64,000 bases of DNA from Candidatus Aenigmatarchaeota archaeon (GCA_043814985.1 JBDRJK010000021.1:32001-96000); one strand, 5' to 3'. Positions 1 to 64,000 are shown, counted from the first letter of the stretch. Numbers and translations are program-made. Notes: generated from the sequence alone by a model not told the origin.

Positions 1-311
1 GGAGGCTGAGAGCTTTGGAGGAGAGGGACTCCTTAATTGAGACCAGGGTTTCTTCTCTCCAGGACGAGGTATTGAAGATGAATGATGAGAAAAGGATTAT
101 CCATGACAGGATAGGCGACAAACTGACTGAAATTGAAACTAATATATTGAGGATTGACAATGAATTAATAAGGATGAACAAGGCCGTTGAGAAGATGGCC
201 AAGCGAACCGAGTTGAAAGAGCTGGAGAACATGATCGCGATTTTTAGCCCAATGAGGACAAACTTCACTACAAAGGAAGACGTGAAGAGAATTCTAAGAG
301 AGATGAAATAA
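1..311 (+). CDS. Hypothetical coiled-coil protein, 5'-truncated by the window edge
   Basis: Open frame with heptad-like charged helix; its stop overlaps the next ATG (TAATG). Confidence 0.7.
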   Translation, partial: RLRALEERDSLIETRVSSLQDEVLKMNDEKRIIHDRIGDKLTEIETNILRIDNELIRMNKAVEKMAKRTELKELENMIAIFSPMRTNFTTKEDVKRILREMK

Positions 312-1057
312 TGTTTCTGTTGCCATTCCATAAAAAGAAAGAGGAAGTCACGAGAGTGTATGTCCCTGTTGACCTTGTGCTAAGCTACTCTTCACAGGGG
401 CTTTCTGAGAACGAGATAAAGGATCGTTTGCATGCTCAAGGCTTTGATTCAGAATTGGTTGAGAAGGCATTAAGGATTGCATTAAAGGAAAAGGTAACTT
501 CCCAACTTCCAGAGGTTGCGCCACCGCAGCAGCAGTTTCATGTTCCACATCCTCAACCAATGTCGCATACAATGGAAATATCAAGGCACCCCATGCCAAT
601 GGGCTATCCGCCTGAGAGGGTTGTGTCGCCTGACGAGCCGAGACAGCTTCCAGCAGAGCAGGCTGCCCAACCATTCACCTTTGAACCAGAAGCAGCAAAA
701 ATGGCTGAAAGCCCCATTGGTGAAATAACAATCGAAGAGATAATAGAAGGAGTGGTTAACGAGAGGTGGCAGGATTTTGAAGAAAGACTGGTTGACTTTG
801 AGAAAAGGGACATGCTTTTGGAGGCTCAGATAGAGGACCTGAGAAAGAGGTCCAAGGAAATAGAGAACATACTAAGGGAAAAGGAAAAGGGCCTTGTTAG
901 CAAGCTTGATGATTTCGGCGGTTCTGTGGAGAACATTGAGGGAAGGATCGGTTCAATAGAAAAGGTTTTCAAGGACTTCTTGCCAGAGCTGACCCAGAAC
1001 ATTAAAAATATGTCTGAACTTATTGATAATATAAAAGAAAAAGAAAAAGGTCACTGA
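311..1057 (+). CDS. Hypothetical protein: small helical N-domain, Pro/Gln-rich linker, C-terminal coiled coil
   Basis: 248-aa ORF translationally coupled to the upstream gene. Confidence 0.75.
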   Translation: MFLLPFHKKKEEVTRVYVPVDLVLSYSSQGLSENEIKDRLHAQGFDSELVEKALRIALKEKVTSQLPEVAPPQQQFHVPHPQPMSHTMEISRHPMPMGYPPERVVSPDEPRQLPAEQAAQPFTFEPEAAKMAESPIGEITIEEIIEGVVNERWQDFEERLVDFEKRDMLLEAQIEDLRKRSKEIENILREKEKGLVSKLDDFGGSVENIEGRIGSIEKVFKDFLPELTQNIKNMSELIDNIKEKEKGH

Positions 1058-1078
1058 ACTCAAAAGTCTTGTTTACTT

Positions 1079-1603
1079 CTACATCTTTCCAGATTCTGAA
1101 ACCATCCACAAGACTGCAACACCGATTACGATCAATACCCATGTTCCCATACCGATTGCAGGGAATGCAGTAATTCCAATCAAAGCGGGTCCGCCAGCTA
1201 CCACGAAAATTACAGCTGCTACAGCCATTACTGCCAATGTCATCAACCTTCCATGTATTTTAAATGGATGGTTTTCTACAGCCACATCCTTGCCTTCCTT
1301 GTTCTTCTCAATTCCTATGATTCTTATTTGTCCTATTTCTATTAAGGACAAAACGACTAGGAAGCCAATTGATGCTACTACTAAACCTGTAGACATTGTT
1401 GCTATAGCTGTTATAACTGCTGTAGGTACAGCCATTAACACGAACAAACCTGTTATGACTGACACTATAGCTGCTGGTGCTCTGCCTAATATCTTAAGCT
1501 TTGTCATTAGTTCAAAGACTATCGCGAAGGTCAAAACCCACAATAATATCTGCGGTAGTCCAAGACCTGCAACGTATGCTAAACCAGTTGTTAATCCGTC
1601 CAT
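1079..1603 (-). CDS. Uncharacterised multi-pass membrane protein (paralog array member 4)
   Basis: About 5 TM helices; ILLWVLTFAIVFELM motif; ATG at 1603 preferred over the alternative start at 1615. Confidence 0.75.
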   Translation of the reverse strand: MDGLTTGLAYVAGLGLPQILLWVLTFAIVFELMTKLKILGRAPAAIVSVITGLFVLMAVPTAVITAIATMSTGLVVASIGFLVVLSLIEIGQIRIIGIEKNKEGKDVAVENHPFKIHGRLMTLAVMAVAAVIFVVAGGPALIGITAFPAIGMGTWVLIVIGVAVLWMVSESGKM

Positions 1604-1625
1604 ATTTTTCACCAATTTTTTTTAT

Positions 1626-2195
1626 TTAATTTTTTCCTGTTTCCTTAACCATTATCCAAATACTTGCAACCATAATTATGAGGAAAAATACTATTGCTAT
1701 CAGAGGATCGGAAAGTGAAATTCCAATGTTAGGGATGTTCAGTATTTCCAAACCTCCAGCTCCTATGAATATCAATATCAAAAGCACCAATAATGCGGTT
1801 GCGAAAAACTTGGGATGCTTTGCGAACACATGCTCTCCGCCGATTTTTGTGCCTGTTATCTCCAAAAATATCATGGCAATTATCAGGCCGAATGCAACCA
1901 CTATTGACGATGTCATTAAAGTGCTTATGAAGCCAGCCGCCTGAGTTCCCGCAGCTGCTATTAAAACCATGAATGAAGCGACTATTGCTATCACGCCTCT
2001 GGTTGTTATTGACTTGGGCAATTCAATATGTGACAGTATTCCATATACGACTGCCAGGGTCAAAAGCCAAAGCAATACCAACTGGAAGCCAGCTGCCCTC
2101 ATGTTTATTATCAGGTCCTCTACTGGGTTTGCCAAGACTGGGCTTGCTAACAGCAAGATACCAACCAAACATGATGCAATTTTATTACCCTTCAT
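1626..2195 (-). CDS. Uncharacterised multi-pass membrane protein with signal-like N-terminus (paralog array member 3)
   Basis: Start re-called at MKGNKIASC (2195) to avoid overlap with the upstream gene; VLLWLLTLAVVYGIL motif. Confidence 0.75.
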   Translation of the reverse strand: MKGNKIASCLVGILLLASPVLANPVEDLIINMRAAGFQLVLLWLLTLAVVYGILSHIELPKSITTRGVIAIVASFMVLIAAAGTQAAGFISTLMTSSIVVAFGLIIAMIFLEITGTKIGGEHVFAKHPKFFATALLVLLILIFIGAGGLEILNIPNIGISLSDPLIAIVFFLIIMVASIWIMVKETGKN

Positions 2196-2256
2196 ATTTA
2201 CTACCTTATAGTAATATATTGTGTTGAGCCCCCATATAAAGCTATCGTTTTCATCT

Positions 2257-2757
2257 TCATACTTTTTTATGTTCTTCTTTCCCAGGTAATACCTCACGAC
2301 CGGCTTTAAAGGCCGCCCAAAATATGGCTAAAATGAATACTATTGCAAATAATATGATTAGGTTATTACCATTACCGATATAAGGCAGTGAGGGAATTAG
2401 GTCAGAGTATGTGAAACCTAGGGCCAGCATTAGAAACAGGACTGCTCCTGTTATGAGCATGCCGCTTTCTGATCTTGATTCTTTAGAAGGCCTTCTTAGG
2501 CCGAACATTTCCAGAATAAATGCTATGAAAAACATGACTATGAAAAAGGCTGTTATGTTCCCGAACTGGGCCCAAAGAAAGCCTACAAATGTTGCGTTGC
2601 CAACAGCGAAAAACGAGATTGCCAATGCAATAACGAAGTTAACGCCCCGGTTCTTGAATACCTTGGTTATTTCTAAAACTCCAAAAACAACTGCCATAAC
2701 AAAAAGAAAAGGAATTAGAAACTCACTCGACTGCAATGCTATCAGATCAATTGCCAT
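2257..2757 (-). CDS. Uncharacterised multi-pass membrane protein (paralog array member 2)
   Basis: FLIPFLFVMAVVFGVLE...NFVIALAI motif; about 5 TM helices. Confidence 0.75.
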   Translation of the reverse strand: MAIDLIALQSSEFLIPFLFVMAVVFGVLEITKVFKNRGVNFVIALAISFFAVGNATFVGFLWAQFGNITAFFIVMFFIAFILEMFGLRRPSKESRSESGMLITGAVLFLMLALGFTYSDLIPSLPYIGNGNNLIILFAIVFILAIFWAAFKAGREVLPGKEEHKKV

Positions 2758-2765
2758 ACCTTTCA

Positions 2766-3338
2766 CTAAAGATTATCTTTTTCATGCTCCAATGCTTTTT
2801 TCTGAGCCTCTAAGTGTGCAATCGTCGTTCTTATGTATGAACTTGCCGTTGGATCAGCACTGCTAGCCTCCCTTCTGTAAGACCTTATCTGTTTATTTAA
2901 AAGGTCTATCTCTTTATCTATTGCCTTCTTCCTTTTGCCCTTTTCAGTTGCCTTGGTTGCCACGCCCTTTCCAATGTTGAACAGTTCTGGAACCTTTGAG
3001 GGATGTATGACTCTGCTCCATATGAAAAAGAAAAAACCAACTATCAATGCCAAATACCACCATCCTAATAAGAACGGTAACATAGTTCCATAATAACTGT
3101 AGGGCGTTCCCGTCAAAACAAGGGTTAAGTAAGCCCCAATTGCGAAGAGATATCTCATACCCTTATGCATAGGGGCAAGAACCCATGAAAGGCCATATAT
3201 GAAAAGGAATAATATGATGTGCGGAATAAAGAACAAGTTCAACAGCTGTTCTTGCGGTGTCATATATCTTGATATTGTCATAGGGTCGATTCTGAGTAAT
3301 TGATTAAAGATTAAATACAATATGTCAACTGTTGCCAT
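2766..3338 (-). CDS. Uncharacterised membrane protein with C-terminal coiled coil (distant paralog array member 1)
   Basis: LFFIPHIILFLFIYGL motif; about 3 TM helices; TATA-like TTTTTATATA about 24 nt upstream of ATG 3338. Confidence 0.7.
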   Translation of the reverse strand: MATVDILYLIFNQLLRIDPMTISRYMTPQEQLLNLFFIPHIILFLFIYGLSWVLAPMHKGMRYLFAIGAYLTLVLTGTPYSYYGTMLPFLLGWWYLALIVGFFFFIWSRVIHPSKVPELFNIGKGVATKATEKGKRKKAIDKEIDLLNKQIRSYRREASSADPTASSYIRTTIAHLEAQKKALEHEKDNL

Positions 3339-3395
3339 ATGAAGAATATAGAAAGTCATGTATATAAAAATTTCAAGATTAAGAATATTCCGTTA

Positions 3396-4280
3396 CTAAC
3401 GATCGTACATAATTCTTAGGCTGCGATCAGAATCTATTGGTTTTATTTTTACCTTTTTCTCTCTTCCCTTTCTTTTAGTAGTTTTACTGTTGTAGCTAGA
3501 TTTTCCTCTTAAATAAAAAAGAGGACCATCACTAATTATCACTTCGCCATTTTCTCCAGCCTCTGCGTATACATGTTTTAAAGCTTTTTCAAACCAATTG
3601 TCTTTAGCTTTTGATTTTCCTTTGTTTACGGTACTTATAGGGCCGTAAGATACATTTAATGGAATCTCCGTGTAATTGTCGTTATCAAAGGTAAAACTTT
3701 GACTTACAGCATAACTTGGTTGGCCTGGAACATTGTTTACATTAAATTCTCCACCATACATTATTTGGTGTTGATTTGATCCTTCGACATTTACGTTTAT
3801 TGGAGGTATTCCACCATTACCACCTGCTCCTCCTGGCCCGCCAATTCCACCTCCACCATCTGGGCTAACACCTGGTTTTGTTTTAGATAAACCTATCTTA
3901 AATAAGTCCCAGTCTACTTCTTTCAGTTGTTCATTTAATTCTTTGAATTCTTTTTCATTTTTTCTATTATCTATATAACCATCAGCAAATCCTAGTCCAA
4001 AAGAGAATGCTGTGATTACAGCAGATGCTGCATCCCAGTAAAAAGGATGCATGCCAGGAATAATGTTCATATACATGTCGAAAGGTGTTTGTGTCGGATT
4101 GGCATACTTATAATCCTGGCTTCTAACTTCGTTTGTAACAGTATTTTTGTAAGGTTGTCCGGCTCCTAAATTTTTTATATTACCAGCAGTTGTACCTCTA
4201 GAAGATTCATGAGAACCGGACCATATTTGAGGTGGAGCTTCTAATGTTATCATTTTTTTTGTTTCTTCCATTTTTATCAC
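3396..4280 (-). CDS. Orphan hypothetical protein with Gly-rich linker
   Basis: 294-aa ORF with AT-rich codon usage and a GGGGIGGPGGAGGNGG tract. Confidence 0.65.
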   Translation of the reverse strand: MIKMEETKKMITLEAPPQIWSGSHESSRGTTAGNIKNLGAGQPYKNTVTNEVRSQDYKYANPTQTPFDMYMNIIPGMHPFYWDAASAVITAFSFGLGFADGYIDNRKNEKEFKELNEQLKEVDWDLFKIGLSKTKPGVSPDGGGGIGGPGGAGGNGGIPPINVNVEGSNQHQIMYGGEFNVNNVPGQPSYAVSQSFTFDNDNYTEIPLNVSYGPISTVNKGKSKAKDNWFEKALKHVYAEAGENGEVIISDGPLFYLRGKSSYNSKTTKRKGREKKVKIKPIDSDRSLRIMYDR

Positions 4281-4377
4281 TTTATTTGTCTTCCATTATT
4301 ATTGCTTTTATTAGATCATTCATTATTATCACTATATTTACTACCCAATAGTAAATATATTACAAAAGAATATAAAG

Positions 4378-4608
4378 CTATCGTTCTAGCTTGAAAACTT
4401 CAAGTTCCTCGCAAATCTCGAGGATGGCCCAAGCCCAGACAATGGCCTCAAAGCTCTTGACCTCGTTGTTTGCTTTAAGAAAATGTTTTGAATCAGAAAT
4501 ATAGGCTTTCATGTTGGTGAGCATTTCCTGTCCTTTGTCATCTTTGACTTTTATCATTTCAACCAAAGGCTCTATCTTTACAGTCATTTTCTCTATTTCT
4601 TCCTTCAT
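4378..4608 (-). CDS. DUF357-family protein
   Basis: AYISDSKHF...SFEAIVWAWAIL motif; coupled to dph5, the usual archaeal neighbour. Confidence 0.8.
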   Translation of the reverse strand: MKEEIEKMTVKIEPLVEMIKVKDDKGQEMLTNMKAYISDSKHFLKANNEVKSFEAIVWAWAILEICEELEVFKLER

Positions 4609-5324
4609 TGGAACAACTCCAGAAAGTCCTTTTCCCTGAAGTGCAGCCTCCCAGGAATCACTATGACTGCTGGCAAGTCTATTGACTTTGCCATAAGGTT
4701 CTTGACAGTGTCATAGAATACCTCAGACTCGCCACCAGCTCTTGAGAGAACAGCCAGATTGTCAAGGTTTTTCACCAATTTTGCCTTCAGGAGAAGTTTG
4801 AGGGCATCAGAAATTCTCAAATTGATGTTGACTACTCTGTCAATGTCCAATAACAAAAGAGTATGAAGCTTCAATTTCTTGTTTCCTTTAACAGTCTTCT
4901 TAACATTCTCCATTTTTCCTGACATGGGGATGGTCGCTATCTTGCCGAACTTGTACAATTGCAAGCCTATCTCACCAACAGCAGAGACAATAGAGGCATT
5001 GTGGATCACTTTGACAGGAATCTTCCTCAATTTAGCTTGGTAAACCAAGTCAATGTGAGTTGTGGCTGACAAAGGGTCGCCTGGAACAAAAATAGCAATG
5101 TCCTTTTCCTTGGCCTCCTCCACCAAAGCCTCAGAGTTCTCCTCCATGTCCTTTCTTTTCAGCAACTTGACGCTTTTTCCAATAACTTCTTCCAAACCTT
5201 CAACAGAACCCTGCCACACAGAAGTGTATAGTTCCGCGTAACAGTCACACTTCTTGGCAATCTCAACTGCTTTCAGCGACAAGTCCCTCTCGTCATTCAA
5301 TCCTAAACCAATCAGATACAGCAT
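4605..5324 (-). CDS. dph5: Diphthine synthase
   Basis: MLYLIGLGL, GDPLSATTH, GLQLYKFG and LHTLLLLDI motifs. Confidence 0.95.
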   Translation of the reverse strand: MLYLIGLGLNDERDLSLKAVEIAKKCDCYAELYTSVWQGSVEGLEEVIGKSVKLLKRKDMEENSEALVEEAKEKDIAIFVPGDPLSATTHIDLVYQAKLRKIPVKVIHNASIVSAVGEIGLQLYKFGKIATIPMSGKMENVKKTVKGNKKLKLHTLLLLDIDRVVNINLRISDALKLLLKAKLVKNLDNLAVLSRAGGESEVFYDTVKNLMAKSIDLPAVIVIPGRLHFREKDFLELFQ

Positions 5325-5357
5325 ATTTTTAATGTGGTCCAAAGAAATATATAAAAC

Positions 5358-6116
5358 ATGCGAATAGCCTATGAGGTAATCGGGGACAGGGTAAAGTCAG
5401 TAGCTCTGATAGGAGAGGATACTAAAAATCCTAAGAAAGCTGCTGAGGAAATAATGAAAAGACACAAGGCTGTCAAGTCAGTTCTACAGAAAACCGACAA
5501 GAGGCAGGGAAAGTTCAGGCTTCATCCTTACAAGCTGATAAAGGGAAGTAGAGACACAGAAGTCATTCACAAAGAGCATAATTACCTGATAAAAATTGAC
5601 CCGAAAAAGGTCTATTTCTCACCAAAGGAAGGAACAGAAAGGCAGAGGATAGTTGAACTGGTCAGGAACGGTGAACGCATACTTGTAATGTTCTCAGGAG
5701 CAGCGCCATACGCAATAGCAATAGCCAAGAAGTACCCTCATAACGAGATAATGGCCATTGAGATAAATGTCAAGGGAGTGGTTTATGCTCAAAAAAATGC
5801 CAGGTTAAACAAGCTAACCAACATAAAGAACATATGCTGGGACATCAGGGAGGCTAGGGGAATAGGCAAATTTGACAGAATAATAATGCCCCTGCCAGAA
5901 ACTGCTATTGATTACTTGGACGAGGCTGTTCTCCATTCCAAAAAAGGCACCATAATTCACTTGTATGGCTTTTCAAAGGGTTTTGATGAACTGGAAAGAA
6001 AGGTCAAGCTCAAAGCCTACATCTACAACTTCAAATACAAGATAGTTGGCAAGCAGAAAGTGTTGTCCTATTCTCCAGGAGTGTCAAAGAACAGGCTTGA
6101 CATCAAGCTTTTGTGA
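5358..6116 (+). CDS. trm5: Trm5-family tRNA (m1G37) methyltransferase, possibly Trm5a/Taw22 type
   Basis: KVYFSPKEGTERQR, MFSGAAPY and DRIIMPLP motifs. Confidence 0.75.
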   Translation: MRIAYEVIGDRVKSVALIGEDTKNPKKAAEEIMKRHKAVKSVLQKTDKRQGKFRLHPYKLIKGSRDTEVIHKEHNYLIKIDPKKVYFSPKEGTERQRIVELVRNGERILVMFSGAAPYAIAIAKKYPHNEIMAIEINVKGVVYAQKNARLNKLTNIKNICWDIREARGIGKFDRIIMPLPETAIDYLDEAVLHSKKGTIIHLYGFSKGFDELERKVKLKAYIYNFKYKIVGKQKVLSYSPGVSKNRLDIKLL

Positions 6117-6915
6117 CTTTCAAATCAAAAACATAGTGGTATACCTTCGGGGCGTATGATTTTATTCTTGTTACCTTGATTACTTTGGCTTTTTTGCCTA
6201 ATTTTTCCTTTAGTCCCTTGATTTCGCTTTCCTTTGCTGTTCTGTGCAAGTGAATTATGCATTTTTTCTTGGCAATTCTCATGGCATGTGGCAGGAACTT
6301 CTCTGTATCAAACAAATGTCCCATGACTATCCTGTTTGCAGTGTTCTTCAGTAATTTCGAGAAATCCCTGCAGTCTCCTTGTAGTATCTCTATCTTGTTC
6401 TCCACTCCGTTCAGCCAGGTGTTCCTTCTCAGTAGCTCTGTTGACTTGGGATTGATGTCTATTGCGTATATCTTGTCAGGATTTGAGTACTTTGCCAGGA
6501 ATATGGAGAAATAGCCTATGCCAGCAAACATGTCAACTATGGTTTCATTTGGCTTGGCTAGCTTTACTAGCCTCATTCTTTCCCTCTTGTTGCCCTGGGA
6601 CCACATGACCTGTGAAACATCTATCAGGAACTGGCATTTGTGCTCCTTGTGCAGGGTTTGGGTTGACTTGCAGCCTGCTATAACCTCTATGGAAGGCTTC
6701 CTAGTCACTGATTTGATTCCCTTGAACAAACAAACAGTAAGAATGTATGGAAACATTTCAAGCAAGGACTTCCCAATAAGTTTTTTGTGCTTGACCAGTT
6801 TCTTGTCCAGCTTGATTAGCATTATCTTGCCTAGTATCTGGTAGCCTCTTGGTAGGAGGTTTAGCTCTTCTTCAGACAAGTCAAGCTTCTTTCTCATGCT
6901 AGTGTAGAATGTCAT
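6103..6915 (-). CDS. taw2: tRNA(Phe) wyosine-pathway aminocarboxypropyltransferase, Taw2/TYW2-like
   Basis: VMWSQGNKRERMRL, DMFAGIGYF, RIVMG and IKSYAP motifs. Confidence 0.7.
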   Translation of the reverse strand: MTFYTSMRKKLDLSEEELNLLPRGYQILGKIMLIKLDKKLVKHKKLIGKSLLEMFPYILTVCLFKGIKSVTRKPSIEVIAGCKSTQTLHKEHKCQFLIDVSQVMWSQGNKRERMRLVKLAKPNETIVDMFAGIGYFSIFLAKYSNPDKIYAIDINPKSTELLRRNTWLNGVENKIEILQGDCRDFSKLLKNTANRIVMGHLFDTEKFLPHAMRIAKKKCIIHLHRTAKESEIKGLKEKLGKKAKVIKVTRIKSYAPKVYHYVFDLKVTKA

Positions 6916-6935
6916 AATATCTATTGTTTGTGCGA

Positions 6936-6950
6936 ATAAAAAAAAGAAAA
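6936..6950 (-). terminator. Oligo-T archaeal terminator of the 6980-7360 gene
   Basis: T-rich run on the minus strand about 30 nt downstream of the stop. Confidence 0.5.
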
Positions 6951-6979
6951 GGGGTGGGTGTTTAAAAATACAATATTCA

Positions 6980-7360
6980 CTAGAACTTTGTAGATGCTGA
7001 CAACCATATTGCTTTCAATGCAATCAAGACTGCTGCTGGTACAACTAAAATTCCAATGTTGTTCACGATTGCTACCAAGTAAGTTGACAACGGTAGTGGA
7101 AGGTTTGCGAATGCTGATCCTGCGTTACCAGCTGCCATTAAAGCAATAACAGCTAACAGAAACATGTCTACTTCCTTGAAATCAATACTACCTACTCCAG
7201 CTACACCTAACAATCCGATTACGAATCCTAGTACTGCTAGGACAACTGTTACCATTGATGCGTCGATTGTTGGCACTAAGCCAGCTACGACTGCCACTAA
7301 GATACCTAGTACAAAAAGCCACCCACTTGCTTTTACCCATCCTGATGCTTTTTTTGCCAT
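6980..7360 (-). CDS. Small 4-TM hypothetical membrane protein
   Basis: 126 aa, highly hydrophobic; GGTGA RBS upstream. Confidence 0.8.
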   Translation of the reverse strand: MAKKASGWVKASGWLFVLGILVAVVAGLVPTIDASMVTVVLAVLGFVIGLLGVAGVGSIDFKEVDMFLLAVIALMAAGNAGSAFANLPLPLSTYLVAIVNNIGILVVPAAVLIALKAIWLSASTKF

Positions 7361-7434
7361 AGTTTCACCTATATTTCAATTGGAAAAACCGACTTTTAAA
7401 AGTATCGTCGTCAGGCGTTGTATTAGGAACTTAT

Positions 7435-7980
7435 TTAAACGGGCTCAGAAAAGGTATTTGCCTCGAATTTGTATATCTTTGACATTGGGTCTAACCAAGA
7501 ATCAGCTGTTAATCCTGCTTTGTAGCATAAATTCTCCAGATATTGCTCCAGATTCCATTTTTGATCAATGGGAACCTTGGGAAGGAAGAGTCCCCCCATT
7601 ATTCCGTTCCTTATAATCAGACCATGCTTCCCCAATTCTATTTCTTTCTTGTAATTCTTCTGAAAATTTTCAATCAGCACTGGTTCGGTCAGGACAGAAA
7701 CCTCGATTTTTATGTTCTTTAGTTCGTTTTCTTCAAGAGGTTCGAATCTTGGGTCCCTGCAGGCAAGACAAGCAGCCTCAACCAAGCCCTCTATTAAAGG
7801 CTTTTGAGGATAAGGCAAGCCTATACATCCTCTCAGCATGCCTTTTTTGTAGAGGGTTACGAAAACTCCCCTCTTTTCTTTCAATTCTTCTGGAAAATCA
7901 GTTGGAACATCAATTCTCTTGCCTGTTTTCACATAGTTTTCAATAGATTCTCTTGATAGCTTCAGGATAAACTCTCTCAT
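7435..7980 (-). CDS. AMMECR1-domain protein (TIGR00296-like)
   Basis: GVFVTL, LRGCIG, DPRF and GLFLP motifs. Confidence 0.93.
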   Translation of the reverse strand: MREFILKLSRESIENYVKTGKRIDVPTDFPEELKEKRGVFVTLYKKGMLRGCIGLPYPQKPLIEGLVEAACLACRDPRFEPLEENELKNIKIEVSVLTEPVLIENFQKNYKKEIELGKHGLIIRNGIMGGLFLPKVPIDQKWNLEQYLENLCYKAGLTADSWLDPMSKIYKFEANTFSEPV

Positions 7981-8001
7981 AGAAGTTAGTTCAGGTACGA
8001 A

Positions 8002-10638
8002 CTATTTATTTTTAGAGAATCTCATTAGGATTTCTGGCATTGCTAATAGACCTAGACTGGAGAACAATAACACCTTTACCCAGTCCATCAAGCTTAGCGC
8101 AGTCAGATGGAATATTCCTTGGAATAACGGTACATATATTATGACTATTTGCAGAATAAATGATATCAATACAGCAATTAGTAATTTTTTATTTGTCAGG
8201 GGATTTAACCTAAAAACACCCTTTTTTTCAGACCTGCAATTGAATACAAAAAACATCTCGAAAAATATTGCAGCACTAAAAGCCATTGTTTGTGCTTTCT
8301 CTAAACCGTTTGGTAATTCTAAAATAAAAATGCCAAAGGATGAAGCAAAATCCAATATTGATGCAAATATTATAAAAGCTAGTGTGCCTGTTATTATTCC
8401 TTTTTTAGGGTCTCTTGGAGGTTTTTTCATTACATCAGGATCTTTTGGGTCAACACTCAGTGCCAAAGCAGGAAGCCCGTCTGTAATCAAGTTAATCCAC
8501 AGTATGTGAATAGGTAAATAAGGTAAAATAATAGCCCCTGTTGCGTCAGTGAGTCCAATTAGCATGGGCACAGTTATCATTGCCAGCTCATCGAAATTGG
8601 CTGCCAGCAGGAACCTGACGAATTTTCTAATATTATCATAAATGCCCCTGCCTTCTTCAACAGCAGAGACTATTGTGGAAAAATTATCATCCATCAAGAC
8701 CATGTCAGCAGCTTCCTTTGACACGTCAGTTCCCTTTATCCCCATTGCAATACCAACATCTGCTTTTTTCAGGGCAGGTGCGTCATTGACACCATCACCT
8801 GTCATGGCAACCACATGGCCATTGGACTTTAGTATGTCAACAATTCTTATCTTATGACTTGGTGATACTCTTGCGAATATCACAGTGTCCTCCACAACTT
8901 CCTTTAGCTTTTTATCGTCCATCTTGTCCAGTTGTTCACCCCTTAGGATGTTTCCTTGCAGACCAACCTGGGAAGCAATTGCTTTTGCTGTTAATTCATG
9001 ATCGCCTGTTATCATTTTTATTTTGATTCCAGCCCTCTTGCAAAGAGCAATAGCGCTTTTGGTCTCCTTTCTTGGCGGATCTATCATTGCAACTAGGCCA
9101 ACAAAAGTCATGTTACTTTCAACTGAGTTTATGGAATATCTCTTTGATAACTCCTTATAAGAGAAGCCCAATACTCTGAGACCGTTTCCTGCCAACTCAT
9201 GAACAATCTTTAATATCTTTTCCTTGTCTGCCTTTACCAATTTTTTGTTGATGTAGATTTTGTCGCACATACCAAGTATGACTTCTGGAGCACCCTTGGT
9301 GTATGCGAAGATATCTCCTCCAATATTGTGGATTGTTGTCATTTTCTTTCTCTCAGAAGAGAATGGAATCTCATTGATTTTCTTATAATCTTCCTTTATT
9401 CCACTCTTTTCTGCCAGAACCTTCAAAGCTCCTTCAGTAGGGTCACCAATCACTTCCCACTGCTTTCCCCCCTTCAATATAGAATTATTACACATCGATC
9501 CTATCTTCAAAAGAATATCAAGACTTCCTATCCTTCTCGGGTCTATTTTCTTGTCGTTCAATAGAAAATCTCCCTTTGGATTAAAACCAACTCCAGTAAC
9601 ATCTATGATTTTTCCATTGACCCATATTTTTTTAACTGTCATTTCGTTTGTTGTCATAGTTCCAGTCTTATCCGCGCAGATAACTGTTGTTGATCCCAAA
9701 GCCTCGACTGCAGCCAGTCTTTTTATTACTGAATTCTTTTTCAGCATCCTCTGGGTTCCTAGAGCAAGGGTTAATGTTATGACAGCCGGGAGTCCTTCTG
9801 GGACAGCTGATATTGCCAGACTCAGTGCTGTCATGAACATGTAAAAGGGGTCTATGTTCCTGACCAATCCAATGGAGAAAATAATTGTGCTTGCTATCAG
9901 GACAACCAAGCCCAGCATTTTTCCAAGGCTTTGTAGTTTTATCTGCAGTGGTGTCGGCTCTTCCCTTTCCTGCACCATGCCTGCTATCTTTCCCATTTCA
10001 GTTGACATTCCAGTGGAAATCACAATTCCCATGCCTCTCCCATATGTGACCAGCGTTCCCATGAATCCCATGTTTTCCATTTCTGTGAGGGAGACATCTT
10101 TCAAAGGTTTTGTGTGCTTTGTTGCTGCTACTGATTCACCTGTTAGCATTGATTCATCAATTTTCAGGTTCAATGCTTCGAACAATCTTATATCTGCAGG
10201 AACCCTGTTTCCTGCCTCAAGAATGACAATGTCTCCTGGGACAATCTGTTCTATTGGCACTTCGACCTTTTCCATGTTTCTGACAACAAGGACCTTTGTC
10301 ACAATAAGTTTTTTCAGAGCCTCAATTGCCTTTTCAGCCTTGTACTCCTGATAAAAGCCTAGGATAGCGTTTAATACAAGAATAGCTCCTATTACAATTG
10401 CGTCTGTGATTAAACCTAGAACAAGTGATATTGCAGTTGCGAAGAGAAGCAAAATAACCAGAAAGCTCTTGAACTGCTCCAGTAAAATTATCAGGGATGT
10501 TCTCCTTTTCTTGCTCCTAATCTTGTTCATTCCATACTCTCTGAGTCTTAAATTGGCTTCAGAACTTTTCAGACCTTTCTCGTTGGTTTTCAATTCCTTG
10601 AAGACTTCCTCAGAACTCATTGTATGCCATTTGTTCAT
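8002..10638 (-). CDS. P2A-type (Ca2+-like) P-type ATPase, copy 1
   Basis: TGES, PEGL, DKTGT, GDGVND and LWINLITDG motifs. Confidence 0.95.
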   Translation of the reverse strand: MNKWHTMSSEEVFKELKTNEKGLKSSEANLRLREYGMNKIRSKKRRTSLIILLEQFKSFLVILLLFATAISLVLGLITDAIVIGAILVLNAILGFYQEYKAEKAIEALKKLIVTKVLVVRNMEKVEVPIEQIVPGDIVILEAGNRVPADIRLFEALNLKIDESMLTGESVAATKHTKPLKDVSLTEMENMGFMGTLVTYGRGMGIVISTGMSTEMGKIAGMVQEREEPTPLQIKLQSLGKMLGLVVLIASTIIFSIGLVRNIDPFYMFMTALSLAISAVPEGLPAVITLTLALGTQRMLKKNSVIKRLAAVEALGSTTVICADKTGTMTTNEMTVKKIWVNGKIIDVTGVGFNPKGDFLLNDKKIDPRRIGSLDILLKIGSMCNNSILKGGKQWEVIGDPTEGALKVLAEKSGIKEDYKKINEIPFSSERKKMTTIHNIGGDIFAYTKGAPEVILGMCDKIYINKKLVKADKEKILKIVHELAGNGLRVLGFSYKELSKRYSINSVESNMTFVGLVAMIDPPRKETKSAIALCKRAGIKIKMITGDHELTAKAIASQVGLQGNILRGEQLDKMDDKKLKEVVEDTVIFARVSPSHKIRIVDILKSNGHVVAMTGDGVNDAPALKKADVGIAMGIKGTDVSKEAADMVLMDDNFSTIVSAVEEGRGIYDNIRKFVRFLLAANFDELAMITVPMLIGLTDATGAIILPYLPIHILWINLITDGLPALALSVDPKDPDVMKKPPRDPKKGIITGTLAFIIFASILDFASSFGIFILELPNGLEKAQTMAFSAAIFFEMFFVFNCRSEKKGVFRLNPLTNKKLLIAVLISFILQIVIIYVPLFQGIFHLTALSLMDWVKVLLFSSLGLLAMPEILMRFSKNK
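8736..8781. repeat. 46-bp perfect inverted repeat, copy A (partner at 13687-13732)
   Basis: Reverse complement is GCACCTGCCCTGAAAAAAGCAGATGTTGGTATTGCAATGGGGATAA, identical to 13687-13732. Confidence 0.9.
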
Positions 10639-10714
10639 AAATATTTGTTGATTTTCTTGATTTAAAGTTTAACCATCAGAAAATAATATAAGCCGGTTAA
10701 CAGAACATAAGAAT

Positions 10715-11650
10715 ATGCTGTTCATCAACTTTGTGTATTTTTTGATTGCGTGCTTTTTCCTGGCTATTGGAGGAAACTTGGTTGTTAGGAGCCTGTCAGA
10801 GGTAGCTAGGCATTACCAGATGAGGGAATTCGTTCTCGGTTTTGTCTTGGTCGCAATATCAACCTCAATACCAGAGCTCTTTGTCGGCATATTCTCTGCT
10901 TTGGATAATGTTCCTGCCATTTCCTTCGGTGATGTTATAGGAGCCAACATAGTCGACCTGACAATAGTGATTGGCTTTGCTGCCTTGTTGGGAAAGAGGG
11001 TATTTGTCGAGAGGGAAATAAACAAGGATGACATACTCTATACAACCCTGATAGCATTCCTGCCGATTTTGCTGTTTTTCGATCAGCAATTGTCAAGAAT
11101 AGACGGATTAATACTGTTGTCTGTTTTTGCTTTGTACATTGTTATGCTTGTTAAACGGAGGAAGCACTTTCATGCCCTAAAGGATGGCATATCAAAGGCG
11201 AGGGTATTGTTGGACATAATTGTTTTCATAATAAGCTTGGCTATTCTTTTGGTGTCTGCCAAGTTCGTTGTCGAGACTGCTGAGATAATAGCTATTGAAC
11301 TGGCTTTTCCGGAAATCCTTGTTGGTTTGATTATAGTAAGCATAGGGACGACCCTGCCAGAGCTTTCATTTGAAGTCAACTCTGTGAGAAAGGGTTTCTG
11401 TGGCATGGCTTTAGGAGACTTGCTGGGAAGTGTTGTCATAAACTCCTGCCTTGTGTTGGGCATTGCATCTCTGATATACCCAATTACTGCAGAGTTCCTG
11501 CCCTTTTTAATAGGCTCGATATTCTTAATGGCAATACTGGGGATTTTCGCTGTTTTCGCTAAAACAGGAAGGGTAATAACAAGAAAAGAGGGCCTCATAC
11601 TCATCTTATTCTATGTTATGTTTGTGGTAACTAGCATTCTGGCTAGATAG
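10715..11650 (+). CDS. Na+/Ca2+ (CaCA, YrbG-like) exchanger
   Basis: Two alpha-repeats, STSIPE and GTTLPE; about 10 TM helices. Confidence 0.9.
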   Translation: MLFINFVYFLIACFFLAIGGNLVVRSLSEVARHYQMREFVLGFVLVAISTSIPELFVGIFSALDNVPAISFGDVIGANIVDLTIVIGFAALLGKRVFVEREINKDDILYTTLIAFLPILLFFDQQLSRIDGLILLSVFALYIVMLVKRRKHFHALKDGISKARVLLDIIVFIISLAILLVSAKFVVETAEIIAIELAFPEILVGLIIVSIGTTLPELSFEVNSVRKGFCGMALGDLLGSVVINSCLVLGIASLIYPITAEFLPFLIGSIFLMAILGIFAVFAKTGRVITRKEGLILILFYVMFVVTSILAR

Positions 11651-11730
11651 CCTAGTAGTTATTATTCAAACATGTAAGAAACAAAGCTTAAAGCAAAATT
11701 ATTTTATAGGACATTAACTATTATTATCAA

Positions 11731-14445
11731 ATGATAAAGAAAAAATCCTTGAGCAATCTGCCCCACTCACAGACTGTTGAAGAGATACTGCAGACATTAT
11801 CTTCTAACATAAATGGGTTTTCTGAGAAAGAAGCAAAAACTCGCTTAGAAAAATTTGGTGTTAATGAAATACCTGAAAAAAAAGCTAGACACCCTGTTTT
11901 AATTTTTCTTAAACAATTCCATAGTATTCTGATTTATATTCTTATTATTGCCGCTGTTATTTCCTCCCTTTCTGGTGATCTAATTGATGTTTACATAATC
12001 ACTGGTGTTATTTTAATTAATGCCGTAATGGGGTTTGTGCAAGAGCGTAGAGCTGACCAATCAATCCAAGCATTGAAAAAGATGATCGTACCCCACGCAA
12101 AAGTTTATAGGGAAGGAGAATTATTACAAATAGCTGCAAGGGAATTGGTGCCTGGTGACATTGTCTTATTGGAAGAAGGTGACAAGGTTCCTGCTGATGC
12201 AAGACTTCTAGAAATAAAAATTTTTAGGACCGTAGAAGCGTCTTTGACAGGAGAATCGCTTCCTGTTGAAAAAGACATTAAAGTATTGTCTGAAAGAACT
12301 GCTTTGGCTGATTGTAAAAACATGGTTTGGATGGGCACTTTCGTTGCAAGGGGACAGGCTAAGGCAGTTGTCACTGCAACAGGCATCAATACAGCATTTG
12401 GTAAAATAGCCCAAGACATAGAAAAAATAAAAAGAGTAAAGGGGCATTTTAAAGAAAAGACTGACAAGCTGGCAAAACAAATGGGTATTATTGCAGCTGT
12501 TGGCGCGTCAGTAACATTCATTATCGGCTTCTTTATTAGAGGTTTTGAGTTTTTAGAAATATTCCGTTTTACCTTGGCTTCTCTTGTTTCCGGGATTCCA
12601 GAAGGATTGCCCGCGGTATTGGTAATTGTGCTTTCTATTGGTGCACATAGAATGGCAAAGAAAAATGCTATCATTAGAACATTGCCATCAACAGAAACAC
12701 TTGGTGTAGTAACAGTCATTATGACAGACAAGACGGGAACACTTACGGAAAATACTATGAATGTGGAAAAAATAATTTTGCCGAATGAAACTGAGATTAC
12801 AGTGTCTGGAAAGGGCTGGATACCTTCTGGAAGTTTTTTCCAAGAAGAAAAAATTATTCATCCTTCAGGAAACCCCTCTTTAGCAAAACTTCTCGAGATT
12901 GCTGCTATATCCAGCGATGCTGAGCTTTTAAGAGAAAAAGATCGCTATGAAATTATCGGAGACCCAACTGAAGCTGCCCTTACTGTCTTAGCAGAAAAAG
13001 CAGGGATAAAAAAAGAAAAAATATTAGAAAAAGTAAAAGAAATAGACGAACTGCCCTTTAGTCAAGAATTAAGATGTGAGGCATCTCTTTTAATTTTTCC
13101 AGAAAAATCTAAAAAGAAAGAAGTTTATGTTGTCGGTGCTCCTGAAGCTATTCTCAATCATTCCGCATACGTTCTTGAAAACAATAAATGTAAAAAAATG
13201 ACTAAAAAACAGCGTGAAGATATTTCAGCTCAAGTAGAGCAATTAACAAAAAAAACAATGAGAGTTCTTGCTTTAGCCTATAAAGAAGTGCCACAACATA
13301 TAGATGGCTTATCAGAAAATTTAGTTAGTAGACTTGTTTTCGTTGGTATTGTTGGTATGAAGGATCCCCCAAGGCCAGAAGTGAAAGAAGCTATTGTCAA
13401 AGCCAAGAAAGCTGGCATTAGAATTATTATGACAACAGGAGACCATAAAGGCACGGCTGTTGCAATTGCCAAAGAAGTTGGTCTTATTGACAAAAAATCA
13501 AAAAGCAGATATCCTGAAGCTTTCACAGGCCAAGAATTATCAGAATTGTCAGAAAAGGAATTTGGAGACACAGTAAAAAATGTTTCTGTATTTGCTCGTC
13601 TAACACCAAATATGAAGTTAAGGATTGCTGAAACATTACAAAAACAGGGTCATGTTGTAGCAATGACAGGAGATGGTGTGAACGATGCACCTGCCCTGAA
13701 AAAAGCAGATGTTGGTATTGCAATGGGGATAATTGGTACTGATGTGTCTAGAGAATCTAGTGAGATTGTGCTTGCTGATGATAATTTTGCTTCTATTGTT
13801 AGTGCAATAGAAGAAGGAAGAATTGTTTTTAAAAATACCCGTCAGGCAAGTTCTTTCCTTGTCACCACCAGTTTTGCGGAAGATATAGCTATTATAACTA
13901 CAATGCTTTTCGGTCTGCCTTTGCCTCTGTTGCCCGTTCAGATACTCTGGCTCAACTTGGTCACAGATGGCGTCTCTGATGTTGCATTGGCTGCTGAACC
14001 AGGTCATGGAGATGTCTTGGAGGAAGTGCCGCGAAAATCCAAAGAGGGTATCTTGTCAAAGGAGATAATACCGTTTCTACTTTTAATGACCTGTATTATG
14101 GTCGTTTTTACGCTAGCTATTTTCAATAGTTATCTGCCTCAGGGAGAAGAGAAGGCGCGAACAGTAGCTTTTGTCGTTATGGCGTTCACCCAACTCTTTA
14201 ACGTTCTTAACATGCGTTCTCTTAAGAAATCCATTTTCAAGATAGGCTTCTTTAGCAACAGGTACATTGTCGTATCTCTGCTAATCTCAATCACACTTTT
14301 GCTTATGGTGATATATACGCCGTTTTTCCAAACCATATTCCAGTTTGTTCCATTGAGCTTTGTGGAATTATTGACGATATTCCTTCTATCGTCCACGGTC
14401 TTCTGGTTCGGCGAGCTATACAAATTTATAAAGAAGAAAATTTGA
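11731..14445 (+). CDS. P2-type cation-transporting P-type ATPase, copy 2
   Basis: TGES, PEGL, DKTGT, GDGVND and LWLNLVTDG motifs. Confidence 0.95.
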   Translation: MIKKKSLSNLPHSQTVEEILQTLSSNINGFSEKEAKTRLEKFGVNEIPEKKARHPVLIFLKQFHSILIYILIIAAVISSLSGDLIDVYIITGVILINAVMGFVQERRADQSIQALKKMIVPHAKVYREGELLQIAARELVPGDIVLLEEGDKVPADARLLEIKIFRTVEASLTGESLPVEKDIKVLSERTALADCKNMVWMGTFVARGQAKAVVTATGINTAFGKIAQDIEKIKRVKGHFKEKTDKLAKQMGIIAAVGASVTFIIGFFIRGFEFLEIFRFTLASLVSGIPEGLPAVLVIVLSIGAHRMAKKNAIIRTLPSTETLGVVTVIMTDKTGTLTENTMNVEKIILPNETEITVSGKGWIPSGSFFQEEKIIHPSGNPSLAKLLEIAAISSDAELLREKDRYEIIGDPTEAALTVLAEKAGIKKEKILEKVKEIDELPFSQELRCEASLLIFPEKSKKKEVYVVGAPEAILNHSAYVLENNKCKKMTKKQREDISAQVEQLTKKTMRVLALAYKEVPQHIDGLSENLVSRLVFVGIVGMKDPPRPEVKEAIVKAKKAGIRIIMTTGDHKGTAVAIAKEVGLIDKKSKSRYPEAFTGQELSELSEKEFGDTVKNVSVFARLTPNMKLRIAETLQKQGHVVAMTGDGVNDAPALKKADVGIAMGIIGTDVSRESSEIVLADDNFASIVSAIEEGRIVFKNTRQASSFLVTTSFAEDIAIITTMLFGLPLPLLPVQILWLNLVTDGVSDVALAAEPGHGDVLEEVPRKSKEGILSKEIIPFLLLMTCIMVVFTLAIFNSYLPQGEEKARTVAFVVMAFTQLFNVLNMRSLKKSIFKIGFFSNRYIVVSLLISITLLLMVIYTPFFQTIFQFVPLSFVELLTIFLLSSTVFWFGELYKFIKKKI
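13687..13732. repeat. 46-bp perfect inverted repeat, copy B
   Basis: Identical to the reverse complement of 8736-8781. Confidence 0.9.
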
Positions 14446-14509
14446 TTTCGCTGTATGTTATTCTGGCAAGATAGTTAATAATAAGAACTGGTCGCAGTAA
14501 AATAAAGTT

Positions 14510-15394
14510 ATGATACAGACTTTTTTCGCAGCCCTGTTTTTGATATTGGGGCTCTCATTCACCATACATTCGTTTTTCTACGAGAAGAAGAACCTTATTT
14601 TCATAATTGGCTTGATGGTATTCTCAATCATATCACTTTTCTACTGGTACATCTCAATACTTGTTCTGATTCTATTTACTTTATACAAGAAGTACGACTT
14701 CGGCGAGTTTGCCACGCTCAACATGTTCACTGCAGTTCTCATGGCCTGGTTTTTTTTGAATTTGTTCTTGCTGAACCTTAACATCTCCTTTTACCTGATA
14801 GCAATGGTCTCCTTGGTTGCAATGTCTTTGTTGGCCATATTCGGCATATTCGAGCAGAAGCTGAAAAAGTACATCCTGATATCAAACATAATACAGATAC
14901 TTTTTGTTGTTCTGGATTTGTCTGTCACCAAGATGCTGGGGAAGATGGGTGTCCTGAGTACCATCCAGATTTTCAACTATACATTCGCAGGCCTGACCTT
15001 CTTCCTTACACTGTGGATTTTCGGAAGGAAAAAAGTTTTGATAAATGAGCTTGAAGGTTCATATTTCGCGAGCAGGGCGAACGACATATTTGCAACAATA
15101 GCTTGCTTATCATTAGCAGGACTGCCAGCTTTCAACATGTTCGTTTCAGAATGGTTTCTGTTTGTGGGAAGCTTTGCCTTAACACCGATAATAACAGTAA
15201 TGGGCATCTTCCTTGCTCTGTTGCTTTTCATAATGTACTACAAGATTGTTTATGTTCTGCTTGTTGGCGAGGGCAGGCAGAAGACTATCCCGCAACCAAT
15301 AACAATAGTTAACGGAATCTTAGCTGTTACTTGCGTTATTTTGGGGCTGTTGCCTTGGTTACAATTAGAGATACTAACGAGGGTGGTAATATGA
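14510..15394 (+). CDS. Short antiporter-like (MrpD/MbhH/NuoN family) membrane subunit of the hydrogenase
   Basis: LSLAGLPAFNMFVSEW motif; first gene of the hydrogenase operon; only 294 aa. Confidence 0.8.
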   Translation: MIQTFFAALFLILGLSFTIHSFFYEKKNLIFIIGLMVFSIISLFYWYISILVLILFTLYKKYDFGEFATLNMFTAVLMAWFFLNLFLLNLNISFYLIAMVSLVAMSLLAIFGIFEQKLKKYILISNIIQILFVVLDLSVTKMLGKMGVLSTIQIFNYTFAGLTFFLTLWIFGRKKVLINELEGSYFASRANDIFATIACLSLAGLPAFNMFVSEWFLFVGSFALTPIITVMGIFLALLLFIMYYKIVYVLLVGEGRQKTIPQPITIVNGILAVTCVILGLLPWLQLEILTRVVI

Positions 15395-15561
15395 AGAGGA
15401 AAAAAACAAAGCACATACATGACATCTACATGGGAGGAGAAAGGGACCCGGAGAAGCTGATCATTCCAGAGGACTTGGGAAAGTTCTTTGACAAGAAAAT
15501 GGTTTTCCTGGTGTTCTTCGTATTATTGATAATGCTTTTGATTGCAGGTGTTGGTCTATGA
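15391..15561 (+). CDS. Small membrane subunit (MbhI-like position)
   Basis: 56 aa with IYMGGE motif and C-terminal TM; ATGA overlaps on both sides; GGTGG RBS. Confidence 0.6.
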   Translation: MKRKKTKHIHDIYMGGERDPEKLIIPEDLGKFFDKKMVFLVFFVLLIMLLIAGVGL

Positions 15562-15986
15562 AAAAAATAATAAAGTCCCCCTGGATTACTAATTTCGATG
15601 CAGGCGGGTGCAACGGATGCATACTGGAGATATTCGCTTTATTGACACCCAGATATGATATTGAAAGGTTCGGTTGTCTGTTGAAAGCAAGCGCAAGGCA
15701 TGCAGACATCCTGATAGTTAGCGGGATTGTCAATAGGCAGAACAAGGAGAGGTTGAAAACTATTTACGATCAGATGGCAAAGGACAAGAAGGTTGTTGTA
15801 ATAGGTTCCTGTGCAATAACTGGTGGACCTTTCAAGGATTGTTACAATTTCGCGGGTCCTGTTGACAAAGTGATACCAGTGGACATGTACATTCCTGGTT
15901 GCCCGCCAAGACCAGAAGCTATAATAGAAGGACTAGTAAAACTGTTAGGTAGTTTGAATGATAAAAGTAAGAAACAGAATAAATAA
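15558..15986 (+). CDS. Group 4 [NiFe] hydrogenase small subunit (MbhJ/EchC/NuoB-like)
   Basis: GGCNGC, GSCAITGG and PGCPPRP motifs. Confidence 0.93.
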   Translation: MKKIIKSPWITNFDAGGCNGCILEIFALLTPRYDIERFGCLLKASARHADILIVSGIVNRQNKERLKTIYDQMAKDKKVVVIGSCAITGGPFKDCYNFAGPVDKVIPVDMYIPGCPPRPEAIIEGLVKLLGSLNDKSKKQNK

Positions 15987-16275
15987 GTATTCGAGGCTGA
16001 TAGCAATTGTCTGCAGAGACGAGAATGACTTTTACTTAGATTACTATTTCGATTACAATGGCAGGATATCTGTTTTGAAGTTCAAGGTTCCCAAGAAAAA
16101 GCCAGTGATAGAAAGCATAGTGGCAGACTATCCAGGCGCAGACTATTTCGAGAGGGAGATACACGACTTCTTTGGTGTCGAGTTCAGCGGCAACCCGAAT
16201 CTTCACCTTAAATTGTTCCTGCCGGACAATTGGAACAAGAAGCCGCCCATGTTGAAGGATGATAAGAATGCATGA
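15958..16275 (+). CDS. Hydrogenase subunit MbhK/EchD/NuoC-like
   Basis: FEREIHDFFGVEFSGNP motif. Confidence 0.9.
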   Translation: MIKVRNRINKYSRLIAIVCRDENDFYLDYYFDYNGRISVLKFKVPKKKPVIESIVADYPGADYFEREIHDFFGVEFSGNPNLHLKLFLPDNWNKKPPMLKDDKNA

Positions 16276-17437
16276 TATGAAGCACGACTACACAATACCC
16301 TTGGGTCCCCAGCACCCGACCCTGAAAGAGCCAATGTGCATAAGGGTCAGCTTGGACGGGAGTGTCATCAAAGATGTTAATGTGAGGATGGGCTATACTC
16401 ATAAGGGGATTGAAAAGGTTATGGAAGGAAAGAACCCTGATTCTGCCCTTTATGTTTCACAGAGAATATGCGGCATATGCTCTGCTGCCCATGAGAATGC
16501 CTACTGCAGGACTGTTGAAGCTATTTTGAATTATGATCCTGAACCAAAGGTCAAGTACCTGAGAGCATTGATGATGGAATTGGAAAGAATGCACAGCCAT
16601 TTGTTATGGTTGGGTGTCATTGCCCATGAGATAGGCTACGAGACTCTGTTCATGTACTTCTGGAGGGAGAGGGAAAAGATAATAGACATTTTCGAGAAGA
16701 TGACAGGTGGTAGGGTTCACCATAACTTCAACAAGATAAGGACAGTCAGGTTTGATTTCGAGCACGGCAACAAGGAGTTCATCTTGAAAAGGCTTAACAG
16801 CGTCAAGAAAAAGGTGGACGACTACTTGAGCGAAATCAATTCCGACAATGTCATAAGTTCGAGATTGAAAGACATCGGGATAATAACCAACAGCGATGCA
16901 AAGAGGTACTGCTTGACAGGTCCCAATGCAAGGGGAAGCGGAGTCTCTTGTGATGTGAGAAAGTACGACCCGCCCTACAAGATATACAAGAATTTCGATT
17001 TCAACGAGATTATTGAAGACAGGGGAGATTCCTTTGCCAGGACTTCCGTCAGAATAAAAGAGCTTCTGGAATCAATAAAAATAATAAAACAATGTTTGGA
17101 CATGATGCCTCAGAAGAGAATACCAAAGTTCTCGTTCACCAACATACCGCAGGGCGAGGGAATTGGGAGGGTCGAGGCTCCAAGAGGCGAGTTGTTCTAC
17201 TACATCAAATTCAAGGACAACAAGATTGACAGGGTGAAGATGAGAACACCCACCTTCGGCTATTTCAAGATAGCTGAAAAGATTCTGGTTGGAAGAAGAA
17301 TCGGGGACGTGCCAGTCATAATCGGTTCACTTGACCCATGCTTCAGTTGCATGGAAAGGGTGATGGTTGTCAAGGACGGAAAGTCTGAGATGCTTAATGA
17401 GATCAACTTCAGGAGGAAGTATCTATGTACGAAATAA
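16268..17437 (+). CDS. Group 4 [NiFe] hydrogenase large subunit (MbhL/HycE-like)
   Basis: GPQHP; L1 RICGIC; L2 DPCFSCMER followed by a C-terminal extension (alternative start 16259). Confidence 0.95.
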   Translation: MHDMKHDYTIPLGPQHPTLKEPMCIRVSLDGSVIKDVNVRMGYTHKGIEKVMEGKNPDSALYVSQRICGICSAAHENAYCRTVEAILNYDPEPKVKYLRALMMELERMHSHLLWLGVIAHEIGYETLFMYFWREREKIIDIFEKMTGGRVHHNFNKIRTVRFDFEHGNKEFILKRLNSVKKKVDDYLSEINSDNVISSRLKDIGIITNSDAKRYCLTGPNARGSGVSCDVRKYDPPYKIYKNFDFNEIIEDRGDSFARTSVRIKELLESIKIIKQCLDMMPQKRIPKFSFTNIPQGEGIGRVEAPRGELFYYIKFKDNKIDRVKMRTPTFGYFKIAEKILVGRRIGDVPVIIGSLDPCFSCMERVMVVKDGKSEMLNEINFRRKYLCTK

Positions 17438-18279
17438 TTTTTCTTGTGCTGGTCCCTTTCCTTGCGTTACTATATGAGGGATTCTTCAGAAAACTAAATG
17501 CAAGATTCCAGAACAGGATAGGGCCGCCAATACTGCAGCCCTTCTATGACATAATGAAACTTTGGGAGAAAAAGCCGCTGAAGAGCCAGAACGATCCCTT
17601 CTACAAGTATTCACCATTATTATATTTCATTTCAGTTTATGCATTATTCCTGTTCATTCCATTCTCCATAATAAGTTTCCAGTATGATTTTGTCTTGCTG
17701 CTCTATCTCACAATACTGGCAAGCGCCTTCTATGTTCTAGCTGGTTTGTCCTCTGACAATCCCTTCGGTATTATTGGTTCAATGAGAGAAATGATACTGA
17801 TGATAACCTATGAGATCACCCTTGTCATAACAGTCTTCAACTTCATCATGTTTTCTGGAGTTCTCTCTTTTGCTGATTTCAATTCTAACCTGTTGATACT
17901 ATCCCTTCCGCTATCCGCGATAGGATTGGCAATTGTATCTTTAGTTGAGGTCCACATAACGCCCTTTGACACAACAGAGGCCAAGACAGAAATAATGGGA
18001 GGCAGCACCACAGAGTATAGCGGAAGGAACTTGGCTCTGATGAAGATGTCAATGGTAATGAAGAGGCTGTTCTTCATTTTCCTTTTGCCTTTCCTTTTGT
18101 TCGGGAGAGATCTTATGATTCTTATACCAGCTAGTTTCGTCTTCCTGTTCATCTATGCCCTGTCACAGGCAACAACTTCCAGATACAGGGTTGATCAGGC
18201 TTTCAAGGTATACTTCTACATCATGGTACTTGTCCTGATAGATTTCATTCTGATAATGAGGGGGATAGTATGGGCATAA
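17425..18279 (+). CDS. Hydrogenase membrane subunit MbhM/EchB/NuoH-like
   Basis: RFQNRIGPPILQPFYD, PFD..EA and EYSG motifs. Confidence 0.93.
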   Translation: MYEIIFLVLVPFLALLYEGFFRKLNARFQNRIGPPILQPFYDIMKLWEKKPLKSQNDPFYKYSPLLYFISVYALFLFIPFSIISFQYDFVLLLYLTILASAFYVLAGLSSDNPFGIIGSMREMILMITYEITLVITVFNFIMFSGVLSFADFNSNLLILSLPLSAIGLAIVSLVEVHITPFDTTEAKTEIMGGSTTEYSGRNLALMKMSMVMKRLFFIFLLPFLLFGRDLMILIPASFVFLFIYALSQATTSRYRVDQAFKVYFYIMVLVLIDFILIMRGIVWA

Positions 18280-18605
18280 CAACCGAGGCAATAAAGAATC
18301 TATTCAAGAAGCCCTTCACAAGAAGATATCCCAAGGAAAAATTGAAACCCTACAAGAGATTCCGCGGAAGAATCAAGTACTATCCCAAGAGGTGCATAGG
18401 TTGCAGGTTGTGCGAAAAGTACTGCCCTGTTGGTGCTGTCAAATTCCATAAGAAGGGAAAGATAGACTTTGATTTGGGAATATGCGTGACATGCGGTATG
18501 TGTCAGGATGTCTGCCCGACGCAACCTAAGTCAATAGAAATGACCAATGAGTTTGAATTTTCTAACAAGGACAAGAAAAAACTGAAAAATGTTGTAAATG
18601 AATAG
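18270..18605 (+). CDS. 2[4Fe-4S] subunit MbhN/EchF/NuoI-like
   Basis: FTRRYP, FRG and two CxxCxxCxxxCP motifs. Confidence 0.93.
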   Translation: MGITTEAIKNLFKKPFTRRYPKEKLKPYKRFRGRIKYYPKRCIGCRLCEKYCPVGAVKFHKKGKIDFDLGICVTCGMCQDVCPTQPKSIEMTNEFEFSNKDKKKLKNVVNE

Positions 18606-19467
18606 GGAAAATCTTGGAGTATTGCTTGCTGTACTAACTGCCCTAGTCAGCGGTTTCTCCATAGTCGCCAACAAGTTCTTCCTAGTTTCATTAGATCCAA
18701 CTCTTTTCACAGCACTTAGAACATTTTTTGTGGGCATGGGGTTCTTCCTGATTTCATTTTATAAGAACAAGTTTAGCTTAAAGGATTTCAACAAGGTTTC
18801 TTGGAAGATGCTCTTGGCAATAGGAGTTGTTGCTGGGTTTGCTTTCCTAGCTTTCTTCAATGGATTAAAGATTACAACTGCTGGAAGGGCTGCCTTTCTT
18901 CACAAGTTATTACCACTGTTCGTTACAGTGCTAGCATTCTTCTTCCTAAAGGAGAAAATAACAAGAAAACAGGTCTATGCAATGCTTGTTATGATTCTGG
19001 GTACATACCTAATATCCTACAGTGCTATAACGTTTGATGTTGCCTTCGGGGATTTGTTGATAATTGTTGCCACGATTCTGTTTGCCGTGGAGAACATAAT
19101 GTCCAAGTACGCCATGACAAACAAGGAGTCGAATTTTGTTGTGTCATTTTGTAGAATGTTTTTTGCATCCCTTGTATTACTGTCAATTGTGTTGCTTGCA
19201 GGAAATTACGACCAGTTGCTTTTGTTGAATTATGAGCAGATATTGTATATCGGGACTTCCATTTCATTACTGTTCCTCTACGTGCTCTTCTGGTACTATT
19301 CGATAAGCCTGATAAAAGTATCAAAGGCGTCAACCCTTCTTTTGCTGTCGCCGTTCATTTCCCTGTTCATGTCATTCATGTTGTTGGGAGAAGCTTTTTT
19401 GCCGTTGCAGATTCTCGGTTCTGTCCTAATTCTTGTTGGGGCTTTCATTGTTTCAAGAGCTGGTTGA
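18598..19467 (+). CDS. DMT/EamA family transporter
   Basis: 10 TM helices in two EamA repeats; FLKEK and LLGE motifs. Confidence 0.88.
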   Translation: MNRENLGVLLAVLTALVSGFSIVANKFFLVSLDPTLFTALRTFFVGMGFFLISFYKNKFSLKDFNKVSWKMLLAIGVVAGFAFLAFFNGLKITTAGRAAFLHKLLPLFVTVLAFFFLKEKITRKQVYAMLVMILGTYLISYSAITFDVAFGDLLIIVATILFAVENIMSKYAMTNKESNFVVSFCRMFFASLVLLSIVLLAGNYDQLLLLNYEQILYIGTSISLLFLYVLFWYYSISLIKVSKASTLLLLSPFISLFMSFMLLGEAFLPLQILGSVLILVGAFIVSRAG

Positions 19468-19855
19468 CATTTTCGACTATTTTCCCCATCTTGCTTTTCA
19501 GCTCTTCACTCATTTCAATTCCGAAGTCAATGCTCTTTGTCTGAATCCCTATTATCTTTATTTTGGAATTGGGCAGAAACTTTTGAAGCAGGTCAAACGT
19601 TATGTTGTGGGTAGATATCACGACATTCTTTATGTCATTCAGTTCGAATGTCCTGACCTCGCCGACTTCCCCGTCAAACTGCAGAGCGTCAATAATCACT
19701 AATTCCTCGCAGATTTTCAGCTGGTCTATGAAGTTCTCAGGAGTGGTCTCTCCCTTTATTTTTTTGATGCCTTCAACATCCAGCTTATCTAGAACAATGT
19801 TTCCTATGTTGTCGTCACACTTGATGGGATTGCCGATGCTCATGACAGTTTTCAT
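19445..19855 (-). CDS. hycI: Hydrogenase maturation protease (HycI-like)
   Basis: GNPIKCDDNIG, TPEN, IIDA and STH motifs. Confidence 0.88.
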   Translation of the reverse strand: MKTVMSIGNPIKCDDNIGNIVLDKLDVEGIKKIKGETTPENFIDQLKICEELVIIDALQFDGEVGEVRTFELNDIKNVVISTHNITFDLLQKFLPNSKIKIIGIQTKSIDFGIEMSEELKSKMGKIVENVNQLLKQ

Positions 19856-19890
19856 AAAATTTATTAGATGTGGTTATACTTAATTATTAT

Positions 19891-20415
19891 ATGCTTAAGG
19901 AAGATAAGATAAGATTTTTGAAAATGGCCATTTCATGCCTGAGAAAGGGAGATGATAAAAGACCTATATTCAGTCCTGATGTTCCTACAGATGAGGATGT
20001 TGAAATCATTAAGAAATCCTTGGAAACAGGGAATATTGAAGAGAATATGCTGAAGAGGTTTTTCCCGATAGCGTACAAGGGAGTTAGCGAGTATGGTTTC
20101 TTTGAATATTTTTTCTCAATACATAACATGAACATAGGCATGCTGGAAAAATACACTAAAGATAAATTGGTTGATTGGTGCACTGCCTTTCCGGGTAAGA
20201 TAGTTGATAGAAAAGAATCCAAATGGGTTGTTGAAAGATATGATGGTAAAAGAATAATCTCAGACTCGGAGGCGTATCCGGGGATAACAATTGAGAAGGA
20301 ATTAAAAATCGGGGACTTTGTCATACTTCACAGGGACAAGATTCACATGGTCTTGAATAAAGATGAATTTGAAACTGCCTTGAAATTCTATAATAAATTC
20401 AGAAATGAAAAGTAA
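19891..20415 (+). CDS. Hypothetical hydrogenase-associated protein with HypC-like C-terminal domain
   Basis: C-terminal LKIGDFVILH...VLNKDE resembles HypC VGDYVLVH; ATG at 19891 preferred over GTG 19870. Confidence 0.55.
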   Translation: MLKEDKIRFLKMAISCLRKGDDKRPIFSPDVPTDEDVEIIKKSLETGNIEENMLKRFFPIAYKGVSEYGFFEYFFSIHNMNIGMLEKYTKDKLVDWCTAFPGKIVDRKESKWVVERYDGKRIISDSEAYPGITIEKELKIGDFVILHRDKIHMVLNKDEFETALKFYNKFRNEK

Positions 20416-20416
20416 A

Positions 20417-20497
20417 CTATCTTCTCTTCCTTCTCTTGATTTTCTTTTTCCTCTTCTTTTTCTTCTGCTTTTTGGTCAGCCTTTTTGTTTTTGCCAT
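20417..20497 (-). CDS. Putative 26-aa highly basic peptide MAKTKRLTKKQKKKERKKKIKRRKRR
   Basis: Read manually; fills the gap between convergent and divergent genes; TATA-like TTTTATA about 25 nt upstream. Confidence 0.45.
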   Translation of the reverse strand: MAKTKRLTKKQKKKKRKKKIKRRKRR

Positions 20498-20560
20498 GTT
20501 AAGAATATGTCAAATGAGAATATAAAATAATTTTATAAGAGGCAAAAACCATTTAGGGAT

Positions 20561-20713
20561 ATGTGTTTAATTGAGAAAGGAACTGTTCTCGAAGTTAAAG
20601 GCAAGACCGCTATTGTCAATGTTAGTGGTATGAAGAAGGAAGTCACGGTCACTGAGGATGTGGAAGTCGGTGACAGGATCAATGTTTTTCAGACTCTGGG
20701 GTTCAAAAAGTAA
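20561..20713 (+). CDS. hypC: Minimal HypC/HupF hydrogenase chaperone (50 aa; absent from the ORF track)
   Basis: MCLIEKGTVLEVKGKTAIVNVSGMKKEV...VEVGDRINVF: N-terminal MC and OB-fold pattern. Confidence 0.75.
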   Translation: MCLIEKGTVLEVKGKTAIVNVSGMKKEVTVTEDVEVGDRINVFQTLGFKK

Positions 20714-20743
20714 TCTTAATTTTTGAATTTTCTAAAGAAAAAA

Positions 20744-20835
20744 TGGTAGCGGGGGCTGGATTTGAACCAGCGACCTTCGGGTATCTCATCAGAGATTATG
20801 AGCCCGACGGGCACTCCTGGCTGCCCTACCCCGCT
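20744..20835 (-). tRNA. Initiator tRNA-Met (CAT) with a 14-nt intron at 37/38 (20783-20796); CCA encoded
   Basis: A1:U72 pair, GGG/CCC anticodon stem, TTCAAAT T-loop; BHB central helix CTCA/TGAG. Confidence 0.92.
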
Positions 20836-20860
20836 ATGTTCTAATAATAAGATGTTAAAA

Positions 20861-20876
20861 GTTATATAAGCTTTTC
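20861..20876 (-). promoter_or_regulatory. BRE-TATA promoter of tRNA-iMet
   Basis: GAAAAGCTTATATAAC about 26 nt upstream of the tRNA 5' end. Confidence 0.6.
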
Positions 20877-21737
20877 TTACAATGCCATCAGTATTATTCC
20901 CAACAGCATGAAAACAGAGCCTAGCACGCGCTGCAGTACATTGCCTTCCTTGAAGAACTTGAAACCGTAGAACGAACCGATTAGTATGCTTGTTCTCTTG
21001 ACAGCTATGGCATAGACTGCTAATGTCATGGTAAATGTGTATGAAAGACTCACTTCAGAAAGTGCCATGAAGAAGCCTATGCCCGTTAAATTCTTGAAGT
21101 TCTTTTTCACTTCGCTGAACCTTACCCTTTTCGTCAGGAAGACGAAGAGAGAGAAGATAATTGCCGCTATGAGGTACTCTGAAAAAACTCCGAAAAATAC
21201 GTTAGAGCTGTTTATCAGATATTTGATGGAAGTGGCTGTTATGCTCCAAAGGGCAGAGACGCCCAGCATGAGGACGGGTCCCCTTTCTTTTACAAGATAT
21301 ATGAAGGGGTGCAATATACTTTTCTTGATTTCCTTTATGTTTAGCACATATGCTCCAACTACTATGCTTATTATTCCTATGATGCCGACGGGGTTTGGGA
21401 ACTCTCCCAAAATCAGGGGCCCTGTGAGAAGCATGAAGATAGGGGTGAAGGCAAGCATTGGTAGGGTGAGCGACAAGGGCGAGATTGATATTGCCTTCAT
21501 GTAGAGGAGAACCGAAACAATATACACAATCGCTGCTATGAGGGCAACGAACCAGAAGAACAAAGTCGTCTGGGGAATTCCCACAAAGATGAGAGCAAAG
21601 GCTAAGAAGGGTAGGGTCAGGGTCATCAGGGACCATGTTGTAAGGTAGTGGTCGGCTTTTTTCATGGTTTGCTTGCTGATGTAGTCCTTGGTGGCAGATG
21701 CGAAGGCGGTGAACAAGGCCGTGACAATCCAGAACAT
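20877..21737 (-). CDS. DMT/EamA family transporter
   Basis: 10 TM helices; SPLSLTLP, ILGE and KRTS motifs. Confidence 0.88.
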   Translation of the reverse strand: MFWIVTALFTAFASATKDYISKQTMKKADHYLTTWSLMTLTLPFLAFALIFVGIPQTTLFFWFVALIAAIVYIVSVLLYMKAISISPLSLTLPMLAFTPIFMLLTGPLILGEFPNPVGIIGIISIVVGAYVLNIKEIKKSILHPFIYLVKERGPVLMLGVSALWSITATSIKYLINSSNVFFGVFSEYLIAAIIFSLFVFLTKRVRFSEVKKNFKNLTGIGFFMALSEVSLSYTFTMTLAVYAIAVKRTSILIGSFYGFKFFKEGNVLQRVLGSVFMLLGIILMAL

Positions 21738-21787
21738 AATAAGAAATTTGTCTTTAGTTAAATATTAATAAGTCTTATAACTAAAGG

Positions 21788-22459
21788 GTGTTTATGACAA
21801 CCATTCTTGGTATTGACGAGGCCGGCCGCGGGTCAGTTATAGGCCCCATGTGCATCGGGGGCGTGGTTATTGACGAGAAGGACTCAGCCAAGCTAAAGGC
21901 TTTGGGAGTCAAGGACAGCAAGCTGTTAACTCCTGAGCAGAGAGAGGCTTTATATCCCAAGATAAAAAAACTGGCAAAGGATCATGTTGTTCTCAAGGTT
22001 TCTGCCAAGCAGATAGACCAGATGAGGAAGACAACCAACCTCAACAGGATTGAGGCTCAGAAGATGGCAGAGATAATCAAGGCCATGAATGCTGACAAGG
22101 CTTATGTTGACGCGCCGCAGGTCTCTACGGAAAAGTTCAAGAATATACTGCTGGCCTTGGCTGAGAACAAAACTAAGATAATAGCTGAGAATCATGCTGA
22201 TTTGAAATACCCTGTCTGTTCGGCAGCAGCCATACTCGCAAAAGTGGAGAGGGACAGGGATGTGGAGAGGATAAAGAAGATAGTGGGCTTTGACTTCGGA
22301 GTGGGCTATCCCCATGACCAGAGGAGCATTGACTTTGTCAAAAAGGCCTTAAAGGAGAAGAAACACTTGGAATTCTTAAGGCATTCATGGGTTACTGTGA
22401 GCAATCTTAAAAATGAGAAGGAACAAAAAACATTAAAAGAGTATAAGAGAAATAAATAA
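21788..22459 (+). CDS. rnhB: Ribonuclease HII
   Basis: GIDEAGRG, DSK, AAAILAKV and GVGYP motifs. Confidence 0.96.
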   Translation: MFMTTILGIDEAGRGSVIGPMCIGGVVIDEKDSAKLKALGVKDSKLLTPEQREALYPKIKKLAKDHVVLKVSAKQIDQMRKTTNLNRIEAQKMAEIIKAMNADKAYVDAPQVSTEKFKNILLALAENKTKIIAENHADLKYPVCSAAAILAKVERDRDVERIKKIVGFDFGVGYPHDQRSIDFVKKALKEKKHLEFLRHSWVTVSNLKNEKEQKTLKEYKRNK

Positions 22460-22470
22460 GGAGGATTATT

Positions 22471-22728
22471 ATGAAAAATACGAACAAGACAACTATTGTT
22501 TATGTGGTAAGCGGGATACTGATAGGCTATATTAGTTTCTTGCTTAACAGCGAGTTTCTAGCTCTGGGTCTGGCATTTGTATCTTTATTTTTGATTGCGG
22601 AAATATTGAAAAAGGCGTTGAAGATAGATTCTAAGTTCAAGTGGTTCTGGTCCCACGGTGGATGGGTATACCTTTTCATCTGGTTCATAACATGGGTACT
22701 AGTCTGGAACCAGCCATTTGTTTTGTGA
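22471..22728 (+). CDS. Small 3-TM membrane protein
   Basis: 85 aa, GAGGA RBS, YLFIWFITWV tail; similar small genes commonly follow archaeal rnhB. Confidence 0.7.
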   Translation: MKNTNKTTIVYVVSGILIGYISFLLNSEFLALGLAFVSLFLIAEILKKALKIDSKFKWFWSHGGWVYLFIWFITWVLVWNQPFVL

Positions 22729-22732
22729 TTTT

Positions 22733-24076
22733 ATGATTGAGAATATTGGTGACTGGCAGAGAACACATTATTCCAAGCAGGTCAAGCCGGAAATGGGCAA
22801 TGAAGAAGTCATTGTGATGGGTTGGGTCAGAGAATTAAGGGACTTGGGTAAATTGAAGTTCATCAAGCTGGCTGACAGGGAAGGCTTCATACAGGTTACT
22901 GCAAAGGAAGGGGACGTCAAGCCGGATATAATCAATAAAATAGAAGGCTTGGGAAGGGAGGATGTCATTGCTGTCAAGGGCATTGTAAAGGCAAGCAAGC
23001 AGGCTCCCAATGGAATCGAAATAATGCCAGTTGATGTGAGGATTCTTAACACTTCTGATTCACCATTGCCTCTAGAGCTGGAGACCAAGAAAACACCTGC
23101 TCACATTGATACGAGGATGAACTGGAGATTTTTAGATTTGAGGAAACATGAGAACAATCTCATATTCAAGATACAGACTGCAATGGAAATGGCCATGAGG
23201 GAATTCTGGATCAAGAATGGTTTCATTGAAATTCATTCTCCTAAATTAATGGGTTCTCAGAGCGAGACAGGAGCAGAGCTGTTCACTGTTGTCTATTTTG
23301 ACAGGGAAGCGTATCTGGCACAATCGCCCCAGTTCTACAAGCAGCTGGCAATGATTGCAGGTTTTGATAGGGTTTTTGAGATAGCTCCTGTTTTCAGGGC
23401 CAATCCATCTCATACAGTTAGGCATGACACCGAGTACACTTCTATTGATATGGAGATGTCTTGGATAAGTTCACATGAGGATGTGATGGCATTTGAGGAA
23501 AAGTGGATTACCTATGTGATTGAACAAGTGAAGAAACAGTATGGAGACAAGATAAAGGAAACATTTGGTTTTGAATTGGTTGTTCCCAAAATACCTTTCC
23601 CAAGAATGACTCTCAAGGAAGCCAAGGATAAAATCAAGAAAACTGGTAAAAAGGTTTCATACAAAGAGGACCTTTCACCTGAGGAGGAAAGGCTTTTGGG
23701 AGAATTGGTAAAGGAAGAGTCCGGTCATGAGTTTGTGTTTGTGACTGAGTTCCCGTGGAAGATTAAGCCTTTCTATCACATGAGAGACGAGAAGAATCCT
23801 GGAGTGACAAAAGGTTTCGACTTACTGTGGAAAGGATTGGAAGTGACCACAGGCTCTCAGAGAGAGCACAGGTATGACGTGTTGGTTGAGCAGGCAAAGG
23901 AGAAGAAGCTTAAGTTGGACAGCATAAAGTCTTATCTGGATTTTTTCAGGTATGGGGCGCCTCCACATGGCGGTTTAGGTTTTGGTTTGACAAGGGCTCT
24001 TATGACAATGTTTGAAATGAAAAATGTGAGAGAGGTCACTTTCGCTTTCAGAGACATGGACAGGCTTTATCCTTAG
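22733..24076 (+). CDS. aspS: Aspartate--tRNA ligase, archaeal type (probably non-discriminating)
   Basis: RTHY, GWVRELRDLG, QAPNG (Pro), QSPQFYKQ and PPHGGLGFG motifs. Confidence 0.95.
   Translation: MIENIGDWQRTHYSKQVKPEMGNEEVIVMGWVRELRDLGKLKFIKLADREGFIQVTAKEGDVKPDIINKIEGLGREDVIAVKGIVKASKQAPNGIEIMPVDVRILNTSDSPLPLELETKKTPAHIDTRMNWRFLDLRKHENNLIFKIQTAMEMAMREFWIKNGFIEIHSPKLMGSQSETGAELFTVVYFDREAYLAQSPQFYKQLAMIAGFDRVFEIAPVFRANPSHTVRHDTEYTSIDMEMSWISSHEDVMAFEEKWITYVIEQVKKQYGDKIKETFGFELVVPKIPFPRMTLKEAKDKIKKTGKKVSYKEDLSPEEERLLGELVKEESGHEFVFVTEFPWKIKPFYHMRDEKNPGVTKGFDLLWKGLEVTTGSQREHRYDVLVEQAKEKKLKLDSIKSYLDFFRYGAPPHGGLGFGLTRALMTMFEMKNVREVTFAFRDMDRLYP
23294..23443 (+). repeat. 150-bp direct repeat, copy A, within aspS (partner at 25157-25306)
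   Basis: 18 mismatches in 150 nt by manual count; contains perfect 50-nt and 41-nt blocks. Confidence 0.9.
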
Positions 24077-24526
24077 GTGATTAAGATGAGAGAGTGTATA
24101 TTTTGCGAAATTGTAAAGGGAAAAAGAGAAAAAAATCACAAGATTCTTGAAAATGATAAGCATCTGGCTTTTCTAGATATTTATCCTGTTACTAAGGGCC
24201 AAACCTTGGTTATACCTAAGAAGCACTACAAAGGTTTAGGTGTTTTTAGTCTTACAAGAAATGAATATGAGGATTTGTTTCTCTTCGCTAAAAAGACCGC
24301 AAGAAAAATCAAGAAAAAACTCAAACCCAAGTTCATAATTATGGTCGTAGAGGGCATGATGATTGATCATCTTCACATAAAGCTTTATCCTATATACAAA
24401 ATACAAAAGAAGTCTGACAACAGGCTTCTAAAGCCTTATCAGCCATATAAAGGATATTTGATAACCCAGATAGGGCCGAAAGCCAGTGAAAAAAAACTTA
24501 AAAGAATAGCCCGCCTTCTTTCCTGA
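24077..24526 (+). CDS. HIT-family nucleotide hydrolase with variant HxHxK motif
   Basis: CIFC, AFLDIYP..KGQTLVIPKKH and HLHIKLYP motifs. Confidence 0.9.
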   Translation: MIKMRECIFCEIVKGKREKNHKILENDKHLAFLDIYPVTKGQTLVIPKKHYKGLGVFSLTRNEYEDLFLFAKKTARKIKKKLKPKFIIMVVEGMMIDHLHIKLYPIYKIQKKSDNRLLKPYQPYKGYLITQIGPKASEKKLKRIARLLS

Positions 24527-24592
24527 AGAATTTCTATTATATATTTAAAGTTTACTACTATATTGTAATACATAAATTAGGAGTGTGTTATT

Positions 24593-25939
24593 ATGGTAGA
24601 AATTAATTATAATGAAAAACAGATTGAATTGCTTCTAGGAAAGAGAAAACAAAATGCAGAAGTGACAGAAAGAGATTTTGGTAGCGATGTTGTTGTCGCA
24701 GGATACATAAAGAATATAGCAGATCTTGGTAAAAATATGAAGTTTCTAACTTTGGCAGATGCCTCAGGGGAAATACAACTGACGTTAAAGAAAGGAGTTT
24801 ATGTTGGAGTTGAGGATGCTAAAATGCTCACCCCTCATACCTTTATTGTTGCGAAAGGTGAGGCATGTAAAGGAAGGGCTAAAGACGGTCGTGAAGTTCT
24901 TGTAAAAGATATTAGTCTTTTGAGCGATGTTGTAACAGAGAAGATTCCAACAGAGATGAGGACCAGTCTTGACAAGAGATTGGATTACAGGTGGGTGGAT
25001 TTGAGGAATGAAAAGCACAGGTTCCCTCTTACAATGGTTTCCGAGTTCACAAGGTATTCAAGGGACTTTTTCAATGAAAACGGCTTCACTGAAATTTTCA
25101 CGCCAAAGATAGTGGGTACTCCAACTGAGGGTGGAGCAGAGGCGTTCCCTGTTCTTTATTTTGACAGGGAAGCGTATCTGGCACAATCGCCCCAGTTCTA
25201 CAAGCAAATGGCTATATGCTCTGGTTTTGACAGGGTTTTTGAGATAGCTCCTGTTTTCAGGGCCAATCCATCCCACACTACAAGGCATGATACCGAGTAC
25301 ACCTCTTTGGATTTCGAGATAGGGTACATTACATCGCATCAGGATGTAATGAAAGCCGAAGAGGGTATGCTGAGCCATGTTTTCAAAAACATTAAAGAGA
25401 AGTATGGGGATAAAATCAGGAAGAAATTCAAACAGGAGATAGACGTTCCTAAAAATATACCTCAAATAAGGATGGAGGAAGCTTACGAGATTGTAACAAA
25501 GGAAGATGTAGACGAAAAAGGCAGCTTGAGACCATCAGGGGAGAAGGCTGTTTCTGAACATGTTAAGGAAGCATACGGAAGTGATTTCATCTTTATAACA
25601 GATTTCCCTTATGATGCTAGACCTTTTTATCATATGAAGGGTGAAGCTATGAGGAACGGTAAAGAGACTACGAAGAGCTTTGACCTGATTTACAGAGGTG
25701 TAGAGATTACAACAGGCGCTCAGAGGGAACACAGGCACGGAAAATTAACAGCCCAAGTGGTTGAGAAAGGCTTAAGTACTAATAATCTAAAACAATATCT
25801 AGATTTTTTCAAGTACGGAGCACCTCCCCACGGTGGTATCGGGTTGAGCCCTAGTAGAGTTGTCACGAACATGCTTGATCTCGGGAATGTGAGGGAAGCA
25901 ACAATGGCTCCGAGGGATCCGAAAAGACTGTTTCCATAG
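24593..25939 (+). CDS. Second, divergent aspartate--tRNA ligase
   Basis: QSPQFYKQ, FRANPSH, EITTGAQR and PPHGG motifs intact; divergent N-terminal OB domain. Confidence 0.9.
   Translation: MVEINYNEKQIELLLGKRKQNAEVTERDFGSDVVVAGYIKNIADLGKNMKFLTLADASGEIQLTLKKGVYVGVEDAKMLTPHTFIVAKGEACKGRAKDGREVLVKDISLLSDVVTEKIPTEMRTSLDKRLDYRWVDLRNEKHRFPLTMVSEFTRYSRDFFNENGFTEIFTPKIVGTPTEGGAEAFPVLYFDREAYLAQSPQFYKQMAICSGFDRVFEIAPVFRANPSHTTRHDTEYTSLDFEIGYITSHQDVMKAEEGMLSHVFKNIKEKYGDKIRKKFKQEIDVPKNIPQIRMEEAYEIVTKEDVDEKGSLRPSGEKAVSEHVKEAYGSDFIFITDFPYDARPFYHMKGEAMRNGKETTKSFDLIYRGVEITTGAQREHRHGKLTAQVVEKGLSTNNLKQYLDFFKYGAPPHGGIGLSPSRVVTNMLDLGNVREATMAPRDPKRLFP
25157..25306 (+). repeat. 150-bp direct repeat, copy B, within the second AspRS
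   Basis: See copy A at 23294-23443. Confidence 0.9.
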
Positions 25940-25948
25940 GTTGTTTAT

Positions 25949-27256
25949 TTGCTGAATAGAGACTTAATAAAAAATGTTAAAAAACAAGATAAAGAAAAAG
26001 ACGTTAACGTTTTTGGATGGCTTAAAAACAAAAAGGATTTTGGCAAAATAATCATTTTGAGAATAGTTGATTCTTCTGGAGAGATTCGTGCTGTGGCAAA
26101 GACCAAAATATTGAAAGAGAACTCTTTTCTTGATATCAAGAAGCTCAAGAAGGAATCCTGTATAAATGTTATGGGAAATTACGATTCCAAAAAGAAAGAA
26201 ATCCAGATAAAAGAAATAAAAATTATTGCAGCTGCTACTAAGTCTATATCGCCCTCCGCAAGGGATGATTTTGATATCTATAATCAGAAATACACAAGTC
26301 TTGTCTGCGATAACAGGCACATCTATTTGAGAAACGAGAAAATTGCCACAATACTCAAGATTAGGAGCATGTTCATGGAGGAAATGCGCGATTACTTCCA
26401 AAAGAACAATTTCATCAATTTTAGCGCACCGATTTTGACCAACATAACACTTTATGGCGACAAGACAGCCTTTGATATTGATTTCTGTGGTAAGAAACTC
26501 TACCTCACACAATGCACAGCATTCTATCTGGAGTCTGCTATACCGGCTTTCGAGAAGGTTTATTTCATGTCGCCTTCTTTCAGGAATGAAAAGTCTAAGA
26601 GCAGGAGGCATCTTAGCGAATACTGGCACTGCAAAGGAGAAATAGCTTTTTGTGATTTAGAAGGAATGATGAAGTTTGTAGAGAATATGACATACACTGT
26701 CTACAAAAATCTAGTAAAAAACGCAGGAGAGGAGATGAGGAAAATAACCAAAATAGATTTTAACAAATTCAAGCCACCTTACAAGTCAATTACCTATGAA
26801 AAGGCCGTTGAAGTTCTACAGAATAATGGTTTCAAAATAAAGTTTGGTCAAAGCATTGGGAGTGACGAAGAAAGATTCTTAGGTGAGAGGATGAAAAAAA
26901 TGTTTTGGATCAAGTTCCTACCAAGAAAGGTGGAGGCATTCCCCTACAGAATCAACCCTTCTGATGAAAGAACAACACTGACGGCAGACCTCTTGTGCAA
27001 TGAGTCTGGCGAGATATTGGGAACCGCTGAAAAGATATATCAAAAGGAAGAATTGGAAAGAAGGATGAGGGAGGATTTCGTTGCACATCCAAAAGAAATT
27101 TACAAATGGTACATAGAGCTTAGAGAAATGGGCTTGCCGCCGCATAGTGGTTTTGGTATGGGTGTGGAAAGAGTCTTGAGAAGTTTTCTTAATCTTAAAC
27201 ATGTAAGGGATGTTATACCTTATCCAAGACTTTATACAAGATTACCTTATCCTTGA
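25949..27256 (+). CDS. Asparaginyl-tRNA synthetase-like class IIb paralog with altered substrate pocket
   Basis: OB domain; motif 2 PSFRNEKSKSRRHLSEYW; motif 3 PHSGFGMGVER. Confidence 0.85.
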   Translation: MLNRDLIKNVKKQDKEKDVNVFGWLKNKKDFGKIIILRIVDSSGEIRAVAKTKILKENSFLDIKKLKKESCINVMGNYDSKKKEIQIKEIKIIAAATKSISPSARDDFDIYNQKYTSLVCDNRHIYLRNEKIATILKIRSMFMEEMRDYFQKNNFINFSAPILTNITLYGDKTAFDIDFCGKKLYLTQCTAFYLESAIPAFEKVYFMSPSFRNEKSKSRRHLSEYWHCKGEIAFCDLEGMMKFVENMTYTVYKNLVKNAGEEMRKITKIDFNKFKPPYKSITYEKAVEVLQNNGFKIKFGQSIGSDEERFLGERMKKMFWIKFLPRKVEAFPYRINPSDERTTLTADLLCNESGEILGTAEKIYQKEELERRMREDFVAHPKEIYKWYIELREMGLPPHSGFGMGVERVLRSFLNLKHVRDVIPYPRLYTRLPYP

Positions 27257-28149
27257 TTTAATAATATTTCTATATTTTCAGAACCAATTTTTTTAAGAGT
27301 ATCGTCATTGAAATCTAAGTTCATAAAACTCTTTACAACATTCATATATTTTTCTTCAGTAATGTAGGGTAAATCTGTTCCGAATAATATCTTTTCAGCA
27401 CCCAATGTTTTGATTAGAAAATCATATACGTCTTTACAATTCTTTTTGGTTTTAGCTGCAAACCTATCCAAAAGACTGGTTTCAACAAAAACATTCTTTG
27501 TCTTTCTAGCATTTTCCAATACACCAGTGTCAAGCCTAGCACAGTGGGCAATTATGAAGCTTACAGAGGGATAGCATCTGGCAAGTTCTATTATATTAGA
27601 AGGTAGTGAGTTTTCATCCTCACCTGAATGCGAGATAAAAACAAGGCCGTTTTCCTTGACAATATCCATTATTTCTGTTTTAGCTAGTTTTTTTGGGGAG
27701 AAATTAGTTACAAAGGGATGTATTTTAACACCTATTATACCTTTCTCAATATAATCATTCAGACATTTCACATTTTTAGGGTATCTCGGGTCTATTATTA
27801 TGAAAGGTAATAAATCCTTGTTTCTTTTCCCAATGCCAATTATCTTTTCATTTTCTTTGTGATAGGGGTTTTCCTTGATTTTCCACCTTCCCTTACAGAG
27901 GGGGCATTCCAGAATGTAATGGTCTTCATGGACGCTTAAACATGTGGGGGAAAGACCGTAAGATTTGCAGTTTTTATTTTCACATGTTAGCTCTCTTACG
28001 CTTGGGCAGGGGAAAATTACAGATTTTTCAACCCCATTTTTTCTCATTAAATCTAATAGCCTACTTTCTGATAACGATATCTTTCTATCAGTCTTTCTGT
28101 TATAATAGTAATCGTTTCCTATATGCACGTGGCAGTCTGTTATTTTCAT
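27247..28149 (-). CDS. Amidohydrolase-superfamily metal-dependent hydrolase with Cys-rich insertion
   Basis: DCHVH, GVKIHP, SHSG, IAH and FGTD motifs; C..C/CPLC insert. Confidence 0.85.
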   Translation of the reverse strand: MKITDCHVHIGNDYYYNRKTDRKISLSESRLLDLMRKNGVEKSVIFPCPSVRELTCENKNCKSYGLSPTCLSVHEDHYILECPLCKGRWKIKENPYHKENEKIIGIGKRNKDLLPFIIIDPRYPKNVKCLNDYIEKGIIGVKIHPFVTNFSPKKLAKTEIMDIVKENGLVFISHSGEDENSLPSNIIELARCYPSVSFIIAHCARLDTGVLENARKTKNVFVETSLLDRFAAKTKKNCKDVYDFLIKTLGAEKILFGTDLPYITEEKYMNVVKSFMNLDFNDDTLKKIGSENIEILLNQG

Positions 28150-28208
28150 AATTATAATTATATATGGAAACCATAAATTTTATAAGTTTCTAATATTCTA
28201 ATGATGTT

Positions 28209-28388
28209 ATGGCTTGGTCTATAAACAATGAAAAATGCATTAGATGTGGAGGCTGTGTTTCAGTCTGCCCTTTTGCTGCATTAGAGCTGGATGACGATGT
28301 TATTCATGATGAAAAGCTGTGCACTTTGTGCGGAATTTGCGAGAAAGCTTGTCCTGTAAGAGCAATAGAGGTGAAAAAAGATGGGTAA
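28209..28388 (+). CDS. 2[4Fe-4S] ferredoxin (59 aa; absent from the ORF track)
   Basis: CIRCGGCVSVCP and CTLCGICEKACP motifs. Confidence 0.92.
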   Translation: MAWSINNEKCIRCGGCVSVCPFAALELDDDVIHDEKLCTLCGICEKACPVRAIEVKKDG

Positions 28389-28452
28389 GAAAAGGAGCTG
28401 GAAAACTGGGAAATCCCAGACCAAATATTCAAGAGAGAAGAAGAAAAAATGA
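28381..28452 (+). CDS. Putative 23-aa basic peptide MGKKRSWKTGKSQTKYSREKKKK
   Basis: GAGGTGA RBS upstream; fills the ferredoxin-GGR gap exactly. Confidence 0.4.
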   Translation: MGKKRSWKTGKSQTKYSREKKKK

Positions 28453-28456
28453 TACT

Positions 28457-29602
28457 ATGTACGATGTGATAATTGTCGGCGCTGGTCCTGCTGGAAGCTC
28501 TTGTGCCAAGAGGTTGGTAGAGAAGGGTTTCTCTGTTAAGATATTTGACAGGAGAGAGGAGTTAGGAGTTCCTGTCAGGTGCGGGGAAGGCTTGAGCGAG
28601 CATGCTCAGGATATTATAGGTAAGATTCCCAAAGAATGCATTTCCCAGAATATCAAGGGAGCCAGGGTATATGCCCCAAACGGCAAGTACTTGGAAGCTG
28701 TGCTTGAGACTGGAGGATTCATACTGGACAGGAGAAAGTTTGACAAGTGGTTGGCAGAGAAGGCTGAGAAGGCAGGCGCGGAAATACAGAAGGACACCCT
28801 GATCACCGATTTCATAGTGGAGGACGGCTACTACATCGGAGTCAAGGGCGAGGGCTTTGAGGAAAAGGCAAGAATGGTTGTCTGCGCCACAGGAGCCGAG
28901 TCTGCTTTAAGGAAGTCTTTGAAGGTCTTCTCAAAGCTGGAGCTTATTGATTCTTGCTTGCAATATAAAATGTCCGGCATTGGTTCGGACCAGGATTTCA
29001 TCCACATTTATCTTGGGAACGAGATATCTCCAAGGGGATACACTTGGGTGTTTCCAAAGGGAGGCGACAAGGGCAATGTCGGAGTGGGCATCATTCCAGG
29101 AGAAAAAACAGCCAAGCACTATCTGGACAAGTTCATTAAGGAGACCGATGAACTGAAGAACGGCGAAATATACTTGGTCGAGGGAGGCTGCGTTCCTGTT
29201 GGCGGCATGCTGAAGGATGCAGTGGATAATGGTTTATTGCTGTGCGGCGAGGCAGCGCATTATGTCAACCCCATACATGGTGGCGGCATAAAGGAAGGTA
29301 TCGTATCAGGTTTTTTGGCTGCTGATGTCATTGCAGAATGTTTAAAGAATAATGATGTTTCCAAAAAAGCCCTGTCCAAGTACAATGACTTGTGGTGGGA
29401 GCAGAGAGGCAACAAGCTGAAGAAGGTGGAGAAGCTGAGGGAAGTTCTCGAGAAGCTCTCTGACAAGGATTTGAACGAGTTGCTTGATGTTCTCAAGCCA
29501 GAGGACATTGTTGATTTCACCAGGGGAGCCAAACTCTCTGTTCTTGCAAAGGCCCTCATGAGAAAGCCCAGGTTGTTAGGACTGGCTAGGCACTTGATGT
29601 AA
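28457..29602 (+). CDS. Digeranylgeranylglycerophospholipid (geranylgeranyl) reductase
   Basis: MYDVIIVGAGPAG, PVRCGEG, GYTWVFPK and NPIHGGGI motifs; start re-called to 28457. Confidence 0.9.
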   Translation: MYDVIIVGAGPAGSSCAKRLVEKGFSVKIFDRREELGVPVRCGEGLSEHAQDIIGKIPKECISQNIKGARVYAPNGKYLEAVLETGGFILDRRKFDKWLAEKAEKAGAEIQKDTLITDFIVEDGYYIGVKGEGFEEKARMVVCATGAESALRKSLKVFSKLELIDSCLQYKMSGIGSDQDFIHIYLGNEISPRGYTWVFPKGGDKGNVGVGIIPGEKTAKHYLDKFIKETDELKNGEIYLVEGGCVPVGGMLKDAVDNGLLLCGEAAHYVNPIHGGGIKEGIVSGFLAADVIAECLKNNDVSKKALSKYNDLWWEQRGNKLKKVEKLREVLEKLSDKDLNELLDVLKPEDIVDFTRGAKLSVLAKALMRKPRLLGLARHLM

Positions 29603-29665
29603 TCAGCTTATTTAATAACAATACAAATAATTATTTTATCTAAGTTGCAATATTCTAGTGGTAAG

Positions 29666-32143
29666 ATGACGAGAATAGAAAAATTAGATATACAGGGTTT
29701 CAAGTCCTTTTCCAGGAAGACTTCCCTAACTTTCCCTAGCAACTTCTCTGTGATATGCGGTCCCAACGGCTCTGGCAAGTCCAACATACTTGACGCGTTA
29801 TGTTTCGTTCTGGGAAGGACCTCTGCCAAAAGCTTGAGGGCTGACAGGATGATGGAGATGATATTCCACGGCACAAAGAATAGGCCTCCCGCAGAGCTGG
29901 CAAAGGTCTCAATGCATTTTGACAACTCAAGTAAAGAGTTCCCCTTTGAGGATGACAAGGTCATCCTGTCCAGGAGAATAAACAGGAAAGGCATTTCCAT
30001 TTACAAATTAAACGGAAGGACTGTTACAAGGGAAAGGATCCAGGAGATTCTCAGGCCTGTCAGAATCCGACCTGGCGGCCACAATATAATTTTGCAGGGA
30101 GATGTCACTGAGATAGTTGAGATGAGTCCTCTGGAAAGAAGAGAGATTATTGATGAGATATCTGGGATAAAGGAGTTCGACCAGAAGAGAGACAAGGCCC
30201 AACGCGAGTTGATGACAGTCGAGAACCGGTTAAAGGAGTCGCATATCATTCTTCACGAGAAAAGGTCAAACCTTGTCAGGCTTGAAAAGGAGAGTAAAGA
30301 TGCTCAAAGATACCAGAAGCTGACAAGGGAACTTGATAAATTAAGAGCCTCTTTGGCAAGGCACAAGCTGAGTGTTGCTGAGAAGGCAATGGCAAAGCTC
30401 GACGAGAAAATAAGTAATATCGAGACAGGTGACATTGACAAGGAAGTTGATGTGATAGAGAAGGAGTTGGAGAGGGTTGAGAAGGAGAGGGATGTTGTTG
30501 ACAAGAGGCTTTTTGACAGGACCAAGGACATTGCCATAATTAAAGAAGTTGAGAAGATAAGGTCTGAGATAAACAGGAACAGGGACAAGATAGATATGGG
30601 ACAGCTCAACATAAGAAGGACAGAGGACGTGATAAGGAGATTAGAATACTTGCAGCAGAAGGAGAGGGAAGGTTCTGTCAGCAAGGCTGTCAAGGAGATA
30701 ATGAACCTTGGTTGGACAGGAGTATACGGGACAATTTCCTCGTTGTCAAAGGTTTCCAAGAAGCACCAGTCAGCAATTGAGGTGGCTGCTGGCCCGCATC
30801 TTAATGATATAATTGTTTCTGATGAAAGGGTTGCAATTGAGTGCGTTAACCATTTGAAGAAAAACAAGATTGGGAGGGCAACGTTTCTTCCCCTGAACAA
30901 GATAAAAACAAGGGACAGCAAAGGTCTGAAGAAGTTCTCTTATGATGACGGCTTTGTTGGCATAGCAATCGATTTGGTAGAGTTTGACAACAAGTACTAC
31001 AATGCATTTTCTCATGTTTTCGGGAGCACTGTCATTGCCAACACAATCAGTGATGTCAGGAGGATGGGCATAGGCAATGCTAGGTTTGTAACTCTTGAAG
31101 GAGACTTGATAGAGAGGTCAGGAGCAATAATCGGCGGTTATTACATCAAGAAGAGGGTCTTTTCTGGCAAGGAGGAGATTGAAAAATATACTAATGACAA
31201 GGCAAAGCTGGCTGCTGACATCAAGGTTCTGGAGAAGGATATTGTTTCTCTGAAAGCTCAGTTGGAGTCTTTAACAACTGAGGAGGAAACTGGCAGCAAG
31301 GAATTGACTGACATGCAGAAGAAAAGGCAGATGCTGGAAGAGATGTTCGACTCATTGGAAAAGAAGAGGAAGAGTATGTTCCACGAGAGGATGAACTCCC
31401 AGGAGAGCATTAACAAATTAAGAATTAGAAAGGCAAGGCTTGAGGCGGAATTAGAAAACCTTAAACTGGAGTTCGAGAACTACAAGAAGACCGAGACGCT
31501 TGACATTACCCCGTCTGTTCTGGAAAATAGGATACACCAGACCACTGTCTACATAAACGCTTTGGGACTGATAAACATGAAGGCTCTTGAGGAGTATGAC
31601 GAGCAGAAGATAATATTCACCGATCTTAAGGAGAAGGTCGACAAGTTGACAGAGGAGAGGAACAAGATTCTAGAGATAATAGCCGAGATTGAGGGCAAGA
31701 GGAAGGAGTCATTTACCAAGACCCTGGATGAATTGAGAAAGGAGTTCAAGATTGTTTTCCATGACTTGATGAAGGGCGAGGCTGATTTGAGGCTGATAGG
31801 CGGTATGGACAGTGGCTTATTGATTGAAGGCAGTGCAAAAACTAAAAAGATGATGAACATAGATTTGATGTCTGGTGGCGAGAAGACCTTGACTGCTCTA
31901 GCATTCCTGTTTGCCATCCAGAGGTTCAGGCCAGCGCCGTTTTATATTCTTGACGAGATTGACGCTGCTTTAGATAAACCGAACACCAAAAAGACAGTTG
32001 AGTTGATTAAGAAGTATTGCGACAATTCCCAGTTTATTGTTATTTCACATAATGAAGCGACAATCCAGGCAGCTGATTCTGTGTACGGAGTTTCTATGGA
32101 AGAAGGGGAGTCTAGGTTGGTTGGAATAAAGATGCCTGGCTAA
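29666..32143 (+). CDS. smc: Chromosome segregation protein SMC with short coiled-coil arms (about 825 aa)
   Basis: Walker A GPNGSGKSN, Q-loop ILQG, hinge GRATFLPL, signature MSGGEK, Walker B ILDEIDAALD. Confidence 0.92.
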   Translation: MTRIEKLDIQGFKSFSRKTSLTFPSNFSVICGPNGSGKSNILDALCFVLGRTSAKSLRADRMMEMIFHGTKNRPPAELAKVSMHFDNSSKEFPFEDDKVILSRRINRKGISIYKLNGRTVTRERIQEILRPVRIRPGGHNIILQGDVTEIVEMSPLERREIIDEISGIKEFDQKRDKAQRELMTVENRLKESHIILHEKRSNLVRLEKESKDAQRYQKLTRELDKLRASLARHKLSVAEKAMAKLDEKISNIETGDIDKEVDVIEKELERVEKERDVVDKRLFDRTKDIAIIKEVEKIRSEINRNRDKIDMGQLNIRRTEDVIRRLEYLQQKEREGSVSKAVKEIMNLGWTGVYGTISSLSKVSKKHQSAIEVAAGPHLNDIIVSDERVAIECVNHLKKNKIGRATFLPLNKIKTRDSKGLKKFSYDDGFVGIAIDLVEFDNKYYNAFSHVFGSTVIANTISDVRRMGIGNARFVTLEGDLIERSGAIIGGYYIKKRVFSGKEEIEKYTNDKAKLAADIKVLEKDIVSLKAQLESLTTEEETGSKELTDMQKKRQMLEEMFDSLEKKRKSMFHERMNSQESINKLRIRKARLEAELENLKLEFENYKKTETLDITPSVLENRIHQTTVYINALGLINMKALEEYDEQKIIFTDLKEKVDKLTEERNKILEIIAEIEGKRKESFTKTLDELRKEFKIVFHDLMKGEADLRLIGGMDSGLLIEGSAKTKKMMNIDLMSGGEKTLTALAFLFAIQRFRPAPFYILDEIDAALDKPNTKKTVELIKKYCDNSQFIVISHNEATIQAADSVYGVSMEEGESRLVGIKMPG

Positions 32144-32782
32144 TTACAACTCTTTAATTGCTGGTAAATCCGAAATCCTAATAACAGCATCTTCCGGTAT
32201 TTTCAACATGCTTCTGCAATCAATGCCGAAAATTCCCGTTTTCTTTCCCCCTTCTTTCCCAAAACCATAAACATGGTAATCAACAGGTCCCAGAGAGGTT
32301 TCGGCAATTTTTTCTCCTGAGCCGTTTTTTACTAAATTATCTATTTCCCTCTTTAAAAATTCTAAATGACATTCTTGCGTAATGATAACACCTTTTTTAT
32401 TTTCTCCTTCCTTCTGCTGGTAATTCAAACACACTAAACCCCCTGCCACAAATTCATTCTTATAATTATTTTTCCTTTGAATTTTCTTAGCCTTTCTTGT
32501 CAATTTTTTAGAAAGTTTATAGGGCATTTTCTTATTTTTAGAACAAGCATAACTTACTGTCTCAATAATTTCTTCCATTCCTTCTGGTCTGTGCAACTCT
32601 GAACAGCTATTGCATACACCTACAAGGGTGTAGTTTTTCCCTTCAAACAGTTTATATGCGGCTCTTTCAATTTCAGCCTTAAGTTGGACTTCTTTCCTCC
32701 CTGTAACCTCTGATATAATTTTGTTAATGTCTGATGCACCTTCTCTTAACTCATTAACATACAAAGGTTTTTGGCGTGACAT
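32144..32782 (-). CDS. Orphan hypothetical protein
   Basis: 212-aa AT-rich ORF with no recognisable motif. Confidence 0.6.
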   Translation of the reverse strand: MSRQKPLYVNELREGASDINKIISEVTGRKEVQLKAEIERAAYKLFEGKNYTLVGVCNSCSELHRPEGMEEIIETVSYACSKNKKMPYKLSKKLTRKAKKIQRKNNYKNEFVAGGLVCLNYQQKEGENKKGVIITQECHLEFLKREIDNLVKNGSGEKIAETSLGPVDYHVYGFGKEGGKKTGIFGIDCRSMLKIPEDAVIRISDLPAIKEL

Positions 32783-32890
32783 AGAATTTAATTGAAAGGA
32801 AAAGGATTTAAGCCTTTCTCGGTGTTGTTGGAAAAGCCGGGAACAATCCTGCAGATATCTTTATACGGTTTACAACAAAAGAAAATAGCT

Positions 32891-33688
32891 ATGGAAGAAA
32901 AATTCATAATCCAAGTTGAGAATCTCACGAGGAAGTTCGGGAATTTTACAGCAGTGGATGACATCTCCTTCAAGGTCAAAACCGGAGAAATATTCGCTTT
33001 CCTGGGCCCGAACGGAGCTGGGAAGACGACGACCATCAAAATGCTGACAACGCTTCTCAAACCGACTTCCGGCAGCATGAACATCAACGGCTTCGATTCC
33101 GTGGCCAAGCAAAACGAAACGAGGAGCTCCTTTGGGATAGTGTTTCAGGACCCCAGCCTGGATGACGAGCTGACCGCTTACGAGAACATGGAGTATCACG
33201 GCGTGCTGTACAAGATTCCCAAGGACATCAGGAAGAAGAGGATAGAGGAGATGCTGAGATTCGTCGAACTCTGGGACAGAAAAAAAGATCTGGTGAAGAC
33301 TTTTTCCGGTGGAATGAAAAGGCGGTTGGAAATCGCGTGCGGGCTCTTGCACCATCCGAAGATTTTCTTCCTGGACGAGCCGACCTTGGGGTTGGACCCT
33401 CAGACAAGAAACCATATCTGGGAGTACATACAGAAGCTGAACAGGGAAGAGGGGACCACAATATTTTTTACGACGCATTACATGGAGGAGGCTGCCAAGG
33501 TCTCAAGTGTCATAGCAATCATCGACGGAGGAAAAATAATAGCCCAGGGAACTGCAGAGGAGCTGAAGGCAACAACAAAGACCGCCTCCCTTGAAGACGC
33601 TTTCATAAGCCTGACCGGCAAACAGATACGGGAGGAAGACGCAAGCAGCGCTGACCGCATGAGAATGCGACGCAGGATGTTCAGGTGA
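32891..33688 (+). CDS. ABC-2 exporter ATP-binding subunit (DrrA-like)
   Basis: GPNGAGKTT, FSGGM and FLDEPT motifs; start re-called to MEEKF. Confidence 0.93.
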   Translation: MEEKFIIQVENLTRKFGNFTAVDDISFKVKTGEIFAFLGPNGAGKTTTIKMLTTLLKPTSGSMNINGFDSVAKQNETRSSFGIVFQDPSLDDELTAYENMEYHGVLYKIPKDIRKKRIEEMLRFVELWDRKKDLVKTFSGGMKRRLEIACGLLHHPKIFFLDEPTLGLDPQTRNHIWEYIQKLNREEGTTIFFTTHYMEEAAKVSSVIAIIDGGKIIAQGTAEELKATTKTASLEDAFISLTGKQIREEDASSADRMRMRRRMFR

Positions 33689-34446
33689 TGAATATGGATG
33701 CTAATGTAATTTTCGTTCTTTGGAAAAGGCAGCTGAAGAGATACTTCCGCTCAAGGTCCAGGATGATAGGCTCGGTAGCGCAGCCCCTGCTGTTCCTGTT
33801 TGCATTCGGTTTTGGGTTCAGTTCGGTTTTCCAACAGGCAGGGCAGGGCAATTACTTCCAGTTCCTAGCGCCAGGAATCGTTTCCATGGCCATACTTTTC
33901 ACTTCAATTTTCACTGGAATAGAAATAATCTGGGACAGGCAGTTCGGCTTTCTCAAGGAGACACTGGTTGCACCCGTGTCCAGGCTTGAAATCATGATTG
34001 GCAAGACCCTGGGCGGGGCGACCGTGGCAAGCCTTCAGGGAATCATTGTGATAGGCATATCATTGCTTGTAGGTTTCGTTCCCTATAGCCTTGTGATGAT
34101 TCCTGTGGCCTTTGCCTTCATGTTCCTGATTGCCACGCTCTTTGCAGCGATCGGGACTGCGATTGCTTCGCTCTTGGAGGACATGCAGGGCTTCCAGCTT
34201 ATCATGAACTTCTTTGTGATGCCCATATTCTTCCTGTCGGGGGCCCTGTTCCCGCTGGAGGGGCTGCTGGAAGTGGTTGGGATACTTTCAAAGGTGAACC
34301 CACTTTCGTACGGGGTCGACGGCATCCGTTCCGCTCTTACAGGTGTCAGCTACTTCGGGTTTGCAATCGATTTCGCAGTCCTTGGCGTTTCAACGGCAGT
34401 CTGCCTTGCTGTCGGCAGCTATCTCTTCTCCAAGATGCAGATATGA
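33685..34446 (+). CDS. ABC-2 exporter permease
   Basis: DRQFGFLKE, FFLSGALFP and NPLSYGVD motifs. Confidence 0.93.
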   Translation: MMNMDANVIFVLWKRQLKRYFRSRSRMIGSVAQPLLFLFAFGFGFSSVFQQAGQGNYFQFLAPGIVSMAILFTSIFTGIEIIWDRQFGFLKETLVAPVSRLEIMIGKTLGGATVASLQGIIVIGISLLVGFVPYSLVMIPVAFAFMFLIATLFAAIGTAIASLLEDMQGFQLIMNFFVMPIFFLSGALFPLEGLLEVVGILSKVNPLSYGVDGIRSALTGVSYFGFAIDFAVLGVSTAVCLAVGSYLFSKMQI

Positions 34447-34487
34447 TGGCTTAGAAAAAATTTAAATTTCCTCCCTCTATTTACTTT

Positions 34488-35012
34488 ATGTTAAACATCT
34501 ACCAGCCAGCAGAAGACTCGTTCCTCTTGGAAAAGTATGTAAAGAAACTGGCAAGGGGAAAAGTCCTGGACATGGGCACAGGTTCAGGAATACAGGCAAA
34601 GGCTGCTTTAGAAAGAACTGATTCTGTTACAGCAGTTGACATCAATCCAGAAGTGATCGAGCACTGCAAGAGCATCAAGAACGTTGAGTTCATCCAATCC
34701 GACCTCTTCTCCTCTGTCACTGGCAAGTTCGACACGATAATATTCAACGCACCATATCTTCCTGAAGAGGGTCCCAAGGACCCTGCCTTAGATGGAGGAA
34801 AGAAAGGACATGAAACAATAGAAAGGTTCCTGAGCCAGGTAAAGGAGTTCCTTTCAAAGGACGGAATAATACTCCTGGTCTTCTCATCATTCACTAACAA
34901 GGAAAAGGTGGATCACTTAATTGTGGAGAACGGCTTCAGGTTTGAAGAGTTGGAAAGGATACACTTCTCCTTCGAGAACATCTACTGCTACAAGATAACT
35001 ATTTCTTTCTAA
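34488..35012 (+). CDS. HemK2/Mtq2-like protein N5-glutamine methyltransferase
   Basis: YQPAEDS, LDMGTGSG and FNAPYLP motifs. Confidence 0.88.
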   Translation: MLNIYQPAEDSFLLEKYVKKLARGKVLDMGTGSGIQAKAALERTDSVTAVDINPEVIEHCKSIKNVEFIQSDLFSSVTGKFDTIIFNAPYLPEEGPKDPALDGGKKGHETIERFLSQVKEFLSKDGIILLVFSSFTNKEKVDHLIVENGFRFEELERIHFSFENIYCYKITISF

Positions 35013-36315
35013 GAGCGCTTCCAATAATGTCCTCTAAATTCGGTCTTCCAATTTCCCTTAACTCGTACCTCACTCTAACAGAGGGCTTGTTGATGTTCAG
35101 AAGGTTCCTCAAATCAATAGGAGTTCCAATCAGAACAGTGTCGCAGTCAACCTTGTTGATGGTCTGCTCAAGCTCAACTCTTTGCCTCTTTGAATAGCCC
35201 ATTGCAGGCAGCACTGCGCCTAAATGAGGATAATCAACAAAGACATCCTTGATTGAGCCGACAGCCTGGCTTCTCGGATTAATTATGTATGCTCCCAGGT
35301 TCTTGGCAACAATGCTGGCAACTCCAAAGGCCAGGCCGCCGTGAGTCAAGGATGGTCCGTCCTCAACACAGAGAACTCTCCTCCTCTCTACAAGCTCTGG
35401 CCTGTCAACGAAAGGAGGCATGGCCCCCCTGATTATCTTGGCCCTCTTGTTGGCGTACTTGACGTTCTGGATAACAGTTTCTATGTCCAGAGGGTTGGCA
35501 GTGTCAATCTTGTTGACAATGACAACATCAGCCATCCTTAGGTTGGTCTCACCAGGATAGTACATCAGCTCGTGTCCGGGCCTTCTCGCGTCAGCAACAA
35601 CTATGTGAAGGTCAGGCTTGATGAAGGGCAAATCATTGTTCCCACCGTCCCATACAATAACATCAGCCTCCTTTTCAGCTTTCTTCAAAATCTTGGCATA
35701 GTCAACGCCTGCATAAAGTATATCGCCCTCTTCAATGTGCAGCTCGTACTCCTCCCTCTCCTCGATGGTCGAGTTGTAATTGTCCAAGTCGTCCCTTGAG
35801 GCAAACCTCTGGACAATCATGTTTTTTAGGTCGCCGTAAGGCATTGGATGCCTGATTATAACGAACTTTATGCCCTTGGACCTCAGTATCCTGCATATCC
35901 TTCTTGAGGTAGGAGACTTGCCAGAACCAGTCCTGACGCCGCACACAGAAATTACAAACTTGTTTGATTTGAGCATTGTGCTTTTCAGGCCCATGAGCTT
36001 GAAGTCAGCCCCATGCGACATCACTATGGACGCCTTTTCCATGACATCCATGTGCGTCAAATCCGAGTAAGCTAGAACAACCTCGTCAACCTTGTACTTT
36101 TCAATCAGTTTGGGTAGCATGCTCTCAGGAAATATGGGTATGCCCTTTGGATAGAGCCTGCCTGCTAGGATTTTTGGATAGAACTTGTTAACAATATACG
36201 GTATTTGAGCATGAGTAAAGGCCACAACCTTGTAGTTCTTGTTGTCCCTGTAATATATGTTGAAGTTGTGGTAGTCCCTGCCAGCTGCTCCCATTATTAT
36301 AACATTTTTTCTCAT
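34999..36315 (-). CDS. arcE: COG2403 P-loop protein (cDPG-synthetase-like), probable arginine synthetase ArcE
   Basis: GAAGRDYHNFN, RTGSGKS, RHPMPYG, WDGGNND, EDGP.LTHG and LPAMGY motifs. Confidence 0.75.
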   Translation of the reverse strand: MRKNVIIMGAAGRDYHNFNIYYRDNKNYKVVAFTHAQIPYIVNKFYPKILAGRLYPKGIPIFPESMLPKLIEKYKVDEVVLAYSDLTHMDVMEKASIVMSHGADFKLMGLKSTMLKSNKFVISVCGVRTGSGKSPTSRRICRILRSKGIKFVIIRHPMPYGDLKNMIVQRFASRDDLDNYNSTIEEREEYELHIEEGDILYAGVDYAKILKKAEKEADVIVWDGGNNDLPFIKPDLHIVVADARRPGHELMYYPGETNLRMADVVIVNKIDTANPLDIETVIQNVKYANKRAKIIRGAMPPFVDRPELVERRRVLCVEDGPSLTHGGLAFGVASIVAKNLGAYIINPRSQAVGSIKDVFVDYPHLGAVLPAMGYSKRQRVELEQTINKVDCDTVLIGTPIDLRNLLNINKPSVRVRYELREIGRPNLEDIIGSALRKK

Positions 36316-36368
36316 AAGACTCTAGATAAATTTATAAGATATTCTTATTAAAGCTTTATTAGAACAAG

Positions 36369-37061
36369 ATGTTATCTGACAAACAATTGATTGATTTAAT
36401 GGTCTCGGAGCCCAGCTGGGAAGACGTTATTGTCAAAATCATTGCGGAAGAGGGCATGGACCCTTGGTCTGTTGACATAATAAGGCTTTCCGATGTTTTT
36501 CTCGACTACCTTAAAAAAGTAGAGGGGCTTGACTTGAGAATACCAGCAAGGTTCATTCTGATAGCGTCAATACTGTTAAGGATGAAATCGGACGTTTTGG
36601 CTGAGAAGAAGGATAAGGTCCTTATTCCAGAGTCGGAGAAGGAGCCTGATGACATGCTAAGGATTCTGGCAGAAGTCCCGCCTTTGAACCCTCCCTTAAA
36701 GAGGATTCCATTAAGGAACGTTTCCTTGGACGAACTGATATCAGCCCTAAGAAAGGCTTACGATGTCCAGGACAGGAGGGTTGAGAGAAAGAGAAGGGTC
36801 AAGAGGGCTGTTGACTTTGCCATGCCAGTAACAGAAGAAGACATAACACTGAGAATAGAAAAGCTACTGACAAACATCAATCAGGCTTTGGTTGAAGTGG
36901 ACAACATAGAGTTTTCAAGGCTGGTCAAGAGGTGGGGAAGGAAGGAGATTGTCGAGACATTGATACCCTTGCTGCACTTGTCGCAGGACGGAAAAATCAA
37001 TTTGTTGCAGAACGAGATGTTCAAAGAGATCACAGTGAGGATGAAAAAAGATCAGACTTAA
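36369..37061 (+). CDS. scpA: Kleisin, segregation/condensation protein A
   Basis: DPWSVDI and ASILLRMKS motifs; C-terminal LLHL. Confidence 0.9.
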   Translation: MLSDKQLIDLMVSEPSWEDVIVKIIAEEGMDPWSVDIIRLSDVFLDYLKKVEGLDLRIPARFILIASILLRMKSDVLAEKKDKVLIPESEKEPDDMLRILAEVPPLNPPLKRIPLRNVSLDELISALRKAYDVQDRRVERKRRVKRAVDFAMPVTEEDITLRIEKLLTNINQALVEVDNIEFSRLVKRWGRKEIVETLIPLLHLSQDGKINLLQNEMFKEITVRMKKDQT

Positions 37062-37140
37062 ATATTTTTCTTATTATAACATCATCCCAAAGGCACTAAA
37101 AGCATATTTTAATTCTCCGGTAATACTAATTAGGGGTTAA

Positions 37141-37698
37141 ATGAATGAGCAAAAGCTAAAGTCAGTTGTTGAGGCAGCCTTGTACATGGCGAACGAGCCT
37201 ATCTCAGTAAAAGAAATGGCAAAGATGTTCAATGTGGAGCCCGACAGTGTAAAGGTTGTCATAGACGAATTCAAGAAGGAACTGGAAAGTTCTGAACACG
37301 GTATCTATATTCTAGAAACACCAAGAGGCTACCAGATAAGGGTCAAACCAAAGCTTGATCCGTTGGTCAGAAAATTAACCCCGTACAAGGATCTGAGTAG
37401 AGGCCTGTTAAGAGTATTAGCTCTAGTCGCATACAAGCAGCCGATAACTCAATCTGAAATTGTGAAAGTGATTGGCAACAGGACTTACGAGTATGTCAAG
37501 GCGTTGAAGGAAAGGGGACTTGTTAACACTGTCAAGCAGGGCAGGACAAAGGCCTTGGTTCCCACAAAGGAGTTCGCCAACTACTTCGGCTTGGAAAAGC
37601 CTGAGGACATAAAAAAGTTCTTTGAGGAGTACAAGGAAGAGACAGTTAAGGAAACTGATGAGAGCGACGTGAAAAGTTCTGAGGAAATGGGCGCATAA
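37141..37698 (+). CDS. scpB: Segregation/condensation protein B (KITE)
   Basis: VEAALY, LALVAYKQPITQ and T.EF..YFGL motifs. Confidence 0.93.
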   Translation: MNEQKLKSVVEAALYMANEPISVKEMAKMFNVEPDSVKVVIDEFKKELESSEHGIYILETPRGYQIRVKPKLDPLVRKLTPYKDLSRGLLRVLALVAYKQPITQSEIVKVIGNRTYEYVKALKERGLVNTVKQGRTKALVPTKEFANYFGLEKPEDIKKFFEEYKEETVKETDESDVKSSEEMGA

Positions 37699-37770
37699 TA
37701 ATTATTATTTTGCTAGGCTCAGACCTAACAATTCTAAAGATTTTATAAAGCTGATCAATTAACTAGGATT

Positions 37771-38244
37771 ATGGAAATAGACAGGAAGACATTAAAGGCT
37801 CTGGCAGCAGACACCAGGTTGGACATTCTCAAAAGTCTAGGCAAAAGAAGGAAGACTCCCTCCGAATTATCCAAGGAATTGCATTTAGCCACATCAACTG
37901 TTACTGAACACTTGGAAAAACTAGAGAAGGCTGATTTGATAAAAAGAGAAGAGACAGGACACAAGTGGATATATTATTCCCTTTCAAGAAATGGAGAGAA
38001 TCTAGTAAAGCCGAAATATCCCGTCCAGTTCGTCTTTATGTTGAGCATAACCATCATAGTCATTATCTCGGCTAGCATTCTAATGTACGGCAACTATTCA
38101 AGCATGCAGGCATCTGATAGCGGGGAAGCGCTTTCAGCACCAATGTCCCAGAGAGCAGTAACAGAAGAAACAGCCAAAATAGGAATCAGCAACATGACGA
38201 ACGAGACCAATATAACTAATACAACAAATTCTACTTTCCCTTAG
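37771..38244 (+). CDS. ArsR-type winged-helix regulator with a TM anchor and extracellular tail
   Basis: LKALAADTRLDIL...HLEKL; one TM helix; tail with several N-x-S/T sequons. Confidence 0.8.
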   Translation: MEIDRKTLKALAADTRLDILKSLGKRRKTPSELSKELHLATSTVTEHLEKLEKADLIKREETGHKWIYYSLSRNGENLVKPKYPVQFVFMLSITIIVIISASILMYGNYSSMQASDSGEALSAPMSQRAVTEETAKIGISNMTNETNITNTTNSTFP

Positions 38245-38906
38245 ATTATGTCTCTTTCCTGCAACCTTGCATATACCTCTTTGTGTATCTCTTCAGGTGA
38301 GATGAAATTTCCATTTTTGCAGCATTCAATTACTATCCAGCCTTCTATGTCTGCTATATCAAGATATGTTCTTCTCACAATCTCCTGATAGCTCATGTCT
38401 TCCTCATGTATGTCCTTCTCTCCTCCTATCATCTCATTTTTCTTTTCCCTTTTGGAGAACAGTTTCCTCGAGACTTTTGGGGGGACGTCGAGTATTATGA
38501 TGGCATCAGGTTGAGGCATCCTTTTGTCAATGTCCTTTATCCACTCCCATATCTCAAACCTTCTAGCACCTTCTAGTTTGGCTGCTTGGAATATATTGGA
38601 GGCAGTGAACCTGTCAGAAATTATGTTTACCCCAGCGTCCAGCTTGTCCTTTATTTCATTCTGGAACTGGTACCTGTCCATGGAATAAAACAGAGAGCAT
38701 ATCTCCGGGGTCATCTCTTCCTTGGAGCCAAAGTCACCTTTCAGGTACTTGGCAACAAACACACCCAAAGGAGTCTTCTGGTAGGTAGGGAAGTGTAGCA
38801 CCTCGACCTTTTCACCATTGCTCCTTAATTTTTCAGCAAGAAGATTGGTCTGAGTTTTCTTTCCAGAGGAGTCTATTCCCTCAAAAATTATGAATTTCCC
38901 TTTCAT
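38241..38906 (-). CDS. tmk: Thymidylate kinase
   Basis: FEGIDSSGKKTQ and SDRF motifs. Confidence 0.93.
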   Translation of the reverse strand: MKGKFIIFEGIDSSGKKTQTNLLAEKLRSNGEKVEVLHFPTYQKTPLGVFVAKYLKGDFGSKEEMTPEICSLFYSMDRYQFQNEIKDKLDAGVNIISDRFTASNIFQAAKLEGARRFEIWEWIKDIDKRMPQPDAIIILDVPPKVSRKLFSKREKKNEMIGGEKDIHEEDMSYQEIVRRTYLDIADIEGWIVIECCKNGNFISPEEIHKEVYARLQERDII

Positions 38907-38907
38907 A

Positions 38908-40155
38908 TCAAACATCAAAGCAGTATTTTATCTTTTGGAATTGTTTTCTGAATTCAATAACTTCTTCCTTTATTTTTTTAGGATCCTTTTTATCAATGAG
39001 AGCGTTCCTGAAGAATGTCGCAATTGCTTTCATTTCCCTCTCCCTCATACCGAATCTTGTCAGCTCCTGAACACCCAATCTTATTCCTGAAGGGTTCCTA
39101 GTTGCATCGTCTGAAGAATCTCCTGGCAAGGCGCTCTTGCTGGTTATTATGTTGCATTCCTCTAGAATGTTGGCAACAGTCTTCCCTCCGCCAAACTTCT
39201 TGACATTTACCATGGCTTGATGAGATTCAGTGAAGCCTAGTTGAGGGCATAGCACATCGAAACCTTCCCTAGTCAGGGCATCAGCGAGGTACTTTGCATT
39301 TCTTATGACCTGCGTTGAGTACTCCTCCCCGAACTTGTTCATTTCCAGAGCAGTCACGGCCAGAGCAGGGAACCTGTGGATATGGCTGTTTGAAACGACC
39401 TTCGGGAACAGTGCAGTTTCTATTTTCTTCCACTCCTTTTCATCCATATTGTTATTGCCTATTACAATGCCGCCTTGCGGTCCTTGGAATGTTTTATGCG
39501 TTGACGATGTTATTATGTCAGCCCCTTCTTCAAAGGGCTTCTGGAACTTTTTATTATAAACCAAACCGAATACATGCGCAGAGTCATAGACAATCTTTAT
39601 GTTCGGGTCTATTGACTCCTTTATCTCCCTTATTGGCTGTGGAAACAAAAATACTGAGGCGCCGAACATCACTATTTTTGGATTGACCTTCTTGATTATG
39701 TCAATTGTCCTTTCAACATTAATATTCATTTTATCCTTGTCAAAGAACATGTCAACATTCTTCATTCCCCTTACACCAGCCATCCCATATCTAGTATGAC
39801 TTACATGAGCACCGTTCGGTATTCCAGTACCGACTAGTATGTCTCCCATTTTCGCTAGTGCCGCAAAGACGCTCAGGTTTGCTATTCCTCCTGAAAGTGG
39901 CCTTGCGTCAGCAAATCTTGTGTTGAAATTCTTCCTGAATATGCTGTTGCACAAGTCCTCTATCTCATAAGAATACTTGGTGCCATTGTAGTGGCAGTCC
40001 CCTGATGTGTGCTCGTTGTATCTTCCACTGAAGTCGGAAGTGTACAGTTTTTCTGCCAGGGGAGACATGACACTCTCAGAAGCAATCATGTTTATGCATT
40101 CCTGCCTTCTCCATTTGTGATGTGTATTGACAATTTTAATTATCTCATCCAACAT
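38908..40155 (-). CDS. glyA: Serine hydroxymethyltransferase
   Basis: IASE, GAHVSH, YDSAH, STHKTFQGPQGG and SGIRLG motifs. Confidence 0.95.
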   Translation of the reverse strand: MLDEIIKIVNTHHKWRRQECINMIASESVMSPLAEKLYTSDFSGRYNEHTSGDCHYNGTKYSYEIEDLCNSIFRKNFNTRFADARPLSGGIANLSVFAALAKMGDILVGTGIPNGAHVSHTRYGMAGVRGMKNVDMFFDKDKMNINVERTIDIIKKVNPKIVMFGASVFLFPQPIREIKESIDPNIKIVYDSAHVFGLVYNKKFQKPFEEGADIITSSTHKTFQGPQGGIVIGNNNMDEKEWKKIETALFPKVVSNSHIHRFPALAVTALEMNKFGEEYSTQVIRNAKYLADALTREGFDVLCPQLGFTESHQAMVNVKKFGGGKTVANILEECNIITSKSALPGDSSDDATRNPSGIRLGVQELTRFGMREREMKAIATFFRNALIDKKDPKKIKEEVIEFRKQFQKIKYCFDV

Positions 40156-40311
40156 TCAACCACTTCTCATGATCATAAAGCCTACTATTGTGAATATTAT
40201 TGCTGTAATTATTAATATGGCACCCAGACCAAAATTGTTAGGATTTCCCATTAATAGTTGTATTCCAACGTAAGCCATAATTACGTCTCTTATCAAACCC
40301 TTTATTCCCAT
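40156..40311 (-). CDS. 51-aa two-TM membrane protein (absent from the ORF track)
   Basis: MGIKGLIRDVIMAYVGIQLL...; fills the thyX-glyA gap, with its stop abutting the glyA ATG. Confidence 0.6.
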   Translation of the reverse strand: MGIKGLIRDVIMAYVGIQLLMGNPNNFGLGAILIITAIIFTIVGFMIMRSG

Positions 40312-40315
40312 TGAA

Positions 40316-41014
40316 TCACAATGCTAAAAACTTCTTCTTGATTTCTACTATGTTGCAGGTTTCCGGTTTCAGTTCCCTTTCAGGGCAATATCCCAAAGCA
40401 ACACATGAAGGTCCTGCATTTTCAAATATTATAGGAGAAACTTTTTTGGCTTTTTTCAGCATTTCTTTAGCAACATTTCTTAATTCCCACTGACATCTTG
40501 CACAACATCTTAGCTTGAAAAAATGTAGTAGTTCTCTAGCATTCATTGTTACAACAATGTTTGTTTTGCATGCATTAGGTAAATAGAACCTAGCATCTTC
40601 ACTAGGTAATCCTTTTTCTAATGCCTCTTGATACCATCCAGCAATTATTTTCATCCTTTTTTTAAATTCCTCCATTTTTTTGTCTTTATATTTTGGAGGA
40701 ATAACATACCATTCGTCATTGTCAGTTGTTATCTTGACATATCTTTGGCTTTGCTGTGTGAAAGAAGCTATCCTATGCCTTACCAATTGATGCGTTAAAG
40801 CTCTAGAAACACCTTCAAGAGAGAAAGTAAAAGATGCATGCTCAATAACTGATACATGTCCATAAGACATTACTCTTTTGAGAATTTTTCTAGCTTTTCC
40901 AGGAGTCATTTTTTCTTTTCTTAAAGATGCTCCTTCCTCTTTGAAGGATGTAGCAGCTGATAAAGCAGACAATATCTCTGGTTCAGGCGTATAACCAAGA
41001 AGTTCGACCTTCAT
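40316..41014 (-). CDS. thyX: Flavin-dependent thymidylate synthase
   Basis: GHVSVIEH and RHRIASFTQQSQR (ThyX motif). Confidence 0.96.
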   Translation of the reverse strand: MKVELLGYTPEPEILSALSAATSFKEEGASLRKEKMTPGKARKILKRVMSYGHVSVIEHASFTFSLEGVSRALTHQLVRHRIASFTQQSQRYVKITTDNDEWYVIPPKYKDKKMEEFKKRMKIIAGWYQEALEKGLPSEDARFYLPNACKTNIVVTMNARELLHFFKLRCCARCQWELRNVAKEMLKKAKKVSPIIFENAGPSCVALGYCPERELKPETCNIVEIKKKFLAL

Positions 41015-41051
41015 GTATTCTTATTTCAGTCTGAAATATTTAAAGATTTGA

Positions 41052-42953
41052 TTACTTCTTGCGCATGCCCAAGAAAAGCAATAGCAAAAACATGCCTAGG
41101 ATGAACATTGATGCATATCCAGTTGGTGAGTTCACAAAGGTGAACAAACCTGTTAATGGGCTCTCTTCAACACACTCTTGCTCTAATTCAGGCATCTCTT
41201 CAACTGTGCCGCAGTCGTTTATGTCAACACATGTCCTTGTCTGTGTTGCGTCAACACATTCAGACCAGTCTACACACACCCATTCCTCAACACATTCTGG
41301 CTCTGTTACAACACCACCAGTTGTCTGCTCGCATGCTTTGGAAGGATTACAGAAGTATCCCTCTCCACAATCAGCATCTGCACAACAGCTGCCGTCAAAA
41401 GAATCTTCCCCGCAGCAAACCTGATTCTCTTTCAAACAATCCTCAGGGCACTTTGAGCAGTCTTCTACGGATTCACACTTATCATCACCACAATAGATGT
41501 TTGGTCCTGTTCCACCACCTATGAAAACTCCACCACCTAGTGAAGGTGTAGAAGGAACGCATGCAGCGTTACCTGAACAAGAATCGTCATCACAATCAAC
41601 TAGATCATCACAATCATTATCTATTGAATCTGTGCAGACTTCTGTTGCACCTGGATTCACTTCAGAATTGGAATCATCACAGTCGTCGTCACCATAAGTA
41701 TCTCCATCATCATCATCTTCACCGTTACATAAGCCGAGTGTGCATATGTCATTCACGGTGCTTGAATTGCCATCATCACATACAGTATTGTTCTCTGCAT
41801 TGATGTATGTGCAAAAACCATCCACACACTGGTCAATTGTACAAGCATTCTCATCATTGCAGTCCTCGTCGATTGAACATTCACAATCTTCGTCAACATT
41901 ACCGTCGCAATCATTATCTATTTCATCGCAACATACTTCCTCAGCCCCAGGGTTTATTGCTGGGTCTGTGTCGTCACAGTCGTCATCGCCATAACCGTCA
42001 TCGTCATCATCGTCCTCGCCTATGCAAGAACCTGAATAACATGCGTCATTCACATTGTTTGGATTTCCATCATCACACTCTGTTCCGTCCTCAAGGCATG
42101 TGTTTTCACAGTACCCTAAAACACACTGATCCAAAGTGCATACATTAGAATCGTCACACTCTCCATCAGAGAAGCACTCATAGCAGTCATCATCATCACT
42201 GTCTATTAGGTCATCATTGTCGTTGTCATGACCGTCAAAGCAGTCTGTCTCGGATTCGGGCCAAGAATCGCCCCAAGTGTATCCATCATCATAATAACAG
42301 TAGTAATAATCACCGCCGCATTCCTGGGATTCATACTCCATCTCAATATCACATGTCCAATCAGATCCATCTGCACCTTCCATGATTACACATTCTCCTA
42401 AATTACAACCATAGCTTGCCACAGTTTCCTCTATTGTATCAGTTCCAACACCAGAGCATGTGACCTCATCTGGTATCTCACTACAATCCTCATTATCAAA
42501 GGAACAGCCTGTTTCAGAACAGGAACCATCATAGTATCTTACAGAACCATCACAATAAGACTCTACAGAACAACTATCAACATAGTCACATGTGTCTTCA
42601 GCATCACAACCAAAGTAACATGTTGACTCTTTCTGACTATAATCTGTATCTTGGTCACAAACAGCGCCACAAACCCTTACAACAGAATCTGTTTCAGGGA
42701 AGCCATCTGTGCCATCTGCATCAGCGCAGACCGTGTATTGGAATTTGCAGTAATTTGATCCCTCAAAATAACAATCACTATCACACCTCTTATCTCCGTA
42801 GAACCAAAGGCTGCCATCACAGCTGTCAAAACATTGTGAATCATTTTCACAAGCTATATCGCTACAGAAGTTAACATGGCACGCATAGCCAATTATTGGT
42901 GACAATGATAGTAATGACAAAACCAAAGTCACAATCAAAATGTTCTTGTTCAT
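41052..42953 (-). CDS. Cys/Asp-rich cell-surface protein with signal peptide, repeats and C-terminal TM anchor
   Basis: DCDD..NPGA.EVC.D.IDNDCD and CDD.N.CT.DQC repeats; TM helix followed by RKK at the C-terminus. Confidence 0.85.
   Translation of the reverse strand: MNKNILIVTLVLSLLSLSPIIGYACHVNFCSDIACENDSQCFDSCDGSLWFYGDKRCDSDCYFEGSNYCKFQYTVCADADGTDGFPETDSVVRVCGAVCDQDTDYSQKESTCYFGCDAEDTCDYVDSCSVESYCDGSVRYYDGSCSETGCSFDNEDCSEIPDEVTCSGVGTDTIEETVASYGCNLGECVIMEGADGSDWTCDIEMEYESQECGGDYYYCYYDDGYTWGDSWPESETDCFDGHDNDNDDLIDSDDDDCYECFSDGECDDSNVCTLDQCVLGYCENTCLEDGTECDDGNPNNVNDACYSGSCIGEDDDDDDGYGDDDCDDTDPAINPGAEEVCCDEIDNDCDGNVDEDCECSIDEDCNDENACTIDQCVDGFCTYINAENNTVCDDGNSSTVNDICTLGLCNGEDDDDGDTYGDDDCDDSNSEVNPGATEVCTDSIDNDCDDLVDCDDDSCSGNAACVPSTPSLGGGVFIGGGTGPNIYCGDDKCESVEDCSKCPEDCLKENQVCCGEDSFDGSCCADADCGEGYFCNPSKACEQTTGGVVTEPECVEEWVCVDWSECVDATQTRTCVDINDCGTVEEMPELEQECVEESPLTGLFTFVNSPTGYASMFILGMFLLLLFLGMRKK
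41586..42179 (-). repeat. Two tandem 99-aa (297-bp) intragenic repeat units
   Basis: Units begin ECFSDGECDD (42179) and ECSIDEDCND (41882) with conserved Cys spacing. Confidence 0.8.
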
Positions 42954-43048
42954 TTCATCACTCTGTAGTAAATATAACTGATAGAAAACTATTTAAAGCT
43001 ATCATTTATTCACTACCTAGAAATGATAATAAGTTATTAATAAAAGAG

Positions 43049-43122
43049 TGGGCCCGCCCAGATTTGAACTGGGGTCACCGACTCCCGAAGCCGAGATACT
43101 AACCAAACTATACTACGGGCCC
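43049..43122 (-). tRNA. tRNA-Pro (CGG)
   Basis: GGGCCCG acceptor stem, TT-CGG-GA anticodon loop, TTCAAAT T-loop; CCA not encoded. Confidence 0.9.
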
Positions 43123-43167
43123 TAAGAAATATTAAATGAGTATTTAGTTAATAAATTAGAAGCATAC

Positions 43168-43446
43168 CTAATATGTTTTATTATAACTTGTCTTTTGTGG
43201 GTCCTTTTTCTTTTTATATTCTCTTAAAACCTCTTCCCATTGAGTTTTAAACTCTTCTAATTCGGGTAGAGAATAACCTTCACTATTTAGGCCCTGATAA
43301 AGTTTTTCCACTCCCCTTATTTTGATTTTTGAAAGAGGAACATGGCCAATATGCCCACCAACAGTACCCTCTGTAAACCACACCCTTTCTTCATTATCTA
43401 TTATAACTCCCATTTCTCCTATTTTAGTAGTAGCTTTAAAACTCAT
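43168..43446 (-). CDS. Orphan hypothetical protein
   Basis: 92-aa ORF with GAGGGT RBS. Confidence 0.55.
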   Translation of the reverse strand: MSFKATTKIGEMGVIIDNEERVWFTEGTVGGHIGHVPLSKIKIRGVEKLYQGLNSEGYSLPELEEFKTQWEEVLREYKKKKDPQKTSYNKTY

Positions 43447-43499
43447 TTTATTACCCTCTTTATTAACAATTAAATTGCAAAAAGATTTAAGATAGTGTT

Positions 43500-44297
43500 T
43501 TAGATGCCGACTTCAATAAAGGCTCCTAGCAGGACAGCCAAGACAGCCAAGCCCATTAAGATTATAGAATCCCTGAAAACAAGGGAAAACTCCTTGCTGA
43601 ACAGCTTCTCCCTTATTAATCCAACGGATATCATGCCCCCTGCTATGCCAGCTAGGAAATAAGCTAGTATCTCAATAGGAGCGTGTGGAATCAGGCCAAC
43701 AGTTCTTACAACAAACTCCTCCACTAATCCTTGTCTCAAAAAAGAGGCCAAGTACAAAGCAAGAATCGAAGCGTTCCAAGCCAGTATGATTACTGCACCG
43801 CTTCCTATCAGGAATGACAGCACAAAGGACAGCGCCATTACCCTGAGGTTGTTCATAATTATGATGTTCAGTATGTCTGAAACAGTGAATGATCCTGATA
43901 TTGAGGTCACCCTTTCTATCTCTGACAGCTGGTCACTAAAAATCCGGGTGACATACTCCTCTGGTGATAAAACAGCAATCAGGAATATTGCCACGCATAC
44001 CCCCAGAAAGAAGAGTGTGAATGACCATATTGCCTCATCATGCCTGTCCCAAAATGTCTTATGTATTTTGTGCTCTGCCTCTTCCCTTTCCACCTCCTCC
44101 TCTTCCTTGAATATGCCGTATATCATGGGAGTCATTGCCACTGTTATGAATAGGGTCACTATCTTCCCTGTTGAGGTTCCTGGGAATATCAAATCAGCAA
44201 GATAGATAGAAGCGAAAGTGATTATCATTGAGAAGATGAACATCTCTGCGGGGTTTTTTATTACCTTCTTGACAGGAAACAACGACTCTAAAACCAT
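43500..44297 (-). CDS. SpoIIM/DUF95-like membrane protein
   Basis: NNLRV, WNAS, PHAPIE and AFIEV motifs. Confidence 0.85.
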   Translation of the reverse strand: MVLESLFPVKKVIKNPAEMFIFSMIITFASIYLADLIFPGTSTGKIVTLFITVAMTPMIYGIFKEEEEVEREEAEHKIHKTFWDRHDEAIWSFTLFFLGVCVAIFLIAVLSPEEYVTRIFSDQLSEIERVTSISGSFTVSDILNIIIMNNLRVMALSFVLSFLIGSGAVIILAWNASILALYLASFLRQGLVEEFVVRTVGLIPHAPIEILAYFLAGIAGGMISVGLIREKLFSKEFSLVFRDSIILMGLAVLAVLLGAFIEVGI

Positions 44298-44330
44298 ATG
44301 TATAATAATTAAGGCGTTTATATAAATTTT

Positions 44331-44741
44331 TCAAACTAGAAGTAACATTGCAATTAATGCTAAAACGATCCCTACAATTCTCCTCCAGTTTATCTTTTCT
44401 TTGAAAATAATCACTGAAAAAGTGACAATTAAGGCTAGGTTAAGACTGAAAAGAGGGAATATCACAACTCCTGGCCCTGTTGACAAAGCTGTCATGATGG
44501 AAAAGACTGTGATGAAGTTGACCATTCCTATAATTATCCCTATTTTGATTGAGAATTTCTTGGTTTCTTTTTTTACCTTTCTATTCGGTAGGTATCTAGC
44601 AAAGGCAAAGCTTGAACCTATGCTATAGGCAATCAAGATGAACAATAGTCTGTCCATTGTTGTGGCTCCTACTTTACTGAAAAATGAGGCAATTACTATA
44701 GCCACAAATGCAATCAACAGATATCTATGCTCTTTTTTCAT
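44331..44741 (-). CDS. EamA/DMT half-transporter (C-half of a split gene?)
   Basis: 5 TM helices, IFKEK motif. Confidence 0.7.
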   Translation of the reverse strand: MKKEHRYLLIAFVAIVIASFFSKVGATTMDRLLFILIAYSIGSSFAFARYLPNRKVKKETKKFSIKIGIIIGMVNFITVFSIMTALSTGPGVVIFPLFSLNLALIVTFSVIIFKEKINWRRIVGIVLALIAMLLLV

Positions 44742-45156
44742 TTTTATCGCTCTGCCTTAGGAAATACAAAGAGATTATTGCTATGATAATTCCTATAAAA
44801 TTTTGAAGTGTTACTTTCTCTCCTAAAAACAAGATTAAGAGTATAACTAATACAGCATTATTCAAGCTCATAATAGGGAAAAACATTGAGGCCGATATCT
44901 TCTTCAGCGATTCTATCACCGAAGTTGTGTGTAGGGAAAAGAAAACTCCGTTAATGACTGCTGCAACTAAACCTATTATCGTGATTGTTGAAATCCCGTA
45001 AAATAATATCATTAAAAAAGAAATGACAGAGACTGTTAGCATGTAATATATAGTAGTTAGGTTTCTATCACAATTCTTCATTGCTGCATATTTTAAAAGC
45101 AAGCCTTGTACTGAATACATTCCTAGAGACAACAAAGCAAAGTAATACCAGTCCAT
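44725..45156 (-). CDS. EamA/DMT half-transporter (N-half of a split gene?)
   Basis: 5 TM helices, FLGEK motif; 17-nt overlap with the next ORF. Confidence 0.7.
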   Translation of the reverse strand: MDWYYFALLSLGMYSVQGLLLKYAAMKNCDRNLTTIYYMLTVSVISFLMILFYGISTITIIGLVAAVINGVFFSLHTTSVIESLKKISASMFFPIMSLNNAVLVILLILFLGEKVTLQNFIGIIIAIISLYFLRQSDKNEKRA

Positions 45157-45215
45157 TTTTTCCTACCTCTCGCGACTCAATTATATATAAATAAGTCCGG
45201 CTCTATAAATGTTGT

Positions 45216-45542
45216 ATGCCTCAGGAAAGTATCATGATGAGAAGGCTGGTAGCTGTTGAGAAGAGAATAGAAGAAATCCAGCCAGAGTTAGATGTCAGGG
45301 TGAGGCTGATGGGAACTGTCATTGATGTGGCTCATAATTCTATTGTGATTGATGATGGTTCTGGAAAAATTGACATATCCTTTGAGAGGGATCCCTTAGT
45401 CAAGGAGGGACAGCTGGTAAGAGTGATAACAAGGGTGCTGCCCCTGATAGACGGCTTCCAGTGCAGGGGAGAGGCTGTTCAAACTCTGGACGGATTTAAT
45501 ATAGATTTATATAATAAAGCCAAAGAAATAGCTAAGAGATGA
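45216..45542 (+). CDS. Single OB-fold protein, RPA small-subunit-like
   Basis: RVRLMGTV, IDDGSG and GQLVRV motifs; co-oriented with PCNA. Confidence 0.7.
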   Translation: MPQESIMMRRLVAVEKRIEEIQPELDVRVRLMGTVIDVAHNSIVIDDGSGKIDISFERDPLVKEGQLVRVITRVLPLIDGFQCRGEAVQTLDGFNIDLYNKAKEIAKR

Positions 45543-45546
45543 TTAA

Positions 45547-46299
45547 ATGTTTAGGGCTGTTACAAAAGATTCGAAATTGTTAAGGGACTGTATTGATACT
45601 ATTTCACAGTTGATAGATGATGGTCTGTTCAAGCTGAAAAAGGATGGCATAGAGCTGATAGCAGCTGACCGAGCGACTGTTTCTTTTGTTGACTTTAAAT
45701 TAAAATCAACGGCATTCGATGAGTACGAGTGCGATGCTGTCACGAGCATAGGAGTGAACTTGTTGAGTCTGTTGACAATTCTTAAGAGAGCCAATTCTAA
45801 TGACAAGATGACCTTGAATTTGGATGAGAAAGAAAACAAGTTTGAAGTCATTCTTGAGGGAGACTCAAAGAGGAAGTTTGCCATTCCCTTATTGGAACTG
45901 AGAAGGGACGAGGTCCCGCAGGTTGACAAGCTGGAGTTCACTGCAGATGCTGAGGTCAGTGCAAAGGTGATCGAGCAGGGAATAAACGACGCTGACATAA
46001 TTGCAGACTCAATTATACTCGAACTGTCTGAGAACAACTTAAGGATGTCTGCTTCTGGCAACAGCAGCAAGAGTGAGATGAAGCTTTTCAAAGGAACTGA
46101 TGTTCTGACCAAACTCAATGCCAAGGAACTGGTAAGTTCGAGATATTCAATAGACTACCTGAAGAAAATGATAAAGGGCTCAAGGATAAACGACAAGGTG
46201 AAGTTAATGCTTGGAAAAGACTTCCCTCTGAAGATGAGCTTTGAAGGCAAAGACGCTTCTTTGAACATTGTGCTTGCTCCTAGGGTTTCAGAAGAGTAA
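45547..46299 (+). CDS. pcn: DNA polymerase sliding clamp PCNA
   Basis: YSIDYLKKM and LAPRV motifs; about 250 aa. Confidence 0.95.
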   Translation: MFRAVTKDSKLLRDCIDTISQLIDDGLFKLKKDGIELIAADRATVSFVDFKLKSTAFDEYECDAVTSIGVNLLSLLTILKRANSNDKMTLNLDEKENKFEVILEGDSKRKFAIPLLELRRDEVPQVDKLEFTADAEVSAKVIEQGINDADIIADSIILELSENNLRMSASGNSSKSEMKLFKGTDVLTKLNAKELVSSRYSIDYLKKMIKGSRINDKVKLMLGKDFPLKMSFEGKDASLNIVLAPRVSEE

Positions 46300-46401
46300 T
46301 CAGAAAATAAACTCTGAGGAGAATATTGCTATAATCAGAATTGCTACTAAAGTTAATACTGCTAAAGAGACAGCCAGCATGATTTTCTTCACTTGTTTCA
46401 T
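46300..46401 (-). CDS. Putative 33-aa single-TM peptide downstream of the TPM gene
   Basis: MKQVKKIMLAVSLAVLTLVAILIIAIFSSEFIF; starts 2 nt after the TPM stop. Confidence 0.4.
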   Translation of the reverse strand: MKQVKKIMLAVSLAVLTLVAILIIAIFSSEFIF

Positions 46402-46403
46402 AA

Positions 46404-47225
46404 CTACCATCCACCAGAAGCCCCACCACCACCTGATGAGCCTCCACCGAATCCACCGCCGCTGAAACCGCCTCCACTTCTTCCACTTCCTCTAGAACCG
46501 ACAAAGAATATCAACCACCAAGGAACCCTGCTCCTCTTCTTCTTTGTTTTCATCTTGCATTTTATGCATTCACAAATAACATAATCTCCTTCAACGTGGC
46601 ATTTCATCCTTCCACCGCACTTGGGGCATTTGGGAGTAGCAAACATAGAAGCAAAAACCATGATAAAAGGAATGAAGACAAATATCAATATAATTATCAC
46701 TGGTATGACATTTTCAACATCTATTTGTTCAGAAATAAAGGAAGTGTCCCCGCTGTTCTGGATGACCTGATAAACAGCATCAACAGCATCATACAGACCA
46801 TCCCCGTATCTTTCCTCTTTGAAGGCAGGTGTCATATAGGTCGTTCCAATCAAGCTTGCTGTTGAGTCAGTAATAATAGGTTCAAGACCATAGCCAACCT
46901 CTAACCTCCATCTCCTATCATTAATCGCAACAACAATCAACAGACCATTATCCTTGTCCTCAAAACCAATTCCGGCTTTTTCAAAGACTTCAACAGCATA
47001 TTGCTCTATTGTTGATGGCTCTGTTGTGTCAACAACTAAGACAGCTATCTGGACTGTTGTGTTCTCCTCTATGTGAGCAGCTAAGGCGTTTATCCTGGCT
47101 ATGTCCGAAGATGTCAGAACATTGGCATTATCATTAACATATTTCTGCAAAGTAGGAATTTCTTGAGCAATAGCAATAGAGGAAATAAAAACTAGAAACA
47201 TTAGGCAAAATACAATCTTTCTCAT
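46404..47225 (-). CDS. TPM-domain (YgcG-like) membrane protein with zinc ribbon and Gly-rich tail
   Basis: YVNDNA, DNGLL, EVGYGLE, CPKC and GGGSSGGGGASGGW motifs. Confidence 0.92.
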   Translation of the reverse strand: MRKIVFCLMFLVFISSIAIAQEIPTLQKYVNDNANVLTSSDIARINALAAHIEENTTVQIAVLVVDTTEPSTIEQYAVEVFEKAGIGFEDKDNGLLIVVAINDRRWRLEVGYGLEPIITDSTASLIGTTYMTPAFKEERYGDGLYDAVDAVYQVIQNSGDTSFISEQIDVENVIPVIIILIFVFIPFIMVFASMFATPKCPKCGGRMKCHVEGDYVICECIKCKMKTKKKRSRVPWWLIFFVGSRGSGRSGGGFSGGGFGGGSSGGGGASGGW

Positions 47226-47233
47226 CTAAAAAC

Positions 47234-47821
47234 CTATGTAATAGTCAAGTTGACTACTGGGGCAATTTCTGCTCCTTCCTGTGATTCAAAGTAAGGTCTC
47301 TGACTGAAGCCGAACATGTTTGCAAACATATTTGAAGGGAATGTTAAAACTGCAGTGTTGTATTGTCTTACCCTATCATTGAATCTCATTCTTTCCACAG
47401 CAATCCTGTTCTCTGTTCCTTCCAGATTAATCATCAAAGAAGCTATAGGTTGTGATGCCTGCAATGTTGGATAACTCTCGAAAACAGCTATCAATCTTCC
47501 TAAAGCTGAATCCAAGGCATTTCCAATATTAACTTTGTCATCAGTGTTCGTTGTTGATCCCCACTGGCTTCTCAATGCTGTAATCTCTTCTAACAAGTCT
47601 TTTTCGAATTGCATGTAGCCTTTTGCAGTGTTTATCAGGTTGGGTATTAAATCTATTCTCCTCTGATATTGTGTCTCAACCTGAGCCCACTGGTTCTCTA
47701 TTTGCTGGTTCAGTGTAATGAAGTTGTTGTATGCTCCAATTATCCAAAAAGCTATTACTGCAATTACAACCAGTACCAAGAACCAAGGTTTCATATAGAA
47801 TGGTTTGTCCTTTTTGACCAT
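47234..47821 (-). CDS. lemA: LemA family protein
   Basis: QRRIDLIPNL, ESYP.L, GTENRI and FPSN motifs. Confidence 0.93.
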   Translation of the reverse strand: MVKKDKPFYMKPWFLVLVVIAVIAFWIIGAYNNFITLNQQIENQWAQVETQYQRRIDLIPNLINTAKGYMQFEKDLLEEITALRSQWGSTTNTDDKVNIGNALDSALGRLIAVFESYPTLQASQPIASLMINLEGTENRIAVERMRFNDRVRQYNTAVLTFPSNMFANMFGFSQRPYFESQEGAEIAPVVNLTIT

Positions 47822-47901
47822 AAGAATTATTCTCTTGCATAGTTTAAAAGCATTTTTATCAGGATTTAAGGCTTAAATTATTAATTGTTCAATAGTCCTC
47901 T

Positions 47902-48183
47902 ATGGATTTAATAGAAAGGGAAAAGAGGGCCTTAAATTGTCGTCCTATTTTAGAATCACTTATTTCAAGTACAGACAAAAGTACATCTACTCAAGTTATC
48001 TACGAAGCATCACAGGCTTCTAATCCTACAATAACACGTTCGGCTTTAAAGGATTATTTAAACTTCTTAGAAGAAGAACGATTGATAAAACCAACAGATT
48101 CGGGCAAAAATGGGTATAGACTATTGGGAACAGGGGTAACAGCTCTGAAAGCGATGAAAGAACTTGACAGGGCCTTTCGTTAA
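47902..48183 (+). CDS. Small winged-helix-like protein
   Basis: YLNFLEEERLI...YRLLGTG pattern. Confidence 0.55.
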   Translation: MDLIEREKRALNCRPILESLISSTDKSTSTQVIYEASQASNPTITRSALKDYLNFLEEERLIKPTDSGKNGYRLLGTGVTALKAMKELDRAFR

Positions 48184-48257
48184 AAAAGGGTTATAACTTC
48201 TCGTAAACAGCAGCAAGTTTTAAAATCTTTATATTATTTGGCAAGAAATTAGTCTAC

Positions 48258-49187
48258 ATGACGAATGTAAAAGATTTCACTCCGAAAAAGCAGACTGTCG
48301 ACGAGCTAGTAAAGCAGCTAAAGGACACATCATTCAATGCCAGAAACCTAGGGAACTCTGTGGATATTCTGGAAGACATGATAAAGGATAAGGGCTGTGT
48401 CAAGTTTTTGGGCTTGTCCGGGGCTTTGGTGCCTGCTGGAATGAGAAGATGCATTGTGGAGATGATAAGAAACAAGTGGATTAATGTGATTGTTTCCACA
48501 GGAGCCAATATAACACATGACTTGGCAATTTCTCTTGGAGGTGAGCAATACATACAGTGCAATCCTGATGCTGCTGATGATTGTAAGATGCGCAAAAGTG
48601 AAACCAGTAGGATTTATGACATTGCGTCGCCAGATAAGAGCTCGGTTGACTTTGAGGAAGGAATCCAAAAGATTCTAAAAACAATAAAAGGCAAAAAGCT
48701 TTCAACCTACGAGTTGATGGAGGAAATAGGCAAAAAAATAGAGGACGAGAACTCCATAGTGAAAGCTGCTGCAGAAAACGGCGTTAAAATCATAATACCT
48801 GCTTTTTTTGATTCCATTCTAGGCTTCCAGATTTGGATGTACTCACAGGACAATGAGCTTTTGATTGATGAAAGAAAGGACTTGGACTTCCTAATTAACA
48901 TGCATTATGATTTGAAGAGCAATGGAAAGAACAGCGGGGCTTTGTTGCTTGGGGGCGGCGTTCCCAAGAACTATATTTTGCAGGCAGTAATCATTCCAGA
49001 CAAACCTCACAAGTACGTGATTCAGGTGACCACGGACGTTCCGCATTACGGGGGGCTCTCAGGAGCGAGTCTAGACGAGGCAAAAAGCTGGGGAAAGGTG
49101 AATGAGAAGTCCAGACTATGCTGTGTTTACTGCGATGCGACCATTGCATTGCCAATAATGGTGTCTTCTTTGAAAGAAAGGATTTAA
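48258..49187 (+). CDS. dys: Deoxyhypusine synthase
   Basis: STGANITHD, GGGVPKN and GGLSGASLDEAKSWGK motifs. Confidence 0.93.
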   Translation: MTNVKDFTPKKQTVDELVKQLKDTSFNARNLGNSVDILEDMIKDKGCVKFLGLSGALVPAGMRRCIVEMIRNKWINVIVSTGANITHDLAISLGGEQYIQCNPDAADDCKMRKSETSRIYDIASPDKSSVDFEEGIQKILKTIKGKKLSTYELMEEIGKKIEDENSIVKAAAENGVKIIIPAFFDSILGFQIWMYSQDNELLIDERKDLDFLINMHYDLKSNGKNSGALLLGGGVPKNYILQAVIIPDKPHKYVIQVTTDVPHYGGLSGASLDEAKSWGKVNEKSRLCCVYCDATIALPIMVSSLKERI

Positions 49188-49204
49188 GCTCTTAAAACTT
49201 TATA

Positions 49205-50458
49205 ATGGTTATGAATCAGTTTGAGGTCATCAAATACTATTCTAGGCCTGATATACAGAAGAAAATGATAGAAATAGCCAAGAACAGGGAGGTTGTCGGT
49301 TCGTTGAAGGACGGTTCCTTTTTGAGCAGGCCTGACATACTTTTGTATCCAAAGGACATTGAGGAAAGGGCAAAAATGGGCGTTGTTGCGTTTCATTGTT
49401 CTGTTGAAAGATGGACCCAGCCAATGCAGTTGTCCACTGGTTTAAGCCCAAAGGATTTGGACAACATGAGAAAGGGTTTTGACTTTATTCTAGACATCGA
49501 TGCCAAGGCAAAGCTGGAACATGCTATTGTGGGAACCAGAGTAGCTTATAATTTCCTGAAGGATTTGGGAATCAAGCCAACTATAAAGTTCTCCGGTTCA
49601 AGGGGTTTTCACATCTCCATATCCAGCGAGGCATTTCCAGAGAAAATTGACTTCCAGGAGACCAAGAACAAGTATCCGGAAATACCACAGACAATAGCAG
49701 ACTATCTCAGAGAAAAGATAAAGGATCAGTTATTAGAAGAATTAATAGCTATGGAAGGAGGCGTTGCTTCTCTGGTTAATACAGTCCCATCTGTGACCAA
49801 GCTTTCTCCTTATGAGTTCATAGAATTTGAAAAGGATTGGGGCAACCGACATCTTTTCAGGATGCCTTACTCCTTGCATCCGAAGTTCTGGCTCGTTTCA
49901 ATGCCATTGAAGATTGGGGATTTGAAGAGTTTCAACAGACTAAAAGCAAAGCCGGAAAATGTCAAGACCAATGCTGATTTTCTTGTCAACAAGGAAGGCG
50001 AGGCAACTGAATTATTGCTAAAATCGCTTGACTGGAAGGCCAAGCAGCCAAAAGAAATCAAGAAAGATGTCAAAATTAGAAGGAAGCTCAATACACCGAT
50101 TCCAGAGGAATACTTCCCACCATGCATAAAGCTGATACTGAAGGGAATTCCTGATGGAAAGAAGAGATCACTATTCTCCTTGTCAACTTTCCTGCGGGCC
50201 ATGAACTGGAACCAGGAAGAAATAGAGAAAAGGATGATAGAATGGAACAAGAACAACTCACCCCCTTTGGTTGAGAGGTCTGTTAGGACGCAACTGAAAT
50301 GGCACTCCAGGCAGAGCAGGGAGCTGATGCCTGCCAACTGCAATTCAGGCACGTTCTACACATCCTTGGGGGTCTGCAAGCCTGACAGGAACTGCAAGAA
50401 GAACCCTGTCAATTACCCCTTCATGCTTATGAAAAGGAATAAAAAGTTAAGAAAGTAA
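49205..50458 (+). CDS. Fused PriS-PriL DNA primase (DPANN type)
   Basis: AEP motifs DFILDID, SGSRGFH and FRMPYSLH plus a C-terminal Fe-S domain FPPC...NC...C...C. Confidence 0.9.
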   Translation: MVMNQFEVIKYYSRPDIQKKMIEIAKNREVVGSLKDGSFLSRPDILLYPKDIEERAKMGVVAFHCSVERWTQPMQLSTGLSPKDLDNMRKGFDFILDIDAKAKLEHAIVGTRVAYNFLKDLGIKPTIKFSGSRGFHISISSEAFPEKIDFQETKNKYPEIPQTIADYLREKIKDQLLEELIAMEGGVASLVNTVPSVTKLSPYEFIEFEKDWGNRHLFRMPYSLHPKFWLVSMPLKIGDLKSFNRLKAKPENVKTNADFLVNKEGEATELLLKSLDWKAKQPKEIKKDVKIRRKLNTPIPEEYFPPCIKLILKGIPDGKKRSLFSLSTFLRAMNWNQEEIEKRMIEWNKNNSPPLVERSVRTQLKWHSRQSRELMPANCNSGTFYTSLGVCKPDRNCKKNPVNYPFMLMKRNKKLRK

Positions 50459-50466
50459 GTGGTCTT

Positions 50467-51066
50467 ATGGAACTAATAACATACGAGACAATAAGGAGCG
50501 CTCACAGGGCTGAGAAGGACGACGAGTTGCAGAAACTGCCAGACGGCTTCTTTGAGTCTGTTAAGAACTGGTTTAAGCACAAGGAAAAGATGAAAGACAC
50601 TACCTCTTTGTTGGAGGTAGAGAACGCCAAGAAGCTTCTGGAAGACGTAATAAACAGGAGGCAGAAAAAAGTTGTTCTATCTGCCCTAAGAACTGTCAGG
50701 GGCGACTTGCCGCCAACAAATCTGAACGACGAGGAGAGGAAGTTCTTCGACCAGACAGTAAGCATATTAAAAGATTTCAGGAACAATATGAAAGAGAAAT
50801 TTAGAAGCTACGAGGACATAGTCGAGGAAAAGATAGAAGAGGCCAAGAAAAGCGTTGAGGAATTAAAACCAAAGGAAATGGTTGAACAAAAGCTTATAAA
50901 ACCCGACGATAAACTAATGGTTAAAATATTGAGCGATTTGCCAAGGTTTGTGGGATCCAACCTTGAATCCTACGGACCTCTGAGGGCGGGTGATGTTATA
51001 ACCCTGCCAGAGGATGTAGGCAATGTCCTGTTGACAAGAAAGGTCGCTGAAAACATTTTAGAGTGA
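50467..51066 (+). CDS. GINS complex subunit (Gins51-like)
   Basis: LQKLP..F, RRQKKV and FVG...YGP motifs; follows the primase. Confidence 0.85.
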   Translation: MELITYETIRSAHRAEKDDELQKLPDGFFESVKNWFKHKEKMKDTTSLLEVENAKKLLEDVINRRQKKVVLSALRTVRGDLPPTNLNDEERKFFDQTVSILKDFRNNMKEKFRSYEDIVEEKIEEAKKSVEELKPKEMVEQKLIKPDDKLMVKILSDLPRFVGSNLESYGPLRAGDVITLPEDVGNVLLTRKVAENILE

Positions 51067-51070
51067 TAGT

Positions 51071-51361
51071 ATGGACATACCAAAAACACAAAAAAGATAC
51101 TGCCCGTTTTGCAGGAAGCACACCGAGCACACAATAAGAAGGATTGGTGTGGGAAAGAAGAGAAGGAAAATGGCTCAGGGTGAGAGAAGAGTTGATAGAA
51201 AAAAGAAGGGCTTTGGGAGCTTTCCCAAGTCAAACCCAAAGGGAAGAGCAAAACCAACAAGAAAGCTTGACCTGAGGTACAAGTGCAAGGATTGCAAGAA
51301 GGAGCACACAATCGGGCAGGGTTTCAGGATAAAAAAATTCGAGCTTAAGAAGAAATTATAA
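51071..51361 (+). CDS. rpl44e: 50S ribosomal protein L44e
   Basis: YCPFCRKHTEH and C..CKK motifs. Confidence 0.95.
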   Translation: MDIPKTQKRYCPFCRKHTEHTIRRIGVGKKRRKMAQGERRVDRKKKGFGSFPKSNPKGRAKPTRKLDLRYKCKDCKKEHTIGQGFRIKKFELKKKL

Positions 51362-51546
51362 TGAAAAAAACAATTCCAAAAACAAAGAGCAAGTTTTTGA
51401 AAGTCGTCTGCACCAAGTGCAGCAACGAGCAGGTGATTTTCAACAAGGCCACTACCAATGTTAAGTGCTTAGTTTGCGGTGAAGAATTGTCAAGCGCAAC
51501 AGGCGGAAAGGCCAAGATAAAGTCAAAGGTTCTTCAAGTTCTCTAA
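51361..51546 (+). CDS. rps27e: 30S ribosomal protein S27e
   Basis: SKFLKVVC..C.NEQ and C..CG..L...TGGKA motifs. Confidence 0.95.
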   Translation: MKKTIPKTKSKFLKVVCTKCSNEQVIFNKATTNVKCLVCGEELSSATGGKAKIKSKVLQVL

Positions 51547-52658
51547 TCATAATTGTATGTTCTATGTTTCAAACGCTTTTGGAAGCGTTCATCTGCTTTT
51601 CTTACATCATCCAAACCTGCAAGCAGTCCTTGGGATGTTTCCCTAAGACCAGCTCCAGGGCCGCACACAAACCACTGTTTTCCTTCCCAAGATTCTGGAT
51701 AAATTGTTACAGCATTATCTGTACCTTTGGAATTGGAAATATTATCATCTTTTGGAATTTCTTCGAACCCTATTTTATATTCTTTCTTTTCAAAGTCAAG
51801 ATGAGCGACATATTCTAGTTTACAGTTCTTATTTTTTGCTTCTTTAACCCTTTGTGCAAACTTTTCATCAATTATACTAATACCTTTCATAAATTCTTCA
51901 ACAGAAACATCCATCAGTTCATCTGGAACAATTTTTTCAACTTTTATCTCCTCTTCCTTGATATTGATGCCGGCTGTTCTAGCAATTGTGATAGCTTTTC
52001 TTTCGGCGTCTTTACCACTAAGATCATCGCGTGGATTAGGCTCAGTGTAAAAATTATCTTTAGCCTCTTTCAGAGCAACAGAAAGAGGTACACCTTTGTT
52101 GATTCTTCCTGAGATATATTTCATTGTACCGCTCAAACAACCTACAACACGTTTAATGCCGCGGGCAGATTCTCTAAATTCTTCAACTTTTGTTGGAACA
52201 CCTAAATTGGCACTGACAATTACCCTATAATCTATTATTCTACCCCTCTCATTCGCAGTGTTAATTAATTTTTTGAAATCCTCATAATCACTGTCAGCAA
52301 AGGGAATCTTATTAGCACTGACTACATCTTTATTTTTCTTTAATGCATTCATCTGGGTTTCATAAGTTTTTGCGCTTGTTGCATCAACAAGAACGTTAAT
52401 ATCATCAAATGAATCTTCAATCCTTTCTAAGTATTCAACTCCTTCACCTTCATAATCCTTTAGTTTTTTTCCTTCCTTTTTGAAAGACATGAGTTCCTTT
52501 AGCTCTTTCTTTGAAAAACCGTCTTTTTTTCTTATTACACCACTTCTGTCAGAAAGAGAAGTTATAACATATTCAACATGATTTGGATTTTCAGATTCTA
52601 TGATTTGATCAGCCAACTTACGCCCAACATGTCCAAATCCATGTATTCCAATTTTCAT
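51543..52658 (-). CDS. Homoserine dehydrogenase (resembles the HSDH domain of bacterial ThrA/MetL)
   Basis: GFGHVG, ANK, LSGT, TEPNPRDDLSGKD and GPGAG motifs. Confidence 0.85.
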   Translation of the reverse strand: MKIGIHGFGHVGRKLADQIIESENPNHVEYVITSLSDRSGVIRKKDGFSKKELKELMSFKKEGKKLKDYEGEGVEYLERIEDSFDDINVLVDATSAKTYETQMNALKKNKDVVSANKIPFADSDYEDFKKLINTANERGRIIDYRVIVSANLGVPTKVEEFRESARGIKRVVGCLSGTMKYISGRINKGVPLSVALKEAKDNFYTEPNPRDDLSGKDAERKAITIARTAGINIKEEEIKVEKIVPDELMDVSVEEFMKGISIIDEKFAQRVKEAKNKNCKLEYVAHLDFEKKEYKIGFEEIPKDDNISNSKGTDNAVTIYPESWEGKQWFVCGPGAGLRETSQGLLAGLDDVRKADERFQKRLKHRTYNYD

Positions 52659-52738
52659 ATCTCTTATTAGATTAAAAGCTTTAAATCTCTTTTCCACAAA
52701 GAATAACTTTAAAAATTCTTCTATTCTATAAAGTTCTT

Positions 52739-53515
52739 ATGCCGAAAAGGGGAGAATGGCCAAGAAGTCGTGAAATAGTATTGGGAACCGTAATTAAGGT
52801 TAATCCGTTCTCTGCGTTTGTTGCTCTTGATGAGTACGACAAGAAAGAGGGCATGATTCATATTTCTGAGGTTGCTGGCAAGTGGGTAAGGGACATAAGG
52901 AAGTTTGTCAGGGTAGGCCAGAAAGTCGTTGTAATGGTCATGAGAATTGACGCGGAGAAGGGCCACATTACTTTAAGCTTGAAGAGGGTCAAGAAGTACG
53001 ACACTGAAAAGAAAATGAGGGATTACAAGAGGGAGATAAAGGCTGAGAAAATGCTCAAGACCCTGGCAGAAAAGGCCAACATTGATTTGGAAAAGGCTTA
53101 TAATGAAATCGGATACCAGCTCCAGGACATTTTCGGCGAGATGTTCAAGCCGTTCCAGATGTCCCTGACAGAAAAGGAATACGACATACTTATCAAGAAA
53201 GGCATACCCGAGAAGTGGGCAAAGCTGATAAAGGAAGTAGCGGAAGATCAGATGGAGCTAAAAGAGACATCAATAAAGGGCGTGATAGAACTGAAATGCT
53301 ACAGGCCGGATGGTGTCAACATAATCAAAAAGGTTCTTAAGGACGCCGAGAAAAAATACAATATTGATTCAAAATATATCTCAGCCCCGAAATATTCCAT
53401 ATTCTTGAAGACAAAGGATGCAAAGTTAGGCGAGAAGAAGCTGAGGGAAGCTGGTGAGGAAATAATCAGTAATATCAAAAACTTTGATGGGGAAGGAAAA
53501 TTAACAGTTGGTTGA
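52739..53515 (+). CDS. eif2a: Translation initiation factor aIF2 alpha subunit
   Basis: S1 domain LDEY..KEGMIHISE; YISAPKY motif. Confidence 0.95.
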   Translation: MPKRGEWPRSREIVLGTVIKVNPFSAFVALDEYDKKEGMIHISEVAGKWVRDIRKFVRVGQKVVVMVMRIDAEKGHITLSLKRVKKYDTEKKMRDYKREIKAEKMLKTLAEKANIDLEKAYNEIGYQLQDIFGEMFKPFQMSLTEKEYDILIKKGIPEKWAKLIKEVAEDQMELKETSIKGVIELKCYRPDGVNIIKKVLKDAEKKYNIDSKYISAPKYSIFLKTKDAKLGEKKLREAGEEIISNIKNFDGEGKLTVG

Positions 53516-53698
53516 ATGCTGCTGAAGAAATGTCCTAAATGCAAGAAATACACCATGAAGGACTTATGCTCTGAATGCAACGAACAATCAGCAAGCGCAC
53601 ATCCCCAGAAATTCTCCATTGAAAAAGAGAAAAAATACGGGAAATACAGAAGGCAAACATTTAAATTGAGCGAAACCAAAAGTGTTTATCATGCTTGA
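53516..53698 (+). CDS. nop10: H/ACA RNP protein Nop10
   Basis: KCPKC..YTM...C..C and HP.KFS...KYGKYR motifs. Confidence 0.9.
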   Translation: MLLKKCPKCKKYTMKDLCSECNEQSASAHPQKFSIEKEKKYGKYRRQTFKLSETKSVYHA

Positions 53699-54464
53699 GA
53701 CAAAGATTATTGCTGAGAAAATACCAAAGCTGAAAAATCCTGTCTGTCTTGTCGGTCTTCCTGGAATAGGCAACATAGGAAGGATTGCCATTGGCTACAT
53801 GGTTCATGAGCTAAAGGCCAAGAAGTTTGCAGATTTATATTCACCATATTTCTTCCCGTTCGTAATGATACACAACAACATGATTCACACTTTGAAGAAC
53901 GAGTTCTACTACTACAAGGGAAAGGACAGGGATTTGATTATGCTGATAGGAGACTGCCAGACATATGATCCCAAGGGACACTACGAGGTTGTTGGAAAAA
54001 TTCTGGAGTTTCTAAAGGGTTTGGGATGCGAGCAGCTGATAACTGTTGGCGGTTTCGGGACAGGAGAAGTCTCCGAGAAACCCCAGGTTTATGGTTCTGT
54101 CACAGATACTGAAATGCTAAAAAAATACAAGAATATCGGGATTAACTTTGACATAAGCGGCCAGATAGGTACGATTGTAGGCGCTTCAGGTCTGTTAGTT
54201 GGTTTGTCTAACCTCTACGGCATAAAGGCCATGGTTCTTTTGGGAGAGACAACTGGTTTTCCAATCATAACAGACCCCACAGCTGCTGAGGCTGTACTGA
54301 ATGTGATAAAGAAGATGCTCAAGATAAAGATAGACCTTACAAAGCTGGACGAGAAAGTAAAGGCGATGCATGACTTCATCAAGAAGCTTGAGAGCATCCA
54401 GAAGCAGGCAATAGACCAGATCAAGAAGGAAAAGAAGTCTGAAGAATTAAAGTACATAGGCTAA
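53691..54464 (+). CDS. PAC2 family proteasome assembly chaperone-like protein
   Basis: GLPGIGNIG, IVGASGLL and C-terminal YIG motifs. Confidence 0.9.
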   Translation: MLETKIIAEKIPKLKNPVCLVGLPGIGNIGRIAIGYMVHELKAKKFADLYSPYFFPFVMIHNNMIHTLKNEFYYYKGKDRDLIMLIGDCQTYDPKGHYEVVGKILEFLKGLGCEQLITVGGFGTGEVSEKPQVYGSVTDTEMLKKYKNIGINFDISGQIGTIVGASGLLVGLSNLYGIKAMVLLGETTGFPIITDPTAAEAVLNVIKKMLKIKIDLTKLDEKVKAMHDFIKKLESIQKQAIDQIKKEKKSEELKYIG

Positions 54465-54502
54465 TTCTGCAGTATTTTATATTTAGAATTCATTATATCT
54501 TT

Positions 54503-55156
54503 ATGAAAAATAGCCTTATAGCATCCCTGATAATTATTTTGGTTTCGTTCCTGACAAGTCTATACTTCTATCCACAGTTACCAGAAAATCTTGCTTCCCA
54601 CTGGAACGCACAAGGAGAGGTGGACGGTTACATGTTAAGGTTCTGGAGCCTGTTTTTGATGCCCATTATCTCCTCTATATTGCTAGCAGTACTTTTGATA
54701 GTACCCAAGATAGACCCACTCAAGAAGAATATAGAGAAGTTCAAAAATTATTTTAACAATTTTATTGTGTTTATTTTATTATTCCTTTTCTACATACAAC
54801 TGCTCACTCTCTTCTGGAATAAAGGAATAAGATTCGACATGGTGCAGCTCATAATACCTCCCATTGGTTTGGTTTTCTATTACGCGGGTATATTGGCAGA
54901 GAACTCAAAGAGGAACTGGTTCATAGGCATAAGGACGCCATGGACACTGAGCGACGAGAGGGTCTGGAACAAGGTAAACAAAAGGGGCGGCAAGATATTC
55001 AAGGTTTCCGGCATAATAGCCATTTTTTCAATGCTGGTTCCTGAATATGGAATATTTCTTCTTATTGTTCCAGTAATAACAGGCTCCATCTATCTGGTTG
55101 CCTACTCCTATTTTGAATACATGAGACTCAACAGGGGAAACATGCGGAGAAGGTAG
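54503..55156 (+). CDS. DUF1648/SdpI family membrane protein
   Basis: HWN..GEVDG and NWFIGIRTPWTL motifs. Confidence 0.9.
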   Translation: MKNSLIASLIIILVSFLTSLYFYPQLPENLASHWNAQGEVDGYMLRFWSLFLMPIISSILLAVLLIVPKIDPLKKNIEKFKNYFNNFIVFILLFLFYIQLLTLFWNKGIRFDMVQLIIPPIGLVFYYAGILAENSKRNWFIGIRTPWTLSDERVWNKVNKRGGKIFKVSGIIAIFSMLVPEYGIFLLIVPVITGSIYLVAYSYFEYMRLNRGNMRRR

Positions 55157-55211
55157 ATTGATAAGGTTTATATAGGATAGTTTTAAATAATCATTTGAAA
55201 TTAGTGATGCT

Positions 55212-55388
55212 ATGAAAACAGAATACACAAGGTTTGAAAGGGCAAGGATGATCGGTTCAAGGGCTCTGCAGATATCAAGAGGAGCTCCGTTAATGCTCAA
55301 GACAAAGTTGAAGGACCCAATCGAGATTGCTCAAATGGAGTTTGAAAAGGGCATAATACCGATTGATATCAAAAGAAGTAATTTATAA
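55212..55388 (+). CDS. rpoK: RNA polymerase subunit Rpo6/K (absent from the ORF track)
   Basis: YTRFERARMIGSRALQISRGAP motif. Confidence 0.95.
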   Translation: MKTEYTRFERARMIGSRALQISRGAPLMLKTKLKDPIEIAQMEFEKGIIPIDIKRSNL

Positions 55389-55408
55389 AAGAAATTCAAA
55401 TTAGTATC

Positions 55409-56563
55409 ATGATAAAGGATATCAGAGCATCCCAAGTACTTGATTCTCGGAAAAAGAAAACAGTAAAAGTTATTCTTAAAACAGACAAAGGAACATATAC
55501 AGCTTCTGCTGCTTCTGGAACCTCTGAAGGCAAGTACGAGGCCAAGGCTTTGGACATAAAAACTGCTTTGAAGAATTTCAAAACAATTAAGAAGAAGTTC
55601 ATCAAAAGAAATGAGAAGGATATTGACAATATAATTGAGGACATAGGAATTGAAAACATTGGCGCTCACCTTTCCATATCATTGTCAATCGCAGCTTTCA
55701 GGGCTGTTTCAAAGAACAAGGTTTACAGTTTTCTTAATTCCAAGGCAAAGACCTTTCCCTTGCCTTTGGGAAATGTAATTGGCGGTGGGGCTCACAAGGG
55801 TTATACGTCCGAGCAGGAATTCCTAGTTTTTCCGAAGAATGCAAAAACAATGAAAGAGGCTATTGAAACAAACCTCTCAATATGGAAAGAGTTCGGAGAA
55901 ATACTTAAATCCCATGGAATCAAGGCTGGAAACAACTATGAGGGTGCATGGATATGCAAGATGAACGATATCCAAGCATTGGAACTTTTGTACGCAGTAG
56001 CGAATAGGGAGAATGCAGGGATTGGCATAGATTTCGCAGCTTCTGAATTTTACAAAGACGGCTTCTATCACTACAAGCATCTTGATAGGAAGCTCTCCCC
56101 AGGGGAGCAGTTGGATTTTGTCTTGAGTCTGATAAACACTTATGACATAAAGTATGTGGAAGACCCGTTCCATGAGGACGATTTCAAACACTTGACAGAA
56201 CTTACGAAAAAAACTGATTGCATGATAGTTGGAGACGATTTGTTTGTAACCCAGGCCAAAAGGCTTCAATTAGGAATAGAGAAGAAGGCAGGAAATGGCA
56301 TCATAATAAAGCCTGACCAAGCAGGAACTGTTTCAAGGGTTTTGGAAACTGTGAAGCTGGCCAAGAAGTCAAATTTTTCAACAGTTGTTTCCCATCGTTC
56401 AGGAGAGACAATGGACGATTTCATTTCTGATTTGGCTGTTGGTATAGGCTCTCCTCTGATAAAATGTGGCATCTTTGGTAAGGTCAGGAAAGCAAAGCAC
56501 GACAGGCTAATGGAGATATGGAAGAAAACCAAGAGTCCCAGAATGGCAAAAATTCAAGCTTAA
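55409..56563 (+). CDS. eno: Enolase (compact, 384 aa)
   Basis: LDSR, EDPF, VGDDL and SHRSGET motifs. Confidence 0.92.
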   Translation: MIKDIRASQVLDSRKKKTVKVILKTDKGTYTASAASGTSEGKYEAKALDIKTALKNFKTIKKKFIKRNEKDIDNIIEDIGIENIGAHLSISLSIAAFRAVSKNKVYSFLNSKAKTFPLPLGNVIGGGAHKGYTSEQEFLVFPKNAKTMKEAIETNLSIWKEFGEILKSHGIKAGNNYEGAWICKMNDIQALELLYAVANRENAGIGIDFAASEFYKDGFYHYKHLDRKLSPGEQLDFVLSLINTYDIKYVEDPFHEDDFKHLTELTKKTDCMIVGDDLFVTQAKRLQLGIEKKAGNGIIIKPDQAGTVSRVLETVKLAKKSNFSTVVSHRSGETMDDFISDLAVGIGSPLIKCGIFGKVRKAKHDRLMEIWKKTKSPRMAKIQA

Positions 56564-56631
56564 AACTTGCCTAAAGGTATTTTTTTGATATAATAAGATA
56601 AGTTTTTTATTCAGGCAATTGATATATAATT

Positions 56632-56904
56632 ATGCCGAAAAGGAAATCTAAAATAGAAATCTATCAAGAGGAGCAATTAGTTCTCTCAAAACAAAGGACC
56701 ATTCTATCTTTCATGAGGACTGGTTTGGCTTTTATTACAGCTGGAATTGTTGTTGCCGGTTTCTTCCAAGACTTTGAAACAGCACAGATAGTGGGCTTTA
56801 TTCTTATGGGGATTGGTTTCATAGAAGTTTTCGAATCTATCAGAAGATTGATACAAAAGCAAAAAGAGTATATTTGTGTTAAAAAGAAATTAAAATCTAC
56901 TTAA
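56632..56904 (+). CDS. DUF202/YidH-like small membrane protein
   Basis: LSKQRTILSFMRTG motif. Confidence 0.8.
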   Translation: MPKRKSKIEIYQEEQLVLSKQRTILSFMRTGLAFITAGIVVAGFFQDFETAQIVGFILMGIGFIEVFESIRRLIQKQKEYICVKKKLKST

Positions 56905-58303
56905 CTTTCTTCCATCTGGGACCTTCTGGGGAATCTTCAACCCAGTAACCCTTCTCGTTCATCTCTTTTCTTATTTTATCAGCAGCTTCGAAGTTTCCCA
57001 TCTTCCTGTGGCCTTCTCTTTTCATTATGAGGTCAGAAATCTCCTTTGGCAGCTTTTCTTTCTTGATTTCAATAACAGCCAAAACCTTATCAAACTCTAT
57101 CATCTGATTAAAAACTTCCTTTAGGTTTTTCTTTGAAAGATTACCCTTGTCTATTGCCTTGTTGGTCTCATGAATCAACTCGAAGACAGCTGACAATGCC
57201 TGAGGAATGTTGAAATCATCATCCATATAGTTCTCGAATTTGCTACTTGCCTCTTCAACCTTTTTACTTAGTTTCTGGCTGTATTTTCCCTTGATATCCA
57301 TCTTGCTAATCCTATCAACAAAATCATTCAAGTTTGAAAGTGTTTTTTCTGCATCCTTGACACTTTCGTCAGTAAAGTTTAGGGAACTCTTGTAATGTGC
57401 TGACATCAAGACATAACGTATTGCTCTTGGGTTATATCCCTTCTTCAATAAGTCTCTTAGTGTGACAAAGTTACCCAAGGACTTTGACATCTTTTCTCCG
57501 TTAACTATCAAATGCTCTATATGCAGCCAATAGTTGACAAATTTCTTGCCTGTAAAAGCTTCTGACTGAGCGATCTCGTTCTCATGATGGGGAAACATAT
57601 TATCAACTCCCCCTGTGTGAATGTCAATTGTCTCCCCGAGATACTTCATAGACATTGTGGAACATTCAATATGCCAACCAGGTCTGGTCTTACCCCATTC
57701 GGTTTCATAGAAAATTCCCCTTTTGAGCTCTTCTGTTGTTGACCTCTTCAATAAGACAAAGTCCTGAGGATTGTCCTTCTCATACTCGTCAACATCAACC
57801 CTTGCCCCAGGCTTTATGCCTTTCAAGTCAACCTTAGAAAGTTTTCCATAATCCTTGAATTTGGAAATGTCAAAGTATATGCTTCCCATCTTTTCATAGG
57901 CATATCCCTTATCTACAAGGGTTTCTATCATCTTAACCATTTCCTTGAAATGCTCAGTTGCCTTGGGGTACTTGAAAGCCTTTTCTATGTTCAGGGTTTC
58001 CAAGTCCTCAAAGAATATCTTAATGTATTTTTCCGTGAACTCCTTTAATGAAATGCCAATTTTCCCAGAATTTCTTATCGTCTTATCATCAATGTCAGTA
58101 ATGTTCATGACCTGCTTGACTTTGAAGCCCTTGAACTCAAGATACCTTCTCATCATGTCCTCTATTACAAAACTCCTGTGGTTCCCTATGTGGGGAATAC
58201 CGTAAACAGTAGGACCGCATGTGTACATTGTAATTTGGTTTTTTTTGATAGGTTTGAATAACTCCTTTCTTCTTGTCAATGTGTTGTAAACTCTTAATAC
58301 CAT
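56897..58303 (-). CDS. cysS: Cysteine--tRNA ligase
   Basis: CGPTVY, HIGN, PGWHIEC and KMSKS motifs. Confidence 0.97.
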   Translation of the reverse strand: MVLRVYNTLTRRKELFKPIKKNQITMYTCGPTVYGIPHIGNHRSFVIEDMMRRYLEFKGFKVKQVMNITDIDDKTIRNSGKIGISLKEFTEKYIKIFFEDLETLNIEKAFKYPKATEHFKEMVKMIETLVDKGYAYEKMGSIYFDISKFKDYGKLSKVDLKGIKPGARVDVDEYEKDNPQDFVLLKRSTTEELKRGIFYETEWGKTRPGWHIECSTMSMKYLGETIDIHTGGVDNMFPHHENEIAQSEAFTGKKFVNYWLHIEHLIVNGEKMSKSLGNFVTLRDLLKKGYNPRAIRYVLMSAHYKSSLNFTDESVKDAEKTLSNLNDFVDRISKMDIKGKYSQKLSKKVEEASSKFENYMDDDFNIPQALSAVFELIHETNKAIDKGNLSKKNLKEVFNQMIEFDKVLAVIEIKKEKLPKEISDLIMKREGHRKMGNFEAADKIRKEMNEKGYWVEDSPEGPRWKKVK

Positions 58304-59206
58304 TCAATCACCAAACAGCTTTGTTGTCAAGTATCGTTCTCCCCCATCGGGTAATATAACAACTATTGTTTTTCCCTTGCCTAATTCTTTTGCTTTTTGT
58401 AATGCGACAAACATGGCAGCTCCAGAACTCATGCCAACAAGTAAGCCCTCTTTCAAGGCTAATTGGCGTGCTGTTTCAAAAGCATCATCATCCTTTATGA
58501 AAACCTTTTCATCCATGGCTTTCCTGTTGTAAATCCCTGGCCTATAAGCCTCTTTCATGCTTTTCAATCCCTGGATTTTGTGTCCGAAGAGCGGTTCAAC
58601 ACCAACTATTTTTATATCTGAATTAAATTCCTTTAATCTTTTTCCTGTTCCTGTTATTGTTCCTGTGGTTCCGATAGCTGAGATGAACATGTCAATCTTT
58701 CCATTTGTGTCTTCAATGATTTCCTTCCCTGTTGTTTCATAGTGAGCAAGAACATTATACTTGCTATTGAACTGGTCTGGCATGAAATATTTTTCTGGAT
58801 TCTCTTTGGCCATTTTATATGCTCTTTCTATTGCTCCATCAGTTCCCTTTTCTTTTGGTGTTAGTAGTATATCTGCTCCCAATGCTTTCAATATTTTTCT
58901 CCTTTCAATACTCACAGATTCAGGCATTGTGAACAATACTTTGTAACCTTTAACAGCAGCTACCAATGCCAAGCCAATGCCTGTGTTGCCTGAGGTTGGT
59001 TCTAGAATTATCTTTTCCTTTGTAAGTTTGCCCTCTTTCTCAGAATATTCAATCATATACCTTGCTATTCTATCCTTGACAGAACCGCCTGGATTGAACT
59101 TTTCCAGTTTAACCAAAATAGTTGCGTCATTTTCTCCCGTTAAGTTATTTATTTTAACTAAAGGAGTCTTTCCGATCGTCTCTAAAATAGTGTCGTATAT
59201 CATCAT
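58304..59206 (-). CDS. cysK: Cysteine synthase (CysK/CysM family)
   Basis: NPGGSVKDR, TSGNTG, GTTGT and DGGERY motifs; start re-called downstream of tRNA-Cys with GGTGA RBS. Confidence 0.93.
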   Translation of the reverse strand: MMIYDTILETIGKTPLVKINNLTGENDATILVKLEKFNPGGSVKDRIARYMIEYSEKEGKLTKEKIILEPTSGNTGIGLALVAAVKGYKVLFTMPESVSIERRKILKALGADILLTPKEKGTDGAIERAYKMAKENPEKYFMPDQFNSKYNVLAHYETTGKEIIEDTNGKIDMFISAIGTTGTITGTGKRLKEFNSDIKIVGVEPLFGHKIQGLKSMKEAYRPGIYNRKAMDEKVFIKDDDAFETARQLALKEGLLVGMSSGAAMFVALQKAKELGKGKTIVVILPDGGERYLTTKLFGD

Positions 59207-59219
59207 AAAATCACCATGA

Positions 59220-59290
59220 AGCGGGGACCGGGAGTCGAACCCAGGTCTGTTGCTCTGCAGGCAACCGCATGGCCGTTCTGCCATCCCCGC
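59220..59290 (-). tRNA. tRNA-Cys (GCA)
   Basis: GCGGGGA acceptor stem, GTTGC-CT-GCA-GA-GCAAC anticodon arm, U73 discriminator. Confidence 0.92.
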
Positions 59291-59326
59291 ATAATAACAA
59301 AGATATTCTTTGTTGAATATAAAATT

Positions 59327-60592
59327 TCATTTTACTATACTAGTTTTTATTTTATGCCTTTTCTTAATTACTCTTTCAATTTCTTTCATCATGCCAACGT
59401 TTTCAGTAGGGAGATTATAAACCACTCCCTCTTCATCTGGGGTAGGATAATTAGCTTTTATAATGTCTAATCTTTCCTCAATGCTAGGATAATATCTGAT
59501 TTCATTCATCAATTTTATTAAAGGTTCTTCTAAATTTGGAGATTCTTCTATTATTGGTTTTCTAAAGCTTGGTGCGTGTCCTGGTTGCTCAGAATGTTCA
59601 GAACCAAGCACATCCAAATAAAAATCACGATATTTGAAAATATTATCCATTGAGATGACTGCAATAGTCCTCTCTTCTTTATTTCCATCGTATAATGCTT
59701 TTGCAATATTAACATTGGTCGATGGAGCAAAAACACGTCCCTCTCTTTCAAATACTCTAACTGCAGCAGAAAGCGTTAAAGCATCAGAAGACATGTATAT
59801 CTCTTTTCCATTTAAAAAATATGAAAAATTTTCAGGAGACCAATTACAATCTTCACCTTTAACTTGAGAAGGGCCTTGCATTAGACTATTTTTTGGTGTT
59901 TGTATAGCACTTATTTTTAGATTTTTCAGACCCTTTATCCTTTTGTATTTTTCAGCTGCTCCTGCAGTTGCACCAGTTCCTAATGCGATAACTAACTCAT
60001 CAAAATCATAACCACTTTCAAAAATTTTAGGCATCATTATTTGAAGCTGTGCATCTGGGTTTTGTGATTGTGAATGTTGAGGAAAATGATAGCTATACGT
60101 TTCTAGATCTAGTGAAATCTTTCTTGCAACTCGTATAAGAGGCCATCTTGGACACAATTCTTCAAATTCTGGTGATGCCATAGCAATGTCAGAACCTAAT
60201 ACTTTAAAAATTTCTAAAGACTCTTTTGGAATTCTAGAAGAGACTAAATTCAATAAAGGATATTTATCATCTTGTCTATTTGCAATAGTAGCTATTTCTA
60301 TCCCATAATTTCCAGCACCAACAGATAACAGTGTTTTTTCCCTTCTCCCTCTTTTCAGTCTATTATTACTAAGTTTAGCATCCTCAAACATATACCATGC
60401 AGGATTTCTTTTCCCGTTTTTTAATGGATCATATCCCCAAGGATCTTTCCATTGTGGAAAGACCACAACTGTTGAGTTGGTTTCCTCCTGTAGTTTTGTA
60501 AGTTCAATTGGTTTTTCAGATTCTAATTCCTTTTTATAAGTCTGAAGAAAATCATCAAAATTGCTTTCAATATATACTTTTTCTAGTTTCAT
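59327..60592 (-). CDS. Divergent fold-type II PLP enzyme (cysteine synthase-like)
   Basis: KNGKR (PLP-Lys region), GAGNYG, LGTGAT and APST motifs. Confidence 0.6.
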   Translation of the reverse strand: MKLEKVYIESNFDDFLQTYKKELESEKPIELTKLQEETNSTVVVFPQWKDPWGYDPLKNGKRNPAWYMFEDAKLSNNRLKRGRREKTLLSVGAGNYGIEIATIANRQDDKYPLLNLVSSRIPKESLEIFKVLGSDIAMASPEFEELCPRWPLIRVARKISLDLETYSYHFPQHSQSQNPDAQLQIMMPKIFESGYDFDELVIALGTGATAGAAEKYKRIKGLKNLKISAIQTPKNSLMQGPSQVKGEDCNWSPENFSYFLNGKEIYMSSDALTLSAAVRVFEREGRVFAPSTNVNIAKALYDGNKEERTIAVISMDNIFKYRDFYLDVLGSEHSEQPGHAPSFRKPIIEESPNLEEPLIKLMNEIRYYPSIEERLDIIKANYPTPDEEGVVYNLPTENVGMMKEIERVIKKRHKIKTSIVK

Positions 60593-60764
60593 TCCAATCC
60601 CTCCAAGAACTTGTTATTTTTAACTAGAAATCCTACAGAATTAAGACTAGAGAAATCCTTTCTACTTAATTTGACAAACTAATTCCCCGGCCATGGTGAC
60701 CCGTTTTATAATGATACCCTTAACTTTAAAAAGCTTTTTATTTAGTCAAACTATAAATTGAATT

Positions 60765-62228
60765 ATGGTTGACAGGTACAAGCTATATATCAACGGAGAA
60801 TGGGTAAATTCTGCTTCTGGCGAATTGTTCACAAGAGCTAATCCAGCTGATCCTAATGAGGTTATAGGAGAATTCCAAAAAGGCAATGAAAAGGACATTG
60901 ACAAGGCAGTGGATGCAGCTGAGAAAGCCTTTGAGAAGTGGTCCGAGACCCCTGCTCCAAAAAGAGGGGATATTCTGTTCAAAATAGCCCGGTTATTAGA
61001 AGAGCAAAAAGAGGAATTGGCAAAAACAATGACAAGGGAAATGGGAAAGGTTCTTGTTGAGGCAAGAGGAGATGTTCAGGAAGCAATTGACATGGCCTAC
61101 TATATGGCAGGGGAAGGAAGGAGATTATTTGGGCATACCACCACTTCCGAGCTAAAGGAAAAGTTTGCAATGACAGTGAGGAAGCCCTTAGGTGTTTGCG
61201 GTTTGATAACTCCATGGAACTTCCCAATAGCTATTCCATCATGGAAGATATTGCCAGCATTGATTTGTGGTAATACAGTTGTCTTCAAACCATCCTCAGA
61301 TACACCATTATGCGCAATAAAGTTTGTTGAGGTTCTTGAGAAGGCAGGAGTTCCTAAAGGCGTTGTCAACATGGTGACTGGACCTGGTGGAAGAGCTGGA
61401 ATGCATCTGGTCAAGCATGAGAAAGTAAGGGCAATATCATTCACAGGGCACAGGGATACGGGTGCATTGTTATTGAAGGAGGCTGGAATCAAGAAAGTGT
61501 CATTAGAGTTAGGGGGAAAGAACCCAATAATAATAATGGATGATGCTGACTTGGACTTGGCTGTTGATGGAGTTGTATGGGGAGGCTATGGAACAACAGG
61601 CCAAAGGTGCACAGCTGCCTCAAGGGTTATAATTCACAGCAAAGTAAAGGCGAATTTTGAGAAAATGCTTGTCAAGAGAATTGGAAAATTAAAACTAGGA
61701 AATGGTTTGAAAAAAGGAACTGATGTCGGGCCTCTGGTCAACAAAGCTGCTCAGGAAAGGTCCAAGAAATATTCTGAATTAGGAGTAAGAGAGGGAGCAA
61801 AATTATTGATTGGTGGAAATATACCTGACATGAAAGGATGGTTCTTTGAGCCGACTTTATTCACAGATTGTACAACGGAAATGAGGATTGCGAACGACGA
61901 GATATTCGGACCTGTTGTATGCATCCTAGAGGCCAAAGACTTGAATGATGCGATAAGGATCGCCAACTCTGTCGAGTACGGGTTAAGCACAGCCATTTAC
62001 ACTAATGATATCAACAAGGCTTTCAAGGCAATTGAGAAGCTAGAGTCTGGTTTGACCTATATCAATTCTTCCACCATCGGTTCTGAGGTGCATCTGCCTT
62101 TCGGAGGAGTAAAGCATACTGGAAACACAAGAGAAGGCGGTATTCTGGGAATAGATGAGTTCTCAGAGATCAAGACAGTCTTTATTGATTATTCAGGAAA
62201 ACTTCAAAGAGCGCAAATTGACAATTGA
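60765..62228 (+). CDS. NAD(P)-dependent aldehyde dehydrogenase
   Basis: ITPWNFP, LELGGKNP, GQRC and EIFGP motifs. Confidence 0.95.
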   Translation: MVDRYKLYINGEWVNSASGELFTRANPADPNEVIGEFQKGNEKDIDKAVDAAEKAFEKWSETPAPKRGDILFKIARLLEEQKEELAKTMTREMGKVLVEARGDVQEAIDMAYYMAGEGRRLFGHTTTSELKEKFAMTVRKPLGVCGLITPWNFPIAIPSWKILPALICGNTVVFKPSSDTPLCAIKFVEVLEKAGVPKGVVNMVTGPGGRAGMHLVKHEKVRAISFTGHRDTGALLLKEAGIKKVSLELGGKNPIIIMDDADLDLAVDGVVWGGYGTTGQRCTAASRVIIHSKVKANFEKMLVKRIGKLKLGNGLKKGTDVGPLVNKAAQERSKKYSELGVREGAKLLIGGNIPDMKGWFFEPTLFTDCTTEMRIANDEIFGPVVCILEAKDLNDAIRIANSVEYGLSTAIYTNDINKAFKAIEKLESGLTYINSSTIGSEVHLPFGGVKHTGNTREGGILGIDEFSEIKTVFIDYSGKLQRAQIDN

Positions 62229-62268
62229 ATGATATAAACTTTTTAAAAGGTGAACAAGTAATAGGTTT

Positions 62269-62604
62269 ATGGCTGAATTTCCAGACAAGAGAATAGAAAT
62301 AACTGATAGTACCTTTGAAGAGTCTAAGAAAAAATATCCCTTGTTTATTCTAGACTGTTGGGCAGCACGGTGCCCTCCATGCAGAATAATGATTCCTATT
62401 GTAGAAAAGCTTGTTGAGGAACATAAAGGAAAGGTTGTTTTTGGAGAATTAGATGTTGATAAAAACATGGCTGTTCCTACAAAATACGGAATAATGAGCA
62501 TACCAACTTTTTTAGTTTTCAAGAACGGAGAATTGATTGATAAAATGGTTGGAGCTATGCCATACGAAGCTTTAAATTCAAAAATAAAAAATTATTTAGA
62601 GTGA
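62269..62604 (+). CDS. trxA: Thioredoxin
   Basis: CPPC active site and SIPT motif. Confidence 0.88.
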   Translation: MAEFPDKRIEITDSTFEESKKKYPLFILDCWAARCPPCRIMIPIVEKLVEEHKGKVVFGELDVDKNMAVPTKYGIMSIPTFLVFKNGELIDKMVGAMPYEALNSKIKNYLE

Positions 62605-62608
62605 AACA

Positions 62609-62959
62609 ATGAACATGAAATACGTCTTAGGGGTTATAACAATCATAATTGTAGCTATTCTTCTTTATCTATGGGCCAGCACACCTGTTGAACCTAGAGA
62701 ATATGACGAGTTCGCCAAATGTTTGACTGACAGCGGTGCAGTCATGTATGGAACTGAATGGTGCGGTCATTGCCAGAATCAGAAAGCAATGTTCGGAAAT
62801 TCATTCAGTTATGTTAATTATGTAGACTGCGACAACAACAAATTACTATGTGATAATGCTGGAGTTGAAGGCTATCCAACTTGGAGAATAGACGCTAATA
62901 ATTATCCAGGCGAGAAGACTTTGCAGGCCCTTTCAGACCTTTCAGGTTGCAGTTTATAA
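62609..62959 (+). CDS. Membrane-anchored extracytoplasmic thioredoxin-fold protein
   Basis: N-terminal TM; YGTEWCGHC and GYPTW motifs. Confidence 0.82.
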   Translation: MNMKYVLGVITIIIVAILLYLWASTPVEPREYDEFAKCLTDSGAVMYGTEWCGHCQNQKAMFGNSFSYVNYVDCDNNKLLCDNAGVEGYPTWRIDANNYPGEKTLQALSDLSGCSL

Positions 62960-63008
62960 AATAGTCTGTAAAAAACAGATACTTTTATTCTAAATCATAA
63001 ATTATATT

Positions 63009-63884
63009 ATGAAGATAGCTGTTGTGGCATTGGGTGGCAATGCTGTTATCACGACTAAGGAAAGGGGGACAGTGGAGCAACAGATAAAGCACATTAACCA
63101 GACTGTTTCTCATCTGAAGAAATTGTCTAAGAAATACAAACTGGTTTTGACGCATGGCAACGGGCCTGAAGTCGGAAATCTCTTGATACAGCAGGAAATG
63201 GGAAGATCGGAAGTTCCTGCCATGCCTCTGGATGTCTGCGATGCAATGACCCAAGGACAACTAGGATATCTCATACAGAACTGCATCCAAAACATTCTAA
63301 GGAAGAAGTCAGTTACAGTATTAACTAGAGTTCAGGTTGACAAGAATGACAAGGCTTTTGAAAGGCCAACCAAACCCATAGGTCCCTTCTACAAGATAAA
63401 GACTGAAAAGAACATGATCAACGAACCCGAAGGCTGGAGGAAAGTTGTCCCATCACCAAAACCAAAGAGAATAATTGAGATTGAGCAAATCAAGAGCCTG
63501 TTAAGACAGGGCTCAATAGTAATAGCATGCGGTGGGGGCGGGATTCCTGTTATTTATGACAATGGGTTGAAAGGGATAGAGGCTGTAATCGATAAAGATT
63601 ATTCTTCAGAACTTTTGGCTTCAGAATTAAATGCCGAGATGTTGGTTTTCCTGACTGATGTTCCATATGTTTACCTTAACTATAATTCCAAGATTCCTAT
63701 TGCAATCAAGAAAATGAGCATAAAAGAGGCAAAGGATGTTATGCAGAATTTCAAGGAAGGCTCTATGAAACCGAAAATAGAGGCTGGCATAAGATTCTTG
63801 AGAAAGGGTAAGAAAGTTATAATAACAGAACCAAAACTATTGGATGAGGCTTTGGAAGGCAAGGCAGGAACTGTGATGGAATGA
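63009..63884 (+). CDS. arcC: Carbamate kinase
   Basis: ALGGNA, HGNGP, PTKPIGP, GGGGIPV, AVIDKD and GSMKPK motifs. Confidence 0.95.
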   Translation: MKIAVVALGGNAVITTKERGTVEQQIKHINQTVSHLKKLSKKYKLVLTHGNGPEVGNLLIQQEMGRSEVPAMPLDVCDAMTQGQLGYLIQNCIQNILRKKSVTVLTRVQVDKNDKAFERPTKPIGPFYKIKTEKNMINEPEGWRKVVPSPKPKRIIEIEQIKSLLRQGSIVIACGGGGIPVIYDNGLKGIEAVIDKDYSSELLASELNAEMLVFLTDVPYVYLNYNSKIPIAIKKMSIKEAKDVMQNFKEGSMKPKIEAGIRFLRKGKKVIITEPKLLDEALEGKAGTVME

Positions 63885-64000
63885 ACCTTAAAAATTTTCT
63901 GAAGCCGGATAGGAGAAAGATTATAATATTTGTAATAATAATTGTTTTTGTTAGTCTTTGTATTAAAAAACAACCTTCACCTATTGGTGGTGGGGGTAGT
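63881..64000 (+). CDS. Partial hypothetical membrane or secreted protein, 3'-truncated
   Basis: MNLKNFLKPDRRKIIIFVII... with ATGA overlap on arcC. Confidence 0.5.
   Translation, partial: MNLKNFLKPDRRKIIIFVIIIVFVSLCIKKQPSPIGGGGS

Follow-up and report, generated by a model that had tools for sequence, protein, structure and literature searches.

A second archaeal-type AspRS gene and a derived AsnRS-like gene in a strain-specific insertion beside a resident aspS–HIT operon of a Candidatus Aenigmatarchaeota genome

The five genes at positions 22733–28149 of the window (the whole 64,000-nucleotide stretch of DNA that was analysed) are not one system. The cluster consists of two layers: a resident operon of an aspartyl-tRNA synthetase (AspRS) gene, aspS1, and a HIT-family gene, and an insertion of approximately 3.7 kb. 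Two of the three inserted genes, aspS2 and a gene for an asparaginyl-tRNA synthetase (AsnRS)-like protein called type-2, are, by synteny and phylogeny, one case of an old, co-inherited, sporadic gene pair. Our best explanation, which is held tentatively, is that a mobile kit of a discriminating-type AspRS and a derived AsnRS was added to a host with a non-discriminating AspRS and GatCAB, with the HIT protein as a putative adenylate hydrolase partner. The features are:

22733..24076, plus strand: aspS1, archaeal-type AspRS (NF003483, 545.7 bits)
24077..24526, plus strand: HIT-family protein (PF01230, 47 bits)
24527..28172, no strand: strain-specific segment of ~3.7 kb with three genes (comparison with genomes G002 and G001)
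24593..25939, plus strand: aspS2, second archaeal-type AspRS (NF003483, 452.8 bits)
25949..27256, plus strand: type-2 AsnRS-like gene (best on AsnRS models, below their cut-offs)
27247..28149, minus strand: orphan PF04909 (Amidohydro_2) protein (PF04909, 66.6 bits)

The gene content given in a preliminary description of this DNA, three class IIb synthetases, a HIT gene and a convergent amidohydrolase, was confirmed. Pfam domains PF00152 and PF01336 are present in all three synthetases, with PF00152 scoring 281, 263 and 209 bits in gene order. AspRS1 and AspRS2 are 45% identical, and the AsnRS-like protein is 26–28% identical to each of them. The source genome (G000) is 808 kb and 91% complete, and a profile search of all of it returned only these three PF00152 matches. 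Three Asx-type synthetases had been called unexpected in such a genome, and rightly so: the triple arrangement is unusual for the lineage because, among 40 relatives searched, two full-length AspRS genes were found only in G007 and G029. The other PF00152 matches fetched, from six loci in G006, G008, G013 and G019, are four short AS-AR-like proteins, one canonical AsnRS and one LysRS. By Pfam and NCBIfam, the region from 18.6 to 32.1 kb contains two EamA transporters, one unassigned gene, RNase HII, orf85, the cluster, geranylgeranyl reductase and SMC. In addition, 72–98% of sampled 31-mers of the stretch are present in three runs from two studies.

The proposal that the five genes form a single module fails on comparison within the genus, as G002 has only aspS1–HIT and G001 lacks HIT and the other three genes. 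Positions 2517–6155 of G002 correspond to 20826–24465 of the window (80% nucleotide identity) and positions 6253–9367 to 28173–31282 (88%), while G001 is collinear on both flanks. The segment 24527–28172 is a strain-specific insertion, absent at the locus in both same-genus genomes. It is not clearly foreign in composition, with a GC3 of 0.31–0.41 and a genome value of 0.43 ± 0.085. The amidohydrolase gene in the insertion is convergent with the AsnRS-like gene, and their 3′ ends overlap by 10 nt. Its product has a Cys-rich insert and no NCBIfam match, and a search of 5.8 billion clusters returned three weak homologues (23–27% identity). This protein is an unrelated orphan, and its similarity to the PF04909 protein of locus L139 is not significant (E 0.043).

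The aspS1–HIT operon is regarded as resident in the genus because same-genus G002 has it. The aspS1 ORF opens at a TTG at 22718, with the ATG at 22733 as the likelier start, so that AspRS1 is 447 or 452 residues long depending on the start. It scores well over the NF003483 cut-off of 353 bits, as an archaeal-type AspRS, and keeps the Asp-binding and catalytic residues (QSPQ.YK, motif-2 R..(D)xE, GxQRE and the motif-3 Arg). It is 94% identical to the G002 orthologue. Alignment columns 1–150 are 62–78% identical to G001, whereas columns 151–461 are 27–55% identical to G001 and 62–91% to G029a. On this alignment aspS1 is a mosaic, in which the anticodon-binding domain is native and the catalytic domain foreign. 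The HIT gene abuts aspS1 with a gap of 0. The domain score exceeds the PF01230 cut-off (21.5 bits), and the top NCBIfam match, to HinT, is weak (38.7 bits). The motif D-H-L-H-I-K-L-Y-P reads as H-x-H-x-K, in contrast to the H-x-H-x-H of the histidine triad, and all five aligned homologues have this form. A HIT gene neighbours class IIb synthetase genes in the window, in G002 (orthologue right after aspS1, 195.8 bits), in G023 (orthologue adjoining canonical asnS, 124 bits) and at type-2/AspRS pairs in L139, L141 and L263.

AspRS2 (448 residues) is also an archaeal-type AspRS by the same 353-bit cut-off. Neither AspRS has a GAD insertion, and both are close to the 430–450 residues expected of this family (NF003483/TIGR00458). 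Its Asp and ATP motifs are intact, namely QSPQFYKQ, the motif-2 stretch RHDTEYTSLDFE and GAQREH, and its unusual motif 3, GLSPSR, is common to its clade. This clade has 31 rows and a support of 100 in the tree. No close orthologue of aspS2 was found in the 40 relatives (best 49%), and the nearest sequence is P0006 (66–67%). The two AspRSs differ in the L4 loop, which is QAPNG (the AP type) in AspRS1 and RAKDG (the Lys type) in AspRS2. Lys occupies this position in all eight partner AspRSs, that is, those found with type-2 genes, and in the aspS2 clade, and AP is found in nearly all native AspRSs of the loci from 37 relatives. The position aligns with K85 of Thermococcus kodakarensis AspRS, which we take to be a discriminating enzyme, with Lys presumably marking discriminating and Pro non-discriminating archaeal AspRSs. 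The call of discriminating versus non-discriminating in our explanation rests on this Lys/Pro rule.

The type-2 gene starts 9 nt after aspS2. Its product (P0003) scores 319.2 bits on NF003037 (cut-off 414), 299.3 on TIGR00457 (cut-off 342.6) and, for the AsnA/AS-AR asparagine synthetases, 141.5 on NF005052 (cut-off 368), and the type-2 protein of L056 is also under the first two cut-offs (303.8 and 266.8 bits). P0003 has the class II core (PF00152, 209 bits) and the OB anticodon domain (PF01336, 33 bits), and its top PDB match is Pyrococcus horikoshii AsnRS (1X54, 249 bits). In the tree, type-2 proteins form a clade of 88 rows with a support of 100 and a stem of 0.56. A signature of QC[x][AG]FYLE, EYWHxKxE and AEK is common to P0125–P0202 and absent from canonical AsnRS. 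All four elements of the canonical pocket (the QS.Q strand, the motif-2 acid, GG.(Q/E)R and the flipping-loop Glu) are replaced in P0003 and P0125–P0202; the same four are kept in P0203–P0244 and in the AsnRSs of relatives. Throughout the clade, Cys stands in place of Ser, Ala or Gly in place of Gln, Lys in place of the motif-2 Glu and LY[DE] in place of the flipping-loop EGG, with an acidic residue still present one or two positions further on. The replaced positions are those that bind the substrate α-ammonium in class IIb enzymes. In most members Lys replaces the Arg by which the side chain is read, and 4 of 78 have Phe there. In contrast to the pocket, the motif-2 and motif-3 arginines and the Mg/ATP acids (R212, E224, D347, E355 and R408) are invariant in the 38 aligned members, and the AsnRS-type LE is kept together with the OB domain. 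The canonical L4 loop R[AS]PGG is not conserved, which makes the reading of anticodon base 36 uncertain. With scores below the NF003037 and TIGR00457 cut-offs and a remodelled pocket, the gene belongs to a distinct clade and is not an ordinary AsnRS, in line with the preliminary description.

The 13 type-2 loci compared come from DPANN archaea, CPR bacteria, Bacteroidia and Lachnospiraceae; the family was not found in IMG/VR. The expectation that the cluster would recur elsewhere was borne out in part. In 12 of the 13 loci (the window, L056–L058, L136–L141, L262 and L263) the type-2 gene has an archaeal-type AspRS gene next to it or close by, the exception being G007, but a HIT gene is a neighbour in only four and a PF04909 gene in only two. 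Peptidase_S51 is a neighbour in three. The partner AspRSs fall in a single clade with a support of 99, and their tree and that of the type-2 proteins broadly mirror each other; the grouping of L139 with L138 and L140, for instance, is present in both. A second AspRS accompanies the pair in G000, G395, G566 and L138. No AspRS other than the partner was found in G041, G042 and G043, so that the partner must serve translation there.

All of the enzymatic activities proposed here are ones that we infer. AspRS1 would serve the indirect route, in which Asp-tRNAAsn is made and then amidated. This is probable because its 94%-identical orthologue belongs to G002, a genome that has gatCAB and in which no AsnRS was found. 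AspRS2, with an L4 loop like that of the discriminating T. kodakarensis enzyme, would charge tRNAAsp only, and the strongly derived type-2 AsnRS would be the enzyme for Asn, activating it and charging tRNAAsn. For the HIT protein, the putative substrates are aminoacyl-adenylates or Ap4A that these class IIb enzymes, which lack editing, would release.

In the host genus gatCAB is in use, with GatA present in G001, G002 and G003 and a gatC-gatA-gatB set in G002. GatCAB and a canonical AsnRS, which the preliminary description had singled out for G000, were both missing from the 91%-complete assembly, and GatD and GatE are present, on contig C11 only and not in the cluster. If the loss of gatCAB from G000 is real and a canonical asnS is truly lacking, type-2 would be its sole source of Asn-tRNAAsn. 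The assembly has no Amidase/GatA match, a single GatB_N match that is GatE, no AsnA or AsnB found and only three PF00152 genes, all as such a replacement would have it. However, the FtsZ paralogue that adjoins gatCAB in G001, G002 and G003 is missing as well, and all three runs that hold the cluster contain short contigs (0.8–2.8 kb, depth 4–7) that are 84–91% identical to the purF-gatCAB-ftsZ2 region of G002. The absence of gatCAB may therefore equally well reflect a missing contig or a loss, and full replacement is unlikely. Among the other genomes with a type-2 gene, canonical AsnRS was absent from G041, G395 and G566, which is in favour of a derived AsnRS, GatB is present in these three and in G007, and G042 and G043 have canonical AsnRS together with AsnA or AsnB. 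Type-2 as the sole route to Asn-tRNAAsn was demonstrated in no genome examined, which is a point against a derived AsnRS.

This point would favour a reading that is less probable than our best explanation, yet more so than full replacement: type-2 may be a new class IIb adenylate-forming, tRNA-binding enzyme that is not an AsnRS and acts with the co-inherited AspRS or its product. It could amidate Asp-tRNAAsn with ATP and NH3, as a one-protein stand-in for GatCAB, or it could activate the β-carboxyl of aspartate or load an Asx-like acid without an α-ammonium. To our knowledge no enzyme of this kind is known, which counts against it. The replacement of every α-ammonium position throughout the clade, beside invariant ATP/Mg and motif-3 residues, speaks for such an enzyme, and this change, the replaced side-chain Arg and the lost L4 R[AS]PGG all speak against a derived AsnRS. 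Every type-2 member tested falls under curated AsnRS cut-offs, the linkage to AspRS is tight and ancient, and a gene for the Asp-releasing Peptidase_S51 adjoins the pair in the three loci mentioned. Genomes with the pair also often keep another AspRS, much as Thermus and Deinococcus have two (PMC4206432). Against this, β-activation does not need the type-2 changes, because in relatives the short AS-AR-like asparagine synthetase paralogues retain the canonical Gln, Glu and Arg. The partner AspRSs have the Lys-type loop and not the non-discriminating AP, G042 and G043 already own AsnRS with AsnA or AsnB, and the displaced acidic residue of the flipping loop could bind the α-ammonium.

Resistance or self-immunity, as put forward in the preliminary description, is possible, and is the least probable of these readings. 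Here, the extra synthetases would be insensitive to a microcin C-type mimic of Asp- or Asn-adenylate, which the HIT, S51 and PF04909 proteins would detoxify. Immunity to peptide-nucleotide antibiotics is known to be conferred by HIT hydrolases and peptidases, such hydrolases recur by the pair, the pair is sporadic and has spread horizontally across domains, and a remodelled pocket could exclude the mimic. However, the toxin biosynthesis and defence suggested earlier find no counterpart at the locus. Among the genes annotated by Pfam and NCBIfam from 18.6 to 32.1 kb there is no adenylyltransferase, precursor or exporter of peptide-nucleotide toxin loci and no acetyltransferase, and of six proteins scanned with PADLOC, five had no match and HIT had only a generic one (ThsC2 HIT family, 25 bits). 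In addition, G002 has aspS1–HIT as its resident operon and lacks the extra copies, the partner AspRS is housekeeping where it is the only one found, and a shared Pfam family is the only demonstrable relationship between the amidohydrolases of the window and L139.

Microcin C-type immunity determinants include an acetyltransferase, a peptidase and a HIT hydrolase. The cluster likewise has a HIT hydrolase, and pair loci have peptidases, near an AspRS gene, but biosynthetic, precursor and export genes are lacking and HIT belongs to the resident operon. Hint/HinT histidine-triad hydrolases act with the class IIb LysRS, and the small HIT protein here is likewise genetically tied to class IIb synthetases; its motif, however, is H-x-H-x-K and the partners are AspRS and the AsnRS-like protein instead of LysRS. 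In the canonical AsnRS (1X54), the N-terminal OB anticodon domain, class IIb core, motif-2 and motif-3 arginines, Mg/ATP acids and the Leu-Glu after the QS.Q strand are as in type-2. The differences are QS[GW]QLY.E, EFW.xExE and GG.QR versus QC.[AG]FYLE, EYWHxKxE and.AEK, the flipping loop EGG versus LY[DE], and the lost L4 R[AS]PGG.

In Thermus and Deinococcus, a horizontally acquired archaeal-type second AspRS accompanies the resident one and has a link to asparagine decoding (PMC4206432). There, a bacterial discriminating AspRS is combined with an archaeal-type, non-discriminating AspRS2 and GatCAB, whereas in this genome the extra AspRS is of the Lys type (discriminating-like), the resident one is of the AP type, and in place of gatCAB the extra AspRS has an AsnRS-like gene as its constant neighbour. 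Two asparagine synthetases derived from AspRS/AsnRS, AsnA and the archaeal AS-AR, are listed as known AspRS paralogues in a review (PMC9437257). Like type-2, they have a class IIb core co-opted for Asx chemistry; unlike them, type-2 keeps its OB anticodon domain.

The arrangement of three class IIb synthetase genes, an HIT gene and a convergent amidohydrolase gene reported in the preliminary description was confirmed in the ORF list and by Pfam and NCBIfam scans. The genome under study (G000) is an assembly of 808 kb in 21 contigs, which is 91% complete with approximately 40% GC, and its only three PF00152 genes are all in this cluster. The window corresponds to G000:C21:32001-96000. The flanking genes encode RNase HII, an 85-codon ORF, a geranylgeranyl reductase and SMC, and the five genes are as follows.

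Genes of the cluster (window coordinates)
22718/22733–24076, forward strand, aspS1, the resident AspRS gene (NF003483, 546 bits)
24077–24526, forward strand, HIT gene (ORF list and family scans)
24593–25939, forward strand, aspS2, second AspRS gene (NF003483, 453 bits)
25949–27256, forward strand, AsnRS-like gene, hereafter type-2 (AsnRS models best, below cut-offs)
27247–28149, reverse strand, PF04909 amidohydrolase gene, convergent to the AsnRS-like gene

The two AspRSs are 45% identical to one another and each is 26–28% identical to the AsnRS-like protein. The top models for the latter are AsnRS, and both curated cut-offs are missed (319 versus 414 and 299 versus 342.6). The excess of synthetases is indeed unusual for the lineage, as had been proposed: in the 40 relatives searched, two full-length AspRS genes are also present only in G007 and G029. 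Further matches in four other relatives (G006, G008, G013 and G019; six loci fetched) comprise four short AS-AR-like genes, one canonical AsnRS and one LysRS. A sigma-70 promoter and terminator scan gave the same counts as shuffled sequence, using a model that is not meaningful for an archaeon.

Several neighboring proteins have features of their own. The amidohydrolase is an orphan by homology search, and its residues ~47–86 form a Cys-rich insert resembling a small zinc-binding module within a TIM-barrel hydrolase, its several closely spaced cysteines including one C-x-x-C. The SMC protein (29645–32143) has 832 aa and matches TIGR02169 (1165 positions) in three stretches, with 719 bits against a cut-off of 729, so that its coiled coil appears much shortened. 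Upstream of the reductase ORF and in frame with it, positions 28207–28318 encode a ferredoxin-like C-x-x-C-x-x-C-x-x-x-C-P motif; the true start of the reductase probably precedes the listed GTG, and the protein probably has an N-terminal 4Fe-4S domain.

The history of the locus can be read from two genomes of the same genus. Positions 2517–6155 of G002 match window positions 20826–24465 at 80% nucleotide identity, and 6253–9367 match 28173–31282 at 88%. Between these collinear flanks, approximately 3.7 kb of the window corresponds to about 100 bp in G002, which has the aspS1 orthologue (94% identity) followed directly by an HIT orthologue; aspS2, the AsnRS-like gene and the amidohydrolase gene are all missing at the G002 locus. 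The locus is also collinear in G001, where a single aspS without HIT lies between the 85-codon ORF and the reductase. Within aspS1, columns 1 to ~150 (the anticodon domain) have 62–78% identity to G001 and 68–76% to G008. The catalytic part is only 27–55% identical to these two, and 62–91% identical to one of the tandem AspRSs of G029. In the tree aspS1 groups with its counterparts in G002 and G029 (the first tandem copy) and with homologue P0072 (support 100), apart from G001. Judged from these alignments, aspS1 is a mosaic. Together, the mosaic and the collinearity with G002 and G001 show that the aspS locus was struck twice. The first event was a catalytic-domain replacement common to G000 and G002, with which HIT was probably brought in, and the second was a three-gene insertion, seen in G000 only. 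On G029:C51 (L018), the tandem AspRS genes lie at 4947–6290 and 6723–8129, the first in the aspS1 clade and the second with the native enzymes of the family, which reads as another foreign aspS arriving at an aspS locus.

The ends of the insertion are plain. No repeats, integrase or tRNA were seen there, only an AT-rich 8-mer on both sides, judged to be chance or a promoter; tRNA genes were likewise missing beside the pair in 10 loci. Composition was rejected as a mark of foreign origin, as the GC3 of the inserted genes is within the spread of the genome.

The AsnRS-like protein belongs to a family with a distinctive amino-acid pocket. In a search of 5.8 billion clusters, its best matches were 58% identical, and 78 clusters (P0125–P0202, 36–58% identity) ranked ahead of the canonical 430-aa AsnRS group. 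In all 78, the serine of the QS.Q strand is replaced by Cys and the glutamine by Ala or Gly (Thr in four), and the first acid of motif 2 by Lys (EYWHxKxE versus EFWMxExE). The arginine of GG.QR is Lys in most of the clusters and Phe in four. In AspRS, AsnRS and LysRS, these positions bind either the α-ammonium group or the side chain. In addition, the flipping loop is altered from ..EGG.. to ..LY[DE]..; in human AsnRS, E279 of this loop touches the Asn moiety (passage in PMC10831071). Invariant in the 38 aligned members are the ATP/Mg residues, both class II arginines, the AsnRS-type Leu-Glu and the OB domain. The R[AS]PGG motif of the canonical AsnRS L4 loop, which in P. horikoshii AsnRS supplies the Arg for reading U36, is unconserved in type-2.

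Type-2 proteins form a clade of 88 rows (FastTree, support 100) on a long stem beside canonical AsnRS. Of the 150 top hits in a library of representatives at 50% identity, 41 bear the signature. Among solved structures, P. horikoshii AsnRS matches the window's protein best, and in the ESM Atlas this protein sits with clusters named “Asparagine--tRNA ligase (family protein)” that come from Bacillota, Bacteroidota, Zixibacteria and Spirochaetota. Automated names for the genes are inconsistent, being either “asparagine--tRNA ligase” or “hypothetical protein”. Two representatives with long extensions, P0260 and P0282, have no additional Pfam domain. The short AS-AR-like asparagine synthetases of relatives retain the canonical residues and, therefore, the type-2 changes do not mimic the AS-AR paralogue. 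From these comparisons, type-2 is a conserved, AsnRS-derived family that spans archaea and bacteria and lacks the residues by which all class IIb synthetases hold the α-amino group. With its remodelled pocket and sub-threshold model scores, it is not an ordinary AsnRS.

The partner of this protein is an AspRS. We examined 13 type-2 loci. Besides the window, these are L056–L058 from species genomes, L136–L141 from metagenomes, L262 and L263 from the CPR-sized genomes G395 and G566, and L222 of G007. In 10 of the 13, the type-2 gene has an archaeal-type AspRS gene as its immediate neighbor. The AspRS gene is one gene away in L058 and 5 kb away in L057, in the same aaRS-rich operon, and there is none on the 4-kb L222. 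A single clade (support 99) unites eight partner AspRSs, and its branching broadly mirrors that of the type-2 proteins; aspS2 falls in another clade, which has 31 rows (support 100). For homologue P0022, from the aspS2 clade, and type-2 protein P0130, the longest contig listed is in both cases 8547 nt long and the three sources agree (ncbi, lgn and ena), which suggests that the two lie on one contig.

The L4 loops of the AspRSs were read by alignment to T. kodakarensis AspRS. Nearly all of the relatives' native enzymes, including aspS1, have an AP.G loop, as do T. thermophilus AspRS2 and the S. tokodaii enzyme. Lys, equivalent to K85 of T. kodakarensis, takes that position in aspS2, in the rest of its clade and in each of the eight partner AspRSs. 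Reportedly, in work by Feng and by Charron with their colleagues in 2003, Pro marks a non-discriminating AspRS and Lys a discriminating one. As the partner is the sole AspRS found in G041, G042 and G043, it must be a working AspRS there. In G007, L259 (G007:C7) has an aspS-gatA-gatB operon at ~2575–6207 encoding a divergent AP-loop AspRS; its native AspRS and type-2 genes are on other contigs.

The other genes of the cluster are less constant companions. The synteny proposed for all five genes was borne out for the type-2/AspRS pair and, in 4 of 13 type-2 loci, for HIT (window, L139, L141 and L263), but PF04909 is present in only two (window and L139), and the two proteins are not significantly similar. 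Peptidase_S51, of the cyanophycinase/PepE type, is found in three (L056, L137 and L140). HIT adjoins class IIb synthetase genes in the window, G002, G023, L139, L141 and L263. The occurrence of type-2 is sporadic. In 371 genomes of the phylum the signature was found in two, G000 and G007, among the 30 best loci, and in a CPR-like class in 3 of 201 genomes. It makes up 3 of 80 loci listed in the species-genome scan and 6 of 80 in the metagenome scan, which are not frequencies; one of the search patterns was generic, and most of the other loci are canonical AsnRS for that reason. None was found in IMG/VR, where all 50 pattern matches were unrelated.

The Lachnospiraceae MAG locus L057 has a T-box leader (4237–4475, 106 bits) upstream of an ACT/metallo-beta-lactamase gene, and its specifier appears to read AUC. 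There follow hisS, type-2, a PurD-like ATP-grasp gene, a 473-aa unknown, a class IIa-core-like gene, AAA_28, an HD-domain gene and aspS. No T-box or other RNA element was found in the 525-nt gap upstream of type-2.

How the carriers make Asn-tRNAAsn bears on the role of the pair. G000 has GatD and GatE; neither GatCAB nor a canonical AsnRS was found in its 91% complete assembly, and searches for GatA, GatB, AsnA and AsnB were also negative. Its GatE (G000:C11:62608-64050; L004 1474–2916) has 480 aa and matches the 630-position model in two stretches, and the insertion domain in the middle of canonical GatE is apparently missing. GatA is present in all three congeners. In G002 the gene order is purF-like, gatC, gatA, gatB and an ftsZ paralogue, and in G001 and G003 the position of the purF-like gene is taken by a canonical asnS. 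A first impression from G000 was that the insertion had replaced the indirect route, but two results call for caution. G001, G002 and G003 have two FtsZ genes each (paralogues 50% identical) and G000 has one (C1:76135-77247), the missing paralogue being the gatCAB neighbor. Furthermore, the three runs that contain the cluster also contain short contigs of 0.8–2.8 kb, at depth 4–7, that are 84–91% identical to the purF-gatCAB-ftsZ2 region of G002, a divergence equal to that of the window (80–88%). These may be G000's own, too short to bin, or from a co-resident relative. Hence, gatCAB loss is not claimed. Synteny was rejected as proof of a clean deletion, as the only gene shared with C1 is ftsZ, and this is the other paralogue. 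Single in-frame stops in GatA of G004:C7:22908-24161 (TAA) and G026:C4:497996-499258 (TGA), and in FtsZ of G003:C17:8097-9188 (TAA), could be sequencing errors, pseudogenes or recoding.

Every other type-2 genome examined has another route to Asn-tRNAAsn. G042 (Lachnospiraceae) has canonical AsnRS and AsnA, and G043 (Bacteroidia) has canonical AsnRS and AsnB; GatB was found in neither, and is present in G007, G041, G395 and G566.

ARAGORN, with and without introns, and Rfam RF00005 gave 36 tRNA genes in G000. A tRNAAsn was not found by ARAGORN, RF00005 or pattern search, which is uninformative because several isoacceptors for Gly, Ser, Leu, Glu and Gln are missing too. Many of the genes have long introns, some apparently at non-canonical positions. 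One outside the window (G000:C1:15164-15250), called “Pyl (CTA)” by ARAGORN, scores 49 bits on the Rfam tRNA model and has a long variable arm. Its anticodon arm can be folded in two ways, with an A.G mismatch and a C as residue 33 or as a perfect 5-bp stem closing a 9-nt loop. The gene may be the tRNA-Leu(UAA) that is not found elsewhere, wrongly called, or it may truly read amber codons.

The proposal that the five genes are one system for making or resisting an Asp/Asn-adenylate-like compound is not upheld, as G002 has aspS1-HIT only. The reading we tentatively favor, with less than even confidence, is that of a resident operon and an inserted mobile pair. Here, aspS1-HIT would be resident in a host using the non-discriminating AspRS/GatCAB route, and the insertion would have brought a co-adapted discriminating-type archaeal AspRS and a strongly derived AsnRS. 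Hint proteins hydrolyze aminoacyl-adenylates, and a similar role for HIT is plausible from its linkage to class IIb genes.

On the main rival reading, which we regard as less likely, the pocket changes mean what they appear to: the type-2 enzyme would have ceased to bind a free α-amino acid and would have a new activity with its AspRS partner. Resistance to a toxic adenylate, as first suggested, fits the sporadic spread of the pair and the hydrolases nearby, but PADLOC and the family scans gave no evidence of a defence system or toxin locus, and it is improbable.

In a full-text search of the literature, supplements aside, neither an AsnRS subfamily with this signature nor a mobile AspRS/AsnRS-like pair was found to be described. 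The excerpted text of a 2022 review of aaRS duplications gives AS-A/AS-AR and ErdS as the only AspRS paralogues and does not mention AsnRS (PMC9437257), and that of a bacterial survey describes a second, archaeal-type AspRS as rare (PMC4206432). If the biochemistry of type-2 departs from that of AsnRS, the finding has a real chance of being more than a variant. Asn-tRNAAsn is made either directly by AsnRS or by a non-discriminating AspRS with GatCAB, a textbook case of evolution in the genetic-code machinery. If type-2 is not an AsnRS, it would be a new aaRS-derived enzyme; if it is, it would represent an alternative mode of substrate recognition, and an AspRS/AsnRS pair could move as a unit.
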